A stretch of 64,000 nt of DNA from Dictyostelium discoideum. Taxonomy: Eukaryota. Numbering within the stretch: the first letter of the stretch is position 1; the number at the start of each line of letters is the position of its first letter. This document shows, in pieces, positions 1 through 64,000 of the stretch. The notes beneath the pieces were generated by a model. The model ran no database searches. It worked only from the letters and a program-made list of their open reading frames with translations, and was not told the origin of the DNA. Made by a program: the position numbers and the translations under genes. The DNA lies in contig CM000153.2 in the NCBI GenBank assembly GCA_000004695.1, positions 3,136,001 through 3,200,000 of the forward strand. The letters are read 5' to 3'.

Positions 1-6138
<6,138 letters not shown>

Positions 6139-6184
6139 TTTATTGGTAATAATATAAATTGGATTTGATTGGAATGGTGTGTTG

Positions 6185-6235
<51 letters not shown>

Positions 6236-6276
6236 AAAAAAAAAAAATTGAAAATCAAAAAAAAAAATTGAAAACC

Positions 6277-6313
<37 letters not shown>

Positions 6314-6647
6314 CGCTAGTTGTGGATTATCGTTTTTTACCAAAAATAAAAAAAAAAACTAAAAATAGCAAAGTGAATTCCAAATAAAATGATTATTTAT
6401 AGTTTGATGTAAAAAAAAATGAAATAAAAAAAAAAAAAAATGAAAAATGAAAAATAAATATAAAGGTTGATGAGATTATATCCTGTACATTCTTTGTGTC
6501 TTTTATTATTACTTTTCTTTTTTTTTTTTTTTGGTTTCTTTTTTTTGGTTTCTTTTTTTCTTTTTTCTTTTTCTTTTTTTCTTTTTTTCTTTTTTTTTTT
6601 TTTAAAAAAAAAAAAAAATCTAAAAATATCATATTAAATTTAAATTA

Positions 6648-7161
6648 TTAATTTGCTTGTGGTGGTGCACCTAAAGGGTTCTTTAAAACTAAAATTACTG
6701 AATCTCCTCTTAAAAACATTTTACTGATGAAACGATCTTTGTTAATTGGTTTTGCTTTCTTTTTACCTTTTGCTGTTTTTGGTACTTCTGTCCAAATTTC
6801 TTTTACCTATATAAATATAAATATAAATATATATTGTTTGTGATTGTATTTGTTTTTTTTTATTTTTTTCAATAGTTTATTATATAGAATAGAACATTAG
6901 TGTTTAGTTTAATTATTTTTGTATAAATAGTATATATATATATAGTTTATAGTATATAAATCATATTTATTGATGTGTGTGAGTAATTACATTTTCTAAA
7001 ACCATATTACAATGACGATCAAATGCTCTAACTCTACCTAAAAGTTTTTTATTATTTCTAACATTTATAAGAACTTGAGTATTATTATTTACACTATCCA
7101 TTAAAATTGAGAGTGGACCATTTGAATCATCGGGTTTATCCTATTTATAAATAATAAATAA

Positions 7162-7219
<58 letters not shown>

Positions 7220-7310
7220 TAGTATGTATGTCTTTTTTATTTTATATATGTATTTGTAATGATAAATTATGATATCAAACCTCCATTGTTTCATCATTCA
7301 TTCTGCTCAT
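6648..7310 (-). CDS. snrpD2: Small nuclear ribonucleoprotein Sm D2. Three exons: 7281..7310 (ATG at 7310), 6991..7140 and 6648..6806 (stop TAA at 6650..6648). Introns are 7141..7280 and 6807..6990.
   Basis: Exon 2 translates to [50 protein letters not shown]. Exon 3 translates to [52 protein letters not shown]. The result is collinear with human SmD2 ([87 protein letters not shown]). Splice sites are GTAATT...TATAG and GTTTGA...AATAG; the first donor is weak. The predicted product is about 112 aa versus 118 aa in human. None of these exons is in the ORF track because no start codon is in frame. Confidence 0.85.
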
Positions 7311-7837
7311 TTCGATCTTTATATATATTTAAATGTTTGGTTTTAATGAAAATTTCAAAAAATTAAAAAAAATAAAAAAAAATAAAAAAAAAAAAAAAAG
7401 AAAAACAAAAAAAAAAAATAAAAAAAAGTTTTATTTTTATGAAAATTATTCAATTGCACTGATCAGTTTAAAAGAGAGTTTTTGATCTACTTTAAATCTC
7501 AAGTTCCATTTTAACATTCAAGCCTAATATAGAAAAAAAAATATTAAAAAAAAATTAAAAAAGTTAAAAAAAATAAAAAAAAATAAAAAAAAATAAAAAT
7601 AAATAAAAATAAAATAAAAAATTTAAAAAAAATGATTGGAATTAAAAAAGTATTAATTTAATTAAACCAACACTTTTACAAAAAAATAAAAATAGATTTG
7701 AAAAAATAAATAAAATAAAAAAAATGAAAAAATGAAATAAAAAAAATAAAAAAAAAATGAAATAAAAATGAAATAATAAAGAAAGAAAAGTTTTTTTTTA
7801 ATTAATTATTTATTTATTTTAAGATTTATATTCTGTT

Positions 7838-7868
<31 letters not shown>

Positions 7869-7969
7869 ATCTTTAAAATATACACAATAATTTGAAAGAA
7901 AAGATTAATTGCTGAAAAAAAATTTATTGTGTGGTTTGGAAATTTTTAAAATATTATGTAAAATATTTT

Positions 7970-8002
<33 letters not shown>

Positions 8003-9135
8003 CTCTTTAATCAAATTTATTAATTAGTTCTAGATTCTATTAATTATAATAATTTATTTCTTATTTTCATTTTTTTATTATTTTTTTTATTTTATATTAT
8101 TATTTTTGTTTTTTTTTTGAATTTTTTATTTTTTTTTGAGTTTTTTTTTTTTTTTATAAAAAAAGAGAGGGAAAAAAAAAAAAAAAGGGTTGTTAAATTT
8201 GTTACTTTTAAAAGATATTTATAGATTTTTTTTTTTATTTTGGCCAACCAAGTTAAAATTAGTAGAAATATTATAATTAATTATTAATATACTTAAAATT
8301 TTTATTTTTTATTAGAAATATAGTTAATTTTACAGTGGTAATTTTTTATATGAAAAAAAAAAACGAACTTTTTTTAGAATTCTGGGGTGTCTATATTATA
8401 AATTAAATTAAATTAAATTTATTTAAAATTCCAATTATAAATAAAGTAGGTTATAAAGTGTGTTTAACTCAATGAAGGATGAATGGCTATCCCAAGAGGT
8501 CATTTTAAAAATTGGTAATTAAAATTAAGAGATAATGTAAATTTTCAAATTAGTGTGAGGAAATTTTGTAAAATACCAAAATTGCCTTAATAACAACCTC
8601 TGAAATTTAAACTTTTAGTAAAAACACTTACAAAATTATTAAATTGATAGATTTCATAAAAAAAATTATTTAAAATGACCTTAATTTAGAAATTTTACCT
8701 TTAATATTTAATTTTTTTTAAAAAAAAATAAAAAAAAAAAAAAAAAATTTCAAAAAAAAAAAAAAACACTTTTCTATGTTTACATTATTTATATATTAAT
8801 TTTATTTATTTTAAACAGAATTTTTTTTTTTTATTAATAATCTTTGTTTTTTAATATATCTAAGTTTTCTTCTAATTAATTTTAATAATATTTTACTTTA
8901 TCAATCATTAACTCAATTTTTTATATGAAAAAAAAAAAAATTAAAAAAAAAAAAAAAAAAAATTTTAAAATAAAAAAAAAGAAACAATTATAAATAAAGA
9001 AAATTAAAATAAATGGTCAAACCATTTAAACTATATTTATTATTTAATTTTAAATTAAGTTTTAAAATATTTTAAATTTTATTTATTTTTTTTATTACAA
9101 ATATCTTTTGTTAATATATATTTTTTTTTTTTTCT

Positions 9136-9173
<38 letters not shown>

Positions 9174-9296
9174 GAATATAAAAAGTTTTAAATAGAGTTT
9201 AAAATTAAAATTTATAATTTAAAAATAATAGGTAAAATATCTTTGAAACTTTAAATTTTATATTTTAAAAAAAATAATACTCTCCATTTAATATTA

Positions 9297-9370
9297 GCCG
9301 TTTTAAAAATCGGTCTTCAAAAATTCAAATTTAAAAAAATTCACACTTTGCGCCGTTTTAAAATTACACC
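9297..9370 (+). promoter_or_regulatory. Two copies of a GC-containing motif (ttaGCCGTTTTAAAAatcgg at about 9297..9316 and gcGCCGTTTTAAAAttacac at about 9350..9369). They sit 270-350 bp upstream of the histone H1 start codon; candidate histone promoter element.
   Basis: Seen in the sequence: the 12-mer GCCGTTTTAAAA occurs twice within 60 bp, embedded in otherwise pure A/T spacer. Any regulatory role is inference only. Confidence 0.25.
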
Positions 9371-9642
9371 CAAAACACAAAAATCCAAAAAAAAATAAAA
9401 AAAAACAAGTATCAAAAAATTTAATGTGGTTTTTTTTGTAATTTTTTAAAATTTTCTAACCCAATTTTTTTTTTTTTTTTTTTTCTTTTTTCTTTTTTTT
9501 TTTTTTTTTTAAATCATTCACACAAAAAAAAAATAAAACAACCATACTCTCTTAGTTGTTATTATATATACATAAATTAAATTAAATTAAATTAATATCT
9601 TTTTTTTAAAAAAAAAAATAAAAAAATAAAAACAAATTAAAA

Positions 9643-10185
9643 ATGGGTCCAAAAGCACCAACCACTCCAACTAAAAAAGCAGCAGCCACCAAATCAAAAC
9701 CAAAACCAAATCATCCAACTTATCAAGTTATGATTAGTACAGCAATTGCACATTATAAGGATAGAACTGGTTCATCTCAACCAGCCATTATTAAATACAT
9801 TGAAGCCAATTACAATGTTGCACCAGATACTTTCAAAACTCAATTAAAACTTGCACTCAAACGTTTAGTTGCCAAAGGTACTCTTACAATGGTCAAAGCC
9901 AGTTACAAATTATCAGAAGAAGGTAAAAAGGAACACCAAGCCACTCTTGGTCCAGTTGCAAAGAAACCAAAAGCCAAGACTACCGCTACTTCAACTGAAA
10001 CAACTGCCGCTCCACCAGCTACTCCAACCAAAAAAGCTGCACCAAAGAAACCAGCTGCTAAAGCTGCTTCAACCTCAACCAAAACTGCCGCTGCTAAAAA
10101 GAACTCTGCTAAAGTAACCAAAGCAGTTAGTAAGAAGCCAGCTGCTAAAAAAGCTCCAAGTAAGAAAGTCGCTGCCAAAAAATAG
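9643..10185 (+). CDS. H1: Linker histone H1, 180 aa, single exon.
   Basis: The ORF carries a lysine/alanine/proline-rich N-terminal tail (MGPKAPTTPTKKAAATKSKPKPN). It has a winged-helix globular domain (HPTYQVMISTAIAHYKDRTGSSQPAIIKYIEANY...LKLALKRLVAKGTLTMVKASYKLS). The C-terminal tail is AKK/PKK-rich. This is the classic H1 architecture, and the length and composition match the known Dictyostelium H1. Confidence 0.9.
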   Translation: MGPKAPTTPTKKAAATKSKPKPNHPTYQVMISTAIAHYKDRTGSSQPAIIKYIEANYNVAPDTFKTQLKLALKRLVAKGTLTMVKASYKLSEEGKKEHQATLGPVAKKPKAKTTATSTETTAAPPATPTKKAAPKKPAAKAASTSTKTAAAKKNSAKVTKAVSKKPAAKKAPSKKVAAKK

Positions 10186-10588
10186 GTGATTTGTTTTTAA
10201 TAGTGTATTTTTTTTTTCTCTCCATCCATCTTCATTTATATTCAATTATCAAACTGTAAAAAGTTTTTTTATTTGTATTTATTATAATTGGGAAAAAAAA
10301 GAAAAGAAAAGAAAAAAAAAAAAAAGAAAACAAATTATTTATGTACATATAAAAAAAAAAAAAGAAAAAGAAAAAAAAAAAAAAAAAAAAAATTAGAAAA
10401 AAAAAAAGTATTAATTTAATTATAAAAGGTGTTTTTTCAACACCACCCAAAGAATCAAATCCATAATCAAATTTTGATAAATTTATCTATCTATATTTTT
10501 TTTAAAAAAAAAAAAAGAAAAAAAAAAAAAGAAATTAAATAGTTTTTAATTTTACTTATATTATTATTTGTTTTTTAAAGGAAAAGGA

Positions 10589-10705
10589 ATGGGAATGGAG
10601 GAAGATAATGAGGAAGAGGAATTAACTTTTTTAGATGATGAATTTAGTGATGAAGCAGACGACGATGATAGCGATAGTGGAAGAAAGAAAAGAAATAAAA
10701 TGTAG
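10589..10705 (+). CDS. Candidate small ORF of 38 aa, MGMEEDNEEEELTFLDDEFSDEADDDDSDSGRKKRNKM*. It has an acidic body and a basic tail. It could be a free-standing micro-protein gene or the terminal exon of an unresolved gene; an AG acceptor (ttttttaaag|) lies just upstream.
   Basis: This is a 120-bp island of distinctly higher GC and codon-like composition (GAA/GAT/GAC-rich) inside an otherwise A/T-only spacer between H1 and the phosphatase gene. The ORF is complete with ATG and TAG. No homology is recognised. Confidence 0.25.
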   Translation: MGMEEDNEEEELTFLDDEFSDEADDDDSDSGRKKRNKM

Positions 10706-10810
10706 AATAGTAACCAAAAAAAAAAAAAAAAATAAAAGTCATATTAAAATTTTATTTTATAATTTCTATTATCTGTTTGTTTTTTGTTATTATATATTTT
10801 GTTCTATTTT

Positions 10811-12175
10811 TTAAAATTGACCTTTATTTAAATAAAATTCATCAATTATAGAATTATTAAGATTTGCGATGAATTTCCAATTTAAAGTTGTAGAATTTAT
10901 AATATTTAATAAAGCATAACCATTCAAAGATGACTTTAAACCATTTGTCCATGGTTTTGGTTCGTACCATTCTTCAATTTGACCACCTTTATTACCACCA
11001 GTGCCTATTACACAATGTACGGTTGCTTTTGGATCTTGGTAAGTACCCATTACTTCATTTTGATAAACTGGTTTTGAAGTTTCATAGGCATGACAATGAC
11101 CACTAATGAATAAATCAACATTATATTTATATAGTAAATACTCTAATGAATCAATGTATAATCGTTTACTTGTTTTTTCATCTTTATAATCATCATTACA
11201 CCAACCAAACTTTGCATTACAATAGAATGGTCTATGACTGTACATAATTAACCAGCCATTTGGATTTGAATTTCTATATTGTTTTAAATCATTTTCTATC
11301 CATGAATGTTGATCAGAGAGTGGGATATAAGTATCTTCACTTGAAATACTTATGAAATGAACTCCATTATAGTCAAATGAATACCAATTATTTGAATGAT
11401 GTTCTGTTGGCATTTGCCATGTTTTTGAATAAGCAGAGAATTCATCGCCAAATGAATCATGATTACCAGGTGTTGTCATGTATGGTAGTGTTGAAGTTAT
11501 TGAATTTATAGATGATAAGAAATTATTCCAAATAGTTTCATTACCATAATATTTTGAATCCTTACTATAATCAGCATATGCAATATCACCAACATGTGTT
11601 ACAAATGATAATTGATTTGAAATTGATTTTAAATTATTAATTGTATACCAATCTGAATTTAAACTATCACCATCAATATAACCCATATCACCAAACCAAG
11701 ATGATGTAAATGGTATTACTTCATTATCAATACCACCACTACCACTATCACTATTATCACTAATATCTGAACGACTTGTAAAATTATATAATTGGCTCCA
11801 TTGATTTGTAACTTTATCACCAACACAATAGAAATAAATCATTGATTGAGATAAATTTTCAATTAATCCTGTATATGTAAAACTATGAAATCCTTCTGTG
11901 TCATAATAAATTGTTTCTGCTGTTGATGAAGTTATTGAATTTGATGTTGCATAATTATCTGGTTCAAATAATTCTGTACTGTATAAAAGTGATGGTCCTT
12001 CAATTAAATCAATTGAATTCCATGTTATTCTCAACGAATTTTTTGAATATTTTGTAAATGAAATTTTAATTGATTCTGGTTTAGAAATTACAATTTTAAC
12101 TATGGATGACAATAAAATTATAATTGTTATAGTTTGATAAAATTTTAAAATTGAGTTACTAACCAATTTTTTCAT
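10811..12175 (-). CDS. Purple acid phosphatase (binuclear metallophosphoesterase), secreted, 454 aa, single exon.
   Basis: N-terminal signal peptide (MKKLVSNSILKFYQTITIIILLSSIVKIVIS). Metallophosphoesterase motifs appear in order: GDMG, GDIAYAD, GNHD, VHFISISSE, GHCHAYE (GHxH). The fold is PAP-like, with N-glycosylation-rich sequence. Confidence 0.85.
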   Translation of the reverse strand: MKKLVSNSILKFYQTITIIILLSSIVKIVISKPESIKISFTKYSKNSLRITWNSIDLIEGPSLLYSTELFEPDNYATSNSITSSTAETIYYDTEGFHSFTYTGLIENLSQSMIYFYCVGDKVTNQWSQLYNFTSRSDISDNSDSGSGGIDNEVIPFTSSWFGDMGYIDGDSLNSDWYTINNLKSISNQLSFVTHVGDIAYADYSKDSKYYGNETIWNNFLSSINSITSTLPYMTTPGNHDSFGDEFSAYSKTWQMPTEHHSNNWYSFDYNGVHFISISSEDTYIPLSDQHSWIENDLKQYRNSNPNGWLIMYSHRPFYCNAKFGWCNDDYKDEKTSKRLYIDSLEYLLYKYNVDLFISGHCHAYETSKPVYQNEVMGTYQDPKATVHCVIGTGGNKGGQIEEWYEPKPWTNGLKSSLNGYALLNIINSTTLNWKFIANLNNSIIDEFYLNKGQF

Positions 12176-12707
12176 TTTTTTTATTTTTTTTATTTTTTTT
12201 TTTTGGTAGGTGGTTTTTCTTTTAAAAAAAAAAAAACAAAAATTAATAAATGTTTAAATCCAATTAAAGGTAAAAAAGGAAAAAAAAAATGTAAGGAAAA
12301 AAGAAAATAAAAAAATAAAAAAAATAATTATTATTATTATTATTATTATAATTTAAAAAATGACATTAATATTATAAAAAAATCTCTACCTACAGGTGTT
12401 GTAAATGGACAAAAAAAAATACTGAAAACAATAAAAAAAATATGGAAAAAGAATGGGGGTCTACCCGTTAAATTAAAATATTAAAATTTAACTCCCAAAT
12501 TATTATTATTTTTATTTTTTTTTTTGTGTGTGGGAAAATGAAAAATAAAAACAATGACACGATCTTTTTTTTTTTTTAATTAGATATTTAAATTAATTAA
12601 AAATAAGAAAAAAAGAAAAAAAAAAAAGAAAAAAAAAAAAAAATTAAAATAATAATAACGCCAAACGAATATTACAAAACGGCAATGGAATTTTTTATTT
12701 TCGTTTG

Positions 12708-12756
<49 letters not shown>

Positions 12757-13442
12757 GATTCAACCAACTTAATAAATTTGCTTTTAAAATTAAAAAAAAA
12801 TTAGTAAAAATAATAATAATAATTTTTCGGGTATCTAGTTTAAATTGTTTTGTGGATCATCTCAAAATGTGAATTTCCATGACTCGTCATTAATATTTAA
12901 AAAATTTCTTTAAATGTTTTTTCATTTTTTTAAAATTTTTGTGAAAATGGAAAAACAATTGTTTTTTAATAAATCTTTAAAAAAATAAATTATAACACCA
13001 CTATTAAAAAAAAAAAAATTATCTTTTAACTAAACTTTAATATCCATAAATTTAAAAAAATTTGAATAATGATTTTAAATAAATAATAATAATTCTATAT
13101 AATTATGTAATGATTTAGTTTCAATTGATTCTTCTTCCTCTGTTATTTTTTTTTTTTTATTGGAACTGAAAAAATTGAAAATAAAAATCATTTTCACTAT
13201 TATTTTTATTTTTATTTTTATTTATATTTGAAATTATCATCATCCGAAAATTGGGAATTAAAAAAAAAAAAAACAATTTAAAAAATCAATATTTTCATCT
13301 ACTATTATTTGTTTTCAAGCAAAAGTTATAATTTGAATTAAAGAAGTTTTAAAAATTAGAATTATTAATAATAAATAATAATAAATAAAAAAAGGTTAAC
13401 CTTTTAGAACTAAAATTTAAATTATTTATTTTATTTTTTTTT

Positions 13443-14879
13443 TTATTCTTTTTTAGATTTTAAAGAATTGTGAGTAAAAACATCACCAAAAGTTGAATCT
13501 GAAATAAAGAAAACTTCAATGTGTTTATATTGATCAATTAAATTTTTAAAGTCATCAACATAGGTTGGTAATGAATCAATTGTCATATTTAAAAAGTAAT
13601 GAGAGTGACGAGTTATTGTTTGATTATTTTTAAAAATAAATTCAAAGAAATCTGAACAATTTGGTGGTAATTTTGAGGTTTTAAATATTTTAATTGATTT
13701 ATTATTTGCAATTGCTGAACCAAATGATTCTATAAACTTGATTGGTAATTTAAATTGAGTGGCGTATGCAATTGGAAAAGTGCAATGTTGACCAATAGAT
13801 AAGAGTTTAAGAGTTTTATGATTTTCAATACACTCTGTAATAAACTTCCAATAATGCATAAAATTCTTATTACATTCATCTAGTTCTGAGCACATGCATC
13901 CTTTTGTAGTTCCATCAATTTGAAGTACTAAATTATCAAAACAAATTTGGAATGATAATTCATGGATATTTGGAACCAATTTCAAAACATAATATAAACT
14001 CTCCACTGTGTGAACTTGATAATTGTCAATTGTCAATGATTTAGCAAATGTTAGACAACTTGTGTTTTCGTCATCATCAGCACCAATTAATTGTTTATAA
14101 AGTTCAATGTAAAGATTAATATCAGCTCTATCAATTATTAAATTTTCTATTTTCTTTAATGGTTTTAAAATTGAGACTAATCTTGATGGTGGCATATTAA
14201 AACCTTCTGAATCTATTACTTCTTTAATGTTTGGTGATAATGGTGATTTTGTAATTAATTGATTTACTCTTCCTTCTTCTTGCTCTTCATCATCTAATTT
14301 AATTCCTAAATATAAAAAACCAAGTCTAATATAATGGAAATCCAATTTATTTGTGAAAATAATGTCATCATTTTCCATACCATTTGAAATTACTAATTTC
14401 TTTAAATTCTTAAATTCATTTACTTTTTTATTAATAAAATCAATAAATTGATTCATTTTATCTTGATCAATTTCTGTTAATGAAATTTCTGAAATATTTA
14501 ATCTTATATATTTTATATTTTCATTTTTTATTAATTTAAATTTATTATTATTATCACTGTTATTATTATTATTATTATTATTATTATCATTTGTTGTTTC
14601 TATAATATTTTTATTCCAAAGATAATCAAATAATTTGATTGTTGGGGATAATGGTGAATGAGAAAAATTAACAAGTGATACCAATTCTGAAGACAATGAA
14701 TTGAACCAATGCCAATTTACCAATGACATTGATTTAACTAATTCTGAAATAATCGAATCTTTTTCGGCTTTTTCTTGTTCATCTTGTCCAAAAAAGGTTA
14801 TTGTTTTATTATATTTATTTATTTCTTTTGCTAAAATTGAAATAATATCTTTTTCTAATAATAATGATAATTTTATCAT
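13443..14879 (-). CDS. Hypothetical protein, 478 aa, with an internal Asn run; no family recognised.
   Basis: Long ORF with typical Dictyostelium-like codon usage and an (AAT)n-encoded N9 tract. No motif was recognised by eye. Confidence 0.5.
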   Translation of the reverse strand: MIKLSLLLEKDIISILAKEINKYNKTITFFGQDEQEKAEKDSIISELVKSMSLVNWHWFNSLSSELVSLVNFSHSPLSPTIKLFDYLWNKNIIETTNDNNNNNNNNNSDNNNKFKLIKNENIKYIRLNISEISLTEIDQDKMNQFIDFINKKVNEFKNLKKLVISNGMENDDIIFTNKLDFHYIRLGFLYLGIKLDDEEQEEGRVNQLITKSPLSPNIKEVIDSEGFNMPPSRLVSILKPLKKIENLIIDRADINLYIELYKQLIGADDDENTSCLTFAKSLTIDNYQVHTVESLYYVLKLVPNIHELSFQICFDNLVLQIDGTTKGCMCSELDECNKNFMHYWKFITECIENHKTLKLLSIGQHCTFPIAYATQFKLPIKFIESFGSAIANNKSIKIFKTSKLPPNCSDFFEFIFKNNQTITRHSHYFLNMTIDSLPTYVDDFKNLIDQYKHIEVFFISDSTFGDVFTHNSLKSKKE

Positions 14880-14926
14880 TTTTAATAATTATTTTTACAA
14901 CTAAAAAAAAAAAAAAAAAAACCAAC

Positions 14927-14960
<34 letters not shown>

Positions 14961-15285
14961 AATTCAAAAAAAAAATTTTTTTTTGTTTAAAAATAAGTAA
15001 AAAAATCTTTTTTTGAAATGGTTTTTTTTTTTTTTTTTTTTAAAAATTTTTAAAAATTAAAAGTTTTAAATTTGGAATTTTTTTTTTTTTTTTTTTGGAG
15101 GGAAATTTTTAAATTAATGGGGATAAAGTTTTTATAATTATGGAATTTGTTAAAAAAAAAAAAAAATTTTAAAAATTTTAAAAAAATTTTTTGTTTTTAA
15201 ATATAAAAAAATTAATTTAAAAGGTTAAGAAAATATTTTTTAAATATCCCCAAATTTTATTTTAATTTATGGTTTCAAAAACAAA

Positions 15286-15316
<31 letters not shown>

Positions 15317-15722
15317 TATTTTTTTTTTTATTTTTTTATAAAAAAAAAAAAAAAAAAAATAAAAAAAAGATTTTTTTTCAAAATTTTTTTTTTTTTTTTT
15401 TTGAACACAAACGATTGTTATTGTAGGTAAAAACATTTTATAATACAATCATCATTGGAATAAATGGTATTTTCATTTTTTTTTTTTTTTTTTTTTAATT
15501 TATTTTATTTCGGGAATTAAAGAAAAACACAAAAAATAAATAAAATAAATAATAAAATAAAAATTAAAAAAAAAAAAACAATCACACAATCTTAAAAAAA
15601 AAAAAAGAGATATTTTAAATTAATTTTATTATTAACTTTTTTTCTTTTTTTTTTTTTTTTATTTTTTTTATTTTTTTTATTTTTTTAATTTTATTTAGAA
15701 TATTAGGAATATAATAAAAAAG

Positions 15723-16583
15723 ATGCAAATTTCAGATTTTATTCTTGTAATTATTGGATCAGTTGCATTAGCAGCAGGTGTTAAATATGTATTTACTTTA
15801 ACATCAGGTAGTAATAAAGATAAAAAAGGTGGTGAAGCAGAGAAAGGTAAACAAGTTGAAAAAGCATTAGATCCACAAGAATATAGAAAGTTTCAATTAA
15901 AAGAGAAATTCATAGTGAATCATAATACTAGAATCTTTAGATTTGCATTACCAAATGAAGATGATATTTTAGGTTTACCAATTGGCCAACACATTTCATT
16001 GAGAGCAGTTGTTGGTGGCAAAGAAGTTTATCGTCCATATACACCAATTTCATCAGACGAAGAGAGAGGTTACTTTGATCTCTTAATCAAAGTCTATGAA
16101 AAGGGTGCCATGTCAGGCTACGTTGACAACATGTTCATTGGCGACTCAATCGAAGTTAAAGGTCCAAAAGGTAAATTCAACTACCAACCAAACATGCGTA
16201 AATCAATCGGTATGTTAGCTGGTGGTACAGGTATCACTCCAATGTTACAAGTCATCAAAGCAATCTTGAAAAATCCATCCGATAAAACTGAAATCTCTTT
16301 AGTCTTTGGTAACATCACCGAAGAGGATATCCTCCTCAAGAAGGAATTGGACGAATTGGCTGAAAAACATCCACAATTCAAAGTTTACTACGTTTTAAAT
16401 AATCCACCAAAAGGTTGGACTCAAGGTGTTGGCTTTGTATCTAAAGAAATCATTGAATCACGTTTACCTTCTCCATCTGATCAAACTATGGTTATCATGT
16501 GTGGTCCACCAATGATGAATAAAGCAATGACTGGTCATTTAGAAACTATTGGTTTTAATGAATCAAATATTTTCACTTTTTAA
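15723..16583 (+). CDS. cyb5r1: NADH-cytochrome b5 reductase, 286 aa, single exon.
   Basis: N-terminal membrane anchor, then an FAD-binding RPYTP motif (YRPYTPISS). NAD-binding motifs GGTGITP and CGPPMM follow. The protein is collinear with cytochrome b5 reductases. Confidence 0.9.
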   Translation: MQISDFILVIIGSVALAAGVKYVFTLTSGSNKDKKGGEAEKGKQVEKALDPQEYRKFQLKEKFIVNHNTRIFRFALPNEDDILGLPIGQHISLRAVVGGKEVYRPYTPISSDEERGYFDLLIKVYEKGAMSGYVDNMFIGDSIEVKGPKGKFNYQPNMRKSIGMLAGGTGITPMLQVIKAILKNPSDKTEISLVFGNITEEDILLKKELDELAEKHPQFKVYYVLNNPPKGWTQGVGFVSKEIIESRLPSPSDQTMVIMCGPPMMNKAMTGHLETIGFNESNIFTF

Positions 16584-16679
16584 AAAAAAAAAAAAACAAA
16601 TATTAAAAAATAAAATAAAATAAAAAAATAAAAAAAAATAATATATATATATACATAATAATTTATTTATTTAAAAATA

Positions 16680-16727
<48 letters not shown>

Positions 16728-16729
16728 TT

Positions 16730-17630
16730 TTAATTTTTAATTAAAACAGGTAAATAATAAGTAATCATTATATCAGTTAATACAACATGAACAATTATTG
16801 AACGTTCATAAAGACATAAAACAACTTCACTAGGTTTTAGTTGATGTATATGGAGTACTTTTGCAAACTTTTTAATATCAACACAAACGGTTGCTTGTAA
16901 ATCTGGTGATAAAACATGATCACCAAATTGTGGATGATCTAAACCACTATAAAATGTACTGATTGAACCAGAACTAGTTTCAACTTCAAATGATAACCGA
17001 TTGTTCATTGCTATCATAATCTTTAAACAATCTGAAATATTCTTCATTTTATCAATTACTTTTTGTAAATTCTTTAGATTTGGTAATAGAATATGTACCA
17101 ATGGATCTGGTAATGTGGGTTCATTAATTTGTGCCATTTGTTGTGCAGTTAAAAGAACAATTGGTATATCTTGAAAGATTACTGTACCACTTGTACCACT
17201 CTTTATTATAAAATGTAAAACTGGTCCACCCCTAACTTTAGTTAAATTTGTAAAAATATCACTTACTCCATTTGAAGTTGCTGATTGTAATACACGACGT
17301 AAACTTTCTAAATCCAATTGAAATTGAATTTCATTGTCACTCAATGATTCTATTGTAAAGTTTTCAAATATTAAACTTCTTTGAATTTCACAAAAAACTT
17401 GCATTCCATCATTAAAATCACTCTGTATAATGAATCTTAATTTATCTGGTGTTATATGACAAATACATTCATTATAAATTTTCATTATATTTTGAACTGT
17501 CTCTGTAAAATTTTTAAAAAAAAAAAAAATAATAATAATATTAGTTAACATATAAAACTTTAGGAGTATTAATAAATATTAACTTACTTAAAAGTATTGA
17601 TGCTTTTGAAATCTTTGCTTTAAATTTCAT
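16730..17630 (-). CDS. hus1: Checkpoint clamp protein Hus1 (9-1-1 complex). Two exons: 17588..17630 (ATG at 17630) and 16730..17502. Intron 17503..17587 has donor GTAAGT and acceptor TTTTACAG.
   Basis: Exon 1 translates to MKFKAKISKASILL (human HUS1 begins MKFRAKIVDGACL). The joined protein continues ..KTVQNIMKIYNECICHITPDKLRFIIQ (human ..[26 protein letters not shown]). Later segments PDPLVHILLPNLKNLQKVIDKMKNISDCLKIM (human [32 protein letters not shown]) and the C-terminal YYLPVL match Hus1. Confidence 0.8.
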
Positions 17631-18039
17631 TCTATTTTCTCTATTATATTATATTTGTTTTGTTTTTTTAATTAAAAATAAAAAAATAAAAAAAAAAATG
17701 AAAATTAAAAAAAATAAATAATAAATGGTGCGCCAAAAAAAAAAAAAAAAAAAAAAAAAAAATAAAAAAATTCCACGAAATAATGTTTTAATCCTAAATG
17801 GTAAAAAAATAAGTGTTTCGTTTTGTTTTGGAAAATAAGTTTTATTTTATTTTATTTTTTTTATTTATAAATAGATTTGATTCAATTTAAATAATTTTTT
17901 TTTTAATAATCCAATGATAAAAAAGGGTCCATTTTATTTTTTATTTCAATTTTTATTTTTATTTATTTAATTTTTTTTTATTATTAATTTTTATTTTTTT
18001 TTTATATTTAATAATTTTTTATTTTTTTATTTTTTTTAA

Positions 18040-18258
18040 TTAATCAATCTCATGATTGGTGTTTTTTTTTTTTTTTTTATTATTTTATTATTTTTTTTTA
18101 TTTTATTTATTTTTAATTAATCAATCTTATGATTAGTGTTATTAATAAATCAAATTGATTAATTAATTATAATTTTGATTATTATTTATAACCATTAATT
18201 TACAAAAGTAAAAAAATGATTATTATTTATAACCATTAATTTACAAAAGTAAAAAAAA
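18040..18258. repeat. Local direct repeats in the spacer upstream of the 18785 gene. (1) aattaatcaatctYatgattRgtgtt at about 18041..18068 and 18115..18143. (2) A perfect 40-nt tandem duplication gattattatttataaccattaatttacaaaagtaaaaaaatg x2 at 18178..18258.
   Basis: Seen directly in the sequence. These are unusually information-rich (non-homopolymer) repeats for an A/T spacer. Confidence 0.8.
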
Positions 18259-18784
18259 TGGAAAAAAGATGGTGTGGAAGAAACAAAAAGGGTCTTAACC
18301 ATATCAACACCCAAAATTTTTACAATCAAAAAAAAAAAATAAAAAATAAAATAAAAAAAACAAAAAATAAAAAAAAATAAAAAAATAAAAAATTTTTTCA
18401 ATAAAAAAAACTTTTTTTTATATAAAATTTTTTTTTTTTTTTATATTTATTATTTTTTTAGCAACCAACAAAAAAAGATATTCAAAAAAAAAAACAATAA
18501 CAATTGTTCCTTTTCAATAGTTTTTTTTTTTTTTATTTTTATTATTATTATTTATGTAGAATTTAAATAACTACATCAGGAGGGGATTAAAGCAAAAAAC
18601 AAAAAAAAACTAAAACAAAAACAAAAACAAAAATAAAAAACAAAATAATTTAGAAACACATAGATTTAAAAAAATAAAATAAAATAAAATAAAATAAAAT
18701 AATAAAAATAACATCAATTTTTTTAAAAAAAAAATAAAAAATTAATTCACTTGTACATTATAAAACAGAATAAATATATCAAAG

Positions 18785-18874
18785 ATGGTATCACCAAGTA
18801 CTAAATCAAATGATGGTACTGTACCATCATTAACAAACAACAACAATAATGGTATTTTTATTTTTAATATTCTA

Positions 18875-18906
<32 letters not shown>

Positions 18907-20380
18907 CCTAATATTTTATTTTTTATAATTTATTTATATAGTTAATAATAATAATAATTTAAATATAGAAATGCCAACATTATCATTAAAAATGGCAAAT
19001 GATTTATTATTAGAGATGGAAAATTTTATAAAGACAGATTTAGCAATGTTAGAGAAATTTTATACAACAGATTATAGGGATGTACCACATGAAAGGGCAA
19101 TAAATAAAGCAAAAAGAAAATTTGAAAAGAGGAGAGGACCATTATTAATTAAACCATTGAATAAAACTAAAAAGAAGATGGTAGTTGGTGAAATGGAATA
19201 TGATCCAAGATCACAAGTTTGGAAAGGTAATTATAATGATTTGAATGCATTCCCAAACCCACCAGCACTTATCACAAATATGGGTGTCAAGACTGATGAA
19301 TCGATGAAATTGGGTAACATGAAATGGGATCCAAATCAAAAGGAGTGGAAAGGTAATGAAGGTGATTTAACCAAATTTAGATTCTTAAAGCCTGCACTCA
19401 TTAGTCAGTTAACACCAAATTTGGATAGTCGTGTCGAGAATGGTATGATCTATGATCCTATCGCAATGAAATGGAAAGGTAATGAAGATGCATTGGATGT
19501 CTTTGAAACAATGGATGATCAAAACAATGATAATACCTTTACCGTTGGTAAAGAGTTTAATTTAACACCATCTTTAATCGCTTCCTTCAAGAAATCCTCA
19601 GAAGCTCACACTAAACAATTAAGTGGTTGGTTTGAAAATAGAGATCTCATTGATAGGGAATATTTGTATAGTATTAGATCAATGTCAATTATCAAATTGG
19701 TTAAATCTGCCTCTTACACAGGCCATGGTAATAATTCTGGATCTGCAAATGGTTCAGGCTCTAGTAGTGGTGGTGGTGCTTCTAATCATCAACCATCATC
19801 ACCTGGTGGTTCAGGTATTATTCCTTTAATACCATCAAAAAAGAAACCAGTTATCGATGAAACTAAAGATTGGGATGATATCGATTTTCAAGAGAAGCCT
19901 GCACTCAAATTAAATTTAAAGATTCATCACGATGCTGAAGATGAAAGAATGATGGCAATGAATGATGAACCAAATTGGGATAAAGAAATGGGTTTCACCT
20001 CTGAAGAGGAAACTTTATCATCAAATAATGAAAATGGTGGTCAATTATCTTCTTCATCACAACCTCATACCCCAAGAAAAACTGTTGAAGAATGGTCCGA
20101 TTTTGATAACACAATGAACTCTACTATCACTGGTAAAATCACACAATTAAATAAAAAAGATAGTAATCTAAATGGTACAAGTAATAGTAGTTTAGGTAAT
20201 CTAATTAATTTCAGTGGTGGTAATATTAGTAATAGTAGTGGTGGTGGTGGTGGTGGTGGTGGTGGTGGTAATAATCCAAAATCATCAGATGATGAAGATT
20301 TTGATTGGACTGGTAATAATACTTTAACAAGTGTAACACTTTCTGGTACATTATATAATAATAATAACAATAATAATAAC

Positions 20381-20465
<85 letters not shown>

Positions 20466-21637
20466 TCAACAACAATAATAATAATAGTGGTAGTATTAAA
20501 TCTAAAAAAGGTGGTAGTCTTAAAGGTGTTTTCATTGGAAATAGTGGATCAATTAGACCTAAAAAGACATCAGATAAATTAAAACGTGGTGGTACATTTG
20601 GTAATATTCAATCATTAGCCGCAGCAATGGCATCAAATACACCATTAAGCTCTAGTAGTAGTACAGTTGCAGGTGGTAATGTTAATGATCTCTATGATGA
20701 TGTTTTCCCAGTGCCAAATGGTTCAGTATTTACCCTTAGAAATAAACCACATGAAGATAACTTTGAAATGTTTTTAGAGAGTAGTAATGGTATTTCAAGT
20801 CCAAAGGATGAACCTTGTGATGAAACTATGAAATTCTTTGAGAGTGAAAAAGATGTTTTCGAAGAGGATTGGCCTGATGTGCGTGTACCAGCTGATTTAG
20901 GTCAAAAGAAATCTCACGAAAGTAGAAAATCACCACCAATCAAAAATAATCTCGTAGAGGATTACTCTGATGAATTGGATATGCCAAAGGTTAGTCAACC
21001 ACTTCAATTGAAAAAACATACTCTCATTGATAATCCATTTGGTGATGATGATGATGTTGGTTTCGAAAATGATAATGATTTTGATTGGGATGATGTATCT
21101 TTCCCTGAAAATCCTTCACAATTAATTTCCTCAACCTCAAAACTTTCAAAACCAATACCTGTTACTGCAAACTCTTCAAATACAACTTCAACCACCACAA
21201 CAACCACAACTACAACATCAAGTAATATTATAATAAATAATATAAAACAAACTAATAATAATAATATTTTTACACCATCAAAAATTAATAATATAAAACC
21301 AACGTTAACACCACAACAAAACTCAAATAATAATTTTAATTTCCAAACTCCTTCATCAACACCATTCCGACCAATTTTCACAAAAAATTTAGATGGTGAT
21401 AATAATAATAATATAAATAATATAAATAATAATAATAGCGCTAATAATACTTTACCAACACCATCAAAAATTAATAATATAAAACCAATGTCAACACCTC
21501 AAAATGTAACACATTTCACTTTCCAAACACCAAATACAACTCCATTCAAACCAACCTATAAACCTAAAAGTGTTATCGAGATTATGAACTCCGATTCTCC
21601 ACCTCCTTCTTTTGAATCTGATAAAAGAAATGTATAA
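18785..21637 (+). CDS. Protein with three tandem about 45-aa repeats (motif M-x-[YW]-DP-x4-W-K-G-N) followed by long low-complexity S/N/T-rich sequence. Candidate Byr4/Bfa1-like (GAP co-factor) repeat protein; family uncertain. Two exons: 18785..18851 and 18969..21637; intron 18852..18968 (GTATTT...TATAG).
   Basis: Exon 1 is MVSPSTKSNDGTVPSLTNNNNN, joined in frame (G+AA gives E) to MPTLSLKMANDLLLEMENFIKTDLAMLEKFY... The repeats are MEYDPRSQVWKGNYNDLNAFPNPPALITNMG, MKWDPNQKEWKGNEGDLTKFRFLKPALISQL and MIYDPIAMKWKGNEDALDVFETMDD. A 40-residue poly-N is encoded by (AAT)n at 20345..20465. The ORF itself is solid; the Byr4/Bfa1 assignment is from memory of that family's imperfect repeats and is low confidence. 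Confidence 0.7.
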
Positions 21638-21782
21638 AAAAAAAAATATATAAAAAAACTAAAATAAAATTATTTAAGATATATAAAATAAAATTAAGAT
21701 ATAAATTGATTTTTTTTTTTTTTTTTTTTTTTTTAAGACCATCAGGATTAATACCAAAATCTTTATTAATATTAAACATGTG

Positions 21783-21801
<19 letters not shown>

Positions 21802-21818
<17 letters not shown>

Positions 21819-24800
21819 AATACATCTTTGTTAAATAAGTGTACGTCATAGAATTCTGCTTTAATGCAATGATAACTAAAATATTTTCCATTTAATTTTG
21901 ACTGACAAGCCATGCCAGAATAAAGATCTTTAAATAAAATATATACTTTTACACTTTGACTATCAGATTTAATAACTAACTTTTCAATTTCACCAAATTC
22001 ATTACATCCTGATCTAATATCATCTTCAAATGATGAGTCTATATCATCTGGTGATCCTGCATTCTTTAAAACTAAACATCTCTATGATTGAAAAAAAAAA
22101 AAAAAAAAGGGATTGGTTAAATATACTTTTTTTTTAAAAAAAGAAGAATAAGTAATATTACTTACTGATGGTTGAGTTGTATCACTTCCCAAAAGTTTTT
22201 GTGTTAGTTGAATTCTTTGCTCAGAGGTTAAGGATGGCTCATTCTCTAAAAATGTTGTTTTATCAACAATATTACCATTATTGAAAATATTATTGTTGTT
22301 ATTATTATTAATATTATTATTATTAGTGTTAGTGTTATTATTATTGTTATTATTATTATTATTATTATTAATATTATTATTAATATTATTGTTATTATTA
22401 TTATTATTGGTGTTGTTGTTATTGTTAATACTATTATTATTGTTATTATTATTGTTCGAACTTTTTGTGGGTCTGCCAACCTTAATTGATCTACCTAATA
22501 ACTCAAATCCATTCATAGTAGCAATTGCATCATCGGCAGATTTCTTCAATTCAAAGTCAACGAATCCAAAACCTTTATGTTTACCTGTGTCTGCATTTTG
22601 CTAGAAAAAAAAAAAAAAAAAAAAGAAAATTAACAAATGTATAAATAATAATATAACAATGATAATATTAACATACCATTAAAAAGCAAGAAATGACTCT
22701 TCCAAATTGACTAAAAATACTTCTAACTTGATCTTCAGTAACATTCCAATTAATTGAACCGATATATATTCTGCTTGCTTCATTAATTGGAACTGGTGGA
22801 GCTGATTCATTTGGCTTTGGAACATCTGGTGTTGGATGTTGAGGTGGATGATGAGATTGTGATAAAATTGGGTGCTGTTGTTGTTGTTGCTGCTGTGGTT
22901 GTTGTGTGTGATGTGGTAAAAGTGATTGGTGATGAATTTGTAATGGTTGTTGTTGTTGTTGTTGTTGTTGTGGTTGTTGTTGCTGTACAGGGGGTTGAAT
23001 TTGTTGGTGGTTTGGTGATAATAATATTTGTTGTTGTTGCTGTTGTTGTTGTTGCTGTTGTTGTTGTTGATGGCTTCCAGTCCCAGTAAAAGGACGGGCC
23101 ACTTTTATAGCTCTTCCACACATTACATAGTTTGTCATACTTTGTAATGCTTTTGCCGCTGATTCTTGATTATCATACTCTATGAATGCATATCCTTTAG
23201 ATTTTCCACTTGCATCTTTACCTAAAGCAAGTGATTTTATATTACCAAACACAGAGAATGTTGCTCTTATAACATCTTCTGTTAAACTAAAATGTAAACT
23301 ACCAACATAAATCCTAGATTGATCTTGTGATGTTGATTGATTTAATGTTGGTGGTATTGGTGTTGTTGTTGTTGTTGGTTGAATAATTGTTGTTGATGGA
23401 GATGTCGGTATTGATGAAAAAATTTGTGTTTGGTGATGATGTAATTGATGTGGTGGTTGTTGAAGTGGTGTTGCTGTTTGTATAACTGGTGCACCAATTT
23501 GAGGTTTAAATTGAGATGATGGTGATGAAATAGGATTCTCACTTGGTTTTACTGTAAAAGTTGTTATTGTAGGAGAGGCTTGCAATGTTGTATTCTTATT
23601 TTCAGCTAAAAAAAAAAAAAAAAAAAAAAAATTAATACCCTATTATCAATTACTTTAATAAGTTGGGAAAAAAAAAAAGTGGAAAAAAAAAAAAAAAAGT
23701 GGAAAAAAAAAAAAAAAAGTGGAAAAAAAAAAAAAAAGTGGAAAAAAATAAAAAAGTGGGAAAAAAAATAAAAAAGTGGAAAAAAATAAAAAAGTGGAAA
23801 AAAAAATAATAATAAAGAAAGGAGATAAATAAAATTGTAAAAATAATAATAAAAAAAAGAAAAGAGAGAAATAAAAATTAAAAAAATAAAAAATAAAAAC
23901 ATTGATATCAAATATTAATATGAATAAAAAAAAGAAAATATAAAGCAAAAAACAAATCACTTTTAATTCTCTCTCTCTCTCCTCTTTGCCCATATCTTTG
24001 CTATTATTAATGAAAATAAAACTAATAATTAAAAGAGAGACTATGGCGAAGAACTTACAATTTGAAGATTCACTTGGGAGATTATCCCAACCAGATGATT
24101 TTCTTTTTGAAGAAAGACTTCTACTTCTATCTCTTGATCTACCTCTTTTTTTTCTTGATCTTCCATTACTATTTGATCTTGATCTTGATTTACTTCTATC
24201 AGTTGTTTTAGTACGTTTTGGTGATCTATCTCTCCTTCTTCCGCCAGCACCAGCTGATTTACTTCTTGAACGTGATCTACTAATATCCATTCTACTACTT
24301 TTAGTATCTCTATTACTTTTAGTGGTACTTCTTGAACGTGACCTGCTTGATTTATGTTTTCTACCACTGCTTCTTGAACGTGATCTACTTTTACTCTTTG
24401 ATCTACTTGATCTATTTCTAAACTTTTTTGAAGATCTTCTACTATCACTTCCAACATCTGATGAATTATAACTACTACGACGTCTATAATACCTATCACT
24501 ACGTTTTCTATCCCTTGATCTTGACCTTGATTTTGTTCTTGATCTTGACCTTGATTTTGATTTTGATTTTGATCTTGATCTACTCTTTGATCTTCGCTTA
24601 TCTTTTGATGTTAATGATTTGTTATTATTACTACTACTACTATTATTATTATTATTATTATAATGTGATTTCTTTCTATCCCTTGATTTTGATCTTGACC
24701 TTGATCTTGACCTACTATTTTTATGTGTCGTTGATGTAGTTGGAATTGCTGATGTTGTTTGATTTGTGTTGTTGTTACCATTACTACTACTCTTTTTATG

Positions 24801-25532
24801 TTTAGAATTTTTTGATCTTGATCTTGATCTTGAAGAGTCTGATGATGATGATGATGATGAGGATGATGATTCTGAGGATGATGCCGATCTTGACCTTGAT
24901 CTTGATTTTGATCTTGAATGTCTTTCAGACTTTTTATCCTTACTTGGCCTCTTTGATGACTTTTTACTATGTTTACCATCTGATGATCTTGACCTAGATC
25001 TAGAGTGTGATGAAGAAGAAGAGGATGATGATGATATTGATTTCTTTGATGATTTTGTACTTTTTGTTGTTTGTGTAAGTACTGTCGTTGTTGGAGTAGT
25101 ATTCTTATCGTCACTATTACTATTACTACTACTACCATTTGTTGTTATTGTTATTGATGTTGATATTGGTGTTGCTGGTATTGGTGTTGTTTTAGTTGGA
25201 GATGATATTGGTGTTGAATTTGATAGTTCAACAGTTGTGGTGGGTTGAGTTTGGTGGCCATTTACTAGACCATTTCCATTCGTACTTGGTGATAAATCAG
25301 TTTTTGCTGTCGTACTATTTTCTATATTTATAGGTAACAAATTTTCTTCTTCACGTGTACCATGATCATTAGTTGCTGTTATCGGTGTTGGTGTTGTTGT
25401 TGGTGTTGGTGTTGTTGTTGTTGTTGTCGGACTAGAACTTGATTTAATGCTACTAATCTTTTTACTATTACTACTTTTTGATGACCTACCACTCATTCTT
25501 TTACCATTTGGTGAACTTGTAGTGTTCTCCAT
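21802..25532 (-). CDS. PUF60/FIR-type splicing factor (two RRMs plus a C-terminal UHM) carrying an about 490-aa N-terminal arginine/serine (RS) domain. Four exons: 24059..25532 (ATG at 25532; RS domain), 22676..23605 (RRM1, poly-Q, first half of RRM2), 22166..22600 (second half of RRM2, poly-N, linker) and 21802..22081 (UHM). Introns are 23606..24058, 22601..22675 and 22082..22165.
   Basis: RRM1 RIYVGSLHFSLTEDVIRATFSVFGNIKSLALGKDASGKSKGYAFIEYDNQESAAKALQSMTNYVMCGRAIKVARP resembles PUF60 RRM1 (RIYVGSIYYEL...KGFAFVEYE...GRNIKVGRP). RRM2 RIYIGSINWNVTEDQVRSIFSQFGRVISCFLM is joined across a 75-nt GTATGT..TCTAG intron to QNADTGKHKGFGFVDFELKKSADDAIATMNGFELLGRSIKVGRP (PUF60 RRM2 ..FGKIKSC...TGKHKGYGFIEYE). 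The UHM is RCLVLKNAGSPDDIDSSFEDDIRSGCNEFGEIEKLVIK...KAEFYDVHLF (PUF60 [29 protein letters not shown]...). The RS exon (SRSRSRSKSR repeats) ends ..WDNLPSESSN-T|GTAAGT and joins in frame to the TTTAG|CT GAA AAT AAG.. exon (..SSN-S-ENKNTTLQASPTITTF). The hydrophobic tail of the listed 625-aa ORF is intron read-through. Confidence 0.8.
23672..23815. repeat. Seven tandem copies of GTGGA(A)n (unit 17-21 nt: gtggaaaaaaaaaaaaaaaa x3, gtggaaaaaaataaaaaa x3, then a degenerate copy). They lie inside the 453-nt first intron of the RS/PUF60 gene; on the transcribed strand they read (T)nCCAC.
   Basis: Seen directly in the sequence. The intron is about 3x the usual intron length seen elsewhere in this window (68-225 nt). 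Confidence 0.85.
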
Positions 25533-25900
25533 TTATTGGTTTGGTTAAAGTTTGAGTTTGATTTGGCTTGATTTGGTTTATTTTTTTTATTTTGTTTTTT
25601 TTTTTTTTTCTTAATTTTTAATTTTTTTATGTTGTCTTTTTATTTTTATTTTTTAAAAATTAAATTTTTTTTTTTTTTTTTTTTTGAAATTTTTTTTTTT
25701 TAAATTAATGAAAAAAAAAATTAAAAAAACCAAAAATAAAAATAAAAATAAAAATTAAAATAAAAATAAAAATAAAAAGTACACCCTTATCAAAGAGTTT
25801 AATGGTGGGTTTAAAAAAAAAAAAAAAAAACTTATCCCACAAAAAAATAATAATAGAGCTTGTATCTGTTGTGTCTTATCCTAATAAAAAATTATTGGGA

Positions 25901-25937
<37 letters not shown>

Positions 25938-27040
25938 CTTCTTTGCTTTTTTTTATATTATAATAAAAATGAAAAAAATAATAATAATAATAAAAAATAA
26001 AAATAAAAATAAATTAAATTAAACAAATGAATGATTAGAGTGCATTTTCTTAATGCCAAAAAAAAAACCTTTTATTTATTTTTATTTTTTTATTTTTTAT
26101 TTTTTTTTTTTTTTTTGTTTTTTTGGATTTTTCTGTATTATCTTGGAATTACATTGGATACATTTATTTGGGATAAACCTTAAATATTTTTCTTTTTTTT
26201 TTTATTTTTGTTTTTTTATTTTTTTTTTTATAATTATTATTATTATTTACAATTTAAATTCTTATTTACAACATATTGTTTTTCTTATTTACATAACCAA
26301 AAATTATTTTTGATTTCTTGTTTTTATAATTAATGATTTGCAAGTAATATAATCTTTGTTCTGTTTTCTTTCAATCTTTGATCCCTAATTTTAATTTGAA
26401 AAACATCACGAGGTAAAAAAAATGATACTATATTATTGAGTTCCATTATTTGAATGTTTTTATACAAGTGTGTTAATTTTGAAAAAAAAGGTGTATATAA
26501 AAAAAAAAAAAAAAAAAAATAATAAAAAAAAAAATAATAAAAAAAAAAAATAATAAAAAAAAAAAATTATATTATTTAAAAAAAAAAAAATAATTAAAAA
26601 AATAATATAGGAAAATAAATTAGATAACAGAACCAAAATAATTAAGAGTTTATTGTATTTACATAAAAAAAAAATAAAAAAATAAAAAAAAAAAAAAAAA
26701 AAAAAATAAAAAATAAATAAAAAAAAAAAAAAAAAAAAAATAAAAAAATAAAAAAAGAAAAAAATTAAAAATAAAAAAAATTTATTCTGATTAAATGGGA
26801 AAAAATTAAAAAAATCAAAAAGACCTCATTTGTGTTTATATAAGAAATCTACTATGTTAATCAAAAGGTTAAAAAAAAATCATAATATTAAATGCTACAT
26901 AAAAAAATAAATAAAAAAAAATATACATATAATAAAAAAAAAATATAAAAACGTTAATAAAAAAAAAAAAAAAAAAGATAAAAAAAAAAAAAAAAAAAAA
27001 CAAATAAAGTTTTACTTTTAATTATTATTATTTTATTATT

Positions 27041-27045
<5 letters not shown>

Positions 27046-27097
<52 letters not shown>
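27046..27097. repeat. (T)52 homopolymer in the 2.9-kb gene-free spacer. Other long homopolymers: (A)47 at 3304..3350, (A)47 at 6185..6231 and (T)40 at 16682..16724.
   Basis: Seen directly in the sequence. Confidence 0.95.
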
Positions 27098-27098
<1 letters not shown>

Positions 27099-27548
27099 TA
27101 ATTAAAATTAATTAATTGTTTTTTTTTTTTTTTTTTCTTAATCGATCGAATTTAATCTATTTTTTTCTCAGATATATGCTATCATTTATTTTAGGACGTT
27201 AGGCAAAAAAAACTAATTAAAAAAAAAAAAATCCAAGTGTTGTCATCCATATAAAAATAAATTAATTGAAAGTGCACACAAATGATGTTATTCCCCAATT
27301 GGTGTTATTTTTTTATTATTTTTATTATTTTTTTTATTTATTTTTTTATTTTATTATTTATTTAATTAAATTTAAATTATTACTACCATTTTTAATAAAA
27401 ACAGGGGTGTTTTTCCATTTTAGGTGGTAATGAAGTTTTATATTGAAAAAAATAATTACCCATTTATATGTCTGAAAAACCCACAATTTATTTATTTGTT
27501 TTTAATTTTTAATATATTTAATAAATCTTTTCAATTACTCAAAGACAC

Positions 27549-27581
<33 letters not shown>

Positions 27582-28138
27582 ATTAATAATAAAATAATAT
27601 AAATAAAAAATTAAATAAAAAAATAAGGAATTAAAAAAGAAACAATAAAAAAAAGACACAATAAATAAAAAAAAAAAAAATATTCTAAAGCATTAAAAAA
27701 AAAAAAAATATAAAATATATCTTAATATTATTATTAATATTATTATATTATAATTATAATTAATTTTATTATTCAATTATAACAATATAATAAAAAAAGG
27801 TTATTGAAAATATTAATACTAAAGTGTAGAAAATATTATATATATCCTTTTAAAGTTTTATCATCAGAAATTACTATTTTTTTTAAAAAAAAAAAACAAA
27901 AACAAAACAAAAACGAATCGTACACACCCCCACCCCTATACTTAACCAAAAAAAAAAAAAAAAAAAAAAAAATAGAGGAAATATTTTTATAAACATTTTA
28001 TCAAATTAGTTTAAATTCACCACTTTTTATTTTACCCCTATTATTAAACCATTTTAAAATAATTAAATAACAATAATTATAATAAAATAAAAAAACAACC
28101 CCAAATTAATTTATTTTGTTTAAAACAAATAAAAAAAC

Positions 28139-28170
<32 letters not shown>

Positions 28171-28413
28171 TTAAATTTTTTAAACATTATTTTTTTATTA
28201 AAAAAATTTTATTTTTTTGTTTAAGTAAATAAAACTATCATTTAAATTATAATAATAAATAAAATTGTTATTTTAATTCTCTACATATTAAATAAAAAAT
28301 TAAACAAATAACCAATAATAGAAATTATTTATAAAATCTATATAATCATTTTAAATAAATATATTTATCGATAATACAATTATTTAAAAAAAAAAAAAAA
28401 TAATAAAAAAAAA

Positions 28414-29004
28414 ATGTCTTATAATATCACAACACCATTAAATAATAATATACAAAATTCATGTCCTTCATTAGGACATTTAATTGAAAATAATAATAAT
28501 AAAATTTTTGATAATAATAGTAATCAATGGAGATTCTCTTATCCATTAGATTTAAATAATAATAATTACAATAATAATAATAATAATAATAATTATAATA
28601 ATATTAAAAATAATAATAAAAATAATAAAATAAATAATTGGAAAAATGGTATAATTTCAAATAATGGATATCAATCAAAGAGTTGTCCAAATTTATTAAA
28701 TTCCTATTCAAAGAAACAACAAAACGAAGAAACAACAAATATTGACTTTAAAGAACTAAATGATATGTTTGAACCAAGACCTGTAAGATCAACAAAATTA
28801 GAAGAAATGGTAAAAGGAAGAATTAAAGAAAGATTAGGAAAATTATTAAATAACGAAATGATGCAAAAACAAGGTAAAGCCATTGGAAAAGGTGCTTCAA
28901 TTTATGAAAATAATATATCAAAATCAAAAGAAAGAGCTAGAAATATTTTATCATTACAACATCAATCCCAACCAAATTTAAGTTCAATTATAATCGTAAA
29001 TTAA
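28414..29004 (+). CDS. Hypothetical low-complexity protein, 196 aa, Asn-rich, with a conserved-looking C-terminal segment.
   Basis: The ORF has an ATG start and a complex C-terminal third (NIDFKELNDMFEPRPVRSTKLEEMVKGRIKERLGKLLNNEMMQKQGKAIGKGASIYENN). No family was recognised. A GTAAAT immediately at the stop leaves a possible downstream exon unresolved. Confidence 0.4.
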   Translation: MSYNITTPLNNNIQNSCPSLGHLIENNNNKIFDNNSNQWRFSYPLDLNNNNYNNNNNNNNYNNIKNNNKNNKINNWKNGIISNNGYQSKSCPNLLNSYSKKQQNEETTNIDFKELNDMFEPRPVRSTKLEEMVKGRIKERLGKLLNNEMMQKQGKAIGKGASIYENNISKSKERARNILSLQHQSQPNLSSIIIVN

Positions 29005-29007
29005 ATT

Positions 29008-29040
<33 letters not shown>

Positions 29041-29267
29041 TTAAAAAAATAAAAAAATTGTATAGATAATTAAATAATTAAATTTTATTATTGTTTTTTT
29101 TTTATTTTTTATTTTATCTTATTAATTAAAAAAAAAATGATAATAAAAATACTATATATATATAGAAGGTTATATTAAATAAATTAAAAATATTTTACTT
29201 TTTTTTTTTATTTTATTTTTTTTTTTATTTTTTTTTTATTTTAATTTTAATTTTGTTATTAATTAAT

Positions 29268-30362
29268 TTATTGAGCACATGATACTAATTCGACATCAAA
29301 GATTAAAGTAGCATTTGGTGGAATTGATGGTGGGGCACCAGATCTACCATAGGCTAAATCAGCTGGAATTGTTAATCTTCTCTTTCCACCAACTTTCATT
29401 GAGGCAACACCGATATCCCAACCCCTGATGACTTCTCTGATACCAATACGGAAAGTGAATGGAGTACGAAGGGAGGAATCAAAAGTTTTACCATTAGTAA
29501 GTTTACCAATGTATTTGACACCAACCTTTTTACCGCTCTTTGGTGATGGACCAGAACCAACGACTAAATCTTCATATTGTAAACCACTTGGTAATGTGAC
29601 AACTGATGAAGTTGGTTTCTTCTTTTCAACAACAGCAGCTTCAACTGGTTTAGTTGGAGTGACTGGTTTGGTTGGAGTGACTGGTTTAGCAGCTGGTTTA
29701 GCTGGTGTAGTTTGTTTAGTTGGAGTGGTGGTAGTGGTAGTGGTGGTGGTGGTAGTGGCAGCAGTTGGTTTAGCAGCTTGAGCAGTTGGTTTGACTGGAG
29801 TAACTTGTTTTACTGGCTCTTCTTGTTTTGGTTTTTTTTGTTGTTTATTTTTGTCGGCTTCAATTTGAGCTTTTCTCTTTAAAGCTTGTTCTAAAATTTG
29901 TCTTTCTAATTCTTTATTAATTTCATCATCTTCTTCATCGTCTTCTTCTTCTTCATCTTCATCTTCTTCATCTTCATCTTCTTCATCTTCATCTTCGTCT
30001 TCACCTTCCATTTCTTCATCTTCACCTTCTTCACCTTCTTCTTCTTCATTATCTTCATCTTCACCATGTTCATCATCACCAAACATTGAATCAACAAAAT
30101 AACCAGTTAAACAGATAGTGTTATTACCACTGACAGAGAATTCAACTTCTTTACCTTCTTCAAAATTGGTATCTAAAACACTGTGTTCAGTTGCATTTAA
30201 TTTTAATGAACAAAGACTGTATGTTTTGCCATCATATTTAACTTGTAATACATTACGACCAGTATCTTTGGCAACAGCTGATAAACATGCTGTTGTAATG
30301 TGAAGGTCAAAAGCTGGTGTAAATTTAACTGGAACTTTACTAATTTCAATACCCCAAAACAT
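29268..30362 (-). CDS. fkbp4: Nucleoplasmin-like FKBP-type peptidyl-prolyl cis-trans isomerase (Fpr3/Fpr4 / FKBP39 class), 364 aa.
   Basis: N-terminal nucleoplasmin-like beta domain ([33 protein letters not shown]...[18 protein letters not shown]). A long D/E acidic tract and a K/A/P/T basic linker follow. The C-terminal FKBP domain is [18 protein letters not shown]...[38 protein letters not shown]...[13 protein letters not shown]. Confidence 0.88.
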
Positions 30363-30702
30363 TTTTTTTAGATATATATATATATAAATTTGGTGTGGTG
30401 ATGTTTTCGGAAAAGAAAAAAAATTAAAAAGATAAAAAAAAAAAAAAAAAATTCATGAAAAAAAAAAAAAAAAAATATAAAAAAAAAAAAAATTAAATAA
30501 AATTAAAAACCGCGGGAAAATAAATAAAAAAAATTAAATTTAGAAAAAAAAAAAAAAAAAACGAAACCTTTCCAACCGAATTAAAACTATCATCTTTAAA
30601 TTTAAAAGGGTTTACCAATTTAATTTATTCAGTTTAATTTTGGGTTTGGTTTTTTTTTTTTTTTTTTTTTTCAAGTATTAGATAAAATATTTAAATAATA
30701 AA

Positions 30703-30736
<34 letters not shown>

Positions 30737-30878
30737 CATATATTTATCAGTAAAGATTTTATTTTATTTTGTTTTGTTTTATTTATTTTTATAGTTTACA
30801 AATATAATAATGATTTATTATTATTATTTTTTTTTTTTTTTCCAGTTTTTTTTTTTTTTTTAAACTCTCATAAGAGTC

Positions 30879-31823
30879 TTAGTGAATGACATGATATCCG
30901 AATTTACGAGTGTGTAAGATGGAAGAAGTCAAGAAAATAGTAATAAATGAGACAATTGCAGCTGCAAGTGAGCAATACCAACCCTAAATTTAATTAAAAA
31001 AAAAAAATATATATATGTTAGTGTTGGTGTTTTTTTTTTTTTAAAAAAAAAAAAAAAAACTATTAATACTTACGATGGATGGACCCCAAGAAAAGAGGGA
31101 ATCACTTCCTTTGAATTTACTACAGATACCAGAATCAAGAATACTTTTCTCCATTGAAAATGGTAATGAAAGACCATCAGTGGCATCTTCACAGAGTGCT
31201 TTGTTTAATCTTAATAATAATAAAGTTGAAAGTACATTGAAAATACATAACAAGATTGACATAACAAATAATGCCTTTCTACCTTTTTTATGAACACGTT
31301 TGAATAATGCAACTAATGTAATTAAAAGCATAATACAAGCCTGAAAATAGAAATTGGAATTTTTTTTTTTTTTTTTTTTTTTATTTTTTTTTTTAATTAT
31401 TATATTTTAAAAAGGGATTAATAATAAGTTAGTTTAATTTTTATATTTAAATTTATATTTTTAATTAAAATTTTAATGGTCCAATTGATTCAGATTTTTT
31501 TTTTTTTTTTTTTTTTTTGTCGGAGATATTTTTTATTTTTTTTATTTTTTTTATATTTAACTTACAAATGCAAAAGATACAACTACAAAGGCAAAACAAG
31601 TGTAAAGAGTATTTTCAGTTTTTGAGTTTGTATTCCAATCAATATTTTTACCTCCTTCTCCCATTAATCCACCTCTATTGATACCAAAAGTTATAGAGGA
31701 TGCTAAACTGAATGTGAATTGATACCAATTGGTATCTGGTAAGAATGAATAAACATTTAAACCAATGACTGCTCCTAAAAAGAGAATTGTAACGACTCCA
31801 ACAATTATATTATGTTTTGACAT
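30879..31823 (-). CDS. Small tetraspan (4-TM) membrane protein, about 209 aa. Three exons: 31566..31823 (ATG at 31823), about 31075..31341, and 30879..30983. Introns have GTAAGT donors with TTTTCAG / TTTAG acceptors.
   Basis: Exon 1 encodes MSKHNIIVGVVTILFLGAVIGLNVYSF...LYTCFAFVVVSFAF. Exon 2 encodes ACIMLLITLVALFKRVHKKGRKALFVMSILLCIFNVLSTLLLLRL...SWGPSI. Exon 3 encodes GWYCSLAAAIVSFITIFLTSSILHTRKFGYHVIH*. There are four hydrophobic helices; the topology is MARVEL/CASP-like, but the family assignment is tentative. The exon-2 lower boundary may be off by one. Confidence 0.6.
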
Positions 31824-32394
31824 TTTTATTTATCTCACCTGCGCGCTAATTATTTGTGTGTATCAGTGAAAATTTGTGTGTGAATAAAAATAATATATTG
31901 TGTTTAAAAAAAAAAAATCTTTTTTTAAATTTTTATTTTTATTTTTTTTTTTTGAAAATAAAAAAAAATTTATTTAAATTTATTTATTTATTTAATTATT
32001 TATTTAATTATAAATAATTTATTTATTATATGAATGTTGATTTATATAGGAAAAGAAAAAAAATTAAAAAAAAATGAAAATAAGAAAAGGTTTTTGAAAA
32101 AAAAAAAAAAAAAAAAAAAAATTAAAAAATTAAATAAAAATAATAAAATTGTTATGGTTTTTTTTTTTAGTCTTTTGGGTCTTAATAAAAAAAATTCAAA
32201 TAAAATTTTTTTTTTATATTTTAATTTTTTAAAAAAAGATATTTTTTGACAGATTTTTCTTTTCCATATTAATTTTTTTTATTTTTTATTTTAATTTTTT
32301 TTCGTACAATTTTTTAAAAATCCAATCAACATTGTTGGTGTTTAACTCAATTTTTCATTTTATTTTATTATTTATTATTTTTTTTATTGTTTTT

Positions 32395-32645
32395 TTATTT
32401 TTATTATTTTTTTTTTTTTTTTTTTTTTTAATTTATTAAAAATTGAAGTAATACAGAATTTTTAAGTTCTACCATATAATTGAGTACCATTATATTTCTT
32501 TAAGGCAGCCATTTCACCGTTTTGTCTTGAATAGATGACCTAACCAGTACCATCACTTCTACCACTATTGTCATAATGAATTTTAATTTGTTTAATTTAA
32601 ATAATTGTAAACTTTTTCAATGTGGTCCATTAAATTACAATATAT

Positions 32646-32650
<5 letters not shown>
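32395..32650 (-). pseudogene. Truncated, decayed duplicate of the 3' end of the Aly/REF gene at 33327..34469. It covers the second half of the RRM plus the poly-T/aatttattaaaaatt flank, has internal deletions, and carries an in-frame stop.
   Basis: Positions 32461..32600 are about 90% identical to 33371..33510. Both copies share the flanking ttttt...aatttattaaaaatt. The copy lacks about 110 nt that the gene has (33511..33600 and 33346..33365). On the minus strand it reads ..IHYDNSGRSDGTG-stop (TAT to TAG). Confidence 0.6.
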
Positions 32651-32676
<26 letters not shown>

Positions 32677-32774
32677 TTATTTTAAAATGTGATAAAAATT
32701 TATTGATTAATTTATTGAATTATCATTATTATTATTATTATTGTTTTTTTATTATTTGTGGGTCTTTATTATTA

Positions 32775-32812
<38 letters not shown>

Positions 32813-33294
32813 AACTAATATCCAACAATACTATATGGTTTGTGAAGTGGATATTTTTTTTTTTTTTTTTGTTATTTGGATTATTATTATTATTACTATT
32901 TGGTTAATACTTGAGTTATAAGTTTGGACAAAAATAAAAATAAAAAATAAAAAAAATAAAAAAAGAAATAATAAAAAAAAAAGAAAAGAACAATTATTAT
33001 TTTAAAAAAAAAATAAGATTGATAGTATTTTGTTATAAATTTGGTAAATGTAATAATTATTATTATCATTACAATGATTATAATAAATAAATATTTTTTA
33101 TTTTTAGGGAAATTTTTTTCGAAATTTAGCTTTCTTACCCCTCTCTTTCCACACCAAAATACACTGCATATACATAGTTTTAAAATACAATAAAATTTTT
33201 TTTTTTTTTTTTTAATTATTTGGAATAAATCCAAAAAAATAAAAAAACCAATTTTAAAAAGTTATTTACTTTCAAGTTTTCTCCAAATTTTTTA

Positions 33295-33326
<32 letters not shown>

Positions 33327-34469
33327 TTAAAAATTCTTTCTTACATCCTCTTGTAAAGATGGTCCAGTTGTAATTTTTAAAGTTCTACCATCTAATTGAG
33401 CACCATTGTATTTCTTTAAGGCAGCCATTGCATCATTGTGTCTTGAATAGATGACATAACCAGTACCATCACTTCTACCACTATGATCATAATGAATTTT
33501 AATTTGTTTAATTTCACCTAAAGAATCGAATAAAACCTTGAGATCAGCTTCACTAATAGCATGATGAAGGTTTGAAATATTTAATCTTGAACCTGTAAAT
33601 AATTGTAAACTTTTTCCTGTTGGTCCATTATAGCCACCACCACCACTATTACGTCTTTCAAATAGAGTTGGACCACTACCAGTTGAGTGATCACTATCAT
33701 ATGAATTACGACGAATATTAATTCTACTACCACCACTGCCACTACTACCATTATCAACACTATATCTACTACTAATACTTCTACCACCACTACTGATACG
33801 ACTATCAAAATTATTTCTACTTGATCTAATTATTGGTCTTGATAATGATGAATTTCTATCTACAGTTTTTGTAATTCTAATTCTTGGTAAATTATTATTA
33901 TCAAATCTTGATGGAGTATCTTGTCTTTCTCTTACCTCTTTTTTAGTTGTTGTTGTATTGTTTTGAATTGTAATCTTTAATGGTGGTGGTGCTGATGATG
34001 ATGATGATGATGATGATGTGGTAGTAGTGGTTGTGGTTGTATTATGAGATCTAACTGGTATCCTTCTTAATGGTTTTGTACTACCACTGCCACCACCACC
34101 ACTACTACCACCACCACCACCATTTATTGATGTTGTATCTAATCTAGCTGTAAATTTAACTGGTGATGACTCATTCTTTTTATTATTATTTTATTATTAT
34201 TATTATTTTGGTTATTTATTTATTTTTTTAAAAAAGTGATAAATAATTTATTGATTAATTGATTGACTTTTTTTTTTTTTTTATTATTATTATTTTATTT
34301 ATTTATTTTTTTTTTTTTTTTATGATTATTTTACCTTAAAATTATTTCTAATATTTATTCTTCTTTGAAAAGTTTTTGGGGAATCTGTATTATTAAATCT
34401 ACGGGCTCTACCACCACTTTGGCTTGATTTATTATTTTTTATATATTGATCAAGTGAAATATCCTCCAT
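33327..34469 (-). CDS. thoc4: Aly/REF RNA export factor (THO complex subunit 4), about 327 aa. Two exons: 34335..34469 (ATG at 34469) and 33327..34175. Intron 34176..34334 has donor GTAAAA and acceptor AAAAAG.
   Basis: The N-terminal UAP56-binding motif MEDISLDQYIKNNKSSQSGGRARRF matches Aly MSLDDIIKLNR..GGRG. A Gly/Arg/Ser low-complexity region follows. The RRM is LQLFTGSRLNISNLHHAISEADLKVLFDSLGEIKQIKIHYDHSGRSDGTGYVIYSRHNDAMAALKKYNGAQLDGRTLKI (Aly/REF ..[71 protein letters not shown]). Exon 2 contains no start codon in frame, so it is absent from the ORF track. The protein ends ..QEDVRKNF*; a possible GTAAGA donor before the stop and a further C-terminal exon cannot be excluded. Confidence 0.8.
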
Positions 34470-34603
34470 TTTTTATTTTATCTTATTTTTTTTTATTTTT
34501 GTTATATATATAAATATTAAATAAATAATGTATAGGAAAGAAATAAAAAGTTAATGAAAAATTCAAAGGTGAACAAAATTAATTGAAAATAAAATTAAAA
34601 AAA

Positions 34604-34636
<33 letters not shown>

Positions 34637-34835
34637 AAAATTGAAAATTGAAAAAAAAAAAAAAAAAAAAAAAAAATTAAAATTTAAAAATAACTTTTTT
34701 TTTTTATTTCTTCCCAAAAGGGAAGATCAAAACTTTGATTTGATTTTTTAAAATCTTTTTTTATTTTTATTTTTATTCTTTATTTGTATTTTATTTTTAG
34801 TTTTATTTATTTTTTTTTTTTTTTTTTTTTTTTTT

Positions 34836-35882
34836 CTATTCTTCCATTTCCTTATCTTCCATTTCTTCAGAGGTTGTTGTTGTTGGGTTTGTTTCGACAT
34901 TTGATTCTTCAGTTGTAGCGGTAGTAGTGGTAGAGGTAGTAGAAGTGGTAGTAGTAGTTGTAGTTGGTGGTGAAGTTTGTTTTGGTGGATTTTCAGCTTC
35001 ATATAAGATTAAGAGTGAACCATCAAGTTCTACACCACTATATCTTTCAATTGAAGCCAAAGCATGAGTTTTCTTTTTAAATATAACGGTAGCAGTTGAA
35101 TTGTTTGTATCCAATTCAAAATCTTTTAAGGAACCAATAACACCAAACATATAAGCAATATCGGAAGGTATAATACTTTTTGGTAAATTTACAACCTTTA
35201 CACTAAAACTGAGTTCATTACCTTTTTCATCATATTCCAATTCATCGGCATCATCAGCATTATTGCTATTATTGTTACCATTGGTGGTATTATCTTTAGT
35301 ATTATCGTTCATTGATGCAGTTGTAGGCTTTTTCACTTGACTATAGTCTCTAATACCTCTTGGATCGAAAAATTTATGATCTATACTATCTGTAATCGAT
35401 GTTCTTGGTATATTCTTTAATCTACTATTGTTATGATATTGTGGGTACTTTTTAATATAATTTGGTGATACATTGTTTTTATTAAATCTATTATTACTAT
35501 TTACAAATTGTTGTTGTTGTTGTGGTTGATTTCTATTAAATAACCCTCTATTTTGGAATTGTGGGCTACCATGTGGTTGATTATATTTATTATTATTGTA
35601 GTTGTTGTTGTTATTGATTGTAACTTTAAATTGTTGATGTTGGTGTTGTTGATTTTGTGATTTTTTAATATATGGTTTCTTTTGTGACTTAACAATATCA
35701 TCGAGTGATGTCTCTAATACATTTAATTTTGGTGAGGTAGATGATTCTTTGGTTGTTGTAGTTGGTTTATCACCCCCTTTATTGAATGATCCTCTTCCCT
35801 TTTTTGCTGCCCTATTTGCTTTAACTATATCATCCAAACTAACAGACATATACTGATTTTTAATTTGTTCAGAGTCTTGCAT
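34836..35882 (-). CDS. Second Aly/REF-family protein, 348 aa, with two N-terminal UAP56-binding-type motifs and a C-terminal RRM-like domain. It lies in tandem immediately upstream of the Aly/REF gene.
   Basis: MSVSLDDIVKANRAAKKGRG and LETSLDDIVKSQKK are both Aly/UIF-type UBMs. Asn/Gln low-complexity sequence follows. The C-terminal segment LSFSVKVVNLPKSIIPSDIAYMFGVIGSLKDFELDTNNSTATVIFKKKTHALASIERYSGVELDGSLLILYEA is RRM-like, with a YNGV.LDG-type ending. An acidic T-rich tail follows. Confidence 0.7.
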   Translation of the reverse strand: MQDSEQIKNQYMSVSLDDIVKANRAAKKGRGSFNKGGDKPTTTTKESSTSPKLNVLETSLDDIVKSQKKPYIKKSQNQQHQHQQFKVTINNNNNYNNNKYNQPHGSPQFQNRGLFNRNQPQQQQQFVNSNNRFNKNNVSPNYIKKYPQYHNNSRLKNIPRTSITDSIDHKFFDPRGIRDYSQVKKPTTASMNDNTKDNTTNGNNNSNNADDADELEYDEKGNELSFSVKVVNLPKSIIPSDIAYMFGVIGSLKDFELDTNNSTATVIFKKKTHALASIERYSGVELDGSLLILYEAENPPKQTSPPTTTTTTTSTTSTTTTATTEESNVETNPTTTTSEEMEDKEMEE

Positions 35883-37379
35883 TATTTAATATTATAAATA
35901 TATAAAAAAAAATTAAAAAATTATAAAAAAAAAAAATGAAAAAAAAAAAAAATGAAAAAAAAGTTAATTTGAAAAAATTTAAAAAAAAAAAAAAAAATAA
36001 AAATAAAAATAAAAAACAAAAAAAAAGATTTGGAAATTCATTTAAATGGATTAATTTTAACTATATATTATTATTATTATTTTTTTTTTTTTATTTTTTT
36101 TATTTTTTTTTATTTTTTTTTATTCTTTTTTATTCTTTTTTTTAAAAAAAAATTGTTGTATAATAGATTTTATATATAATCATTCAATTTTTCCATTTAT
36201 ATATAATCTTTAATAATAGATTATATATAAAAGGATAATAATTTATCTTTTTTAATTTTTTTATTTGGAACAAGTGATTTTTTTTCAATGTTTGTTTTTT
36301 TTAATCATTTTTTTTTTTAGCCATCTTTTTTTTTAGTTTTATTTTTTTTTTTTTGGAATAAGCGATTTTTTTTTTTTTCCCGATTGATGAGTTGTAATTA
36401 AAGTATGAAAATAAATTTCTTTTTTGCTTTTTATTTTTTTTTATTTTTTTTTTTTATTTTTTTTTTTTTTTTGAAAAATGTGGTAAATAAAATTTCAATG
36501 TGACAAATAAAATTTTTCGATTTCTTTTGACACCATTAATCGTTATGGCTTTGGAATCATTTGCACCACGTTGGAATTTTTTTTTTTTTTTTTTTTTTTA
36601 TTTTTTTTTTTTTTTTAAATTTTTTTTTACCAGTAGAACAAGTCGTTAAATTTTTTTTTTTTTTTTTAATTCATAAAAAAAAAATTAAAAAAAATAAAAA
36701 AAAAAATAAAAAAAAAAAAACAAATCTACACTGGGTTAAATCATTTTTTTTTTATTATTTTCTTTTTTTTTTTTTGTTTTTTTTCTATTTAATTAACCTC
36801 TATTTCAATAAACACCTTTATATTTACCCCCTTTTCTATTTATCTATTTATTTACTTTTTTTTTTTTGTTTTTTTTATCATCATCACCATCATTGTTTTT
36901 TTTATTTATAATTTTGTAATTTTTTAAATTTTAAATTTTTTTTTTTTTTTTCGTGTGTGATATAAACCTTTTTTTTTAATTTTTTTTCATTCATTTTTTT
37001 TTTACATATAAATATAAATAAATAATAATAATAATACACATTACACATTTATTTTAATAAAAGAAAAATAATAAATAAATAAATAAATAAATAAAAAATT
37101 TTTTTAAAAAAAAATTAAATAAAAATTAAATTTGTAATATTAAAAAAAAAAAAAAAAAAATCGAAAAATAATAAGGAAGTAATACCATTTTATTTGAAAA
37201 AAAAAAAAAAAAAAAATCAAATCAAATCAAATCAAATCTTCCATTACTATTATTGGTATCATTACTCTAGTGGGTTTAAATAATTAAATAAATAATCAAT
37301 CTACCAAACAAACAAATAAACAAATAAAATCTAAAAAAAAAAAAAAACCAAATTATACATATATATATATATATCCATC

Positions 37380-38146
37380 ATGGCCGATTTACAAGAAAAT
37401 GAAATGGATTTTGAAAAAATCGTTAGGGAGGTAGAAATTGGTATTAAAGATTTAAGTAAAAATAAAAGAGGTATAGAAGCAAGAGGTGTAAGTATTTTTT
37501 TTTTTTTTTTTTTTTTCTAATTTTTTTATTAATAAATTAATTTTTTTTTTTTTAGGGAGCAGAATTATTAAGAAATAGAATAGGAAGAGCAAAACAAATT
37601 TTAAGATCATATAAATTAGATTTTAGAGAATTAGCTAAAAATGAACAAAAACCCTATCAAGATAAAGCAAATCAATATGAAGAACAAATAAAAACATTAG
37701 AGAATGATTTAAATTGGGCAGAAAAGAATAGTGAAAATGGTGGTGGAGGTGGTGGTAGTGGTGGTAATAATAGTCAATCAATAGATACAGAATATCAAGA
37801 AACAATGCAAAAAGCAAAGAAAATTCAACAACAAGATATAGATACAACACATAGAATTTTATCAGAAGTTGGTCAAATTAATGAAGTTGGTACATCCACT
37901 TTAGAGGAGATGGCAGTTCAAGAGGAACAAATGAAAAGAATTCAAAAAGATATGGAAGAAATTGATGGTAACTTAAAATTAGCAACTAGACAAATGAGAG
38001 CATTCGCTAGAAAAATGGCAACTGATAAACTTATTATGGGTCTTGTACTATTAATTGTTGCTGCTATCATTTTTGTAATCGTTTATTCAATCGTTAAACC
38101 TAAATCTAAAACTGTTCAACAAAATGTTACTGGTTCAACCCAATAA
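37380..38146 (+). CDS. NPSN-type Qb-SNARE (novel plant SNARE family), 232 aa. Two exons: 37380..37487 and 37556..38146; intron 37488..37555 (GTAAGT...TTTAG).
   Basis: The SNARE motif plus TM anchor is AKKIQQQDIDTTHRILSEVGQINEVGTSTLEEMAVQEEQMKRIQKDMEEIDGNLKLATRQMRAFARKMATDKLIMGLVLLIVAAIIFVIVYSIVKP. This is collinear with Arabidopsis NPSN11 (GKKIVQETINVGTDTSAALKAQTDQMSRVVNELDSIHFSLKKASKLVKEIGRQVATDKCIMAFLFLIVIGVIAIIIVKIVNP). The N-terminal coiled coil MADLQENEMDFEKIVREVEIGIKDLSK resembles the NPSN N-terminus. Confidence 0.85.
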
Positions 38147-38563
38147 TAAAATTTTGAATTTTTAAAATAGTAAAAAAAATAAAATAAAATAAAAAAAAAA
38201 AAAATAAAAAAAATACCAATATTGTATTGTATTTGATTATCACTTTATCTTTTTCTTTTTATTTTTAATTTTAATTTATTAAAAAATATAAAAATAGATT
38301 AGGGAAAAAAAAAAAAAAAAAAATGCTGACATTGCACACCCTTTTTTTTTTTTTTTTTCTGTGAATTAATATGCCAAATTTCGATTTCTTGGATTTTTGT
38401 ATTTAAGAAAATGGTTTTTTTTTTTTTTTTTTATTTTTTTTTTTAATTCTTAATTGTATTTAATTACCTTGATATAAATAAATAAAATAAAAAAAAACAA
38501 AACAAAACAAAATTTTATAAATATTTAATACATATATTAAAAAAAAAAAAATAATAAATTTTA

Positions 38564-38738
38564 ATGGCCGATATTATAGAAAATGAAATTGAACTTGATA
38601 AAATAATTAAAGAAGTAGAAAAAAATATTAAAGATTTAAGAAAAAATAAAAAAGATATTGAATCTAGAGGGGTAAGTAATAAGAATAAATTTATTTTTAA
38701 ATAAATTTTTTTTACTAATCAATTTTTTTAAATAAATA

Positions 38739-38773
<35 letters not shown>

Positions 38774-38989
38774 TCCCAAAGGGAGTTGATCTTATAAAAA
38801 ATAAAAAAATTGGGCCAAAACAATTTTTAAAATCTTCCAAAATAATTTAAAAAAATTTCCCAAAACTGAATTGGCAAAGTTTGATTGTAAAGGTTATGGT
38901 TTTTAAAAACCAATTAAAAAATTTAAAAATGGTTTTAATTGGGTTGAAAATATTATGGGTAAAAATGAAAGGGGGAGTAGGGGTACTAG

Positions 38990-39020
<31 letters not shown>

Positions 39021-39377
39021 AAGGGGGGTAATAATAATAATAATAATGGAAATTTTAAAAATGGATATTCCATTTTCAAATGTAATGGAAAAAGCGAAAG
39101 ATAAGAACCAGATTAAAAAATTTCCAATGGAATATTACAAACTGTTATTGAAACTAATAATATTGGTACGACAACATTGGCAGAAATGAATATTCAAGAA
39201 GAACCAATTTATAGAATAAAAAATGATATGGATTTAATTGATAGTAATTTAAAATTAGCCCCAAGACAAATGAGATCCATTGCAAGGAAAATGGCAACTG
39301 ATAAAATTATTTTAGGTTTAATATTATTAATTATTGCTGGGAAAAATGTTGTAATTGTTTATAAAACTTTTAAATAA
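38564..39377 (+). pseudogene. Decayed tandem paralog of the NPSN SNARE gene. Exon 1 (38564..38671) and its GTAAGT intron are intact. The middle of exon 2 has several frameshifts and stops. The SNARE C-terminal half plus TM is still open in one frame (39120..39377).
   Basis: MADIIENEIELDKIIKEVEKNIKDLRKNKKDIESRG is collinear with gene 1 exon 1 and has the same 108-nt length. After the CCAAAG acceptor the reading frame hits TAA within 25 codons; G/C homopolymer indels are visible (gggccaaaac, agggggag, aagggggg, ccccaag). The 3' part reads ETNNIGTTTLAEMNIQEEPIYRIKNDMDLIDSNLKLAPRQMRSIARKMATDKIILGLILLIIAGKNVVIVYKTFK*, homologous to gene 1 (EVGTSTLEEMAVQEEQMKRIQKDMEEIDGNLKLATRQMRAFARKMATDKLIMGLVLLIVAA). 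Confidence 0.65.
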
Positions 39378-39430
39378 ATAAAATTTAAAGTAATCAATCC
39401 AAAGATGATAATAATAATATCCCCCCCTTT

Positions 39431-39470
<40 letters not shown>

Positions 39471-39504
39471 TATTATTTTAATTATTGGATAAATGTAATA
39501 AACA

Positions 39505-42374
<2,870 letters not shown>

Positions 42375-42521
42375 TTTTTATTTTTTATTTTTTATATTTT
42401 TATTTTCTGCTTTTTTGTTTTTATTATTATTGTTTTTATTATTATTAATATTATTATTAATAATGATAATGGGGATATTAGCTGATATAAAAAATTTTGT
42501 ATGCAAAAGTCGAGAGGTGGG

Positions 42522-42571
<50 letters not shown>

Positions 42572-43166
42572 TTTCTATACAAAATAAAAATATTATTAAA
42601 ATAAATAAAAATTTTTTAAAAAAAAAAAAATAATAATAATAAAAATTTATAAATTCGCTTATTTGGGTGATGGATGTTTTTTTTTTTTTTTTTTTTTTTT
42701 CTACTTTCACTTCCAAATTAAAAATCCATTTTATATTTTTTTTATTTTTTTAATATTTTTTTTTTTTTTTTTTTATTTTTTTTTTTTTTTTAAAAAACAC
42801 AACAGCTAAAAATTTTTAATCGAGGATCCTGCAAATTTAAAATTAAAAGATTTCAAAATTATTGTAAAACCATTTTATTTGTAAAATCTTTTTTATTATT
42901 ATTATTTTTTTTTTTTTTTTTTTATTAGTACCTTTTTTTTTTTTATTATTTTATTATTTTTTTTTTATCTAAAAAAAGGACAATTGGAAAAATCAAAAAA
43001 AGTTTATATAAAAATAACACATTGATCTTCTATTTTTTTTTAAATTATTTATTTTTATTATTTATTTGTATTAAAAATAATAATAACCATCTAAATAACA
43101 AGAATGAGCGAAATTATTAGTGTAAAACTTAAATAGATAATTTCAAACATTAGTTTTTTTCAAAGG

Positions 43167-44376
43167 TTATAAAACCTGTCTTTTATTTCCACCTTTATTT
43201 TGTTTTTCTTTTAATTTTTCTTGATATTCAATTTCTTTTGAAGATAATTTCTTTGTTTTCTTTGTATTATTTTTATTTTTATTTGCAATTTCAGTGGATG
43301 ATGCTTTTTTTGAAGTATTTTTATTGATTTTATAAGTTTTTGATTTTGATTTTGATTTTTCATGATCATCTTCATTATCACTATTATCATTATCTTCTTC
43401 TTCTTCGGTATCACTATCAAGATTTAAAAATACAGAGTTTGATTGTTTTGATTTTATTGGTCGAACTATAACTTCTTCATCACTTTCATATTCATCAGTA
43501 CTTTCATCTTTTTTATTATTATTATCACTATCTTCATCTTCATCTTCATCTTCACTATATGCTAATTTTTTAAGATTATTCTTTTTCTTTAATTTCTTAT
43601 TAAACTTTTTTGTTGCTGCAGAGGTGGTTGAAGATGTTGTTGTTGTTGTTGCTGTTGCTGTTGTTGAATTTGTTTTTTTATTTGAATTATCAATTTGATT
43701 ATTTATTGAGTCTTTATTTTCATTAATATTTGAATAAAGATTAGATAAACCACTAGTGATATATTGTTCTTTTGTGAAACCAGGAGGTGGCCAAGAGATT
43801 ACAATATTACCATCAACACAATCCTTTAAGATTTCTAAACCAGCACGATGTGGATCAGGTCTACCAGATTTTGCATAAACATAACCTCTTTTCAAAGCAA
43901 ATGCTTCACAAATTGAATAAGAACTCCAAGGTTGGTTCTCCTCATCTGGTGGCTTTGATAATTTATAAATTTGTTCAATTGGAACACGTTCAGCCAAATA
44001 TTGAATCGCAGAGAATGGTTCACGAACTTGAGCAATTGGGAATAGACCACACAATATTTGTAATTGTTTTGGTCTATCCAATGCAGGAAATACCAAACCT
44101 GGACAATCCAATAACTGAATATTCTTTGTGAAAACAATAGTTTGAAAATGTTTAGTATGACCTGGTGTTCTACTCGTACTAACAACTTTCTTACCCATCA
44201 TACCATTAATTAATGACGATTTACCAACATTTGGATGACCAACCATACCAATTATAATTTTATCATTATCATTATTATTTTGATTATTTTCTTCTTCTTC
44301 TTCTTCTTTTTCTTCTTCACCATCCTCATCATCATCATCCTCATCACTATCTTCATCACTACCTTCATCAGAATGA

Positions 44377-44465
<89 letters not shown>

Positions 44466-45707
44466 TTCATCTTTTGAAATTAAATTTAATTTTTGAATTG
44501 GTAATGATAAAACAGCATTAATTAAATTTTTTTTACCTAAAGATAAATCATAACGTTTTCTACCTTTTTTTAATTTTCTTTTAATGGTTGCATCCAATTC
44601 GATGCCACCACTGTCACCACTATCGTTGGTATGACCTTGTGAAGTTAGGGAAGAGAATGAACTGAAACATATGACTTTTAAGTGTGGATAGTTTGTATTG
44701 AAATATTGAATCCAAGCATCGATGATTCTCTTGTCAACTAAATCAATCTTGTTTAAGATTAAGATCATTGGTTTCTTGAGATCTACATTGATGTAGTTAT
44801 AGAGAGATGGTGGGAAATGGAATAAAGGGTATCTGGCATCGGTTACTAGTAGAATTACATCTGATCTCTCTGAAACCCTCCAAAGCTGTCTCCAAACCTC
44901 TAAATTATGTTCAAAGTAGTTTAATCTACTTTTGTCGTATTTTATAACGATATTCTCCAACCAACGTGAGAACATAATTCTTTCCTCTTCTTTCAACCTG
45001 TCGCCAGACATATTGTAGCTCCAATGTGGTCTCTTTGGTATATCAATATAGTTGCCACCAGACACCGACGTACCTTGATTGATTCTATCATATTCCCTCA
45101 TTATTAGCCATGGCTCATCACGTAGTATCGTATTCAATGGTTTCTTACTTTGCTCTTTTCTCTTTTCAATCTCTTCTCTACTCTCTTTTTCAAAGATTGT
45201 AACTAATTTATTAATTCTTCTACCACCATTTGTAATTTGTTTACTACCAAGATCGAATGATTTCATTTGTTTATTAATTTCATTAATATGTTTAATTGAT
45301 TTCCCAATTTCATCATCTTCATCTTCTTTTTCTTCATCATCATCATCATATTCTTCTTCTTCTTCTTCTTGTGTATTATCACTGTCTTCTTCTTCCTCAT
45401 CCTCATCATCATCTTCTTGTTCATCTTCATCATTGCTTTCATCCTTATCCTTATTTTCTTTAGTTTTTTGATGGGTATGAACACGTTTAATTTGATTATT
45501 ACTAAATATGATTTTACTACCAACTATTGAATCATTGTTATGTACAACTTTATTATTATTTAATAATTGTTTTGCTAATTTTCTCTTCTCTTGTAATGAA
45601 ATATCAATATTATCATCTAATAATGCATTTTCAATTCTTTTTCTTTCTTTTTTCTCTTTTAATTGATCTTTTTTTTGTTTTCCACTAAATGGTTTTGATC
45701 TAGCCAT
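43167..45707 (-). CDS. gnl1: Guanine nucleotide-binding protein-like 1 (GNL1/Lsg1-family circularly permuted GTPase), 846 aa, single exon.
   Basis: The N-terminus MARSKPFSGKQKKDQLKEKKERKR matches human GNL1 MPRKKPFSVKQKKKQLQDKRERKRG. DSREEIEKRKEQSKK matches DSREEVERRKRAARE. The permuted GTPase order is G4 (ILNKIDL), then G1 (GMVGHPNVGKSSLIN), then G3 (DCPGLVFP). NLEVWRQLWRVSERSDVILLVTDARYPL is the HSR1/MMR1 signature. Dictyostelium-type acidic and poly-N insertions are present. Confidence 0.85.
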
Positions 45708-46159
45708 TTATTTTACTTTTATTGTTATAATTATTTTTTTTTTTTTTTTTTTTTTTCTATCTATTTCTTTGTGAATGTGTGAACTTGTTTTTGAAACTAA
45801 TGATTTTTTTTTTTTTTTTTTTTTTCAACCCCATTTTCACTGTTAGTTTGGCAAAAAAAACAAAAAAAAAAAAATAAAAATAAAATAAAAACCCAATCCC
45901 TCCCAAAAAATCTGAAAGTTCCCTCAAAAAAAAAAAAACCCAAAAAAAAAAAAAAAAATCTTAAATAGTGATAATTTAATTTATTTTATTTGAATTTTTA
46001 ATTTTAATTTTTTTTTAAATTAATTTATATTTTATTTTTTTTTTTTTGAAAAAAATTCGTTTGTGGGAATTGAAATTTTTTCACTTTTTTTTTTTTTTTT
46101 TTTTTTTATTTTTTTTTTTCTGCCAACAGCAACAACAAAAAAAAAAAAAAAAGCACTAA

Positions 46160-46241
46160 ATGAGCAATGCAAATGGAAATAGCAATGGAAAACAAAATAA
46201 TGATTTAGAAGATTTACAATCATTAAATTTATTACTATCAA

Positions 46242-46329
<88 letters not shown>

Positions 46330-48727
46330 TAATAATAATAATAATAGTAATATTAGTAGTAATGGTAATATTAATTATACAGAATCACAAACATTTAAAG
46401 AGCATCCAATAGGTTTACCAAAACCTGTTCAAGAATTTGTTACAAAATTAATGACACATAGAAACAATTTAATTGAAACCAATGCAATAGATAAACCATT
46501 TTTAATTCCACCATCAAAAGAAGTAGTTGATTTATTTAAAACTTATAAAAAGTCAATGAATGATGCTAATGGTATTCAAGATGAGGATCAAGATGATACA
46601 GATGATGAATTCGCTTTATTACCAGATGATCATTATGATGAAGAATTAATTTTAGATGAAGATTATCAAGATGGTAATGATGAAAATGATACTAATAATA
46701 GTAATAATGCAAACACAACTACACGTAATAATACAACTACAGCAATTCAAAATAATGCTTTAACAATACCAAATTCATCATCATCATCATCATATAATTT
46801 AATTGAGGCAATTGGAAATTTAAATAATAATAATACTTTAGGAACAACTACCACCACAACGACAACCACCACTACAACAACATCATTACCAGATTTAAAT
46901 TTAAATTTTGATTCTTCTGAATTATTTAAAAAATTTAAAAATGATAACCACCAAAATCATGATAGTAATATAAATAATAATAATAAAATATTAAATGATG
47001 GATTAGATGTTACAAATTTATTAAAAATTAATAAAGAATATCAAGAATTTATTAAAAAATATTTACAAAAGATTGAAGAAGAACAAAAGAGAAATAAAGA
47101 GATGTTAGCACAAGCTAGAAAATCAATTCATGTTACAATTGGACCAAGAACTATTAAAGGTGGTGGTTTTAGAAAGAAAGGTATAGCAAAGGAACAACTT
47201 GATAATAGTGATAGTGATAATGGTGGTGGTGGTAATGGTGGTGGATTCGATGATGAGTATGTAAATTGTAGTTGTATTGGTACATGTATATGTATAGATT
47301 CAAATGGTCAACCACTTTTTAAAAGAAAGAAACCTGGTATTCCATATTTTTCATTTGAAGTTGAAGTTGATGGTGTAATTCAAACTCATTATCCTGCCGA
47401 TAATCCTGATAGTGAGAATATTAGAATTACAAAGAATAATATGCCATTATATTTTAAAACTAGAAGATGGACAAAGAAAGAATCTGAATTATTATTAAAA
47501 GGTATAAAAGAAAAGAATTTACAAAAGAAACTTTATAGATTATCAGAGGATAAATTATCAAAAGCAGAATATGAAAAAAAGCTTAAACAAATTCAACGTT
47601 CATCAAATAATAATAATAATAATAATAATAATATTAATAATAATAACAATAATAATAGTATCAAAGATAAACAAGATTTTGTTGCACCAACTATGCAAGT
47701 GATATCTCAAGTTTGTGTTGAAAGTTTAACACGTTCACCATTGGAAGCTTATTTGAGATGGAAGAATCATGATGATCCTTCAATTAATAAGGGACCATTT
47801 ACAAAAGAAGAGGATAAGAAATTATTAACTTTAGCAAAGAAATATGATGGCCATGAATGGGAGAAGATTTCAATTGAATTGGGTACTAATAGAACACCAT
47901 TAGCTTGTATTCAAAGATATCAAAGAAGTTTAAATAGTAAAATGATGAAAAGAGAATGGACAAAGGAAGAGGATGAAGTTTTAGCTGGTGTTATTAAACT
48001 TCATATGCATGGTGAAAGAATCGATTGGCAAGAGATCACCGAATACATTCCAGGTAGAACAGGTCATCAATGTTTACATCGTTGGCATAAAACATTGGAT
48101 CCCTCAATTAAAAAGGGTCGTTGGTCACCTGAAGAGGATCAATGTTTAATTAATGCTGTCAATGCCTATGGAAAAGGTAATTGGATTCTCATTAAAAATC
48201 ATGTAAAAGGTAGAACCGATGTACAATGTCGTGAACGTTATTGTAATGTATTGGATCCACAATTGACTAAAATTCGTTGGACCCCTCAAGAAGATAAACG
48301 TTTATTCGATATCACAAATAAAGTTGGTATTGGTAAATGGTCAGACGTTGCTAAACTCATGGAAAATCGTACTGATAATCAATGTTGGAGACGTTGGAAA
48401 CAATTGAATAAATCAAGTAATGTATTAAAAGATTATCAAGAAAAAGTCTCTAAAAAGAAAGAAATTTGTGTTAGTAATTTCTCTGGTCGTAAACATGAAA
48501 GATCAGAATTAACTGTTGATGATGTTATTGAAATTGAAGAAAAATTAAATCCAAAATCAAATAAAAAAACTAAAACCTTAACCTCAACAACTACAACTTC
48601 AACAAACCCAACAACAAATAATAATAAAACAGACAATATTGATAATCAATGTGGAAAAAATAATGATTGTAGTACTTTTTGTGGTATTGATGATCATTAT
48701 GATGATGAACTTTTACAAAAAGATTAA
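46160..48727 (+). CDS. Myb-domain protein with four to five tandem Myb/SANT repeats in the C-terminal half (SNAPC4/SNAP190-like arrangement), 855 aa.
   Basis: Successive repeats carry the regularly spaced Trp/Glu-Asp signature. (1) [17 protein letters not shown]. (2) [48 protein letters not shown]. (3) [17 protein letters not shown]...[28 protein letters not shown]. (4) [49 protein letters not shown]. (5) [46 protein letters not shown]. The SNAPC4-like call rests on repeat number and arrangement only. Confidence 0.8.
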
Positions 48728-48813
48728 AAAAAAAAAAAAAAAAAAAAAAAAATAAATAAATATAAATTGTAAATAATTTAGGTGTCTATTTATTATTATT
48801 ATTATTATTATTT

Positions 48814-51800
48814 TTATTGAGATGGACTACCAATATTTTTAGGTGGAGAAGATTGATCATTAATAATATCAGTAATAATTTCAAATTCTCCACTTTCATC
48901 AAGGTTATCAGTTGTATTGAAATAAACTTCGTCTTTAAAATCATGGTCATTAGTTGAATCGATAATATTATCCAATAAATTATCAGGTATATCTGTTTCT
49001 TTTTTAATTTGATGATCTCTTTTTTCCATAATTTCATTAATTGCATTTTCATTCATTAATTCAGTGATATGTGGTGATTTCATTGTAGTTGGTATTTTTA
49101 ATTCTTCTTCTTCCTCTTCCTGTTGTTGTGAATAAATATTTAAATGATCATTTCTTTTAAATACAGTTGTTTTTGATAATTTTACAACTTTATCAAATAC
49201 TAAATTAAATAAATCTATAAATGAAATTAAACAAAATATAATTGCACTACAATAACGAAGTAAATTTAATGATTCTCTATCATAACGATTTTTATAAATA
49301 TATTCACCAATATCTCTTGCAATTTCATTACATATCTTTTTACTTTGATTCTCTTGAACAATTCTTTCATTCTTTAAAGTTGATCTAATATTTATCATAT
49401 ATGATCTTGTTGAATAATCCAATTCTGACATTAATTTTAATAAATTATTTGTAATTAATTTACCAATTTCATTTAAATGTTTTCTAAAAAAAACCATTAT
49501 ATATATAAATAAATAATTAATAGGTTAGTATTTGTTTCAGGAAAAAAAAAAAAAAAAAAAAAAAAAATTAAAATTAAAATTAAAATTTACTTTGGTAAAG
49601 CAGAAATTGTTATAAATTCTAAAGCTAATAAACTATGAAATAATTTTGTTTCAGTATAAAGTAATCTTCTAAGATGATAATATTTACTTTTTTGAAATGG
49701 TAATAATTCATAACGTGAATGAAATAATAAAGTTCTTTGAATTGGAATTTGATAACGTAATAGATTTAATTGTTTTGATAATAATTCTTTAAATTGTTTT
49801 TGATTCATTTCAATTGGTAAACTTTGTTGAATATAATTAAATTTACTTGCTCTATAAAATAATTGTCTAGATTCTGCTGGTAAAACATTTGGATCAATTA
49901 ATGTATTACAAATTAAGAAATTAAATGATTGAGTGATTTTAAATGGAAATTGATAAAGATTCAATTTTAATTGTTTATGTTCATAAAATGGACTAAATAG
50001 TAAAGATATAATAAGTACTAATAAAACTGCAAATAGAATATGCATCATTCTTAAAAGTGATGTAATCACTGATGGTGAATTTGAAGGATATGCAAGAAAT
50101 GCAATAACAACAAAAGAAATTATAAAAAATGTAACTAATTTTTCAAAACTTTTTGCTCTTGTCATTACACAACTTAAAAATGTAAATAGAAATGTTGAAA
50201 ATGTAAAAATGAATGCTCTTCCAGGATCTGTGGTTCTAGAGTAAATCTCTGCACATGCGTAGCCTAAAATTGAGCCCAGTACAGCACCAATAACACGAAG
50301 TATAGAATAAAATGTCAATGCACCTACAGTTGGTGTGCTAACTAAAGAATATGTAATTACAGCCCATGCTAAATTTCTAAATAAAATAAAATTACTATGA
50401 ATTTTTAATTCATAATAAATAATTGAAAATACACTAACACCAATTGAGAAAGACAAAGAGTATCTCCATTTACCTAATACTCTCTTTTCAATTATTTTCC
50501 AAATGATTTTAAATCTTTCTTTTAAAGTTATATGAAATTGAGGAAAATCTTTTGGATAATCTACTTTTGAAATTTTAATTTTAATTTTTAAAATATTAAT
50601 ATACCATTTTGAGAAAGTTTTAGTAATCATTGTAATATGTTGACGTCTACCAGATTTCTTATCCCAAAGTTTATGTGATAATAGGAAAACTGTTGATGCT
50701 AAAACTTTTTGATCTTTTGAAAACTTTTTAAATGCTGATATTAAGAAATTCACTCTTGTCTCTTCATCAATGTTTTTAACAGAAAATGAAGTTTCCGGAT
50801 CATAAACTTCGCCCAATATATTATTAATATCTTTAATTGTTTTATCAACACAATCAAAGCAAATTAAAATTTTATATTGAGAATATTCTAAAGTTTTATA
50901 TTTTCTAAGATTACTAATTCTTTGAATTGATTCAGTTGATTTTAAAAAATGTTTACCTTTTTTTAAATCATTAATATCTGAAATATTCTTCATATCAATA
51001 CTTTGAAAAAATGAAGAAGTATCAAAATTTTCATCATTAATCAATTGTGTTGTAAATTGAGCAGGTTTATACTTTTTACCAATTTGTTTTTCCATAATTT
51101 TAAATATTTTTACAAGTGTTGAAATTAATGTATTTAAATGTGGCAATATCTCTAATAGAGTTTGTGAAGTTTCAGAACCAATATTTTCTAATACCGCCGT
51201 ATTAATTGTTAAAAGTTTTTTATGATTTGTTTCTAAAAGATATGATAATTCATTAAAATAACCAAATAAATCAATATTCCAAAATTCTTTTTTTGCTTCA
51301 ACTAAATATTTCTCCATATTATTTAAATTTCTTGATGAAACAATATTTAATTTTTCCATTGTAATTTTAAAAAAGTTATGAGTTTTATTAAATCCATCAT
51401 TATTCATTGTCGTTGTTGTTGTTGTTATTGTTTTTGATTGTGATATTGATTCTTTTCCTATAACATGTTTATCATGTACTTCTTGATTTTCACCATTTAA
51501 ATTTAAATGTGGTGGTGGTTTTATTTTTAATGATTTTTTATCAATTGTTGATGTTGTTGTAAATTCAGTATTTAAACTTGAAGTTGGTGATCCATTATCA
51601 TTTAAATGAACTTTTTTAACAATATAATTTAAAGGTGATAAAGGTTCTTGATTTTTTGGTTTTAAAAATATTGGAATTTGAAATGAAATTTTCTTTTTTT
51701 TTAATTGTTCATCTTCTTCATCTTTTTGATTTACAATTATTGGAGAATTTTCATTTAAATTATTTTTATTATTTTCAAAATCTATTCTATTAGTTAAATT

Positions 51801-52229
51801 TTTAACAATATTCTTTTGATAAGAATTTTTTAATGGATAATTAATTGCTTCCAATGTTTTAATTTCAAATTCTCTTTCAATTATTGATACGAATTTTCTA
51901 TTGGTTTTTAATATGGTTTTTGAAGTTTGAATAAAGTATGTTGATGAGAATTCCATATTGAATATAATTCCAGTTACTAATACCAAGAATAATGGTGTTA
52001 CACCAGTTAATAAAAATTTTAAAAATGGTATAACATCGAATCTACTTGAAGGATTATTAAAATAAACTAAATTAAAGTATGGTATATACATAAGTTTACC
52101 AATATTGTAAGGTAATAAAGTCGATTCAATCATTATACCACTTGTAATGAAAATGAATGGTTGTGTTATGAATACTGATGTCCAAACATGATTAAATGTT
52201 AAAATGTGTGATATATATGCAACCACCAA
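48814..52229 (-). CDS. Large multi-pass membrane protein (over 1100 aa) with two hydrophobic clusters separated by a long soluble region and a C-terminal cytosolic tail (FUSC/ArAE-like topology; family tentative). Exons: at least 49591..52229 and 48814..49483; intron 49484..49590 (GTAAAT...TTTTAG). The 5' end is unresolved.
   Basis: The junction ..ISALPK (CCA AA|GTAAAT) joins to A AAA CAT.., giving ..LPKKHLNEIGKLITNN in frame with the 227-aa ORF. The reading frame stays open upstream of the listed TTG start (52229) up to a TAA at about 52500, with no in-frame ATG (..IYSILILLKKRDLIPFYNKPKLEIQRNLYYSFFISINLTLSVLFLVIPVFRNFFNVYFAVFNTLFVCVGVQ..). The true initiator is therefore either in a further upstream exon or the 5' end is mis-read. 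TM cluster 1 is at about 52000-52400; cluster 2 is about 50100-50500 (SIGVSVFSIIYYEL..AWAVITYSLVSTPTVGALTFYSILRVIGAVLGSILGYACAEIY..FIFTFSTFLFTFLSCVMT..FFIISFVVIAFLAY..ILFAVLLVLIISLLF). Confidence 0.6.
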
Positions 52230-53132
52230 TCCAATTATAACTGATAATAATATTCTAAATTGATTTTTAATTAATACATAAAATGATTGAGAACTTTGAA
52301 CTCCAACACAAACAAATAATGTATTGAAAACTGCAAAATAAACATTAAAAAAATTTCGAAAAACTGGAATAACTAAAAATAATACACTAAGAGTAAGATT
52401 TATTGATATAAAAAAACTATAATATAAATTTCTTTGAATTTCTAATTTTGGTTTATTATAAAATGGTATTAAATCTCTTTTTTTAAGTAATATTAATATT
52501 GAATATATTTATACATTTGTTTATTTTATTTTTTTATTTTATTTTATTTTATTTTATTTTTTTTTAAAAACATACTTTAAAAAATATTTTATTTTCATAT
52601 TTACATTTATTAAAAATATATGTTTTTTATTTTTTTTTATTTTTTATTTTATTTTATTTTATTTTATTTTTTTAAAAATGCTTAATTTTACAAAAAAACA
52701 ATTTATTTAATACTTTCACACCAACAAGGTCTTTCATTTTCTTTTTAAAAAATAAATAAAATTAATTTTATTCACCCCGTTGAGATTTTATTGAAAAATA
52801 TTTAATTTATTATTATTTATTTATTTTTTTATTTTTTTTATTATTTTTTAACAACGAAATAACACTTGTGAACAAAAAAAAATTGTAATTTGATTTTATA
52901 TTTTATTTTATTTTTTTTATTTTTTTTTTTTTTTTTATTTTTTGTAAAATCAAAAAAAAAAAAAAAAAAAAAAATACCAATAAAAAACCCCATCACTTTT
53001 TTATTTTTTTTTTTATTTTTATTCCAATCACATTAAAAAAAAAAAAAATACTACAATAATAAAAATAATAAAAATTATAAAAATTAATCAAAATTATAAT
53101 TTTTCATTAAATTAATTATTTAATTTAAATAA

Positions 53133-53396
53133 ATGGAAGATTTACCAACAGAAACATTGATTTTAATATTTAAAAATTTAAAAATTAATGAATTATTAAA
53201 TGTTGGATTAGTTTCAAGATTCTTTTTTTTAGTTTCATCAGATGATAGATTATGGAAATTATTATTTATTGATAAATTTGGGTATACAAAAATTTTTAAA
53301 AATGAAGAAGAATTAATAAAATTAAAAAATGATTTTAAAAATCAACAACAACAAATTTTAAAAATAAATAAAAATAAACAAAATAATAATATTAAT

Positions 53397-53433
<37 letters not shown>

Positions 53434-56400
53434 TTTTATCAACATCAATACCACAAAATCAAAATGAAAATAATATTAATATTGATAATGATAATGATAT
53501 TTCACAACATTTATTACAAAAACAAATTAATAAATTACAAATTTCAATTTTATATTTACAACAACAAAATTTAAAAGGTTGGAAACATTCCTATAAAAAA
53601 AATTTATTATTAGAATCAAGTAATGGTATGGAGATTATTATTATTATTTTTTTTTTTTTTATTTTTTTTTTTTTTTTATTTTTTTTTTTTCAAAATATGG
53701 AAATATGTTGACTTTTTTTTTTTTTCCAATTTTATATAAATAGAATTATTAGATTCAATTTTAAAAGAAGATTTTAGTAAAACTGATCGTTTATTATCAA
53801 TTAAATTATTAACAAATAATAATACATATTTAAGAGCAGCAGAGAAAATTATAGTTAAAAATCAACCTGAATTATTGGAAAAAGTTTTAAAATATTGTCC
53901 AATTGATAGTGTTTTAGGTTATTTTTACATTCAATCTTATATGAGATTAATTACAATTGCAATTCAAAGAAATTCAATAGCATGTGCAAAACTTTTATTA
54001 AATTATGGTGCAGATGTTACCTATTCAAATACTGGTGTATTATTAATGGGTTGTAAAAATAAAGTTTTCCCATTAAATGGTGAGTTTGGTAAAATGTAAA
54101 TAAAAAAAAAAAAAAAAAAAAAAAAGGATATATTTTATAAATTTATTAATATATAATTTTTTTTTTTTTTTAATAAATAGAATTGGAACATTCCCAAGAT
54201 TATGTAGTAGTAGTCCAGAATTATCATATTACTTTTTAGATGCATTATTATCACAGATTACATTCTTTTTATGCGTTCAATCAGGTAATGAATTAACATT
54301 ACAAGATTATGTTAAAACTATGAGAGGTGCAGCATTTATAAACAAAAGAACAGGTATTTGGGATTATGGTCATGAGATATTAAGATTTTCTGGTGTTTTC
54401 AATTTAGAAAATAAAAAAATAAATATTACTAGAAAATCACCTGCTAATAATAGTTCAAATATAAATATAAATTCAAATGTAAATACAAGTGGTACTACTA
54501 CTACTACTACAATTTTACAATCTCCAATATCATCAATAGGGTTACATACAACCAATAATTCACCATCACCAATATCAGCATCACCACTAAACTCACCATC
54601 ACCATCATTATTAATATCACCAAATTATAAATCAATAACTATAACAGATGGATGTGGTGGTGGTGGAGTACTTGGTAATGTTAGAACATTGAATGGTAGT
54701 AGTGATAGTGAAAGTGATCATTTATCATTGGATAATATGTCAAAAGTTAGATTCTCACAATTTAAAATGATTGAAAAAACATTATCACAAGTAACATTAG
54801 ATTGGTCAAGTGAATATTGTTCATATACACCACTTCATTGGGCTTCAAAATGTGGTCATCTTGCAAATATTAAAACTTTAATTAAAATGGGTGCTGATGT
54901 AAATGCATTAACCTCACTTGGTAAATCTTCTTTTGATATTGCAAAAGAAAATAAAAATGAAAATTGTTTAATATTTTTAGAAAAGCAAATGGTAATTATT
55001 AAATTTATTTTATTTTATTTATTTCATTTATATTAAATATTAAATATTAATTTTTTTATTTTTTAAAGTCAAAAACTATAAAAATTCAAACATTTGAACC
55101 ATTATTTCAATTAATTAAAAAAGGGAATTATATTGGATCATTAAAATTTTTAAGTACATTTATGTTTGAAAAATCATTAAAGCATTTAGAGAAACCAATT
55201 TCAACTAAATTAATAGCACATACTATTGAATATGATCAACAAAAGATATTAATTGGATTATATCCATTATGTTTAAATGTAAATTCAATATCAGATGAAG
55301 ATGGTAATACACCACTTCATTATGCTGCAGCTTTAGGTAGATTAGAATGTTTAAAAATTATAATTAATGGTGGTGAAAAAGTTTATAATAATAATAATAA
55401 TAATGATAGTGAAATTAATGATAGAGAAATTAATGATTGTGAAGATGATGGTAATATAAATATTAATTGTGTAAATAAAATTTATCAAACTCCATTAATT
55501 TTAGCAACTATAAATGGACATTTAGATATTGTAAAATATTTATTAGAGAATAAATCAGCAAGTGTTGATATTGTAGATTGGCAATTGAATACACCATTAC
55601 ATTATTCATTCAAATATCCAGATATTGTTGAAATATTATTAAAACATCATTCAAATCCATTTCAAATTAATAATTTATCAAAGAATTGTTTACATTTAGC
55701 AGTTGACGTTTCAAAGAATGATAATAAAATTAATAGAATTAAGAGTTTAAATATTTTATTAACCCATATCGAAAGACAATATCAAGATTATACATCTTCA
55801 AATTATTTCAATAACATATTCAATACTCTAGATTTATTTGAAAATACACCATTATTAATTTCACAATCTTATTATATAACTCATTTTCAAGATTATGATG
55901 ATAATGATATATTTAATGAAATTTCAAATATTTTATTAAAAAAAGAAGAAAGGAATAATAGTGGTAGTGGTAATGGTAGTGATGAATATATATTATCAAA
56001 ATCATCAAAATCAATAACTAATCAATTAAATTTATCATTTAATGATTTGAAGATAATATTGAATTTTAAAAGACCAATTGAATTAGAGAATTATTTGGCA
56101 ACCACTGTACCATTGAAACCATCAGTTGCAATGCTATCAATTTTGAAACTGGGTGGTACTATATCGATTGAAACATTTGAAAAATTGAAATTACAACATC
56201 ATTTAATGTTAGAATCTTATATAAAGAAATTAAAATTTTTAAATTGTTATAATCAATTAATTAATATTCATACAAGTTCAATTGAATCAATTATTGAACA
56301 ACTATTAATAATTCAACAATACCAATTGAAATCATTTGCTTATAGCTCCATTGAATATATTTTATCAGTTTATTTAATTTCAAATAGATTTGAAATCGTA

Positions 56401-57462
56401 GTTTATTTAATTGAAAATTTAAATAGAATAATGAATTCTACAACTTATATTGACAGATTTCAAACATTCATTTTCAATAGTATTTTACATACACCATCAA
56501 TTCCTCAACAATATTGTAGATCCTTATTATCACCCTACACAACTAGATTTGATTCTTCATTATTTCAACATGTAATTTCATTAGATCATCATATTATGTT
56601 AATATCAATGATTACAAATGATGATGATGATCCATCACCACCATCACCATCATCACCACCAATATCAGAAATTAATTATAAATTTAGAATGAATTTAGCA
56701 GTTTCAAAATATTGGATATTTTCAAGAGTTGTTAAAAATGGTGCAATTAAATGTTGTAGATTTTTAACAGATATGTTATTTAGTAAATCATTGGATTTTG
56801 AATTTACACATTCATTATTATTAAATGTTTCAGAATTAAGATCAATAAAGAATAAAAGAGAAATCATTAATATTCTATCACATTATGATTCAAATTCAAT
56901 AATTGAAGCATTAAAAGATAATCCAGTTTCACCAAATGCAAATGCATATTTTGATTTCTATTATTCATTAGATAATAATAATGGTAGTAATAATCATGAT
57001 ATCGATAATAATAGTATAATTTCAAAGAAACCATTAATTGAAATTGATTATCATCAAAATTCATGTGAAAATCATCCACATGATTTAAAAAAAGAGTATA
57101 TTGAAAATTGTCCAAATAAATGTGGAGTAAAGAATATTTTAGATTTAGAAGATCATTTATTAATTTGTTTAAATGGTTTTTATAATTGTCCAAATAAAAT
57201 CAATGGTTGTCAATCTGAACCAATGTCAAAATCAAATTTATTAAATCATTTACAAAAACAATGCACTTATTTACATTGTCATCAATGTGATGGTAATTTT
57301 AATCGTCAAGATTTCGTTCAACATATTTTCACCCACGAATCTGATACATGGGAAATTTGTTCATTTTGTAATCAAATGATTAAAGGTTTCTCTTCAACTT
57401 ATAAAAATGATATAATTCATATTCGTGATTGTTCTTTAAATTTAATTAATAATAATCATTCA

Positions 57463-57542
<80 letters not shown>

Positions 57543-57729
57543 AAAATCAATTTTATTTAGTTCAGAATATGAACATTTAAAAGTTTGTAAGAATCATAAT
57601 ATTAAATGTCACTCTTGTAAAATAACAATTCATATTTCAGAATTATCAACTCATAAATGTTTATTTATATCAAAAATTCCAATTTTAAGAAATTATTTAA
57701 ATATTCAAAATCTTGTTGATCTTATTTAA
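53133..57729 (+). CDS. F-box / ankyrin-repeat / TRAF-type zinc-finger protein, about 1434 aa. Exons: 53133..53625, 53744..54083 (3' boundary ambiguous; alternative end at 54079), 54181..54991 and 55069..57729. Introns: GTATGG..AATAG, GTTTGG (or GTGAGT)..AATAG, GTAATT..TAAAG.
   Basis: F-box: LPTETLILIFKNLKINELLNVGLVSRFFFLVSSDDRLWKLLFIDKFG. ANK repeats: YTPLHWASKCGHLANIKTLIKMGADVNALTSLGKS, DGNTPLHYAAALGRLECLKIIINGG, QTPLILATINGHLDIVKYLLEN and NTPLHYSF. The C-terminal Cys/His-rich TRAF-type zinc finger is CPNKCGVKNILDLEDHLLICLNGFYNCPNKINGCQSEPMSKSNLLNHLQKQCTYLHCHQC...HIFTHESDTWEICSFCNQ. Frames of the 192-, 74-, 238- and 855-aa track ORFs are connected by the listed splice sites. The exon 2/3 junction needs a phase-2 donor; only the weak GGT GA|GTTTGG satisfies the frame. 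Confidence 0.7.
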
Positions 57730-57926
57730 CATCTTTCAAATAATTTGGAAAATAAAATAATTTAAATGGTGTATTTATTTATTTTTTTTTTTTTTTTTTT
57801 TAAGTTAAGTTTTTTGAAAATTTTAAGAGAAAAAAAAAAAAAAAAAAAAAAAAAATAGGTTGTTATTGGTGATGTATTTTAAAATAATAAAAATAATAAT
57901 CCACCCCTGGTGAATTTCATTGTTTG

Positions 57927-57960
<34 letters not shown>

Positions 57961-58180
57961 TTTAAATTCAAAAACAGTTTTTGTTATTCAAATCTTTTTT
58001 TTTTTATATTTAATGGTTAAATTTGGTAAGGTATATTTTTATTTTTAAAAAATCAATTTTGTAATATTTTATTTTATTTTATAATGGTACCATTGTATTA
58101 AATAAAATAAAATATTAAAAAAAAATTGCAAACTATTAAAATAAAATATGATTAAAAGTATTGTTTTAAAATGTGTTTTT

Positions 58181-58227
<47 letters not shown>

Positions 58228-58806
58228 TGTTTTAATATTTTTATTTATAAATTTTAAAGACTTTTAAACTATTATTGGGTTTATTATTATTTTTATTATT
58301 ATAATTATTATTTTAGTTTTTATTTTTATTATTTTTTAATTTTTAATTTTTAATTTTTTTAATTTTAATTATTTTCCCAAAAAAAAAAATTTTTTAAAAT
58401 TTTAATTTTTTTTTTTTAATTTTTTTTTTTTAATTATTTTTCAAAAAACACCACACGACACATAAAAAAAAAAAAAAAAAAAAAATTGTTTTATTAATAA
58501 TAAACTAAAAATTTATAGCAAAACAATTTTATTTATAAAAATAAAAAACCACTTAACTATTACTCCTCATATATTTTTAAAATAAATAAAAAAACATTAT
58601 AAAATATAATAATTCATATGGTTAAAAATTTTTAATAAATAAATCAATATTAATAAATAAAATTAAATTTATAATAGAATTAATTAATAAACTTTTGTAA
58701 TAACACCCAATAATTTATATAAAATAATAAAAAAAGAAAAAAGAAAAAAAAAAAAGAGAGAAACAAATAAATATTTAAAAAAAAAAAAAAAAAAAAAAAA
58801 AACAGA

Positions 58807-61134
58807 ATGTCACATGAAGATAGAGGTGGTGACTACTATCCAATGATGGACGATCCAGAGGATAGAAATTTTATACAAGCAAAATATCCAAACTCAACAG
58901 GTCATATGTCAAGTGGTGGTGGTAGTAATCATATGTCATTTGATGATAACCATGGTATAGAAATGTTAAGAGATGATGAACATTCTCTTTTACATGAATC
59001 ACCTGTGTCAATTCCAGCAATTCACAATTTAGATAGTTTTTTAACAGATGTTTACAATTATTTTCGTGGTAAAGGTTTTATGTGTATATTTTTTAATGAC
59101 CTTTTCGAATTAGTGTATGTATATATATATATATAAAAATAGTTAAAATAAAAAATACTAATTATTATTATTTTTTAGTTCATCATTATTTGTTGTTTTA
59201 TTTTTCACATTTTTAGTATGTTTTGTAGATTATAGTAAATTATTTTCAGAGCAGATGCCTCCACCAGCATTAAGAGAGTCTGTCAATTTTTCAGCACCAA
59301 TACCAATTTGGTTAATGGTATTTTTAGTGATATTTTCATTATATTGGTTAAGTAAATTATTTTCATTCTTTTCTAGTATTAAAACCAATTGGGAAATTAG
59401 TAGTTTTTATAAAAACACTTTAAAGATTAATGAAGATGATATTCAAACAATAGAATGGAGAGAAGTTGTTTCAAAGATCGTTTTAGTACCAAGACTATGC
59501 ATTGTCAAGGAGAATATGAACGCTTTAGATATTGCAAATAGAATTATGAGAAAAGAAAACTATATAATTGGTTTAATCAATCAAAGAATTTTAAATTTAT
59601 CAATACCTTTCCCATTCCTTAGAAATTTAACTTTTATAACTAAAACTTTAGAATGGAGTTTAATGTATTCTTTATTTAATTATATTTTTGATGAAAATGG
59701 TATTATTAAAAGTGAATTTCAAGATCCAACTCAAAGAAAAAGATTATCAAGAGGGTAAATTAATTATAAAAAAAAAAAAAAAAATTAAATTATTTTAAAT
59801 TCTAATTTTATTTTAATTTTTTATTTTAGATTATCACGTAGATTTATGACAATTGGTATATTAGGTTTATTTACAACACCATTTATATTCTTTTTCTTAT
59901 TAATAAACTTTTTCTTTGAATATGCTGAAGAATTAAAGAATAGACCAGGTTCATTATTTAGTAGAGAATGGTCACCTTTGGCACGTTGGGAATTTAGAGA
60001 ATTAAATGAGTTACCTCATTATTTTCAAAATAGATTAAATCTTAGTTACTCTCATGCTAATCAATATGTTGAGAGTTTTCCATCACAAATGTTATCAACA
60101 ATTGCAAAATTCATTAGTTTCTTATTTGGTTCAGTTTTGGCAGTTTTCATTGTTTTGGGTATTGTCAGTGATCACTTTATAATGAATTATCAAATCTTTG
60201 ATAGAACCCCAATTTGGTATATTGGTATTTTAGGTACAATCGTTGCAATTACTCGTTCATTGATTGTTGATGAGAATCAAGTTTTTCAACCAGCTAAACA
60301 TATGGCAAGAACTGTTCAAAACACTCATTATCTTCCAATGAGTTGGGTCGGTAAAACTCATACTCATAAGGTACGTGACGAATTTTTGGTACTCTTTGAA
60401 TATAGAATCGTTGATTTCGTTAGGGATATCTTTTCAGTTCTCTTTACACCATTCATTTTAATATTTTCTTTACCAAAATCTTCACAAGCCATCATTGACT
60501 TTTTTGGAAACAATACAGTGGTTTTAGAAGGTGTTGGTCCAATTTGTCAATTGGGTGATTTTTCAAACATTAGAAAATTGGGTGATAATTCATTTGGTTC
60601 ATTAAATCATTCTCAAAATAAAATTAGTTTAACAAATAATGCAAAATTAGAGAAATCAATTATAAACTTTAAATGTTTAAATCCAGAATGGAATACTGAT
60701 AATAATGAATTACTTCAAAATCTTAATGAATTTTCAAAGATAAAGAATAATAATAATAATAATAATAATAATGGTAGCAATAATCATATTGGTAATCATT
60801 CTCAACTTCCAACAACTTCAGTAGATGATTTCCAATTTATTCATGATAGTCATTATATTCCTCATGAAATTATTGATGCCGTTTTGGGTACACATCATCA
60901 TTCTCAACAATCCAATAACAATGCTCCAAGATTTAAAACTGGAAGAGTCGACCAAAATATTTTAAACGCTGTCAACGATGTAAGTTTAACTTTTTTAAAA
61001 AAAAATTAACAAAATTATATATATAATAAATATTTATTAACTTTTTTTTTTTTTTTTTTTTTTTATAGCTCCATCAATCATTTTATGAATCCCAATATAA
61101 ACATAAAAATGATAACTTTGTAAATTCAATTTAG
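58807..61134 (+). CDS. atg9: Autophagy-related protein 9 (Atg9; lipid scramblase), about 674 aa. Four exons: 58807..59112, 59252..59754, 59830..60979 and 61069..61134. Introns: GTGTAT..CAGAG, GTAAAT..TTTTAG, GTAAGT..TTTATAG.
   Basis: Atg9 core: LDSFLTDVYNYFRGKGFMCIFFNDLFEL | QMPPPALRESVNFSAPIPIWLMVFLVIFSLYWL...EWREVVSKIVLV...DIANRIMRKENYIIGLINQRILNLSIPFPFLRNLTFITKTLEWSLMYSLFNYIFDENGIIKSEF.DPTQRKRLSRG | LSRRFMTIGILGLFTTPFIFFFLLINFFFEYAEELKNRPGSLFSREWSPLARWEFRELNELPHYFQNRLNLSY...YLPMSWVGKTHTHKVRDEFLVLFEYRIVDFVRDIFSVLFTPFILIFSLPKSSQAIIDFFGNNTV. Compare human ATG9A HRILRFQNYMVALVNKSLLPLRF and RDEFAQLFQYKAVFILEELLSPIVTPLILIF. The last 22-codon exon (LHQSFYESQYKHKNDNFVNSI*) is predicted from splice signals only. 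Confidence 0.85.
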
Positions 61135-61398
61135 ATTAATAAATAATATATAAAAACATTTATAATTACTTTCAGATTATTTAAAAAAAAAAAAATTATT
61201 TCATTTTATTCATTTCCATGTTTTTTCGTTAATATTAATGGAATTTTATTATCTCTTTTATTAATATTATTATTATTTAATACGATTATAATATTACAAT
61301 AAAAAAAAAAAAAATACTACTTTATTAAATGTTTTTTTTTTTTTTTGTTTTATTTGGTTTTTTTTTTTTTTTTTATTTTTTATTTTTTATTTGTATTA

Positions 61399-62752
61399 TT
61401 ATAATATTTTTGCTGTAACATCATTGTCAAGATCAGGTTCCATTAATAAAGAAAATTCTTTCGCTAATTTTAATTCACCTCCAACAGATTCATCGAAATT
61501 GTATTGCATATAAAGACTATCAGCTGTTAAAACCATGGCAGTTTTATTATTTTGCATTAGAGCACAAATACTTGGAATACCGGGTGGAATTTTAATGTGT
61601 GCAAAATCTCTTGATGGTTCCCAAACTTGACTAATTACTTCTGGTAAATAAGAACTCATTTTTGAAGTTAATCCACCAAAATTTAAACCCATCATACCTC
61701 CACTCGGTGATGAGGATGGTTGTGCTTGATGAAAAGATGAAGAATTTGAAGAACTGAAATCAATTTTAAATATATGAATTGTACCAGTATCACTCGAAAC
61801 GCACAAATATCTACCATCCAAACTAAATGTCATACTATGAATGATTGCAGGTATTGAACCACGTCTAAATGATAATGATTTATTGGCATAAGGTAAGGCA
61901 AATACACGAATAACCGTACCTTTATCACTTGCTGTTGCCAATAATGTACCATCCTGACTTAATGCTAATGCTGAAATTTGACTCTTATGCGCTTGAATTA
62001 AATTTACTGTCTCTAATGTTAATACATCCATCACTAAAATATTACCATTGTTTTGACTCGCTGGATAAACTATATAATTGGTATTTGAGGGTGATAATGC
62101 ACATAATCCTTTTGGATTTGATGCTATCTCTCTTGTCTCTAATAATTTCATATTATTTATATCATAAATATGTATTTTTGTTTCCATAATAACTACAATT
62201 CTAAATTATTATTATTATTATTATTATTATTATTTATTATTATTACTACTATTAATAATTGTTTGAACCTCTAATTATAATAAATTTAACACCTATCTAT
62301 TTATTTATTTTACAATACCTTTTTCTATTCATTTTTACTGATAAAATCGCTGTTACAAAATTTAAATCGCAAATTGGAATATTATTTTTTATATTATTAA
62401 TTAATAACCTTCTTTGTGATGTATTTCCATCACCTGATCCAACAATTGATACTAAACTAGTTGAAAATAACATTTCAACCAATCCTGCTCCACCATTTGC
62501 TATAAATTATTCAATAATAATTGTTTTTTTTTTTTTTTTTTTTTATACTTTGTTAGAATCTTTTTACTTTTTTTAAAAAAAATAAAATAATATTGCTATT
62601 TACATATTTTACCTACATTGACTATAATATAATGTATATGGATCAGAATTGAAAATTTTATAACCTTCTGGTGTACCAACTGCAATACAACTAAAATCTT
62701 GATTAAAATTTAAAAATAATATACCTTCATTGAATTTACCTCCAACATTCAT
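61399..62752 (-). CDS. WIPI/PROPPIN beta-propeller protein of the WDR45 / WDR45B (WIPI4/WIPI3) type, about 370 aa. Three exons: 62617..62752 (ATG at 62752), 62314..62499 and 61399..62192. Introns are 62500..62616 (GTAGGT..TTTATAG) and 62193..62313 (GTAAAA..TTGTAG).
   Basis: Joined protein: MNVGGKFNEGILFLNFNQDFSCIAVGTPEGYKIFNSDPYTLYYSQ-S-NGGAGLVEMLFSTSLVSIVGSGDG..RRLLINNIKNNIPICDLNFVTAILSVKMNRKRY-F-IMETKIHIYDINNMKLLETREIASNPKGLCALS...LATASDKGTVIRVFALPYANKSLSFRRGS (the FRRG phosphoinositide-binding motif). The C-terminus is ..SLYMQYNFDESVGGELKLAKEFSLL. This is collinear with WIPI proteins (LNRQRLIV.LEESLYIHNIRDMKVLHTI; LATASEKGTVIRVFSIP..LFEFRRG). Confidence 0.85.
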
Positions 62753-63244
62753 TTTTTGTGTGCGTTTTTATAAAAAAAAAAAAAAAATAAAAAATAAAAA
62801 ATAAAAAATAAAAAAAAAATAAAAAGATTTTTATGGTATTTGATTAAAAAAAAAATAAAAAAAAAAAGAAATGTAAAAAAAAAAAAAGATTAATTATATA
62901 ATTAATAAACTGTTTAATCAGATTACCATATGTTTTTTTTTTTTCTTTGATTTTTTTTTTTTTTTTTTTTTCTTTTGTTTCTTTTTTTAGTATTAAATTT
63001 TTAAAATTGTATAATATATGTAATAGTAATAAATTAATAATATACTATATATATTGGTAATAAAATAGATAATATAAATATTTAAAAAAAAAAAAAAAGG
63101 GTGTATTTAAAATGAAAAATTTTTTAAATTAATTTGTTTTTTTATTTATTTTTTTAATTTTATTTTTTAAATTAATTTTTTTTTTTTTTTATTTAAAAAT
63201 TTAAAATTGTATAATTTTTGGAAATTTGGAAATTTTCATACCTT

Positions 63245-63275
<31 letters not shown>

Positions 63276-63347
63276 TTAAAATAAATTAAAATTTTTTAAT
63301 TTTTTTTTAAAAAAAAAAAAAAAAAACCAGTCTAAATTATTAAGATA

Positions 63348-64000
63348 ATGAATATAGACTCGACTTCATTAAATAATAATAATAATAATAATAGTAACAA
63401 TAATTGTAGTAATAGTAAAAACAGTAATAGTTTAGATATTGAAATATACCCAAACATAAATAGACTTCATCGATATAATAGAAATGACTCTATTTATAAT
63501 AAGATAAATAGTGAAAGAAATAACACTCTGTTAAAACAAAAATGCATTTATTTTCAGGACGAAAAGAATAAAACAAATCCAACAACAACAACAACAACAA
63601 CAACTGCTACTACTACTACTACTACTACAACAGCAACTAGAATAGCGGCAGATAACAATAATGAAGAACTTATAAATACCAATATAAAATCAAAGATTAA
63701 ACACATATGTACATGTCCAATCGAATTCGATAATTTAGTAGATTATGAAAATCATTATCATAGTATACATAAGAATTTTTGCACAATTTGTAAAAAGAAA
63801 TCATATCCTACCTATAAACTATTAGAATGTCATATTTTAGAAACTCATGACAAATTATTTGAAACTTTATGTTTAAAAAAAAAAATGGTAATTATTTTGA
63901 TTATTGTTATTGTTATTATTATTACTAATCTATTTTTTTATTTTTTTTTTTTTTTTTCATTTAAAATAAAAACAAAACTCAGTTTGAGTGTTTTGTATGT
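63348..64000 (+). CDS. C2H2 zinc-finger protein (ZNF511-like), 5' exon only. 63348..63887 is followed by a GTAATT donor, and the gene continues beyond the window end.
   Basis: [24 protein letters not shown]... followed by HICTCPIEFDNLVDYENHYHSIHKNFCTICKKKSYPTYKLLECHILETHDKLFETLCLKKKM|GTAATT. This is a pair of C2H2-like units with the ZNF511-type 'FQAL/FETL' tail. It is absent from the ORF track because the frame is open to the window edge. Confidence 0.5.
   Translation, partial: MNIDSTSLNNNNNNNSNNNCSNSKNSNSLDIEIYPNINRLHRYNRNDSIYNKINSERNNTLLKQKCIYFQDEKNKTNPTTTTTTTTATTTTTTTTATRIAADNNNEELINTNIKSKIKHICTCPIEFDNLVDYENHYHSIHKNFCTICKKKSYPTYKLLECHILETHDKLFETLCLKKKMVIILIIVIVIIITNLFFYFFFFFSFKIKTKLSLSVLY

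Follow-up and report, generated by a model that had tools for sequence, protein, structure and literature searches.

In S. cerevisiae, Bfa1 and Bub2 form the two-component GAP for Tem1, which serves the mitotic exit network (MEN) and the spindle position checkpoint, and the repeats of the Byr4/Bfa1 proteins bind the Spg1/Tem1 GTPase directly. To our knowledge a budding-related spindle-position checkpoint is not to be expected in an amoeba. The biologically nearer analogue of the protein described here is S. pombe Byr4, which together with Cdc16 acts as GAP on Spg1 in the septation initiation network (SIN), since cytokinesis in Dictyostelium is controlled by a module of Spg1 and a Cdc7-like kinase (SepA). 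Outside yeasts and animals, Dictyostelium is the chief model in which cytokinesis and the centrosome are studied, and the only members of its SIN-like pathway that we know of are the Spg1 GTPase and the kinase SepA.

S. cerevisiae Bfa1 carries two repeats in a C-terminal module (DR1 at residue 347 and DR2 at residue 413 of 574), and S. pombe Byr4, which is essential, also has two repeats in a C-terminal module. Bfa1 and Byr4 are homologues (PMC3257293, PMC6222586). DR1 and DR2 of Bfa1 have been described as "imperfect direct repeats" that are conserved among fungi, and the fragment Bfa1-D8 (residues 391-574; DR2 and the terminal block) is enough for MEN inhibition and SPB localisation (PMC3257293). 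GAP activity on Tem1 in the presence of Bub2 is nearly abolished by the change W422A and markedly reduced by M413I and by D416A, and a quadruple DR2 mutant lacks GAP activity altogether and fails to block mitotic exit (PMC3257293). Byr4 bridges Spg1 and Cdc16, and without Cdc16 it blocks both GTP release and GTP hydrolysis (PMC3044818, PMC6222586); Cdk1 phosphorylation of its S/T-P sites takes it off SPBs (PMC4116299). In Dictyostelium, Spg1 and SepA (a Cdc7 orthologue) are centrosomal, and cytokinesis is defective in sepA-null cells (PMC8534566, PMC9016623). There is no solved structure of any member of the Byr4/Bfa1 family.

Gene structure and the repeat module

The window (the whole 64,000-nucleotide stretch of D. 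discoideum DNA that was analysed) holds at 18785..21637, + strand, a single two-exon gene whose spliced product is 920 aa long, as follows:

18785..18851, + strand: exon 1 (inferred), ATG plus 22 codons plus 1 base (MVSPSTKSNDGTVPSLTNNNNN)
18852..18941, + strand: intron of 90 nt, GTATTT...TATAG, GT..AG, very AT-rich, with an in-frame stop inside
18942..21637, + strand: exon 2, from the ORF list and its translation, including the stop codon at 21635-21637

Exon 1 and its start codon (the ATG at 18785) are placed by splice signals and frame only; the GT donor at 18852 preserves the frame across the intron. In the orthologues (below) 10-21 residues precede the conserved N-terminal region. An exact-product look-up of the 888-aa ORF returned no match. 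The APC1 and Hus1 genes, whose presence in the window was remarked upon in the first-pass annotation, are real, but since the host is a eukaryote we treat this neighbourhood as context without functional weight.

The N-terminal part of the protein is made up of the following features:

18971..19135, + strand: N-terminal region, aa 33-87, conserved among dictyostelids (four-genus alignment) and ending in the basic KAKRKFEKRR
19136..19261, + strand: repeat unit 1, DR1-type, aa 88-129, GPLLIKPLNKTKKKMVVGEMEYDPRSQVWKGNYNDLNAFPNP
19193-19231, + strand: core 1, aa 107, MEYDPRSQVWKGN
19262..19387, + strand: repeat unit 2, DR1-type, aa 130-171, PALITNMGVKTDESMKLGNMKWDPNQKEWKGNEGDLTKFRFL; this is the unit that hhalign pairs with fungal DR1
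19319-19357, + strand: core 2, aa 149, MKWDPNQKEWKGN
19388..19513, + strand: repeat unit 3, DR2-type, aa 172-213, KPALISQLTPNLDSRVENGMIYDPIAMKWKGNEDALDVFETM
19445-19483, + strand: core 3, aa 191, MIYDPIAMKWKGN
19484..19534, + strand: acidic D-x-F...DD segment after the DR2-type repeat, aa 204-220, conserved in fungi
19535..19702, + strand: terminal conserved block, aa 221-276, FTVGKEFNLTPS...H...GWF...DREYLYSIRSMSIIKLV, predicted to be a helical hairpin

The three evenly spaced repeats with DP and WKGN cores that had been noticed at first sight are real: the core M-x-[YW]-D-P-x4-W-K-G-N is present in three copies spaced exactly 42 aa (126 nt) apart, and a search of all six frames of the whole window found no further core. 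The full repeat unit is 42 aa long and reads P-A-L-I-x-N ... V-G-x-M-x-[YW]-D-P-x4-W-K-G-N-E-x-x-L-x-x-F. Residues M191, D194 and W200 of unit 3 correspond to Bfa1 M413, D416 and W422, and the M, D and W that are critical for GAP activity in Bfa1 DR2 are kept in all three Dictyostelium repeats; the equivalent of Bfa1 G411, another DR2 residue needed for GAP activity, is a Gly that lies at position -2 in units 1 and 2 and at -1 in unit 3. An AF2 model gives the repeat cores as beta-hairpins (pLDDT ~82 for that of repeat unit 1) and the terminal block as a helical hairpin (pLDDT 81-95), in a prediction of low global confidence (pTM 0.30) from which repeat 2 is absent because the usable MSA was fungal. 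The PDB was searched by sequence, once with this protein and once with the profile of the family, and gave nothing relevant.

Relatives of the gene are present in other Amoebozoa, and the named ones are all labelled hypothetical or uncharacterized:

Dictyostelid orthologues: Polysphondylium violaceum KAF2077779.1, Tieghemostelium lacteum KYQ96895.1, Heterostelium album XP_020427984.1
Other amoebozoan orthologues: Planoprotostelium fungivorum PRP89184.1, a Protostelium nocturnum transcript, Pelomyxa schiedti KAH3757605.1

Identity is 64-73% for the orthologues from the other three genera of dictyostelids; for Protostelium, Planoprotostelium and unnamed relatives it is 37-44%. The amoebozoan orthologues have the module at the N-terminus, as in Dictyostelium, and vary in the length and low-complexity content of their tails; all three cores and the terminal block recur in those from dictyostelids and protostelids, and the Pelomyxa protein showed no more than two cores. 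When each repeat is compared with its own orthologue in other amoebozoans the mean scores are 75-82, versus 48-62 for comparisons with its sister repeats; each is thus closer to its orthologue than to its sisters, and all three are therefore under long-term constraint of their own.

Homology to the functional module of Bfa1 and Byr4

An exhaustive phmmer search with the N-terminal 251 aa gave 178 matches at E<=1e-3 (36 of them at <=1e-10), among them Bfa1p of Trichomonascus (E 6.8e-10) and of Sugiyamaella (E 1.2e-9) and the Neolecta "Protein byr4" (P0095, E 7.7e-7), which serves as the stand-in for S. pombe Byr4 in all comparisons here. Among the 150 of these relatives that are listed, nearly all carry the core of the family's direct repeats, G-x-M-x-[YF]-[DN]-P-x4-W-x-G-N, including those named Bfa1p and byr4. 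In the reverse direction, tblastn with the named fungal proteins against the window found this gene alone, with E values of 1e-11 to 1e-7 when scaled to genome size (1.1e-7 for the Neolecta "Protein byr4"). When an Amoebozoa-only alignment was compared by hhalign with a Fungi-only alignment, 145 colinear columns were matched at 33% identity (Prob 99.9, E 9.2e-34), and the Amoebozoa-only profile matched residues 311-574 of S. cerevisiae Bfa1 over 183 columns that include YMYEIRNM (Prob 97.3, E 2.7e-11).

The S. cerevisiae Bfa1 query used in these comparisons is a sequence that we take to be correct after checks of its length, of particular residues and peptides, and against the database fragment P0281. 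Its length of 574 aa, Ser452-454 and Ser559 agree with PMC3257293, it includes the peptides SMMELKPK (150) and SMPNLALVNPAIR (180) given there, and 200 of 204 positions are identical in P0281. Used as bait it recovered only the fragments P0280 and P0281, neither of which bears a name; P0280, a Bfa1 relative, gives Prob 96.1 in the hhalign comparison. The pairwise similarity of S. cerevisiae Bfa1 to the Dictyostelium gene is weak (tblastn E 0.076). A word-indexed homologue search with the single Dictyostelium sequence had as its one match P0001, a metagenomic fragment that bears the wrong name "Holliday junction resolvase-like", and a profile search of a name-bearing database gave 320 matches, of which the 120 listed are unnamed metagenomic fragments without founder names.

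The order of blocks is common to the Dictyostelium and the fungal proteins: a basic stretch, present in fungi too directly ahead of DR1, one or more DR1-type repeats, a DR2-type repeat, the acidic D-x-F segment (D-P-F or D-V-F ... D-D-L in fungi), F-x-V-G-x-E-F and the L-Y-x-I-R-x-M helical hairpin. The terminal block (F-x-V-G-x-E-F ... W ... L-Y-x-I-R-x-M) aligns colinearly with the extreme C-terminus of fungal Bfa1/Byr4. S. cerevisiae Bfa1, for example, like the Dictyostelium protein has DR1/DR2-type repeats with a G-x-M-x-x-[DN]-x5-W core, then in the same order an acidic D-P-F, an F-x-L-S block, a Trp that is conserved and, at the end, a Y-x-Y-E-I-R-N-M helix; outside the module lies a long region of low complexity, which in Bfa1 is phosphorylated. 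These comparisons show block-by-block homology between the ~200 aa of the N-terminal module and the functional module at the C-terminus of Bfa1/Byr4. The architectures differ in that the Dictyostelium module is N-terminal, is followed by a 637-aa C-terminal tail and has one extra DR1-type repeat (two DR1-type and one DR2-type), and in that DR2 of S. cerevisiae Bfa1 is degenerate (M-I-L-D-E...W-V-S) whereas the three Dictyostelium repeats are intact. The C-terminal position of the fungal module is an architectural habit and no criterion for homology.

The first-pass annotation had proposed a Byr4/Bfa1-like protein from the repeats, and that identity is supported by the phmmer and hhalign results, by the DR1/DR2 correspondence and by the conserved DR2 residues; a profile comparison of the N-terminal ~200 aa with Byr4/Bfa1, which it had suggested, was carried out and found similarity. 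The family is already known and the gene is an unannotated amoebozoan member of it. We consider it probable, from the alignments described above, that the gene is the orthologue, in dictyostelids, of fungal Byr4/Bfa1, which is the subunit without catalytic activity in the Spg1/Tem1 GAP; the Spg1/Tem1 GTPase itself sets off septation, cytokinesis and mitotic exit.

Proposed role and its alternatives

If orthology extends to function, the Dictyostelium protein is likely to be a scaffold or co-GAP for Spg1. We infer that the repeats would contact the GTPase and the helical hairpin the TBC partner: each 42-aa unit could fold into a short beta-hairpin, in which M-x-Y-D pairs with x-W-K, and so dock on Spg1 in its GTP-bound state, and the helical hairpin may recruit a putative Bub2/Cdc16-like TBC GAP. 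At the centrosome the complex would then make Spg1 hydrolyse its GTP faster, and inactivation of Spg1 would stop the Cdc7-like SepA from triggering the cleavage furrow until late mitosis; without its TBC partner the Dictyostelium protein might act in a GDI-like manner, as Byr4 does.

Is it possible that a true Byr4/Bfa1 homologue has instead been repurposed in Amoebozoa, with another small GTPase or partner and no role in Spg1/SepA cytokinesis? The N-terminal module, the three repeats and the lineage-specific tail with its own conserved motifs all differ from the fungal arrangement, the tie of the Dictyostelium protein to Spg1 is one of homology, and SepA has non-mitotic roles as well, in adhesion and Scar/WAVE regulation (PMC9016623). 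However, the whole module is colinear with its fungal counterpart, the residues needed for Tem1-GAP activity are kept, and both Spg1 and the Cdc7-like kinase are present at the Dictyostelium centrosome, and we regard such repurposing as unlikely. We lean, by a modest measure, towards the reading that a co-GAP of the Byr4/Bfa1 type predates the split of Amoebozoa and Fungi and in animals was later lost or changed past recognition, and that the Dictyostelium protein is a negative regulator of Spg1-SepA.

Should the co-GAP reading be true, the two-component GAP would extend beyond Fungi, which bears on the evolution of the module upstream of MEN, SIN and Hippo, and an ancestral-looking form of it, with W-x-G-N intact in every repeat and a three-hairpin N-terminal module, would persist in amoebae. 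With the extra DR1-type hairpin, Spg1 might be captured at the acentriolar centrosome with higher avidity or in a multivalent manner. A Byr4/Bfa1 partner would give the field a concrete brake component, for which W116, W158 and W200 are obvious targets for mutation. The amoebozoan sequences also make it clearer what the functional unit of the family is, a 42-aa P-A-L-I...G-x-M-x-Y-D-P-x4-W-x-G-N hairpin and, after it, the terminal helical hairpin.

Could the repeats belong to an unrelated family, such as a bacterial cell-surface repeat or DotY? Pfam-A has no match to the full protein, and its only match to the N-terminal part, DotY (E 0.08), scores 13 bits and so lies far under the cut-off of 27; Bfa1 and the named fungal members, run as controls, likewise match nothing, which shows that the Byr4/Bfa1 family, Bfa1 included, lacks a Pfam model and that the Pfam result is therefore uninformative. 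The proteins P0064 and P0147 were matched in six stretches each, which might suggest a larger repeat family, but both were rejected on inspection as bacterial false positives; P0064, for example, carries a signal peptide and a TETDPQFNAWDKNYNDLTN repeat and has neither an M-x-[YF]-D-P core nor any of the flanking blocks. No confident match to an unrelated repeat family was found, and we give this explanation next to no credence.

The low-complexity tail

The tail accounts for 70% of the protein and contains the following features:

19703..21634, + strand: low-complexity tail, 637 aa; N 18%, S 13%, T 8%
20240-20269, + strand: poly-G
20357-20485, + strand: poly-N
21191-21217, + strand: poly-T
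19850-19936, + strand: conserved island, VIDETKDWDDIDF..LKLNLK
19973-20011, + strand: conserved island, NWDKEMGFTSEEE
20066-20104, + strand: conserved island, HTPRKTVEEWSDF
20807-21052, + strand: conserved island, DEP..EEDWPDV..ESRKSPP..VEDYSDEL..LKKH..NPFGDDD
21077-21115, + strand: conserved island, DFDWDDVSFPENP
21272-21406 and 21458-21592, + strand: ~45-aa direct repeat pair within 21272..21592, TPSKINNIKP..TPQ..F.FQTP..TPF[RK]P

That so much of the protein is of low complexity, in a genome of ~22% GC where poly-N/poly-Q ORFs are abundant, might suggest that the motifs are a chance product of AT-rich, repeat-prone DNA and that the ORF encodes no conserved functional protein, a reading to which we assign a negligible probability: a chance origin of the cores is excluded because not a single core arose when the first 300 aa were shuffled 20,000 times (expected count 4e-7), and cross-species conservation (orthologues in other genera, with the repeats conserved separately) rules out the rest.

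The tail had been described as about 700 aa of S/N/T-rich disorder with a 40-residue poly-N. Its low complexity and the long N run stand, but the tail is 637 aa long and the run is composed of 36 N, one I and 6 N. Nor is the tail a uniform disordered filler, since it holds islands that are conserved across four dictyostelid genera when aligned with the orthologues from Polysphondylium, Tieghemostelium and Heterostelium; these orthologues thus share the islands with the Dictyostelium protein as well as the module. With its conserved acidic-Trp motifs and clustered S/T-P sites the 637-aa tail may be the counterpart of the fungal N-terminal region, in which case it could serve in centrosome targeting and in control by CDK and Polo. 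The S/T-P-rich region recalls the control of S. pombe Byr4 by Cdk1. The whole protein has 17 S/T-P sites, five of which have the full CDK consensus, and both of the ~45-aa repeats, a pair that is partly conserved in Polysphondylium, have four TP sites apiece.

Gene model and repeat module

The window has a GC content of ~22% and plentiful poly-N and poly-Q coding runs, both dictyostelid-like. The gene under study (18785..21637, forward strand) was modelled from splice signals and reading frame; its elements, and two antisense ORFs that lie within it, are listed here:

18785, forward strand: ATG of exon 1, 67 nt of coding sequence ending at a GT
18852..18941, forward strand: AT-rich intron of 90 nt, GTATTT...TATAG, with an in-frame stop inside
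18971..21637, forward strand: uninterrupted ORF of 888 aa, from the ORF list
20065-20535, reverse strand: antisense ORF of 156 aa inside the gene
21004-21381, reverse strand: antisense ORF of 125 aa inside the gene

Removal of the intron puts exon 1 back in frame with the 888-aa ORF and gives a 920-aa product. The antisense ORFs were rejected as genes; they are the poly-L/poly-V reverse-strand reading of the poly-N/poly-T coding runs.

The first-pass annotation had described three evenly spaced repeat cores, and they were found exactly as quoted, at aa 107, 149 and 191 (window 19193, 19319 and 19445) with a spacing of exactly 42 aa; no further copy of the core was present in any of the six frames of the window. 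The true repeat unit is the full 42 aa: P-A-L-I-x-N, a short linker, and V-G-x-M-x-[YW]-D-P-x4-W-K-G-N-E-x-x-L-x-x-F (units R1, R2 and R3). Shuffling the first 300 residues 20,000 times gave not one core (expected count 4e-7), a result which together with the repeat-by-repeat conservation (below) excludes a chance or low-complexity origin.

Relatives and membership of the Byr4/Bfa1 family

With the N-terminal 251 aa as query, phmmer was run exhaustively over 1.84 billion representatives and matched 178 of them at E<=1e-3 (36 at E<=1e-10); nearly all of the best 150 of these carry the core M-x-[YFW]-[DN]-P-x4-W-x-G-N. The matches split by architecture. The first group has the module near the N-terminus, with three cores in dictyostelid and protostelid members and two found in Pelomyxa; its named members are all Amoebozoa (Polysphondylium, Tieghemostelium, Heterostelium, Planoprotostelium, Protostelium and Pelomyxa), every one annotated as hypothetical, and the orthologues in the first three are 64-73% identical. 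The second consists of proteins of 550-850 aa whose two cores lie at the very C-terminus, and its named members are all Fungi (chytrids, Geosiphon, Conidiobolus, Massospora, Lipomyces, Yarrowia, Trichomonascus, Sugiyamaella and Neolecta), among them the 'Bfa1p' of Trichomonascus (E 6.8e-10) and Sugiyamaella (E 1.2e-9) and the 'Protein byr4' of Neolecta (E 7.7e-7).

Two further matches of ~500 aa, P0029 and P0037, have two and three cores, respectively, in the C-terminal half; those of P0037 are MVFDPEAMIWKGN, MKFNPKKQKWEGN and MTYDPKSQTWYGN, and such a three-core C-terminal module might be a third architecture that marks another lineage. P0001, a metagenomic fragment of 141 aa with two perfect family repeats, bears the source label 'predicted Holliday junction resolvase-like endonuclease', almost certainly a mis-annotation. 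P0064 and P0147 (~1,540-1,590 aa; six matching stretches each, E ~1e-8 to 1e-4) were discarded as false positives whose repeats mimic DPRSQVWKGNYNDLNA superficially; P0064 was the one inspected, and with its signal peptide and tandem TETDPQFNAWDKNYNDLTNKP repeat it looks like a bacterial surface protein. This bacterial-type surface repeat was inspected as an unrelated repeat family, an origin that is excluded for the module.

Sequence searches of Pfam and PDB with the protein gave no match; the Pfam result is uninformative, as S. cerevisiae Bfa1 and the fungal proteins named Bfa1p or byr4 match no Pfam family either. When an alignment of Amoebozoa only was compared by hhalign with one of Fungi only, they matched over 145 colinear columns (Prob 99.9, E 9.2e-34), with amoebozoan repeat 2 paired with the first Bfa1 repeat (DR1) and repeat 3 with the second (DR2), followed in shared order by an acidic D-x-F, F-x-V-G-x-E-F, conserved H/W positions and a terminal L-Y-x-I-R-x-M. 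The budding yeast sequence used as bait and for comparison is one that we take to be S. cerevisiae Bfa1 after independent validation. It is 574 aa long, has Ser at the phosphosites 452-454 and 559 reported in PMC3257293, and contains the peptides 150-SMMELKPK and 180-SMPNLALVNPAIR of that paper. In addition, 200 of 204 residues of a database fragment (P0281) are identical to its residues 181-384, of which the bait held only ~40. The amoebozoan alignment matched this Bfa1 over 183 columns, from DR1 through YMYEIRNM (Prob 97.3, E 2.7e-11). In tblastn searches of the window the named fungal proteins matched only the gene under study (E 1e-11 to 1e-7, genome-size scaling); Saccharomyces Bfa1 alone was weak (E 0.076), as expected of a fast-evolving lineage. 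The profile comparisons of the N-terminal part thus bear out the Byr4/Bfa1 likeness first proposed from the sequence, and the protein very probably belongs to this family.

Repeat classes and residues of Bfa1 GAP function

Are the three amoebozoan repeats equivalent to one another? When 30-aa repeat windows are scored, each does better against its orthologous repeat in other amoebozoans (74.5-82.4) than against its sisters (48-62), so the triplication is old, with each copy under separate constraint. R1 and R2 score highest against each other (61.9) and 52.9 and 53.3 against DR1; R3 is the DR2-type unit, having in common with basal-fungal DR2 both D-P-x-x-M-x-W and the acidic D-[VI]-F after it. 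By these scores the amoebozoan layout is therefore DR1a-DR1b-DR2. The W-x-G-N of DR2 is kept in Amoebozoa and early-diverging fungi and lost in ascomycete yeasts (W-I-N, W-V-S).

According to PMC3257293, which cites Kim et al. 2008 on this point, DR1 and DR2 are imperfect direct repeats with high conservation among fungi. Bfa1-D8 (residues 391-574, the C-terminal 184, with DR2 and the terminal block) is enough for mitotic exit network inhibition and spindle pole body localisation (PMC3257293). Within DR2, W422A nearly abolishes Bfa1/Bub2 GAP activity on Tem1, M413I and D416A markedly lower it, and the quadruple G411E/M413I/D416A/W422A protein lacks it and no longer prevents mitotic exit (PMC3257293). 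Bfa1 DR2 reads G411-N-M413-I-L-D416-E-Q-N-L-R-W422, which is the repeat core, and each of the three repeats has the equivalents of M413, D416 and W422 (M107/D110/W116, M149/D152/W158 and M191/D194/W200); the equivalent of G411 lies at -2 in the first two repeats and at -1 in the third. Both the homology and the conservation of these residues are shown.

Residues 85-285 were modelled with AF2 from an alignment of fungal fragments. Confidence in the model as a whole is low (mean pLDDT 66, pTM 0.30), consistent with an extended module that folds on its partners. The R1 and R3 cores are modelled as beta-hairpins in which M-x-Y-D pairs with x-W-K (pLDDT ~82 for R1), and the terminal block as a confident helical hairpin (construct residues 148-169 and 172-197, pLDDT 81-95). 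R2 is missing, since the fungal sequences have gaps at its position.

C-terminal tail, proposed role and neighbourhood

The tail, annotated at first pass as about 700 aa with a 40-residue poly-N, is indeed S/N/T-rich (N 18%, S 13%, T 8%) with poly-G, poly-N and poly-T runs; its length is 637 aa and its poly-N 36+6. In an alignment with three other dictyostelid orthologues the low-complexity runs are lineage-specific, and the following islands between them are conserved:

VIDETxDWDDVDF..LKLNLK
NWDKEMGFTSE[ED]
TPRK.VEEWSDF, a full CDK site beside an acidic-Trp motif
DEP..EEDWPDV..ESRKSPP..VEDYSDEL..LKKH..NPFGD, the long island
DW[DN]DVSFP

Acidic W-[DSP]-[DK] motifs occur five times in the tail, and of the 17 S/T-P sites in the whole protein five match the full CDK consensus. 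A ~45-aa direct repeat pair, TPSKINNIKP...F.FQTP..TPF[RK]P, lies at the C-terminal end:

21272-21406, forward strand: first copy
21458-21592, forward strand: second copy

Each copy has four TP sites, full CDK consensus sites among them, and is partly conserved in Polysphondylium. Budding yeast Bfa1 is phosphorylated by Cdc5 and Kin4 outside its repeats (PMC3257293), and by analogy the tail may be a regulatory and targeting region.

Byr4 is a scaffold that brings Spg1 to its GAP Cdc16. When Cdc16 is absent, Byr4 prevents GTP from being released or hydrolysed, and Byr4 and Cdc16 need each other for spindle pole body localisation (PMC3044818, PMC6222586); Tem1-GTP is bound specifically by the Bub2-Bfa1 complex (PMC11118470). 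In Dictyostelium, Spg1 and the Cdc7 orthologue SepA are at the centrosome, and furrowing is delayed or defective in sepA-null cells (PMC8534566, PMC9016623). We therefore propose an Spg1 co-GAP/scaffold, and consider it quite likely that the protein is the Dictyostelium Spg1 co-GAP. Partner binding, localisation and phenotype are what we infer: the three hairpins would engage Spg1, the helical hairpin would recruit a Bub2-like TBC protein, and the complex would keep Spg1 switched off at the centrosome up to late mitosis. Neofunctionalisation, by which a family member acts on another GTPase, seems unlikely to us. A literature search found no Byr4/Bfa1 homologue reported for Dictyostelium or Amoebozoa, and a dictyBase, InterPro or PANTHER family assignment may already exist; the co-GAP candidate adds a new member, unannotated and of variant architecture, to a family already known, and does not represent a novel kind of system. 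It should be of use in research on cytokinesis and the centrosome in Dictyostelium, and would allow the two-component GAP to be dated to before the Amoebozoa-Fungi split.

Pfam matches identify these other genes of the window:

3355-6279, reverse strand: APC1 fragment (ANAPC1, E 9e-22)
16730-17551, reverse strand: Hus1 checkpoint-clamp subunit (E 1.2e-79)
22082-23585, reverse strand: RRM-domain protein with long poly-Q tracts (two RRM_1 matches, E 3e-26)
59846-61009, forward strand: ATG9 fragment (E 5e-92)
61399-62187, reverse strand: PROPPIN/Atg18-WIPI-type beta-propeller (E 5e-43)

APC1 and Hus1, whose presence the first-pass annotation had pointed out correctly, say nothing about what the gene under study does. 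The ORF at 22082-22549 (reverse strand) carries on with an RRM-like end and poly-N, and the RRM ORFs are probably one intron-containing gene. The ATG9 fragment and the Atg18-WIPI gene place two autophagy genes side by side, probably by coincidence.

Follow-up and report, generated by a model that had tools for sequence, protein, structure and literature searches.

The locus described here raises the question of whether a protein with a PUF60-type core and a long N-terminal RS region is encoded by one gene, and to which splicing factor family such a protein belongs. PUF60, U2AF65, and RBM39 are three related RRM-RRM-UHM factors reading the 3' splice site, and reviews set PUF60 apart partly by the absence of an RS domain and a ULM. 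In the window that we analyzed (the whole stretch of 64,000 nucleotides of Dictyostelium discoideum DNA, numbered from its first letter), the presence of an RS-bearing PUF60-type gene was confirmed. Its product comprises, in this order, a T/S/P-rich region, an RS domain, a ULM-like motif, RRM1, a polyQ linker, RRM2, a polyN linker, and a UHM (Table 1). PolyQ, polyN, polyT, and polyS tracts are all present in the 1035-aa protein.

A preliminary description of this DNA had placed the gene on the minus strand with 21802 as its lower limit. The strand and the locus were right, while the limit had to be shifted: with the ATG at 25532, the stop codon (TAA) occupies 21814-21812, and 21802 lies 10 nt into a 3' A-run. 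All three introns have GT..AG borders, and the GC content is 25-35% in the exons, 12-18% in the introns, and 9-12% in the flanks (33% for exon 1, as compared to 12% in the 5' flank and 18% in intron 1). The public D. discoideum assembly GCA_054883475.1 annotates the gene with the identical ATG, stop, and 1035 residues, its DNA differing from the window by one T, in the poly-T tract of intron 1.

Table 1. Features of the PUF60-type gene, in window coordinates
Feature	Position	Strand	Description
Whole gene	21812..25532	(-)	4 exons, 3108-nt CDS, 1035 aa
Exon 1	24059..25532	(-)	1474 nt, aa 1-491, phase-1 end
T/S/P/N-rich low-complexity region	25011..25532	(-)	aa 1-174, not RS; T 24%, S 23%, N 9%, P 9%
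RS domain	24114..25010	(-)	aa 175-473, ~300 aa
ULM-like motif	24075..24107	(-)	K476-R-K-S-S-G-W482-D-N-L-P486, end of exon 1; W codon 24089-24087
Intron 1	23606..24058	(-)	453 nt, phase 1, GTAAGT...(T)n-AG, sense strand 62% T
T-rich tandem repeat in intron 1	23668..23809	(-)	20-nt unit, 7.3 copies, sense unit about TTTTTCCACTTTTTTATTTT
Exon 2	22677..23605	(-)	929 nt, aa 492-801
RRM1	23088..23321	(-)	aa 587-664; RNP2 IYVGSL, RNP1 KGYAFIEY; Pfam RRM_1
Inter-RRM linker, Q/H/P-rich	22779..23087	(-)	aa 665-767, 103 aa
RRM2	22466..22778	(-)	aa 768-846; RNP2 IYIGSI, RNP1 KGFGFVDF; Pfam RRM_1
Intron 2	22601..22676	(-)	76 nt, phase 0, interrupts RRM2
Exon 3	22166..22600	(-)	435 nt, aa 802-946: RRM2 second half, polyN linker, pre-UHM helix
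PolyN linker	within exon 3	(-)	aa 847-915
Pre-UHM helix	22190..22225	(-)	SEQRIQLTQKLL, aa 927-938
Intron 3	22082..22165	(-)	84 nt, phase 0
Exon 4 (UHM)	21815..22081 (coding); 21812..22081 (with stop)	(-)	aa 947-1035
Clamp residue G971	22009-22007	(-)	
Clamp residue E974	22000-21998	(-)	
Clamp residue K1012	21886-21884	(-)	
Clamp residue F1014	21880-21878	(-)	

The join between exons 1 and 2 is well supported as real by the structure of the gene, by comparative evidence, and by the public annotation. The in-frame junction proposed previously (..SSN-S-ENKNTT..) was reproduced exactly, intron 1 (24058..23606) being in phase 1. Exon 2 contains no in-frame ATG upstream of the middle of RRM1, and an in-frame TAG lies 12 codons upstream of its acceptor. 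Thus, exon 2 has no usable start codon and cannot initiate translation. Intron 1 contains no alternative ATG-initiated exon, and the sole GTAAGT donor is at 24059|24058. Furthermore, the end of exon 1 encodes KRKSSGWDNLP, a motif known from the N-termini of other PUF60 orthologs. In Tieghemostelium lacteum, a 259-nt intron of the same phase is found at the equivalent position, just past the ULM of that protein, and in Polysphondylium violaceum, RS region, ULM, and RRM1 all lie within a single genomic exon, the introns of this gene coinciding with the positions of D. discoideum introns 2 and 3. In a relative of P. violaceum, a contig colinear with the spliced mRNA (L001) contains a single, continuous 670-aa ORF extending from the RS domain through the UHM. 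These data make it extremely unlikely that the RS reading frame and the PUF60 core belong to different genes that were fused by an erroneous gene model, even if the length of intron 1 is unusual for D. discoideum and if the closest homolog in the word search, the Synstelium model P0001, is devoid of an RS region. The latter may be due to a partial gene prediction or to a real loss.

The preliminary description had considered the protein to be unambiguously of the PUF60 type. The assignment was borne out by calibration on accepted family members, by the ranking of UHM matches, and by trees, but the sequence alone was less clear than stated. Of the NCBIfam profiles, SF-CC1 (TIGR01622) gave the higher score (202 bits, for a cutoff of 231.65), as compared to 153.5 bits for half-pint (TIGR01645; cutoff 443.95) and 83.9 bits for the U2AF65 profile (TIGR01642; cutoff 310.3). 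In addition, each RRM scored at least as well with human RBM39 RRM2 (70-77 bits) as with the corresponding human PUF60 RRM (58-69 bits), and an N-terminal RS domain is a trait of RBM39. Because of these scores, the PUF60 call required the calibration, the UHM ranking, and the trees. When accepted proteins were scored with SF-CC1, genuine RBM39s reached about 441 bits and accepted PUF60s 170-234 bits, so that 202 bits is a value in the PUF60 range. The cutoff of TIGR01645 was also missed by the five accepted non-metazoan PUF60s that were tested (215-328 bits), and failure to reach it is uninformative since this profile was trained on metazoan sequences. Searches of the joined protein with profile HMMs, a check proposed in the preliminary description, also detected two Pfam RRM_1 domains.

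The other comparisons all pointed to PUF60. In a full-length word search, the top matches were all PUF60, the RBM39/rsd1 matches scoring at most 120 bits with just 25-27% identity. Both RRMs belong to the RIYVG subtype and have a canonical RNP1 and RNP2, and their nearest neighbors were PUF60 RRM1 (in 145/150 bootstrap resamples) and PUF60 RRM2 (in 127/150), respectively. RRM1 was at a distance of 0.85 from PUF60 RRM1 vs 1.93 from RBM39 RRM1. No RBM39 linker (PF15519) was detected in a Pfam search of the protein, and the UHM is devoid of the 'PD..W' insertion. A tree of concatenated domains (neighbor joining, a distance method, on 253 columns with 300 replicates, a fungal RBM39 sample, and U2AF65 left out) separated PUF60 from RBM39 with 100% bootstrap and placed the D. 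discoideum protein inside the PUF60 clade, where it grouped with L001 (100%, or 99% when Synstelium was added). In a tree of the UHMs, the same split had 81.5% bootstrap. The phylogeny that had been proposed as a check thus grouped the protein with PUF60 and refuted membership of RBM39/SF-CC1; that it would be the Dictyostelium ortholog of RBM39/CAPER (SF-CC1, rsd1), with a native RS+RRM+RRM+UHM arrangement, has next to no credibility in our opinion. The protein is a PUF60-family protein, not RBM39.

The C-terminal 89 aa were predicted to fold as a UHM (AlphaFold2 pLDDT of 95.5). A Foldseek search with the predicted structure returned UHMs exclusively among the top 33 matches, the best ones being those of SPF45 and PUF60 (TM-scores of 0.85-0.88). 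In a phmmer search of the PDB, the UHM matched PUF60 (38.4 bits), SPF45 (36.9), RBM39 (22.9), and U2AF65 (14). The resemblance to human PUF60 (FIR, Ro-bp1) and Drosophila Half pint lies in the combination of two RIYVG-type RRMs in tandem with a UHM at the C-terminus, in the match of the tandem RRMs to PUF60 RRM1-2 structures (128 bits), and, for human PUF60, in the helix preceding the UHM (ARHMVMQKLL in the human protein). The D. discoideum protein differs by an inter-RRM linker of 103 aa, as compared to 18 aa in vertebrate PUF60, by a polyN linker of about 70 aa before the UHM, and by the replacement of the invariant glutamate and arginine of the UHM (see below). Human PUF60 is also devoid of the N-terminal RS and ULM domains found in U2AF65 (PMC6093180), whereas the D. 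discoideum protein has an RS domain of about 300 aa and a ULM-like tryptophan motif. It shares with U2AF65 (U2AF2) the order RS, ULM-type tryptophan motif, RRM1, RRM2, and C-terminal UHM, and binding to pyrimidine- or U-rich tracts at 3' splice sites would be expected for both. This likeness is one of architecture only: the two proteins are not orthologous, as indicated by the score with TIGR01642 (84 bits vs a cutoff of 310) and by the matches to U2AF65 RRM structures (about 47 bits vs 128 for PUF60) and UHM (14 vs 38). RBM39 (CAPER-alpha, S. pombe rsd1) similarly has an N-terminal RS domain, two RRMs, and a UHM, and its RRM2 is of the subtype of both D. discoideum RRMs; however, its RRM1 is of another subtype, it has no ULM, and its PF15519 linker and UHM insertion are missing in the D. 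discoideum protein.

According to the preliminary description, exon 1 encodes about 490 aa of RS repeats. The RS domain is genuine but shorter, about 300 aa, the first 174 aa being of low complexity. RS domains are commonly defined by an RS/SR content of 40% or more over 50 aa or more; across aa 295-473, this level was reached in 102 consecutive 50-aa windows, with a peak of 54%. Residues 175-491 contain 83 RS/SR dipeptides (S 36%, R 21%, K 13%), and 84 are present upstream of RRM1, as compared to at most 3 in each of the PUF60-type proteins among the 120 matches of the word search. We also considered canonical SR proteins, which have one or more N-terminal RRMs and a C-terminal RS domain (PMC3173450), and ruled them out, the RS domain being N-terminal here.

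At the DNA level, the RS runs consist of arrays of the hexamer (TCA-AGA)n, e.g., 11.3 copies at 24514-24581, and the protein contains the homopolymeric tracts mentioned above. Part of the length of the RS tract may therefore be neutral, as the hexamers are prone to slippage and the genome is full of simple repeats. That the whole tract would be a neutral expansion, of the kind common in the repeat-rich proteome of D. discoideum, rather than a working RS domain, a reading with which the absence of alignable sequence between the RS regions of D. discoideum and L001 also agrees, appears improbable. Indeed, RS composition and density are kept in L001 (52 RS/SR dipeptides, peak 0.58) despite a different codon mix, T. 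lacteum PUF60 has 42 RS/SR dipeptides, and RS regions are also found in PUF60s from Mastigamoeba, Gonapodya, and Nonionella, which have genomes that are neither AT-rich nor driven by repeats. Furthermore, the ULM-like motif always follows the RS region directly, which is also the order in U2AF65.

This motif, at the end of exon 1, had been overlooked in the earlier reading. ULMs are characterized by a tryptophan in the center, with a basic tail on its N-terminal side and an acidic residue after it (PMC9364107; see also PMC6633205), and inspection of the sequence revealed all of these (K476-R-K, W482, and D483). The arginine that directly precedes the tryptophan and bridges to the acidic UHM helix is absent, G481 being found before W482. 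The residue at this position is R in L001 and P. violaceum, and G, A, S, T, or M in most other PUF60 N-terminal motifs. A basic run followed by W and D/N was found upstream of RRM1 in 29/175 PUF60-type proteins, belonging to five supergroup-level lineages of eukaryotes (Amoebozoa, Fungi, Archaeplastida, Metamonada, and Rhizaria). It also occurs without an RS region in chytrids, green (streptophyte) algae, and Trimastix, and in RS-poor orthologs such as P0002 and P0006, the W is bordered by short basic/S-rich remnants.

The UHM has the RRM-like fold and the acidic helix A (SSFEDDIRSGCNE). Residue tables indicated three changes in its tryptophan clamp: the glutamate at position 0 of the helix is replaced by glycine (G971), a glutamate is gained at +3 (E974), and K1012-Y-F1014 stands where the otherwise invariant R-X-F is expected. 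Among the UHMs compared, all three were present only in D. discoideum, P. violaceum, and L001. There is a precedent in Cus2, the yeast homolog of Tat-SF1, in which the helix glutamate is likewise a glycine (G212) and a glutamate three residues on (E215) is able to take over (PMC6633205). By analogy, it is plausible that the usual R-E pair is re-registered to a probable K1012-E974 salt bridge. However, Cus2 belongs to a separate UHM family and retains the RXF arginine, and the compensation proposed for the D. discoideum protein is deduced from its sequence, not from a structure. The R-to-K replacement could instead weaken ULM binding.

We conclude that the protein is very probably the ortholog, in D. 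discoideum, of PUF60 (FIR, Half pint), which binds U-tracts and acts at the 3' splice site, and that it has the full layout of five modules otherwise known from U2AF65 (RS domain, ULM-like motif, RRM1, RRM2, and UHM). The two canonical RRMs would recognize U-rich tracts that precede 3' splice sites, and the UHM would dock tryptophan-containing ULMs of SF3B1, SF1, or U2AF65. KRKSSGWDNLP may serve as a ligand for another UHM, such as that of a U2AF35-like small subunit, of SPF45, or of another copy of PUF60; alternatively, it may bind the UHM of the same protein. The RS domain, presumably phosphorylatable, may ensure targeting to the nucleus and to speckles, together with contacts to RNA or between RS domains, as in U2AF65 and RBM39.

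The idea that the protein is a lineage-specific hybrid of two UHM factor architectures turned out to be only partly right. Aside from Tieghemostelium and Polysphondylium, RS-type N-termini were found on PUF60 cores in Mastigamoeba, the fungus Gonapodya, the foraminiferan Nonionella, and three further sequences. Since both modules are found on a bona fide PUF60 core in D. discoideum and in distant eukaryotes, the RS/ULM distinction appears to be animal-specific. The RS regions are not alignable between lineages, so that the choice between an ancestral and a convergent origin had to be made by parsimony and by the common order of RS followed by ULM. Low-complexity sequence rich in Arg is easily acquired, only 10/175 PUF60-type proteins contained at least 10 RS/SR dipeptides, and RS-type N-termini were absent from most fungi and from all sampled animals, all of which would agree with several independent gains on PUF60 cores instead of inheritance from a U2AF65-like ancestor. 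We nevertheless consider repeated gain rather unlikely. The ULM-like pattern was matched as well, in the same order, by eight of these 10 proteins, and Mastigamoeba is a ninth case with a weaker form (RASGWD) that escapes the pattern; a basic-tail W-D motif stands beside the RS N-terminus in both Mastigamoeba and Nonionella. The spread of the ULM-like motif over five lineages, the remnants in P0002 and P0006, and the same RS-ULM order in the paralog U2AF65 (PMC6093180) also argue against it.

The RS-ULM-RRM-RRM-UHM arrangement is thus probably ancestral, and the data are better explained by an old module that was retained and expanded than by a recent hybrid. The RS+ULM module would have been lost in Metazoa and most Fungi, and enlarged in D. 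discoideum via slippage of the hexamer repeats. The three paralogs PUF60, U2AF65, and RBM39 probably descend from one ancestor with this arrangement. A more comprehensive proposal, which we make tentatively and hold to be possible rather than probable, is that the ancestral PUF60 was a five-module, U2AF65-like protein from which animal PUF60, the RS-less and ULM-less textbook form, derives by truncation, that the module kept and expanded in dictyostelids makes their PUF60 both a UHM receptor and a ULM ligand within the 3' splice-site network, and that the clamp was re-engineered in D. discoideum and P. violaceum (G971, E974, and K1012). If true, this clamp would imply a changed partner preference in the D. 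discoideum/P. violaceum subclade, possibly because the protein carries its own ULM or handles introns that are extremely U-rich in these genomes. The practical impact is modest, as the gene is annotated already and the basic picture of splicing is unchanged. D. discoideum is a genetically tractable system in which to ask how PUF60 function is extended by an RS domain and a ULM, and whether a lysine-based, register-shifted tryptophan clamp can work.

Two minor observations concern the surroundings of the coding sequence. The neighboring genes are exact matches to DDB_G0285351 and DDB_G0285397 of D. discoideum AX4, and, within the 64-kb window, CCAC(T)7+ is confined to the tandem repeat of intron 1.

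The PUF60-type gene in this very AT-rich window comprises four exons on the minus strand, and all three of its introns have GT..AG borders. The GC content was 25-35% in exons, 12-18% in introns and 9-12% in the flanks. Two of the adjoining ORFs were exact matches to D. discoideum AX4 DDB_G0285351 and DDB_G0285397. The gene is already annotated, and the public D. discoideum assembly GCA_054883475.1 carries a gene call with the identical ATG, stop and 1035-residue product, with a single-T difference from the window DNA in the poly-T tract of intron 1.

Coordinates of the PUF60-type gene and of the features of its product
Feature	Position	Strand	Details
PUF60 gene	25532-24059, 23605-22677, 22600-22166, 22081-21812	minus	4 exons; CDS 3108 nt, 1035 aa
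Intron 1	24058..23606	minus	453 nt, phase 1
T/S/P/N-rich tract	aa 1-174		first part of the protein
RS domain	aa 175-473		S 36%, R 21%, K 13%; 83 RS/SR dipeptides in aa 175-491
ULM-like motif KRKSSGW482DNLP	aa 476-486		end of exon 1
RRM1	aa 587-664		
RRM1-RRM2 linker	22779-23087		103 aa, Q/H/P-rich including polyQ
RRM2	aa 768-846		
PolyN linker between RRM2 and UHM	22259-22465		about 70 aa
Pre-UHM helix	aa 927-938		SEQRIQLTQKLL
C-terminal domain (UHM)	aa 947-1035		exon 4
UHM clamp residues G971, E974, K1012, F1014	21998-22009 and 21878-21886	minus	

The preliminary description had joined exon 1, with its RS repeats, in frame to exon 2, and our four-exon model indeed reads SSN-S-ENKNTT across intron 1. 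Exon 2 cannot start translation by itself, because its reading frame has a TAG 12 codons upstream of the acceptor and its first ATG in the middle of RRM1. A scan of intron 1 yielded no exon that opens with ATG and has a usable donor, and 24059|24058 was the sole consensus GTAAGT donor. The T. lacteum ortholog (P0126, KYQ94260.1) has a single intron of 259 nt, in phase 1, right after its ULM (..GWDVNLPTSTE|N), i.e. equal to window intron 1 in position and phase. The P. violaceum ortholog (P0127, KAF2073696.1) lacks this intron, one genomic exon holding the RS domain, the ULM, RRM1 and half of RRM2, and its two introns are exactly at the positions of window introns 2 and 3. The metagenome contig Ga0256787_1011416 (L001) contains an uninterrupted 670-aa ORF running from the RS domain through the UHM. 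Its DNA aligns to the P. violaceum locus with 81-93% identity, in blocks that end exactly at the P. violaceum exon ends, and the contig therefore looks like the spliced mRNA of a close P. violaceum relative. From the ORF structure, the loci of the relatives and the public gene call, we consider the predicted exon 1/2 join secure.

Run on the joined protein, the NCBIfam profile of RBM39 (SF-CC1) scored 202 bits and that of PUF60 (half-pint) 153 bits, and each RRM matched human RBM39 RRM2 with 70-77 bits, as high as it matched the human PUF60 RRMs. We calibrated the profiles on accepted PUF60 and true RBM39 members. With SF-CC1, true RBM39s reached about 441 bits, while every accepted PUF60 scored 170-234 bits, via the common RRM and UHM; the half-pint cutoff was missed by 5/5 accepted non-metazoan PUF60s tested. 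The ranking of the two profiles was dropped as evidence for RBM39, since 202 bits falls within the range of accepted PUF60s. In the word-index search, the best full-length matches were all PUF60; RBM39/rsd1 proteins did not exceed 120 bits and shared 25-27% identity. The AF2 model of exon 4 had a pLDDT of 95.5, and its best 33 PDB matches were all UHMs. Compared with solved structures, this UHM scored highest with PUF60 (38 bits) and SPF45 (37 bits), followed by Tat-SF1 (24 bits), RBM39 (23 bits) and U2AF65 (14 bits), and it lacks the 'PD..W' insertion of the RBM39 UHM.

Trees of single RRMs had weak deep bootstraps (5-30%), and therefore only nearest-neighbour counts and a concatenated tree were used for these domains. 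The nearest neighbour was PUF60 RRM1 for RRM1 in 145 of 150 resamples, the RRM1 of RBM39 being of a distant type, and PUF60 RRM2 for RRM2 in 127 of 150. The UHM tree separated PUF60 from RBM39 with 81.5% bootstrap, and the concatenated three-domain NJ tree placed the window protein with PUF60, apart from RBM39, with 100%. In the latter tree, the window protein grouped with L001 (100%), and with Synstelium added the support was 99%. Calibration, best matches, UHM ranking and trees together resolve the window product, as judged from its sequence, as a member of the PUF60 family, in line with the initial assignment.

The N-terminal RS domain on this PUF60 core was also borne out, 50-aa windows with at least 40% RS extending across aa 295-473. 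Its distribution depended on the search used. The PUF60-type matches of the word-index search had at most 3 RS/SR dipeptides versus 84 in the window protein, which gave the impression that the RS domain was unique. This was overturned by an exhaustive HMMER search. Synstelium was the sole dictyostelid ortholog returned by the word index, and those of P. violaceum and T. lacteum were found by HMMER only. The exact 1035-residue sequence is reported absent from the protein collection despite the gene call in GCA_054883475.1, and the word index did not return it either. Negatives of the word-index search call for caution. At least 10 RS/SR dipeptides were present in 10 of 175 PUF60-type proteins, and 8 of these 10 also had a ULM-like motif, always in the order RS then ULM.

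RS-bearing PUF60-type proteins, with their RS/SR dipeptides and tryptophan (W) motifs
Protein	Organism	RS/SR dipeptides	W motif
P0126	T. lacteum	42	KKKLTGWD
P0127	P. violaceum	50	KKKSRWS
P0151	Mastigamoeba balamuthi	14	RASGWD
P0227	Gonapodya prolifera	29, plus dense RD/RE	none called by pattern
P0176	Nonionella stella	13 (RD/RS-rich)	RKKPSAWD
P0128		37	KKRKSGWD
P0255		26	KRTGWD
P0228		14	KRRTGWD

Thus, the PUF60 factor with an RS domain stood, but not the further proposal of a lineage-specific hybrid, since PUF60 cores of Mastigamoeba, Gonapodya, Nonionella and other dictyostelids, i.e. also of distant eukaryotes, carry RS N-termini. The RS domain of D. discoideum is the largest among those found; it is encoded by (TCA-AGA)n hexamer arrays, which points to expansion by slippage. 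Between L001 and the window, the composition of the RS region was kept but its sequence was not, and the codon mix differed. RS N-termini may possibly have been gained independently on PUF60 cores. The most economical account of these sequences would be the retention and expansion of an old U2AF65-like module, followed by its loss in animals and most fungi. We regard the evolutionary interest of an RS- and ULM-bearing PUF60 as moderate. A metagenome hit (L002) was dropped as a homolog, being an unrelated SR-like protein.

In the last residues of exon 1, overlooked in the preliminary description, a basic tail leads to a central tryptophan with an aspartate behind it. Such features are described as the hallmarks of ULMs (PMC9364107, PMC6633205), and we classify this sequence as a ULM-like motif. 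The same motif was found upstream of RRM1 in PUF60 orthologs of chytrids (Spizellomyces, Rhizophlyctis, Fimicolochytrium, Thoreauomyces), streptophyte algae (Mesostigma, Mesotaenium), Trimastix, Mastigamoeba, Nonionella and other dictyostelids. A set of 94 PUF60-type N-termini contained only 30 tryptophans, 12 of them in a ULM-like context, and the larger set had the motif in 29 of 175 proteins. Once it is counted, the layout of the window protein exactly equals that of U2AF65, whereas PUF60 has been described as a protein that "lacks the N-terminal RS and ULM domains present in U2AF65" (PMC6093180). Literature searches gave no publication on this protein, nor on PUF60s that carry an RS domain or a ULM.

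In UHMs, the ULM tryptophan is clamped jointly by two residues, the RXF arginine and a glutamate that corresponds to U2AF2 E405 (PMC9364107). Both were unchanged in 66/66 other PUF60-type UHMs and 9/9 RBM39 UHMs. In the window protein, L001 and P. violaceum, they are replaced by G971 and K1012, and a glutamate (E974) is present three residues further along the helix, where no other member of the 77-protein alignment has one. Yeast Cus2 has the same arrangement (G212/E215), in which the +3 glutamate was proposed to assume the salt bridge (PMC6633205). By this analogy, the window clamp is probably remodelled rather than dead. T. lacteum, Synstelium and the distant RS-bearing proteins kept the canonical residues, and we infer that the clamp changed later than the RS domain arose, within one dictyostelid subclade.

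Beyond its architecture, family membership, fold and motif conservation, which are established, a role can be proposed for the protein from the known behaviour of PUF60, U2AF65 and RBM39 (PMC6093180, PMC9364107). Its RRMs would bind U-rich tracts at 3' splice sites, and its UHM would dock ULMs of SF3B1, SF1 or U2AF65. The W482 motif may be a ligand of another UHM or of the protein's own, and a phosphorylated RS domain might mediate nuclear or speckle targeting and RS-mediated contacts. The inter-RRM linker is much longer than in vertebrate PUF60 (18 aa); together with the polyN linker, it might make the two tandem RRMs cooperate less tightly than they do in human PUF60.

With 453 nt, intron 1 is long by D. 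discoideum standards, and it contains 62% T on the sense strand; the T. lacteum intron at this position is long as well (259 nt). At 23668-23809, a 20-nt unit (about TTTTTCCACTTTTTTATTTT) recurs in 7.3 copies; CCAC(T)7+ was found nowhere else in the 64-kb window. One may speculate that the gene of this poly(U)-binding splicing factor is autoregulated through the U-rich array in its pre-mRNA. A purine-rich island, ATGGGCAAAGAGGAGAGAGAGAGAGAA (about 23975-23998, minus), contrasts with the T-rich remainder; it starts with ATG, but the donor scan of intron 1 gave no donor that would join it in frame to exon 2. In L001, the 5' untranslated part (1-236) is GT-repeat-rich (GTGTGTGT...), unlike typical dictyostelid flanks, which could reflect either misassembly or a true 5' UTR. 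Two ORFs of equal length (855 aa) in the window were dropped as a possible duplication, being unrelated to each other. An N-rich ORF of 888 aa (18971-21637, plus strand), which includes a polyN stretch of some 50 residues and whose exact sequence was absent from the protein collection, is convergent with the PUF60 gene, the two stop codons being 174 nt apart. About 7 kb from the PUF60 gene, at about 32450-34460 (minus; L003 5905-7908), lies a gene annotated with a 347-residue RRM_1-containing product.

Follow-up and report, generated by a model that had tools for sequence, protein, structure and literature searches.

The locus examined here, on chromosome 4 of Dictyostelium discoideum AX4, contains the products of two layers of duplication that differ greatly in age, an old pair of genes, B (DDB_G0285363) and A (DDB_G0285361, RNP1B), and a later pseudogene, copy C, derived from gene A; we consider this explanation as a whole quite probable. 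Gene A, gene B and copy C are all real, all lie on the minus strand of the 64-kb stretch of DNA that was analysed (the window), and are accounted for by ordinary gene duplication and decay. An earlier note on this DNA had described three Aly/REF-related segments on one strand arising by recent local duplication. The three segments were recovered at the positions given in Table 1, and the description as recent local duplication applies to copy C alone, as a duplicate of A, and not to the B→A tandem. In D. purpureum, P. violaceum and Heterostelium album, too, gene A lies next to gene B in the same orientation, and the tandem is therefore ancient.

Table 1. Positions of gene A, gene B and copy C in the window. 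UBM, UBM-like motif; aa, amino acid position.
Feature	Position	Strand	Remarks
Gene A exon 1	34335..34469	-	Includes UBM-like DISLDQYIKN; cDNA contig
Gene A UBM-like DISLDQYIKN	34434..34463	-	aa 3-12
Gene A intron (GT..AG)	34176..34334	-	Missing from spliced cDNA contig L011
Gene A exon 2 including stop codon	33327..34175	-	Pfam RRM_1, 56.4 bits
Gene A Aly/REF-type RRM	33366..33590	-	aa 241-315
Gene B, single-exon CDS, 348 aa	34836..35882	-	ORF; 100% identical to AX4 protein P0014
Gene B UBM1 VSLDDIVK	35820..35843	-	aa 14-21; aligns to ALYREF N-UBM MDMSLDDIIKLNR
Gene B UBM2 TSLDDIVKS	35685..35711	-	aa 58-66; invariant columns
Gene B invariant motif IDHKFFDPRGIRDY	35343..35384	-	aa 167-180; possible counterpart of ALYREF WQHDLFD
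Gene B RRM	34989..35213	-	aa 224-298; AlphaFold2, Foldseek, hhalign
Spacer between A 3' flank and copy C	32781..33288	-	AT-rich, no ORF; ~84% identical to L001/L002 inserts
Copy C intron-derived fragment	32643..32780	-	Convincing core 32670..32718
Copy C exon-2-derived blocks	32632..32598 and 32598..32470	-	In-frame TAG at 32540..32542
Copy C RRM end, TAA TAA and A-run flank	32350..32469	-	1-nt deletion; 36 nt replaced by 12 nt

The gene A model was confirmed by a spliced cDNA contig (L011), whose positions 20-212 correspond to window 34527-34335, and the 327-aa product is 100% identical to AX4 protein P0001. Its match to Pfam RRM_1 had an E-value of 2.7e-15, and the A-family profile matched ALYREF with 97.9 bits, while the next single RRM reached ~55 bits. 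The N-terminus MEDISLDQYIKNN was present, with a UBM core that reads SLDQ in AX4 and SLEQ in D. purpureum and P. violaceum. The position of this motif is invariant (S5, L6, Q8 and I10 in the A family), but it is off-consensus, the published UBM core being SLDD/E (PMC4797287). Gene A had been taken for a canonical Aly/REF gene with a UBM, a GR-rich region and an RRM. The UBM-like motif and the RRM stand; "GR-rich" is a loose term for a G/S/R/N/T-rich, low-complexity region in a protein with no RG dipeptide in AX4 and no RGG box, and "canonical" does not suit a protein that lacks the C-terminal UBM (FoP_duplication), the WxHD motif and RGG boxes and whose UBM core is SLDQ. A further 3' exon carrying a C-terminal UBM, which had also been suggested, is contradicted by the cDNA contig, which stops in an A-run directly after the stop codon, and by the conservation across dictyostelids of the C-terminal residues ...GPSLQEDVRKNF.

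The Pfam check that had been proposed for both proteins found RRM_1 in A; protein B remained sub-threshold for this domain (18.0 bits, under the 20.7 cut-off), and FoP_duplication (PF13865) gave no match at E ≤ 1 in either. The B-family profile matched REF2/ALYREF in the PDB with E-values of 2.9e-11 to 1e-10, the next RRM following at 3.4e-4, and the best of its matches checked outside Dictyostelia were THO complex subunit 4 proteins of plants, among them several with RRM_1 and FoP_duplication. AlphaFold2 predicted a beta-alpha-beta-beta-alpha-beta domain at aa 222-298 of B with pLDDT above 90 (90-94 over the RRM), and a Foldseek search with this model matched RRM structures, including ALYREF 3ulh and 7znj. 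The SLDD cores of B start at aa 15 and aa 59. In the first motif S15, L16 and D17 are invariant in the B family and AlphaFold2 predicted a helix at aa 16-28; in the second, L56, E57, S59, L60, D61, I63, V64, K65 and S66 are invariant and a helix was predicted at aa 60-65. The earlier description of B as a paralog with two UBM-like motifs and an RRM-like C-terminus was thus borne out. The columns I167-Y180 of IDHKFFDPRGIRDY are invariant as well, and DHxxFD was found in all 14 B-family members examined. In Aly/REF proteins the WxHD motif follows the N-terminal region and precedes the RRM (PMC4797287); the DHxxFD region of B is a possible equivalent, a likeness judged by eye. Protein B contains 3 RG dipeptides and ends, after the RRM, in a T-rich, acidic tail of ~50 aa terminating in EMEE. 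DDB_G0285363, annotated as "hypothetical", can now be given a family assignment as Aly/REF-like.

Judged by their sequences, A and B are dictyostelid-specific, divergent Aly/REF-like proteins of common origin. Comparison of the B RRM with the A family by hhalign gave a probability of 96.9%, and a K-[IV]-T-[IVLF]-x-[NGD] motif (KΦTΦxN) was present in 7/7 A-family and 9/10 B-family members, versus 13/143 background proteins. Their relationship to Aly/REF, as first proposed, agrees with the ALYREF-specific RRM and the N-terminal UBM-like motif seen in both. The RRM subtype was recovered with the family profiles for A and B and with the AlphaFold2 fold for B, and the N-terminal SLDD/E core is present in B and approximated in A (SLDQ). 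Searches of all A- and B-family members for LDxxLD (the C-terminal UBM) and for W.HD found none, and the RRMs of A and B are flanked by S/T/N/G/R-rich low-complexity sequence instead of RGG boxes.

With ALYREF, THOC4, REF2 and Yra1, A and B share a single central ALYREF-like RRM, an N-terminal SLD-type UBM and disordered flanks, but they differ from these proteins in having no C-terminal UBM, WxHD motif or RGG boxes. Protein A ends 12-15 residues past its RRM, while B has two N-UBMs, the invariant IDHxxFDPRGIRDY and the acidic T-rich tail, and both exceed the typical Aly/REF length by 30-40%. SLDD/E UBMs are also carried by UIF (FYTTD1), SKAR (POLDIP3) and LUZP4, of which SKAR also has an RRM (PMC4797287), and B is in this respect another protein combining a UBM with an RRM. 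In contrast to these proteins, A and B have RRMs that match ALYREF, and neither POLDIP3 nor any other family appeared among the PDB sequence matches. A literature search for Dictyostelium THOC4 or Aly/REF found nothing specific. RNP1B has been named as a "related RNA-binding protein" to RNP1A, both having been found with cortexillin I (PMC12863306). From its description, RNP1A (DDB_G0284167) has two canonical RRMs, whereas gene A encodes one ALYREF-type RRM and a UBM-like N-terminus, so that the kinship of the two is probably at the level of the RRM superfamily only.

By analogy with the family, the most likely function of A and B would be that of nuclear mRNP adaptors. In such a putative export-adaptor role UAP56/Sub2, a DEAD-box ATPase, would be recruited through the N-UBM helices, and the RRM would dock on mRNP marks. 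Human ALYREF clamps UAP56 through two interfaces, the N-UBM on RecA2 and the C-UBM on RecA1. Since A and B lack the C-terminal UBM, they would engage UAP56 via one of these two interfaces, B perhaps in a bivalent manner. The Aly/REF-like assignment of the two proteins thus predicts UAP56 as a testable partner. We put forward only tentatively, and with more doubt than confidence, that dictyostelid TREX-type export runs through A and B as a lineage-specific Aly/REF pair with N-UBMs only, and that RNP1B really is an export adaptor. If so, the two-interface clamp of ALYREF would have been replaced in dictyostelids by a different, possibly bivalent engagement, to which B would bring two N-UBMs, DHxxFDPRGIRDY and the KΦTΦxN motif that it has in common with A. 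The pair itself shows that the Aly/REF architecture can drop the C-terminal UBM and RGG boxes and retain the N-UBM and RRM for a very long time, which touches current two-UBM models of TREX assembly.

A cytoplasmic role was also considered, in which A (RNP1B), and perhaps B, would be RNA-binding proteins of the cortexillin/IQGAP "contractility kit" and their likeness to Aly/REF would reflect ancestry only. The sole published interaction found for the gene A product is with the cytoplasmic protein cortexillin I, in a proteomic screen from which DDB_G0285361 was known until now only as an RRM protein (PMC12863306), and the missing C-UBM, WxHD motif and RGG boxes fit such a role. However, little weight can be given to the co-purification of an abundant RNA-binding protein in a proteomic study, and a study of the nucleocytoplasmic O-fucose proteome also lists gene A in a table (PMC11507795). 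The RRMs of both proteins are still specifically ALYREF-like, and their N-UBM-like motifs are invariant across otherwise strongly diverged dictyostelid orthologues, which argues for a conserved UAP56-type partner. A purely cytoplasmic function is on this evidence rather unlikely.

Copy C is, on the alignments obtained, a genuine decayed partial copy of gene A. Unfiltered blastn searches with a word size of 7 were swamped by AT-rich low-complexity matches, and the figures comparing C with A are from local alignments. The core of copy C (32598..32470) was identical to A 33514..33386 at 119/129 positions (92%) and ungapped. The block upstream (32632..32598) aligned to A 33630..33596 with 33 identities in 36 columns, 1 mismatch and 2 gaps, and the stop codon with its flank (32444..32398) was identical to A 33335..33289 at 46/47 positions. 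The segment 32350..32469 runs on into ancestral intergenic DNA. These values, and the 677 bp between the stop codon of gene A and copy C, match the initial picture of a ~90%-identical copy of the A 3' end with its flank. Copy C also contains a piece of the A intron, which is a new observation and was missed in the earlier note. Positions 32718..32670 were identical to intron positions 34266..34216 at 46/51 sites (64 bits, compared to 32.7 bits for the runner-up within the 64 kb of the window), the best match of this piece was the orthologous A intron in 6/6 other genomes tested, and the whole intron-derived fragment gave a local alignment score of 122, compared to a shuffle maximum of 88. A search upstream of C for A exon 1 or its 5' flank gave a score of 39, which was not significant (shuffle mean 31.7, maximum 47). 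Because C holds a piece of the A intron besides the 3' flank, its origin by duplication of DNA and not by retroposition, already advocated in the earlier note, is strongly argued.

The internal deletions and the TAT-to-TAG stop that had been reported were confirmed, the stop at window 32542..32540 and the deletions at ~556 nt (A 34186..33631), 81 nt (A 33595..33515) and 1 nt; a further 36 nt of A have given way to 12 nt in C. Of the ten substitutions in the core, 3 were synonymous, 6 were non-synonymous and 1 was nonsense. Every frame of the sense strand is interrupted by stop codons, and no ORF of at least 40 aa was found in the six frames of 32250..32702. Copy C thus has both the identity, intron and flank included, and the disabling lesions and relaxed constraint of a non-processed pseudogene. 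Like other such duplicative pseudogenes it lies in tandem to its parent, keeps intron and flanking sequence, and shows a premature stop, indels and neutral-looking substitutions; compared with the usual fragments of this kind it is notable only in its structural polymorphism among genomes of the D. discoideum complex.

In three of these genomes (L001, L002 and L004) a direct repeat of the A 3' end (~110-150 bp) brackets inserts of ~3.1, 1.4 and 1.4 kb, respectively. L001 and L002, both D. discoideum, share the 1-nt deletion of copy C and the segment 32350..32469, and have lost its RRM-core part. The duplicate was absent from L003 (D. cf. discoideum), D. citrinum, D. dimigraforme and D. firmibasis. 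At 4 of the 10 differences from AX4 gene A in the ungapped 129-nt core, copy C has the state of orthologues in other lineages. With these shared states and the remnants in two other D. discoideum genomes, C is not very recent, contrary to what had been supposed. The L004 insert is unrelated to those of AX4, L001 and L002; it contains a 200-bp palindrome and an ORF with a His-Me (I-PpoI-like) endonuclease domain (PF05551, 35.8 bits), so the repeats may not all stem from one simple tandem duplication. No remnants of this endonuclease were found in AX4, L001-L003, L005 or L006. An ORF in the L001 insert resembled by eye the C-terminus of a hAT transposase and had no Pfam support.

In the explanation we prefer, a segment reaching at least from the A intron to ~100-160 bp past the A stop codon would have been tandemly duplicated at the DNA level within the D. 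discoideum species complex. The downstream copy, with no recognisable exon 1 or promoter, would then have decayed neutrally through the nonsense mutation, the mostly non-synonymous substitutions and the three deletions. Strains would have lost different parts of the duplicate or gained inserts, AX4 keeping the largest remnant. Alternatively, the 3' end could have been duplicated as a by-product when foreign or mobile DNA inserted there, for instance through a long duplication arising in double-strand-break repair, with the AX4 copy later extended by gene conversion from A. The repeats in L001, L002 and L004, which are short and bracket inserts of differing content, and the endonuclease domain and palindrome in L004 point in this direction. 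In AX4, however, C consists of non-contiguous pieces spanning ~1 kb of the parent in parental order and orientation (intron, two exon blocks, flank), a pattern predicted by deletional decay. Copy C is also no closer to the A gene of AX4 (119/129) than to that of L003 (120/129), which argues against recent conversion, and AX4, L001 and L002 hold no trace of the endonuclease. We regard an origin by insertion as improbable.

It is very improbable that copy C is functional, be it that it serves another gene as an exon or that it acts on A, by way of the 92% identity, as a regulatory or non-coding RNA. The 129-nt core is still ungapped and nothing more direct favours this reading, against which stand the stops in every sense frame, the short ORFs, the balance of substitutions and the loss of the RRM core in L001 and L002. 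Moreover, none of the related genomes has a called gene between A and the gene that follows it, no protein containing the C translation turned up in the homology search with A, and an Rfam scan of 28000..40000 gave no match. That C is a processed (retroposed) pseudogene is hardly conceivable and is refuted by the intron fragment, and its place on the same strand just downstream of the parent also speaks against it; the A-run after its stop codon is uninformative here because the same run is genome-encoded after gene A.

Except for (AAT)n, the spacer was not repeated at other places in the window, and similar inserts were found in L001 and L002 only. A third copy of the A 3' end within it, prompted by GGGGTAAGAAAG, was rejected when only an A-run aligned. 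As a clean, datable case of decay after duplication, copy C itself is of minor interest; the intergenic region that it marks is structurally unstable within the D. discoideum species complex.

The window belongs to chromosome 4 of Dictyostelium discoideum AX4, whose annotation already includes gene A (DDB_G0285361, UniProt Q54NB4) and gene B, the protein of which matches "hypothetical protein DDB_G0285363" at 100% identity. Both lie on the minus strand of the window, as does copy C, a partial duplicate of A, and the base composition of the window is ~20-25% G+C. The product of A is 327 aa long. What the earlier note found at this locus is real and was well described, with the corrections that follow; neither the classing of the proteins as Aly/REF-like nor the pseudogene fragment seems to have been reported in the searchable literature.

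Coordinates of features in genes A and B (window positions) and of the insert in a related assembly
Feature	Position	Strand	Details
Gene A exon 1	34469..34335	-	
Gene A intron	34334..34176	-	
Gene A exon 2	34175..33327	-	
Gene B	35882..34836	-	single ORF, 348 aa
K-[IV]-T-[IVLF]-x-[NGD] motif in A	34122..34145		aa 111-118, LKITIQNN
K-[IV]-T-[IVLF]-x-[NGD] motif in B	35607..35630		aa 85-92, FKVTINNN
IDHxxFDPRGIRDY motif in B	35343..35384	-	aa 167-180
L004 insert	L004:7150-8560		GCA_054859205.1, JBTAPH010000035.1, D. cf. discoideum; 1.4 kb, between two A 3' ends

The model of gene A was compared with L011 (Logan SRR24091728_4786), a cDNA contig that starts with an Illumina adapter and corresponds to window 34527..34335 joined to 34178..33301. 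It represents a spliced cDNA from A: the intron is absent from it and thereby confirmed, and the 5' UTR is 58 nt or longer. Contig and genome stay collinear up to and including TAA TAA, directly after which the transcript ends in an A-run. The C-terminus of A, GPSLQEDVRKNF, is kept as far as P. violaceum and is real. Because this C-terminus is conserved and the cDNA ends after the stop codons, a further 3' exon carrying a C-type UAP56-binding motif (UBM), raised earlier as a possibility, is not supported.

Pfam RRM_1 matched A with 56.4 bits and fell below its cut-off in B (18.0 bits versus 20.7), and FoP_duplication, the Pfam family of the C-type UBM, had no match in either protein. A profile made from dictyostelid A orthologues only scored 97.9 bits against ALYREF and ~55 bits against the next single-RRM protein; PABP ranked top with this profile only through the summing of four RRMs. 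The profile of B orthologues matched REF2/ALYREF at 2.9e-11 to 1e-10, with the next RRM at 3.4e-4, and aligned the N-terminus "MSVSLDDIVK.NR" with the N-UBM of ALYREF, "MDMSLDDIIKLNR". When the B profile was searched against 1.8 billion representative proteins, the first matches were dictyostelid (D. purpureum, the protein P0022, T. lacteum, Heterostelium album and two copies in Acytostelium subglobosum), followed by proteins of 200-300 aa; among those of the latter that were checked, several were plant "THO complex subunit 4" with RRM_1 and FoP_duplication. In an AlphaFold2 model of B, made with the family alignment, aa 222-298 were confident (pLDDT 90-94) with RRM topology, short helices lay on both SLDD motifs, and the remainder was disordered. 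Foldseek searches with this model returned RRMs, with ALYREF structures among the best matches and having the highest sequence identity (26-30%). The earlier description of B, upstream of A, as having two UBM-like motifs and an RRM-like C-terminus is borne out; its two SLDD cores are exact.

Profile-profile comparison related A to B with 96.9% probability, in the RRM region only. The two proteins also have in common the motif K-[IV]-T-[IVLF]-x-[NGD], which occurs once per protein between the UBM and the RRM and was found in 7 of 7 A-family and 9 of 10 B-family proteins versus 13 of 143 other RRM hits; the AlphaFold2 model shows this motif as disordered.

The short motifs known from Aly/REF proteins are SLDD/E (N-type UBM), LDxxLD (C-type UBM) and WxHD (PMC4797287). 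ALYREF engages UAP56 through both its N- and C-UBMs (PMC12823420). LDxxLD and WxHD were absent from every A-family and B-family member examined. The A family has SLDQ or SLEQ, at a position fixed in all orthologues, and B has the better UBMs. RG dipeptides are almost missing from both families and number zero in AX4 protein A, for which "GR-rich region" was loose wording. The motif IDHxxFDPRGIRDY is invariant in all B-family members, those of Heterostelium and Acytostelium included, and stands, by eye only, at the place of WQHDLFD in ALYREF; on this comparison it is perhaps a WxHD-type (eIF4A3/CBC-binding) motif that has diverged. The A. subglobosum proteins P0027 and P0029 (the latter 391 aa) each carry two SLD motifs and a DHSLFDPRGIRDY motif, and as there are two of them, the B family was duplicated again in that lineage. 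A and B are classed as divergent Aly/REF-like proteins, and neither is a canonical member, as A had been called. By analogy with the family, both would be UAP56-binding export adaptors. Less probably, A would act mainly in the cytoplasm and not in export, a reading suggested by proteomics: gene A, under one laboratory's name of RNP1B, was recovered as a cortexillin I interactor in a proteomic screen (PMC12863306).

The order B-A, with both genes on one strand, was observed in all D. discoideum-complex genomes examined, in D. citrinum, D. firmibasis and D. dimigraforme, in D. purpureum and P. violaceum, and in Heterostelium album, whose downstream gene carries an A-type RRM. The arrangement was looked for in T. 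lacteum and not found. Since the tandem is kept across dictyostelid species as far as P. violaceum and H. album, the A/B duplication, if it is a duplication, is ancient, and the recent duplication proposed for the locus holds for C only.

Alignment of C with A gave 119/129 identical positions without gaps in the core (32598..32470 versus 33514..33386), 33 identities in 36 alignment columns in an upstream block (32632..32598 versus 33630..33596), and 46/47 at the stop codon and flank (32444..32398 versus 33335..33289). The aligned blocks are separated in C by deletions of 81 nt and 1 nt relative to A and by a stretch of 12 nt that stands in for 36 nt. These differences, with a TAT to TAG change at 32542..32540, agree with the earlier reading of C as a decayed copy of the end of A and its 3' flank. 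C is older and larger than was stated, however. Just upstream of the coordinates first assigned to it, 32718..32670 is identical to the A intron (34266..34216) at 46/51 positions, scoring 64 bits versus 32.7 bits for the next-best non-self match in the 64-kb window; its best match is the orthologous intron in 6 of 6 other Dictyostelium genomes. C is thus a collinear mosaic of an intron fragment, a ~556-nt gap, two exon-2 blocks, the stop codon and 3' flank. The intron fragment in this mosaic, unnoticed before, is strong sequence evidence for the DNA-level duplication already proposed and excludes retroposition; the A-run after the C stop is no mark of retroposition, since the parent gene has the same genomic A-run.

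Nothing was found in favour of a coding or RNA function of C. Its ten core substitutions (three synonymous, six non-synonymous and one nonsense) are what is expected without selection, stops occur in all three sense-strand frames, and no ORF of at least 40 aa is present in 32250..32702. C had no Rfam match, none of the related genomes has a gene called there, and the copy was lost in other strains.

In a comparison of AX4 with seven relatives, only AX4 had the copy of the RRM core. L001 and L002 (other D. discoideum assemblies) and L004 (D. cf. discoideum) have a second copy of the last 110-150 bp of A with its flank, directly preceding the conserved stretch towards the next gene; inserts of ~3.1, ~1.4 and ~1.4 kb, respectively, lie between this copy and gene A. 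The 1-nt deletion of AX4 C (AGAACTT-AAAAATT) and the rearranged segment following it are common to L001 and L002, and the three remnants are therefore the same copy; L004 retains 36 nt lost from them. No duplicate was found in L003 (D. cf. discoideum), D. citrinum, D. firmibasis or D. dimigraforme, where the intergenic region is short or different. Within its 129-nt core, C is no closer to the A gene of one complex member than to that of another (118-120/129 identical) and lies further from those of D. citrinum (114/129) and D. firmibasis (105/129), and 4 of its 10 differences from AX4 A are states present in the A genes of other lineages. From these comparisons we conclude that the duplication took place after the D. 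citrinum split, at an early stage of the D. discoideum complex or shortly before it radiated, and that the duplicate then decayed differently lineage by lineage. Either the L003 lineage diverged earlier, or recombination between the repeats removed its copy.

The repeats could also be a by-product of DNA insertion, a possibility favoured mainly by L004. The L004 insert, unrelated to those of AX4, L001 and L002, contains a ~200-bp palindrome at 7432-7630 and an ORF in several exons whose His-Me (I-PpoI-like) homing-endonuclease zinc-loop domain matches PF05551 with 35.8 bits (cut-off 27). Against this, no traces of the endonuclease were found in AX4, L001-L003 or the related loci L005 and L006, and the ordered mosaic of parental pieces in AX4 is better explained by a longer tandem duplicate that later decayed. 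The public annotation wrongly joins the endonuclease ORF to gene A, as the 491-aa protein P0004. The inserts L001:7183-10326 and L002:7191-8614 are partly common to both assemblies and include internal tandem repeats (L001 7769-8328); an ORF at L001 9912-10244 looked hAT-like by eye, for which Pfam gave no support.

A second conserved tandem pair adjoins the B/A pair: at ~37380..39200 (+) lie two paralogous genes, starting MADLQENEMDFEKIVREVE... and MADIIENEIELDKIIKEVE..., and in the related Dictyostelium loci at least one of the two genes upstream of B is called with PF05008 V-SNARE. On the other side, a 364-aa ORF at 29268..30362 (-) is acidic in its middle part and of FKBP type at the C-terminus, and its orthologues in L004, L006 and L012 (the last two being further related loci) are called NPL (nucleoplasmin-like) plus FKBP_C. 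Between this gene and C is a small-protein gene of ~209 aa with hydrophobic segments (ORFs at 31041..31823).

Follow-up and report, generated by a model that had tools for sequence, protein, structure and literature searches.

The second of two tandem NPSN-type SNARE genes appears heavily decayed in the AX4 reference sequence of Dictyostelium discoideum, and about 95% of this apparent decay is a sequencing artefact of the record. The window that we analysed, a stretch of 64,000 nucleotides, carries an NPSN-type SNARE gene of an ordinary kind that is annotated already (hereafter copy 1) and, downstream of it, a lineage-specific tandem paralog (copy 2). A preliminary description of the window presented copy 2 as a decaying gene disabled by several indels in G/C runs; what it observed is true of the sequence record and not of the organism's DNA. 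We consider it highly probable that two things account together for the state of copy 2: a patch of base-calling errors, which is not decay, and a 4-bp deletion that would be the sole genuine lesion of the gene in the AX4 genotype. The positions of all the features are reported in Table 1.

Table 1. Features of the two NPSN-type genes and of the sequence around copy 2, in window coordinates (L003, independent assembly GCA_054883475.1)
Feature	Positions	Strand	Remarks
Copy 1 (DDB_G0285365), exon 1	37380..37487	+	108 nt; spliced translation equals XP_638268.1 / Q54NB2
Copy 1, intron	37488..37555	+	68 nt, GTAAGT...TAG; sole single-intron model giving the database protein
Copy 1, exon 2 including stop codon	37556..38146	+	591 nt; Qb SNARE motif, ATDK, TM anchor
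Copy 2, exon 1	38564..38671	+	108 nt; zero differences between window and L003
Copy 2, intron	38672..38781	+	110 nt, GTAAGT donor; 3' end in T27 run; no L003 differences
T27 homopolymer, left edge of patch	38748..38774	.	first L003 difference at 38775
Low-quality patch	38775..39432	.	658 bp; differs from L003 by 61 neighbour-copy substitutions and two 1-bp indels
Copy 2, exon 2, garbled in the window	38782..39377	+	frames 0, 2, 0, 2 in succession, with stops
1-bp deletion, probable artefact	38844..38845	+	G of L003 and L001 missing
Stop TAA, probable artefact	38904..38906	+	GAA in L003
1-bp insertion (G), probable artefact	39063..39063	+	relative to L003
4-bp deletion site, GAT[ATTC]AAGAAC	39102..39103	+	window and L003 only; absent from other strains and species
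Stop TAA, probable artefact	39114..39116	+	AAA in L003
Open C-terminal stretch of copy 2	39120..39377	+	end of SNARE motif, ATDK, TM; PF12352 E 0.0013
T36 homopolymer, right edge of patch	39433..39468	.	T22 in L003; boundary of the error patch

The product of copy 1 has 232 aa and matches, residue for residue, the AX4 protein DDB_G0285365 / XP_638268.1 / Q54NB2. The region is strongly AT-rich (GC 0.13-0.28), and the literature search identified the gene upstream as RNP1A. Searches with DDB_G0285365, XP_638268, Q54NB2, the IDs of the neighbour genes and npsnA/npsnB retrieved no literature on the NPSN locus.

The assignment of the dictyostelid copies to the NPSN-type Qb-SNAREs (Qb.III.d) is supported by profile and motif comparisons. 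A member of this family is expected to take part in fusion at the plasma membrane or cell plate, with Qa-SynPM, Qc-Syp7 and R-VAMP7 as partners. The dictyostelid profile aligned over its entire length to an NPSN11 alignment, with an hhalign probability of 99.4% (E 3.2e-21, 226 columns), and pairwise BLASTP between dictyostelid proteins and NPSN11 gave an E value of 1e-9. The reference alignment was built from 12 database proteins, the majority carrying the name "novel plant SNARE 11": an NPSN11 sequence was employed as bait only, and the database-verified NPSN11 proteins retrieved with it were used in the test. A profile search for named plant NPSN proteins returned unnamed protist SNAREs only. 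On the profile comparison with plant NPSN11, the reading of copy 1 as an intact NPSN-type Qb-SNARE of 232 aa with one intron, already proposed in the preliminary description, holds.

At the residue level, the 0-layer glutamine of the Qb motif (Q158) was unchanged in 18/18 sequences, every copy 2 included. In the profile-to-PDB alignment it lies opposite Q53 of SNAP-25, which is the 0-layer residue of the neuronal SNARE complex. A candidate loss of the 0-layer glutamine (Q to K) in the copy 2 sequences of two strains, FIR and FIY, was discarded, as the variable residue is Q161 (SNAP-25 Q56) and not Q158. The ATDK motif (A191, T192, D193 and K194) is invariant across dictyostelids and aligns with A211, T212 and D213, invariant in plant NPSN11; in both cases a hydrophobic stretch comes next. 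An N-terminal three-helix domain of the Vti1 type is indicated by a marginal match to PF05008 (V-SNARE N-terminal) at residues 1-89, with 26.1 bits for a cut-off of 25.9, and by the match of the Vti1a Habc domain (1vcs, E 5e-8). The other Pfam matches (V-SNARE_C, SNARE and Sec20) were below threshold.

Published Qb trees place Dictyostelium sequences inside NPSN, and Dictyostelium NPSN orthologues have already been reported (PMC5399786). The family has been traced to the last eukaryotic common ancestor, and animals and most fungi have lost it since (PMC5399786, PMC2639358); given this origin, "plant/protist-specific", the term first applied to the gene, describes its distribution only loosely.

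The start of copy 2, at 38564, lies 417 nt past the stop codon of copy 1 (420 bp in the preliminary description), and its product, like that of copy 1, opens with MAD. Its intron interrupts the gene at the position found in copy 1 and in all the orthologues, with the exception of D. dimigraforme copy 2, where the donor is at nt 99. No single-intron model opens the copy 2 frame, either in the window or in L003, and the open C-terminal stretch corresponds to the last ~85 codons of the window copy. The tandem paralog with identical exon 1 length and intron position is thus present, and the frameshifts and stops of its exon 2, followed by an open SNARE/TM end, are found in the window record as written.

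In the relatives of AX4, copy 2 is an intact gene. The search with the copy 1 protein retrieved its own orthologues, 90-97% identical, and a second set of proteins of 217-228 aa, 55-63% identical, whose locus tags adjoin those of the copy 1 orthologues. Seven fetched loci, from two further D. discoideum strains, a D. cf. discoideum and the species D. citrinum, D. firmibasis and D. dimigraforme, carry an intact copy 2 beside copy 1 on the same strand. In each of them a model with one intron reproduces copy 2; the donor follows nt 108, or nt 99 in the case of D. dimigraforme. Downstream in D. citrinum and D. firmibasis, further NPSN-like pieces are found: a copy lacking the TM and a fragment of the N-terminal part.

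The neighbour-joining tree (200 bootstraps) recovered a copy 2 clade in 200/200 replicates and a copy 1 clade in 198/200, and united the two copies without D. purpureum in 180/200. This last grouping places the duplication after the D. purpureum split. The gene was duplicated in tandem in the common ancestor of D. discoideum, D. citrinum, D. dimigraforme and D. firmibasis, and copy 2 has since been kept as an intact, faster-evolving neighbour of copy 1. Pairwise Nei-Gojobori estimates of dN/dS between species were 0.26-0.41 for copy 2 and 0.07-0.24 for copy 1; inside the D. discoideum complex, where changes are few, the copy 2 values were 0.43-0.60. Because the between-species dN/dS of copy 2 lies at 0.26-0.41, it is under purifying selection, weaker than that acting on copy 1.

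The state of copy 2 in the window was compared with the independent assembly L003 (GCA_054883475.1, sequence CM142510.1, locus-tag prefix ACTFIT), which encodes an identical copy 1 protein; no published description of the new Dictyostelium assemblies was found in the literature. Window positions 31362-44180 align to L003 at 99.09% over 12.8 kb. The alignment contains 63 substitutions, of which 61 fall within 38775-39427 and only two across the other ~12.1 kb, that is, a difference rate of 9.3% in the patch vs 0.017% elsewhere (Fisher p = 2e-77). The remaining differences, save the indels in the patch, concern the length of A/T homopolymers. From the two substitutions in 12.1 kb, we infer that the L003 strain has the same genotype as the window.

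The substitutions in the patch have a precise signature. At 61/61 of them the window base equals a flanking base of L003, and in 52/61 the preceding one. Random substitutions at the same sites gave on average 26.7-32.5 neighbour copies, and none of 5000 simulations exceeded 45; the natural divergence between L001, a more distant strain, and L003 in the same gene, used as control, gave 24/44. With L001 as outgroup, the L003 base is ancestral and the window base derived at 57/59 polarisable sites. The density of errors drops from 15-16 per 100 bp next to T27 to 3-5 per 100 bp towards the right. The patch contains 12 G/C runs of at least three bases as read in the window vs 2 in L003, and the proportion of bases identical to the preceding one is 0.46 vs 0.37. 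The patch explains both 1-bp indels, both stops in the orthologous frame and 42 amino-acid changes of the window copy 2.

Because all 61 substitutions copy a neighbouring base, the derived states are on the window and the branch is of nearly zero length elsewhere, the patch is best read as base-calling error, an assignment made on sequence comparison. To our knowledge, no mutational process gives 61 copy-the-neighbour changes in 650 bp of one gene. Gene conversion, or a cluster of true mutations, was considered as a source of the patch and is ruled out by the 61/61 neighbour copies and by the exact poly-T edges.

One could still hold that the window is correct, that copy 2 is truly heavily decayed in AX4 and that L003 differs as one strain from another. 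The several frame changes and stops of the window copy would be as expected, and so would the fact that the protein collection holds no AX4 model for copy 2. However, strain divergence would have to place 61 substitutions in 653 bp and two in the other 12.1 kb, all 61 of them neighbour copies with the states derived in the window and limits falling exactly at T runs, and it would have to leave the exon 1 and the intron of the supposed pseudogene with no L003 difference at all. On this evidence, true decay of this extent is extremely improbable.

As for the origin of the errors preferred here, we infer from their signature that polymerase slippage in the poly-T was involved. Slippage would have generated a lagging product and, as a consequence, out-of-phase traces across the 658 bp between T27 and T36. 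In such mixed-phase traces many positions would be assigned the base that precedes them, and this miscalling would have introduced 61 substitutions, two 1-bp indels, two stops and ~10 G/C runs, all of them false.

The caution expressed in the preliminary description, according to which the lesions in G/C runs might be assembly errors, was therefore well placed, given the error signature and their absence from L003. Its picture of a gene decaying through several homopolymer indels does not survive the comparison: the G/C-run anomalies, the 1-bp indels and the stops in the orthologous frame are all missing from L003. Frame changes do exist in the window, but the damage consists mostly of the 61 substitutions, with two 1-bp indels and one 4-bp deletion outside any homopolymer. 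The opposite outcome that it had allowed for, one intact frame in the second copy, is not found either, as the 4-bp deletion, to which it had drawn no particular attention, is common to both assemblies and still breaks the frame.

At this site (39102/3) the intact form reads GATATTCAAGAAC, and the window and L003 both read GAT|AAGAAC, without ATTC. The deletion is missing from L001, L002 and all the other orthologues, and two residues are present there in every orthologue. In L003, a single frame stays open through exon 2 of copy 2 as far as ...NVMKKAKD, where the shift occurs; the rest of the gene (...EQDKKITNGILQ...KMATDKIILGLILLIIAGIIVVIVYKTLK and the stop) is open in the -1 frame. The deletion falls in the linker that joins the N-terminal helical domain to the SNARE motif, so that the predicted AX4 product of 171 aa would comprise the N-terminal domain and a short out-of-frame tail, without SNARE motif and without anchor. 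Copy 2 of AX4 is thus most likely a recent null (pseudogene) allele.

The deletion could also be an error common to the two assemblies, as if L003 had been polished or guided with the reference, and the AX4 copy 2 would then be intact. It does sit inside the low-quality patch of the window, and L003 is presumed to be independent of the reference. Against this, L003 differs from the window at 63 other positions of the patch and so is not a copy of the reference, and ATTC is a non-repetitive sequence, unlike the neighbour-copy or homopolymer errors of either sequencing technology. For these reasons a shared error appears very unlikely.

The submitters of L003 annotated copy 2 as a gene encoding a protein of 195 aa (P0030 / ACTFIT_005896). 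In this model a second intron of 116 nt (L003 7611-7726, window ~38990-39105), derived from former coding sequence, would bypass the frameshift and keep copy 2 functional in AX4. In an exhaustive enumeration of GT..AG pairs, 7611-7726 was the only one yielding 195 aa, and the predicted product retains the N-terminal domain, the SNARE motif and the TM. Moreover, beyond the lesion the SNARE/TM frame of L003 shows no damage, and nonsynonymous change is not in excess on the AX4 branch. Conversely, the putative donor is GTTACT vs GTAAGT in 15/16 introns aligned at the locus, one intron only is found in 7/7 intact orthologues, and the supposed intron codes in every orthologue, its removal costing 38 codons that include the conserved YQxxMxxAK. 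The 195-aa model looks like a gene predictor's way of bypassing the frameshift, and we regard intronization as improbable, with a small chance of being right; if true, it would give a shortened but complete NPSN paralog.

For the null allele, which remains our preferred reading, the codon changes give an indication of age. The AX4 branch of copy 2 counts 5 synonymous and 9 nonsynonymous changes and the intact lineage 8 and 13, all small counts, and the two sets do not differ in a way that would point to relaxed constraint in AX4. Since the changes on the AX4 branch resemble those on the intact branch, the frameshift is probably recent. Taken as a whole, the NPSN array does gain and lose copies, as the additional truncated ones of D. 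citrinum and D. firmibasis show, unlike the decay apparent in the window.

These results document a tandem duplication of the NPSN gene that is confined to the D. discoideum species group. They also suggest that the standard laboratory genotype is probably without a working copy 2, a point relevant for work on Qb-SNAREs in AX strains. For the AX4 reference, the comparison indicates a stretch of ~650 bp that is about 9% wrong and calls for correction. More generally, substitutions that copy the adjacent base right after a long homopolymer could serve as a simple diagnostic for further false pseudogenes in this genome and in other AT-rich ones of the Sanger era.

Among known systems, the patch resembles the post-homopolymer slippage artefacts of Sanger sequencing in AT-rich genomes: the errors start right after T27 and end at T36, each miscall repeats a true base beside it, in most cases the one before, and G/C doublets and runs arise that are spurious. 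The AX4 copy 2 itself recalls a strain-specific unitary pseudogene, here of a young tandem duplicate, with a single disabling indel, an intact counterpart in close relatives and, alongside, a functional paralog that might compensate for its loss. Unlike a settled unitary pseudogene, it has an alternative annotated model (P0030).

The proteins share with plant NPSN11 the N-terminal helical domain, the Qb motif with its 0-layer glutamine, the juxtamembrane ATDK and the C-terminal TM. However, identity to NPSN11 is only 36% over 56 aa, the Dictyostelium proteins are ~30 aa shorter and have a Gly/Asn-rich linker, and the tandem second copy is limited to the D. discoideum species group, unlike in plant NPSN. 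According to work cited in PMC5399786, plant NPSN11 works at the cell plate with KNOLLE. Both NPSN11 and the N-terminal helix of SNAP-25 gave stronger matches than the SNARE motif of Vti1. The N-terminal (Qb) helix of SNAP-25 is the best match among solved structures (E 1e-10), although SNAP-25 lacks both a TM anchor and an N-terminal domain and has a second helix, of Qc type; the SNARE motif of Vti1 matches more weakly (E 9e-7) and is without ATDK.

In the L003 locus (GCA_054883475.1, essentially the genotype of the window), the downstream NPSN paralog, copy 2, is annotated as ACTFIT_005896. Its 195 aa can be obtained only with a 116-nt second intron opened by a GTTACT donor, and this intron falls within conserved coding sequence. 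The model is probably the gene predictor's way past the 4-bp frameshift in copy 2. Apart from those in the low-quality patch of the reference (38775-39432), the differences between the window and L003 are two isolated substitutions and the lengths of A or T homopolymers, the window being longer in every case, by 1-14 bases.

Coordinates of the features (window positions unless a locus is named)
Feature	Position	Strand	Remarks
Putative second intron of ACTFIT_005896	L003 7611-7726 (window ~38990-39105)		116 nt; donor GTTACT
Additional NPSN-like genes, D. citrinum	L004 3915-5154		downstream of copy 2
Additional NPSN-like genes, D. firmibasis	L005 3966-5172		downstream of copy 2
Upstream RRM-domain gene	~32460-34470	minus	347 aa in L003
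491-aa open frame	39505-40980	minus	directly downstream of, and convergent with, copy 2
Homopolymer length differences vs L003	33295-33298, 34606-34677, 42519-42776, 39428-39441
Isolated substitutions vs L003	34683, 36574

In both D. citrinum (L004) and D. firmibasis (L005), one extra NPSN-like copy stops short of the ATDK/TM region, matching residues 1-188 of the intact gene, copy 1 (tblastn, E 1e-40 to 1e-50), and a second extra piece comprises the N-terminal part only. These genes are annotated with lengths of 139 + 169 aa and 97 + 171 aa (L004, L005). They have no counterpart in the window, where a minus-strand gene comes next after copy 2, from 39505. The 491-aa open frame found there, very rich in poly-Q, poly-N and poly-Thr tracts, belongs to a longer gene whose L003 product has 923 aa and no Pfam hit on record. 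On the other side, the RRM-domain gene is, by gene-ID neighbourhood, DDB_G0285361, named RNP1A, an essential RNA-binding protein that works with contractility-kit proteins (PMC12863306).

The 0-layer Gln (Q158) is invariant across all copies. Three residues past it, at the position aligned to Q161 of copy 1, copy 2 carries Lys in two strains (ACTFIR and ACTFIY) and Gln in the other orthologues.

Compared to window 33289-42098, the loci of two other strains labelled D. discoideum, L001 (ACTFIR) and L002 (ACTFIW), presented ~5% mismatches and many indels, with 87% identity over 9 kb; copy 1 had a dS of 0.015-0.03 in this comparison, and copy 2 one of ~0.09. Such divergence is high for conspecific isolates of D. 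discoideum and hints at cryptic lineages.

Follow-up and report, generated by a model that had tools for sequence, protein, structure and literature searches.

The tail-to-tail atg9 and atg18 genes of Dictyostelium discoideum: a lineage-specific and probably neutral adjacency

Two autophagy genes, atg9 (DDB_G0285323) and atg18 (DDB_G0285375), lie tail to tail in the window, by which we mean the whole 64-kb stretch of D. discoideum DNA analysed here, and which lies on chromosome 4. Both genes and their positions are already known: they are annotated, have been studied experimentally and can be seen in genome browsers. We rebuilt their models using GT-AG introns that leave the reading frame open, and the locus is laid out as listed below.

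53133 to 57729, plus strand: multi-exon ankyrin-repeat gene upstream of atg9, with Pfam Ank matches
58807 to 59114, plus strand: atg9 exon 1, with the ATG at 58807; the sole in-frame GT-AG solution
59179 to 59754, plus strand: atg9 exon 2, GT-AG model
59830 to 60979, plus strand: atg9 exon 3; the donor GTAAGT at 60980 leads to a 699-aa product that is an exact database match
61069 to 61134, plus strand: atg9 exon 4, GT-AG model, including the stop TAG at 61132-61134
61135 to 61398, no strand: convergent intergenic spacer of 264 bp and 9.5% GC, harbouring poly(A) signals and 3' UTRs for atg9 and atg18 alike
61399 to 62200, minus strand: atg18 exon 3, including the stop; FRRG codons at 61869-61858
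62319 to 62499, minus strand: atg18 exon 2, GT-AG model
62617 to 62752, minus strand: atg18 exon 1, with the ATG at 62752
63348 to 64000, plus strand: C2H2 zinc-finger gene, head-to-head with atg18, continuing beyond the window

The initial annotation had recognised here Atg9 and a PROPPIN bearing the FRRG motif, and the rebuilt models bear out both identities as well as the strands and the 3' ends (61134 for atg9 on the plus strand, 61399 for atg18 on the minus strand). The atg9 gene (58807-61134, plus strand) encodes a product of 699 aa, 100% identical over its 699 aa to the D. discoideum AX4 'autophagy protein 9' (XP_638277.1/Q54NA3). The Pfam ATG9 profile PF04109 matches aa 70-539 with an E-value of 1.7e-173, covering profile positions 4-477 of 478 and scoring 578.4 bits against a curated cut-off of 27. 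Over aa 71-584 the best solved relatives are Atg9 (7d0i, 6.1e-102) and ATG9A (3e-87), the entries 7jlo, 6wqz and 6wr4 matching at about 1e-87. The gene is a member of the ATG9 family, orthologous to Atg9 in yeast and ATG9A in humans, and lipid scramblase activity and vesicle cycling are predicted for its product. It is the same gene as the known D. discoideum atg9 (DDB_G0285323, Q54NA3), with no differences, and knockout phenotypes of Dictyostelium atg9 have already been published (PMC8204557 and references therein).

The atg18 gene (62752-61399, minus strand) encodes 372 aa that are 100% identical over 372 aa to 'autophagy protein 18' of D. discoideum AX4 (XP_638278.1/Q54NA2). Pfam PROPPIN PF21032 matches at aa 14-358 (E 3e-60, profile 5-345 of 345, 204.7 bits with the cut-off at 30), the FRRG motif at aa 217-220 (window 61869-61858) aligns with that of the solved Atg18 5ltd, and an end-to-end alignment with the solved structures of Atg18 and WIPI2 points to a seven-bladed propeller. 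Among solved PROPPINs, similarity falls from Atg18 (E 3e-79, 270 bits) through WIPI2 (2e-65, 225 bits) and WIPI3 (1.6e-47, 166 bits) to WIPI4/WDR45 (2.9e-39, 139 bits), and the top matches are annotated as Atg18 or WIPI2. On these scores the window PROPPIN belongs to the Atg18/WIPI1-2 clade and falls outside the WDR45/WDR45B (WIPI4/WIPI3) clade, and in published trees, too, Dictyostelium Atg18 groups with WIPI1/2, Wdr45l instead joining WDR45/45B (PMC9037511, PMC8442847). The gene is the known D. discoideum atg18 (DDB_G0285375, Q54NA2), whose product falls in the Atg18/Atg21/WIPI1/WIPI2 clade of PROPPINs. It had been described as WDR45-type, a label that has to be dropped: the best scores are to Atg18 and WIPI2, and the WDR45 orthologue of Dictyostelium is wdr45l, a separate gene (PMC9037511, PMC8442847) that is unlinked to the atg9/atg18 pair.

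Atg9 and Atg18 both belong to the autophagosome-biogenesis pathway. PDB entries 8kc3 and 8y1l, of the ATG9A-ATG2A-WIPI4 complex, are among the matches of both window proteins, and since homologues of the two are present together in these solved structures, the pathway-level relationship is real. The further proposal that both products act at the same step is where the initial annotation went too far: the shared pathway stands, but the complex contains WIPI4 (WDR45) as its PROPPIN, and this corresponds in Dictyostelium to Wdr45l, not to the product of the gene adjoining atg9. According to published knockouts, Dictyostelium autophagy at the Atg2 step needs Wdr45l and not Atg18, which has 'only a marginal role' (PMC9037511). 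Dictyostelium Atg18 differs from its yeast namesake in being largely dispensable for bulk autophagy, and readers of this locus should bear in mind that the PROPPIN encoded next to atg9 and the one working at the Atg2 step in this organism are different paralogues.

The remainder of the window does not enlarge the pair into a group. None of 20 further long ORFs surveyed with Pfam in the 64-kb window proved to be an autophagy gene, and a larger autophagy cluster around atg9/atg18 was rejected on this ground. The zinc-finger gene also adjoins atg18 in D. citrinum, D. purpureum and Polysphondylium violaceum (tblastx); at locus L007 it carries a faint zf-C2H2_3rep annotation. The ankyrin-repeat gene on the other side has a product of about 1491 aa in D. 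citrinum and is collinear with L007 15176-19913. Two ORFs of 855 aa each upstream of atg9 (46160-48727 and 55162-57729) were considered as a possible segmental duplication, which was rejected: they are unrelated (best E 2.4), one being a Myb protein and the other an ankyrin protein. No tRNAs were found in the window, nor any Rfam family at gathering threshold in the spacer or the window. An ncRNA gene in the spacer was likewise rejected, the sole Rfam match being sub-threshold, due to chance and inside the atg18 coding sequence.

The distance of about 265 bp given earlier between the two 3' ends agrees with the 264 bp that we measure from stop to stop, but its description as very short does not survive comparison. 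Convergent intergenic regions of D. discoideum have a median of 241 bp (n=3,313; PMC3681616 Table 1), so that a spacer of 264 bp is of ordinary length, and other local convergent gaps run from about 40 to 860 bp (about 86, 146, 263, 444 and 625 bp elsewhere in the window, and 41-859 bp in nine related loci). Within the spacer, AATAAA occurs 4 nt past the atg9 stop and, on the other strand, 8, 15, 22, 45 and 73 nt past the atg18 stop, and candidate poly(A) signals reach as far as 190 nt (atg9) and 189 nt (atg18) into it. Compared with three close species, the spacer shows an identity of 0.67-0.72, where introns give 0.50-0.78 and 5' intergenic regions 0.54-0.72; its conservation does not exceed that of introns close by or of the other intergenic sequence. 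The sole transcript-like contigs found (P0019; L010-L013), for the Atg9 of a relative with 64% identity, end 16-33 nt past the stop, without a poly(A) tail; coming from a different species, these ends are suggestive at best of UTR length.

The adjacency is limited to the D. discoideum species complex among the dictyostelids sampled. D. citrinum, D. firmibasis and D. dimigraforme, close relatives whose proteins are 97-98% identical, keep the pair with gaps of 236, 257 and 260 bp, so the gap is nearly constant (236-264 bp) across at least four species of the complex. Around atg18 in D. purpureum, P. violaceum and Cavenderia fasciculata no Atg9 lies within 10 kb, and around atg9 in Tieghemostelium lacteum, Acytostelium subglobosum and Heterostelium album no PROPPIN does; the loci compared were centred on atg18 in the first three species and on atg9 in the other three. 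In the latter three, atg9 and atg18 are on scaffolds of different lengths. These absences were judged from annotation and tblastn in loci free of N-gaps; the possibility that annotation of these species had missed a PROPPIN close to atg9, or Atg9 close to atg18, was rejected, since tblastn gave none and the assemblies have no gaps there. D. purpureum and P. violaceum retain the zinc-finger gene upstream of atg18, and synteny with the window stops at the atg18 3' end (tblastx). The yeast and human counterparts of the atg9/PROPPIN pair are on different chromosomes. [quoted passage not shown] The D. purpureum atg9 is JGI model ID 45639, and its ID-neighbours are orthologous to DDB_G0283157 and DDB_G0283161 (orthologue table). 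Conservation of the adjacency in relatives, which the initial annotation itself had put forward as a test, thus fails in every species sampled beyond the D. discoideum complex.

A trivial origin of the pattern, in which the genes would not truly be adjacent and an assembly or annotation error had joined them, has practically no chance of being right. It is already refuted by independent assemblies of four species with the same arrangement, including the Nanopore chromosome-level assembly of D. firmibasis (PMC11193728), and in the window the sequence is continuous and the exon models are clean. Of more substance is the idea, raised in the initial annotation, that the two genes are linked in expression. 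The published data do not favour it. In RNA-seq, knockout of atg9 leaves atg18 changed 1.39-fold and not reduced (PMC8204557), much as does knockout of the unlinked atg16, in which atg18 changes 1.57-fold and atg9 1.42-fold alongside the unlinked atg1, atg8a and atg8b (PMC8204557). During infection, atg9 and atg18 are up at 3 hpi together with unlinked atg genes, and later atg9 remains up while atg18 declines (bioRxiv 10.64898/2026.09.10.750649); the same induction waves include the unlinked atg8a/b, atg101, atg3 and atg1. The two genes are therefore co-induced only in the company of unlinked atg genes, and they diverge late in infection.

Coupling in cis, whereby 3' UTRs overlapping in the spacer would link the two mRNA levels, positively or reciprocally, through read-through, antisense pairing or interference, appears very unlikely to us. 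Taken by itself, a gap of 264 bp is short, use of the distal candidate poly(A) signals would make the transcripts overlap, and the late-infection profile could fit reciprocal interference; however, both stops have an AATAAA within 4-22 nt, the spacer carries no extra conservation, and half of the 3,313 convergent pairs are at least as close, so that the mechanism would not be special to atg9/atg18. The small response of atg18 to atg9 disruption speaks against it as well, as do, weakly and from a different species, the short 3' ends of the related Atg9 mRNA contigs. A more elaborate version, in which a recent rearrangement together with overlapping 3' UTRs created a lineage-specific sense-antisense or interference link tuning the Atg9:Atg18 ratio, is in our estimate highly improbable; if true, such an overlap could account for sustained atg9 and declining atg18 late in infection. 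We consider it equally improbable that the rearrangement was fixed by selection as a shared chromatin domain improving the stoichiometric co-induction of the genes under starvation. Membership of both genes in the 3 hpi wave, their modest rise in atg16-null cells and the retention of the adjacency in four species would suit such a neighbourhood, but the unlinked genes respond in the same waves, the promoters flank the pair with about 4 kb between them, each bordering on a different neighbour, and D. purpureum and all other sampled dictyostelids outside the complex do without the adjacency. Moreover, the marginal part of Dictyostelium Atg18 in autophagy leaves little for selection to act on.

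How surprising the adjacency is depends on how the question is framed. Taking about 20-35 autophagy genes and 13,196 adjacencies, autophagy alone has a 3-9% probability of yielding one or more adjacent pairs; assuming about 10 same-module partners per gene, the genome as a whole should hold about 10 such pairs. That Atg9 in particular should adjoin one of a handful of direct partners has an a priori probability of only some 1.5e-4 to 8e-4, which would make pure chance uncomfortable had the hypothesis been stated beforehand; the stability of the pair across the complex likewise weighs against a neutral reading. The adjacency itself is plausibly no more than chance or background.

We are confident, on balance, that this is an ordinary lineage-specific adjacency arising from rearrangement, probably neutral and free of coupling in cis. 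Our data show the identities of the genes, their spacing, how far through the phylogeny the adjacency reaches and that the spacer has no extra conservation; that the adjacency is neutral, which way the rearrangement went and that coupling is lacking we infer, as follows. atg9 and atg18 would be independent monocistronic units, each having a separate promoter at the outer end and separate poly(A) signals within the AT-rich spacer. A chromosomal rearrangement most likely joined them in the lineage of the D. discoideum complex, after the split from D. purpureum, and the pair would persist because too little time has passed for breakage and not through selection for linkage. Any co-induction of the two would be driven in trans, through regulation to which unlinked atg genes respond as well. 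The tail-to-tail order, then, is no evidence for an autophagy 'mini-cluster' or for coupling mediated by 3' UTRs. One practical caution follows from the arrangement: disruption constructs for either gene come within a few hundred bp of the 3' end of the other, and effects on the neighbour are therefore worth checking.

Functional gene neighbourhoods do occur in eukaryotes, as in fungal metabolic clusters and the divergent GAL1-GAL10 pair. Our locus resembles these in that genes of one pathway adjoin, but it comprises only two genes, which are convergent and hence have no shared promoter, and it lacks deep conservation, constraint on the spacer and, on the published data, any expression coupling beyond that seen with unlinked atg genes. 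Its nearer likeness is to the generic convergent pairs of compact, AT-rich genomes. The spacing of atg9 and atg18 is like theirs and follows the A>B>C rule of D. discoideum intergenic sizes (825/602/241 bp; PMC3681616), and the pair differs from them only in that its two products share one pathway.

Both genes of the convergent pair were rebuilt by enumerating GT-AG introns and retaining those that leave the reading frame open, and every coordinate assigned to them in the initial annotation proved correct. The locus, which we take to lie on D. discoideum chromosome 4, is arranged as follows.

58807-59114, 59179-59754, 59830-60979, 61069-61134, plus strand: atg9, 4 exons, 699 aa
61135-61398: spacer between the atg9 and atg18 stop codons, 264 bp, 9.5% GC
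62752-62617, 62499-62319, 62200-61399, minus strand: atg18, 3 exons, 372 aa
61869-61858, minus strand: FRRG of Atg18, residues 217-220 of the rebuilt model

By exact-sequence look-up, the 699-aa product is D. discoideum AX4 'autophagy protein 9' (XP_638277.1, Q54NA3) and the 372-aa product 'autophagy protein 18' (XP_638278.1, Q54NA2), each covering its whole Pfam profile (ATG9, PF04109, E 1.7e-173; PROPPIN, PF21032, E 3e-60); both were already annotated and studied genes. AT content is extreme across the window (14-34% GC in 1-kb windows), and the intergenic DNA contains long homopolymer tracts, as expected for a dictyostelid genome.

The spacer had been described as very short, a view that the genome-wide figures do not bear out. 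In D. discoideum, intergenic regions between divergent (3,312), tandem (6,571) and convergent (3,313) genes have medians of 825, 602 and 241 bp, respectively, and the atg9-atg18 gap lies slightly over the convergent value (PMC3681616 Table 1). Gaps between the remaining convergent ORF pairs within the window are about 86, 146, 263, 444 and 625 bp, and those at annotated loci from nine other dictyostelid genomes span 41-859 bp, most of them falling between 50 and 260 bp. When the whole region was aligned across the four species having the pair, identity was 67-72% in the spacer, 50-78% in the five introns, 54-72% in the two 5' intergenic regions and 88-99% in exons. At the gathering threshold the window had no Rfam family, and relaxing the cut-off to E<=1 still gave none in the spacer; ARAGORN found no tRNA genes in the 64-kb window. 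Nothing suggests a shared element in the spacer, which is unconstrained. Homopolymer T and A runs of up to about 43 nt occur in the atg9 5' intergenic region (58183-58225, 58460-58486, 58770-58802); such runs are usual in D. discoideum intergenic DNA, and they probably explain why this region aligns poorly between close species (54-66% identity).

Flanks of 10 kb (6 kb for D. firmibasis and D. dimigraforme) were inspected in dictyostelid genomes, and the convergent atg9-atg18 pair was found at three loci.

D. citrinum (L007): gap 236 bp
D. firmibasis (L008): gap 257 bp
D. dimigraforme (L009): gap 260 bp

The D. citrinum locus is collinear with 51.7-63.9 kb of the window. Because Atg9 and Atg18 are 97-98% identical in these three species, and D. 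firmibasis is extensively syntenic with D. discoideum (PMC11193728), retention of the pair is uninformative on selection. Atg9 is absent within 10 kb of atg18 in D. purpureum, Polysphondylium violaceum and Cavenderia fasciculata, as is any PROPPIN within 10 kb of atg9 in Tieghemostelium lacteum, Acytostelium subglobosum and Heterostelium album, where the two genes are on scaffolds of different length; no assembly gaps occur in the loci compared. Conservation of the adjacency in related genomes thus extends only to very close relatives.

The breakpoint falls at the atg18 3' end, where similarity to the window ends in D. purpureum and P. violaceum, both of which still carry, head-to-head with atg18, a zinc-finger gene, with Nup85 and EXOSC1 also retained beyond it in D. 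purpureum. Synteny breaks at atg18 even though gene order is perfectly conserved in blocks that hold 63% of D. discoideum/D. purpureum 1:1 orthologues (PMC3188802). The D. purpureum atg9 orthologue is JGI model 45639, whose ID-neighbours are orthologous to unrelated D. discoideum genes. The zinc-finger gene, separated from atg18 by a divergent spacer of 587 bp (62753-63339), adjoins atg18 in D. citrinum, D. purpureum and P. violaceum, and its association with atg18 is conserved more deeply than that of atg9.

Window 63348-64000, plus strand: C2H2 zinc-finger gene
D. purpureum (L004) 8679-9512: C2H2 zinc-finger gene
P. violaceum (L005) 8557-9419: C2H2 zinc-finger gene
D. citrinum (L007) 8499-9514: C2H2 zinc-finger gene
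P. violaceum (L005) 5629-7548 and 16327-19318: TRM and FNIP genes
C. fasciculata (L006) 14290-16344 and 19556-20918: TRM and FNIP genes

The TRM (PF02005) and FNIP genes, common to the last two species within 10 kb of atg18 and differing by a local inversion, probably preserve earlier surroundings of atg18 that Dictyostelium sensu stricto has lost. On parsimony, the atg9-atg18 junction therefore probably arose in the D. discoideum-complex lineage, after its split from D. purpureum. The adjacency is young and lineage-restricted.

At its 3' side, atg9 converges on a Syntaxin-18-like gene in A. subglobosum (L002 12506-13913, gap 102 bp) and on a short-chain dehydrogenase in T. lacteum (L001 12478-13347, gap 170 bp), differing neighbours that illustrate how quickly tail-to-tail partners turn over. 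In C. fasciculata (107 + 253 aa; L006 9449-9891, 10001-10918) and D. dimigraforme (158 + 252 aa; L009 5294-5947, 6001-6759) Atg18 is annotated as two separate models, and the 1064-aa H. album Atg9 model (L003 10001-14217) runs about 1.7 kb past its last Atg9-homologous segment; these are likely errors in public annotation.

Overlapping 3' UTRs had been proposed to couple the two genes. AATAAA occurs 4 nt past the atg9 stop and, on the other strand, 8, 15, 22, 45 and 73 nt past the atg18 stop, with distal copies further into the spacer on both sides, but at about 12 copies per kb in the window its presence near the stops means little. Intronless Atg9 mRNA contigs (L010-L013; 706 aa, 64% identical to D. 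discoideum Atg9, 27% GC) from a dictyostelid-like organism, recurrent in several metatranscriptome samples (JGI 3300028107, 3300028160, 3300028165; SRR8437430), end 16-33 nt past the stop with AATAAA at +14 and without a poly(A) tail, and lend weak, indirect support to short 3' UTRs. Published expression points to control in trans: atg18 changes 1.39-fold in atg9-null cells, and in atg16-null cells atg18 rises 1.57-fold and atg9 1.42-fold alongside the unlinked atg1, atg8a and atg8b (PMC8204557 Table 1). During Mycobacterium marinum infection both join the 3 hpi wave with atg8a/b, atg101, atg3 and sqstm1, while later atg9 is still induced and atg18 down-regulated (bioRxiv 10.64898/2026.09.10.750649). 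That overlapping 3' ends let the two genes interact in cis, specifically in this lineage, is in our estimation improbable.

Linkage of this kind had also been called uncommon. With 13,196 adjacencies and 'around 20' core ATG genes (PMC8204557), a range we widened to 35, simulation put the chance that genes of this one pathway form at least one adjacent pair at 3-9%. The chance falls to 1.5e-4 to 8e-4 when Atg9 must adjoin one of 1-5 partners named in advance, yet the hypothesis was formed post hoc, in a scan flagging any pathway, and about 10 adjacent same-module pairs are expected genome-wide, given about 10 partners per gene. A Pfam survey of 20 further long ORFs in the 64-kb window turned up no other autophagy gene; among the products encoded there are APC1, histone H1, purple acid phosphatase, Hus1 and an FKBP. 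Two 855-aa ORFs 9 kb apart on the plus strand (46160-48727 and 55162-57729), considered as a possible duplication, are an unrelated four-repeat Myb protein and ankyrin-repeat protein, their equal length being coincidental.

The PROPPIN is indeed a WIPI-family member, so the objection that it might fall outside that family does not apply, but the label 'WDR45-type' names the wrong paralogue. Against solved structures, Atg18 best matches Atg18 (3e-79 and about 4e-71) and then WIPI2 (2e-65), with WIPI3/WDR45B (1.6e-47), WIPI4/WDR45 (2.9e-39), Atg21 and Hsv2 clearly weaker, and the published grouping of exactly two Dictyostelium PROPPINs places Atg18 with WIPI1/WIPI2 and Wdr45l with WDR45/WDR45B (PMC9037511; PMC8442847). 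The neighbour of atg9 is the paralogue of lesser autophagy role. An unusual or functionally meaningful arrangement is not supported: the spacing is typical, the adjacency young, the spacer unconstrained, the PROPPIN the lesser one and published expression explained by trans regulation. Wdr45l works at the stage where Atg18 acts in yeast, and Dictyostelium Atg18 was suggested to be a possible counterpart of yeast Atg21 or WIPI2 (PMC9037511); the premise that both products act at the same step is thus weakest for exactly Atg18. The pathway link is real, because the solved ATG9A-ATG2A-WIPI4 complexes 8kc3 and 8y1l, present in the match lists of both, contain homologues of Atg9 and Atg18 together.
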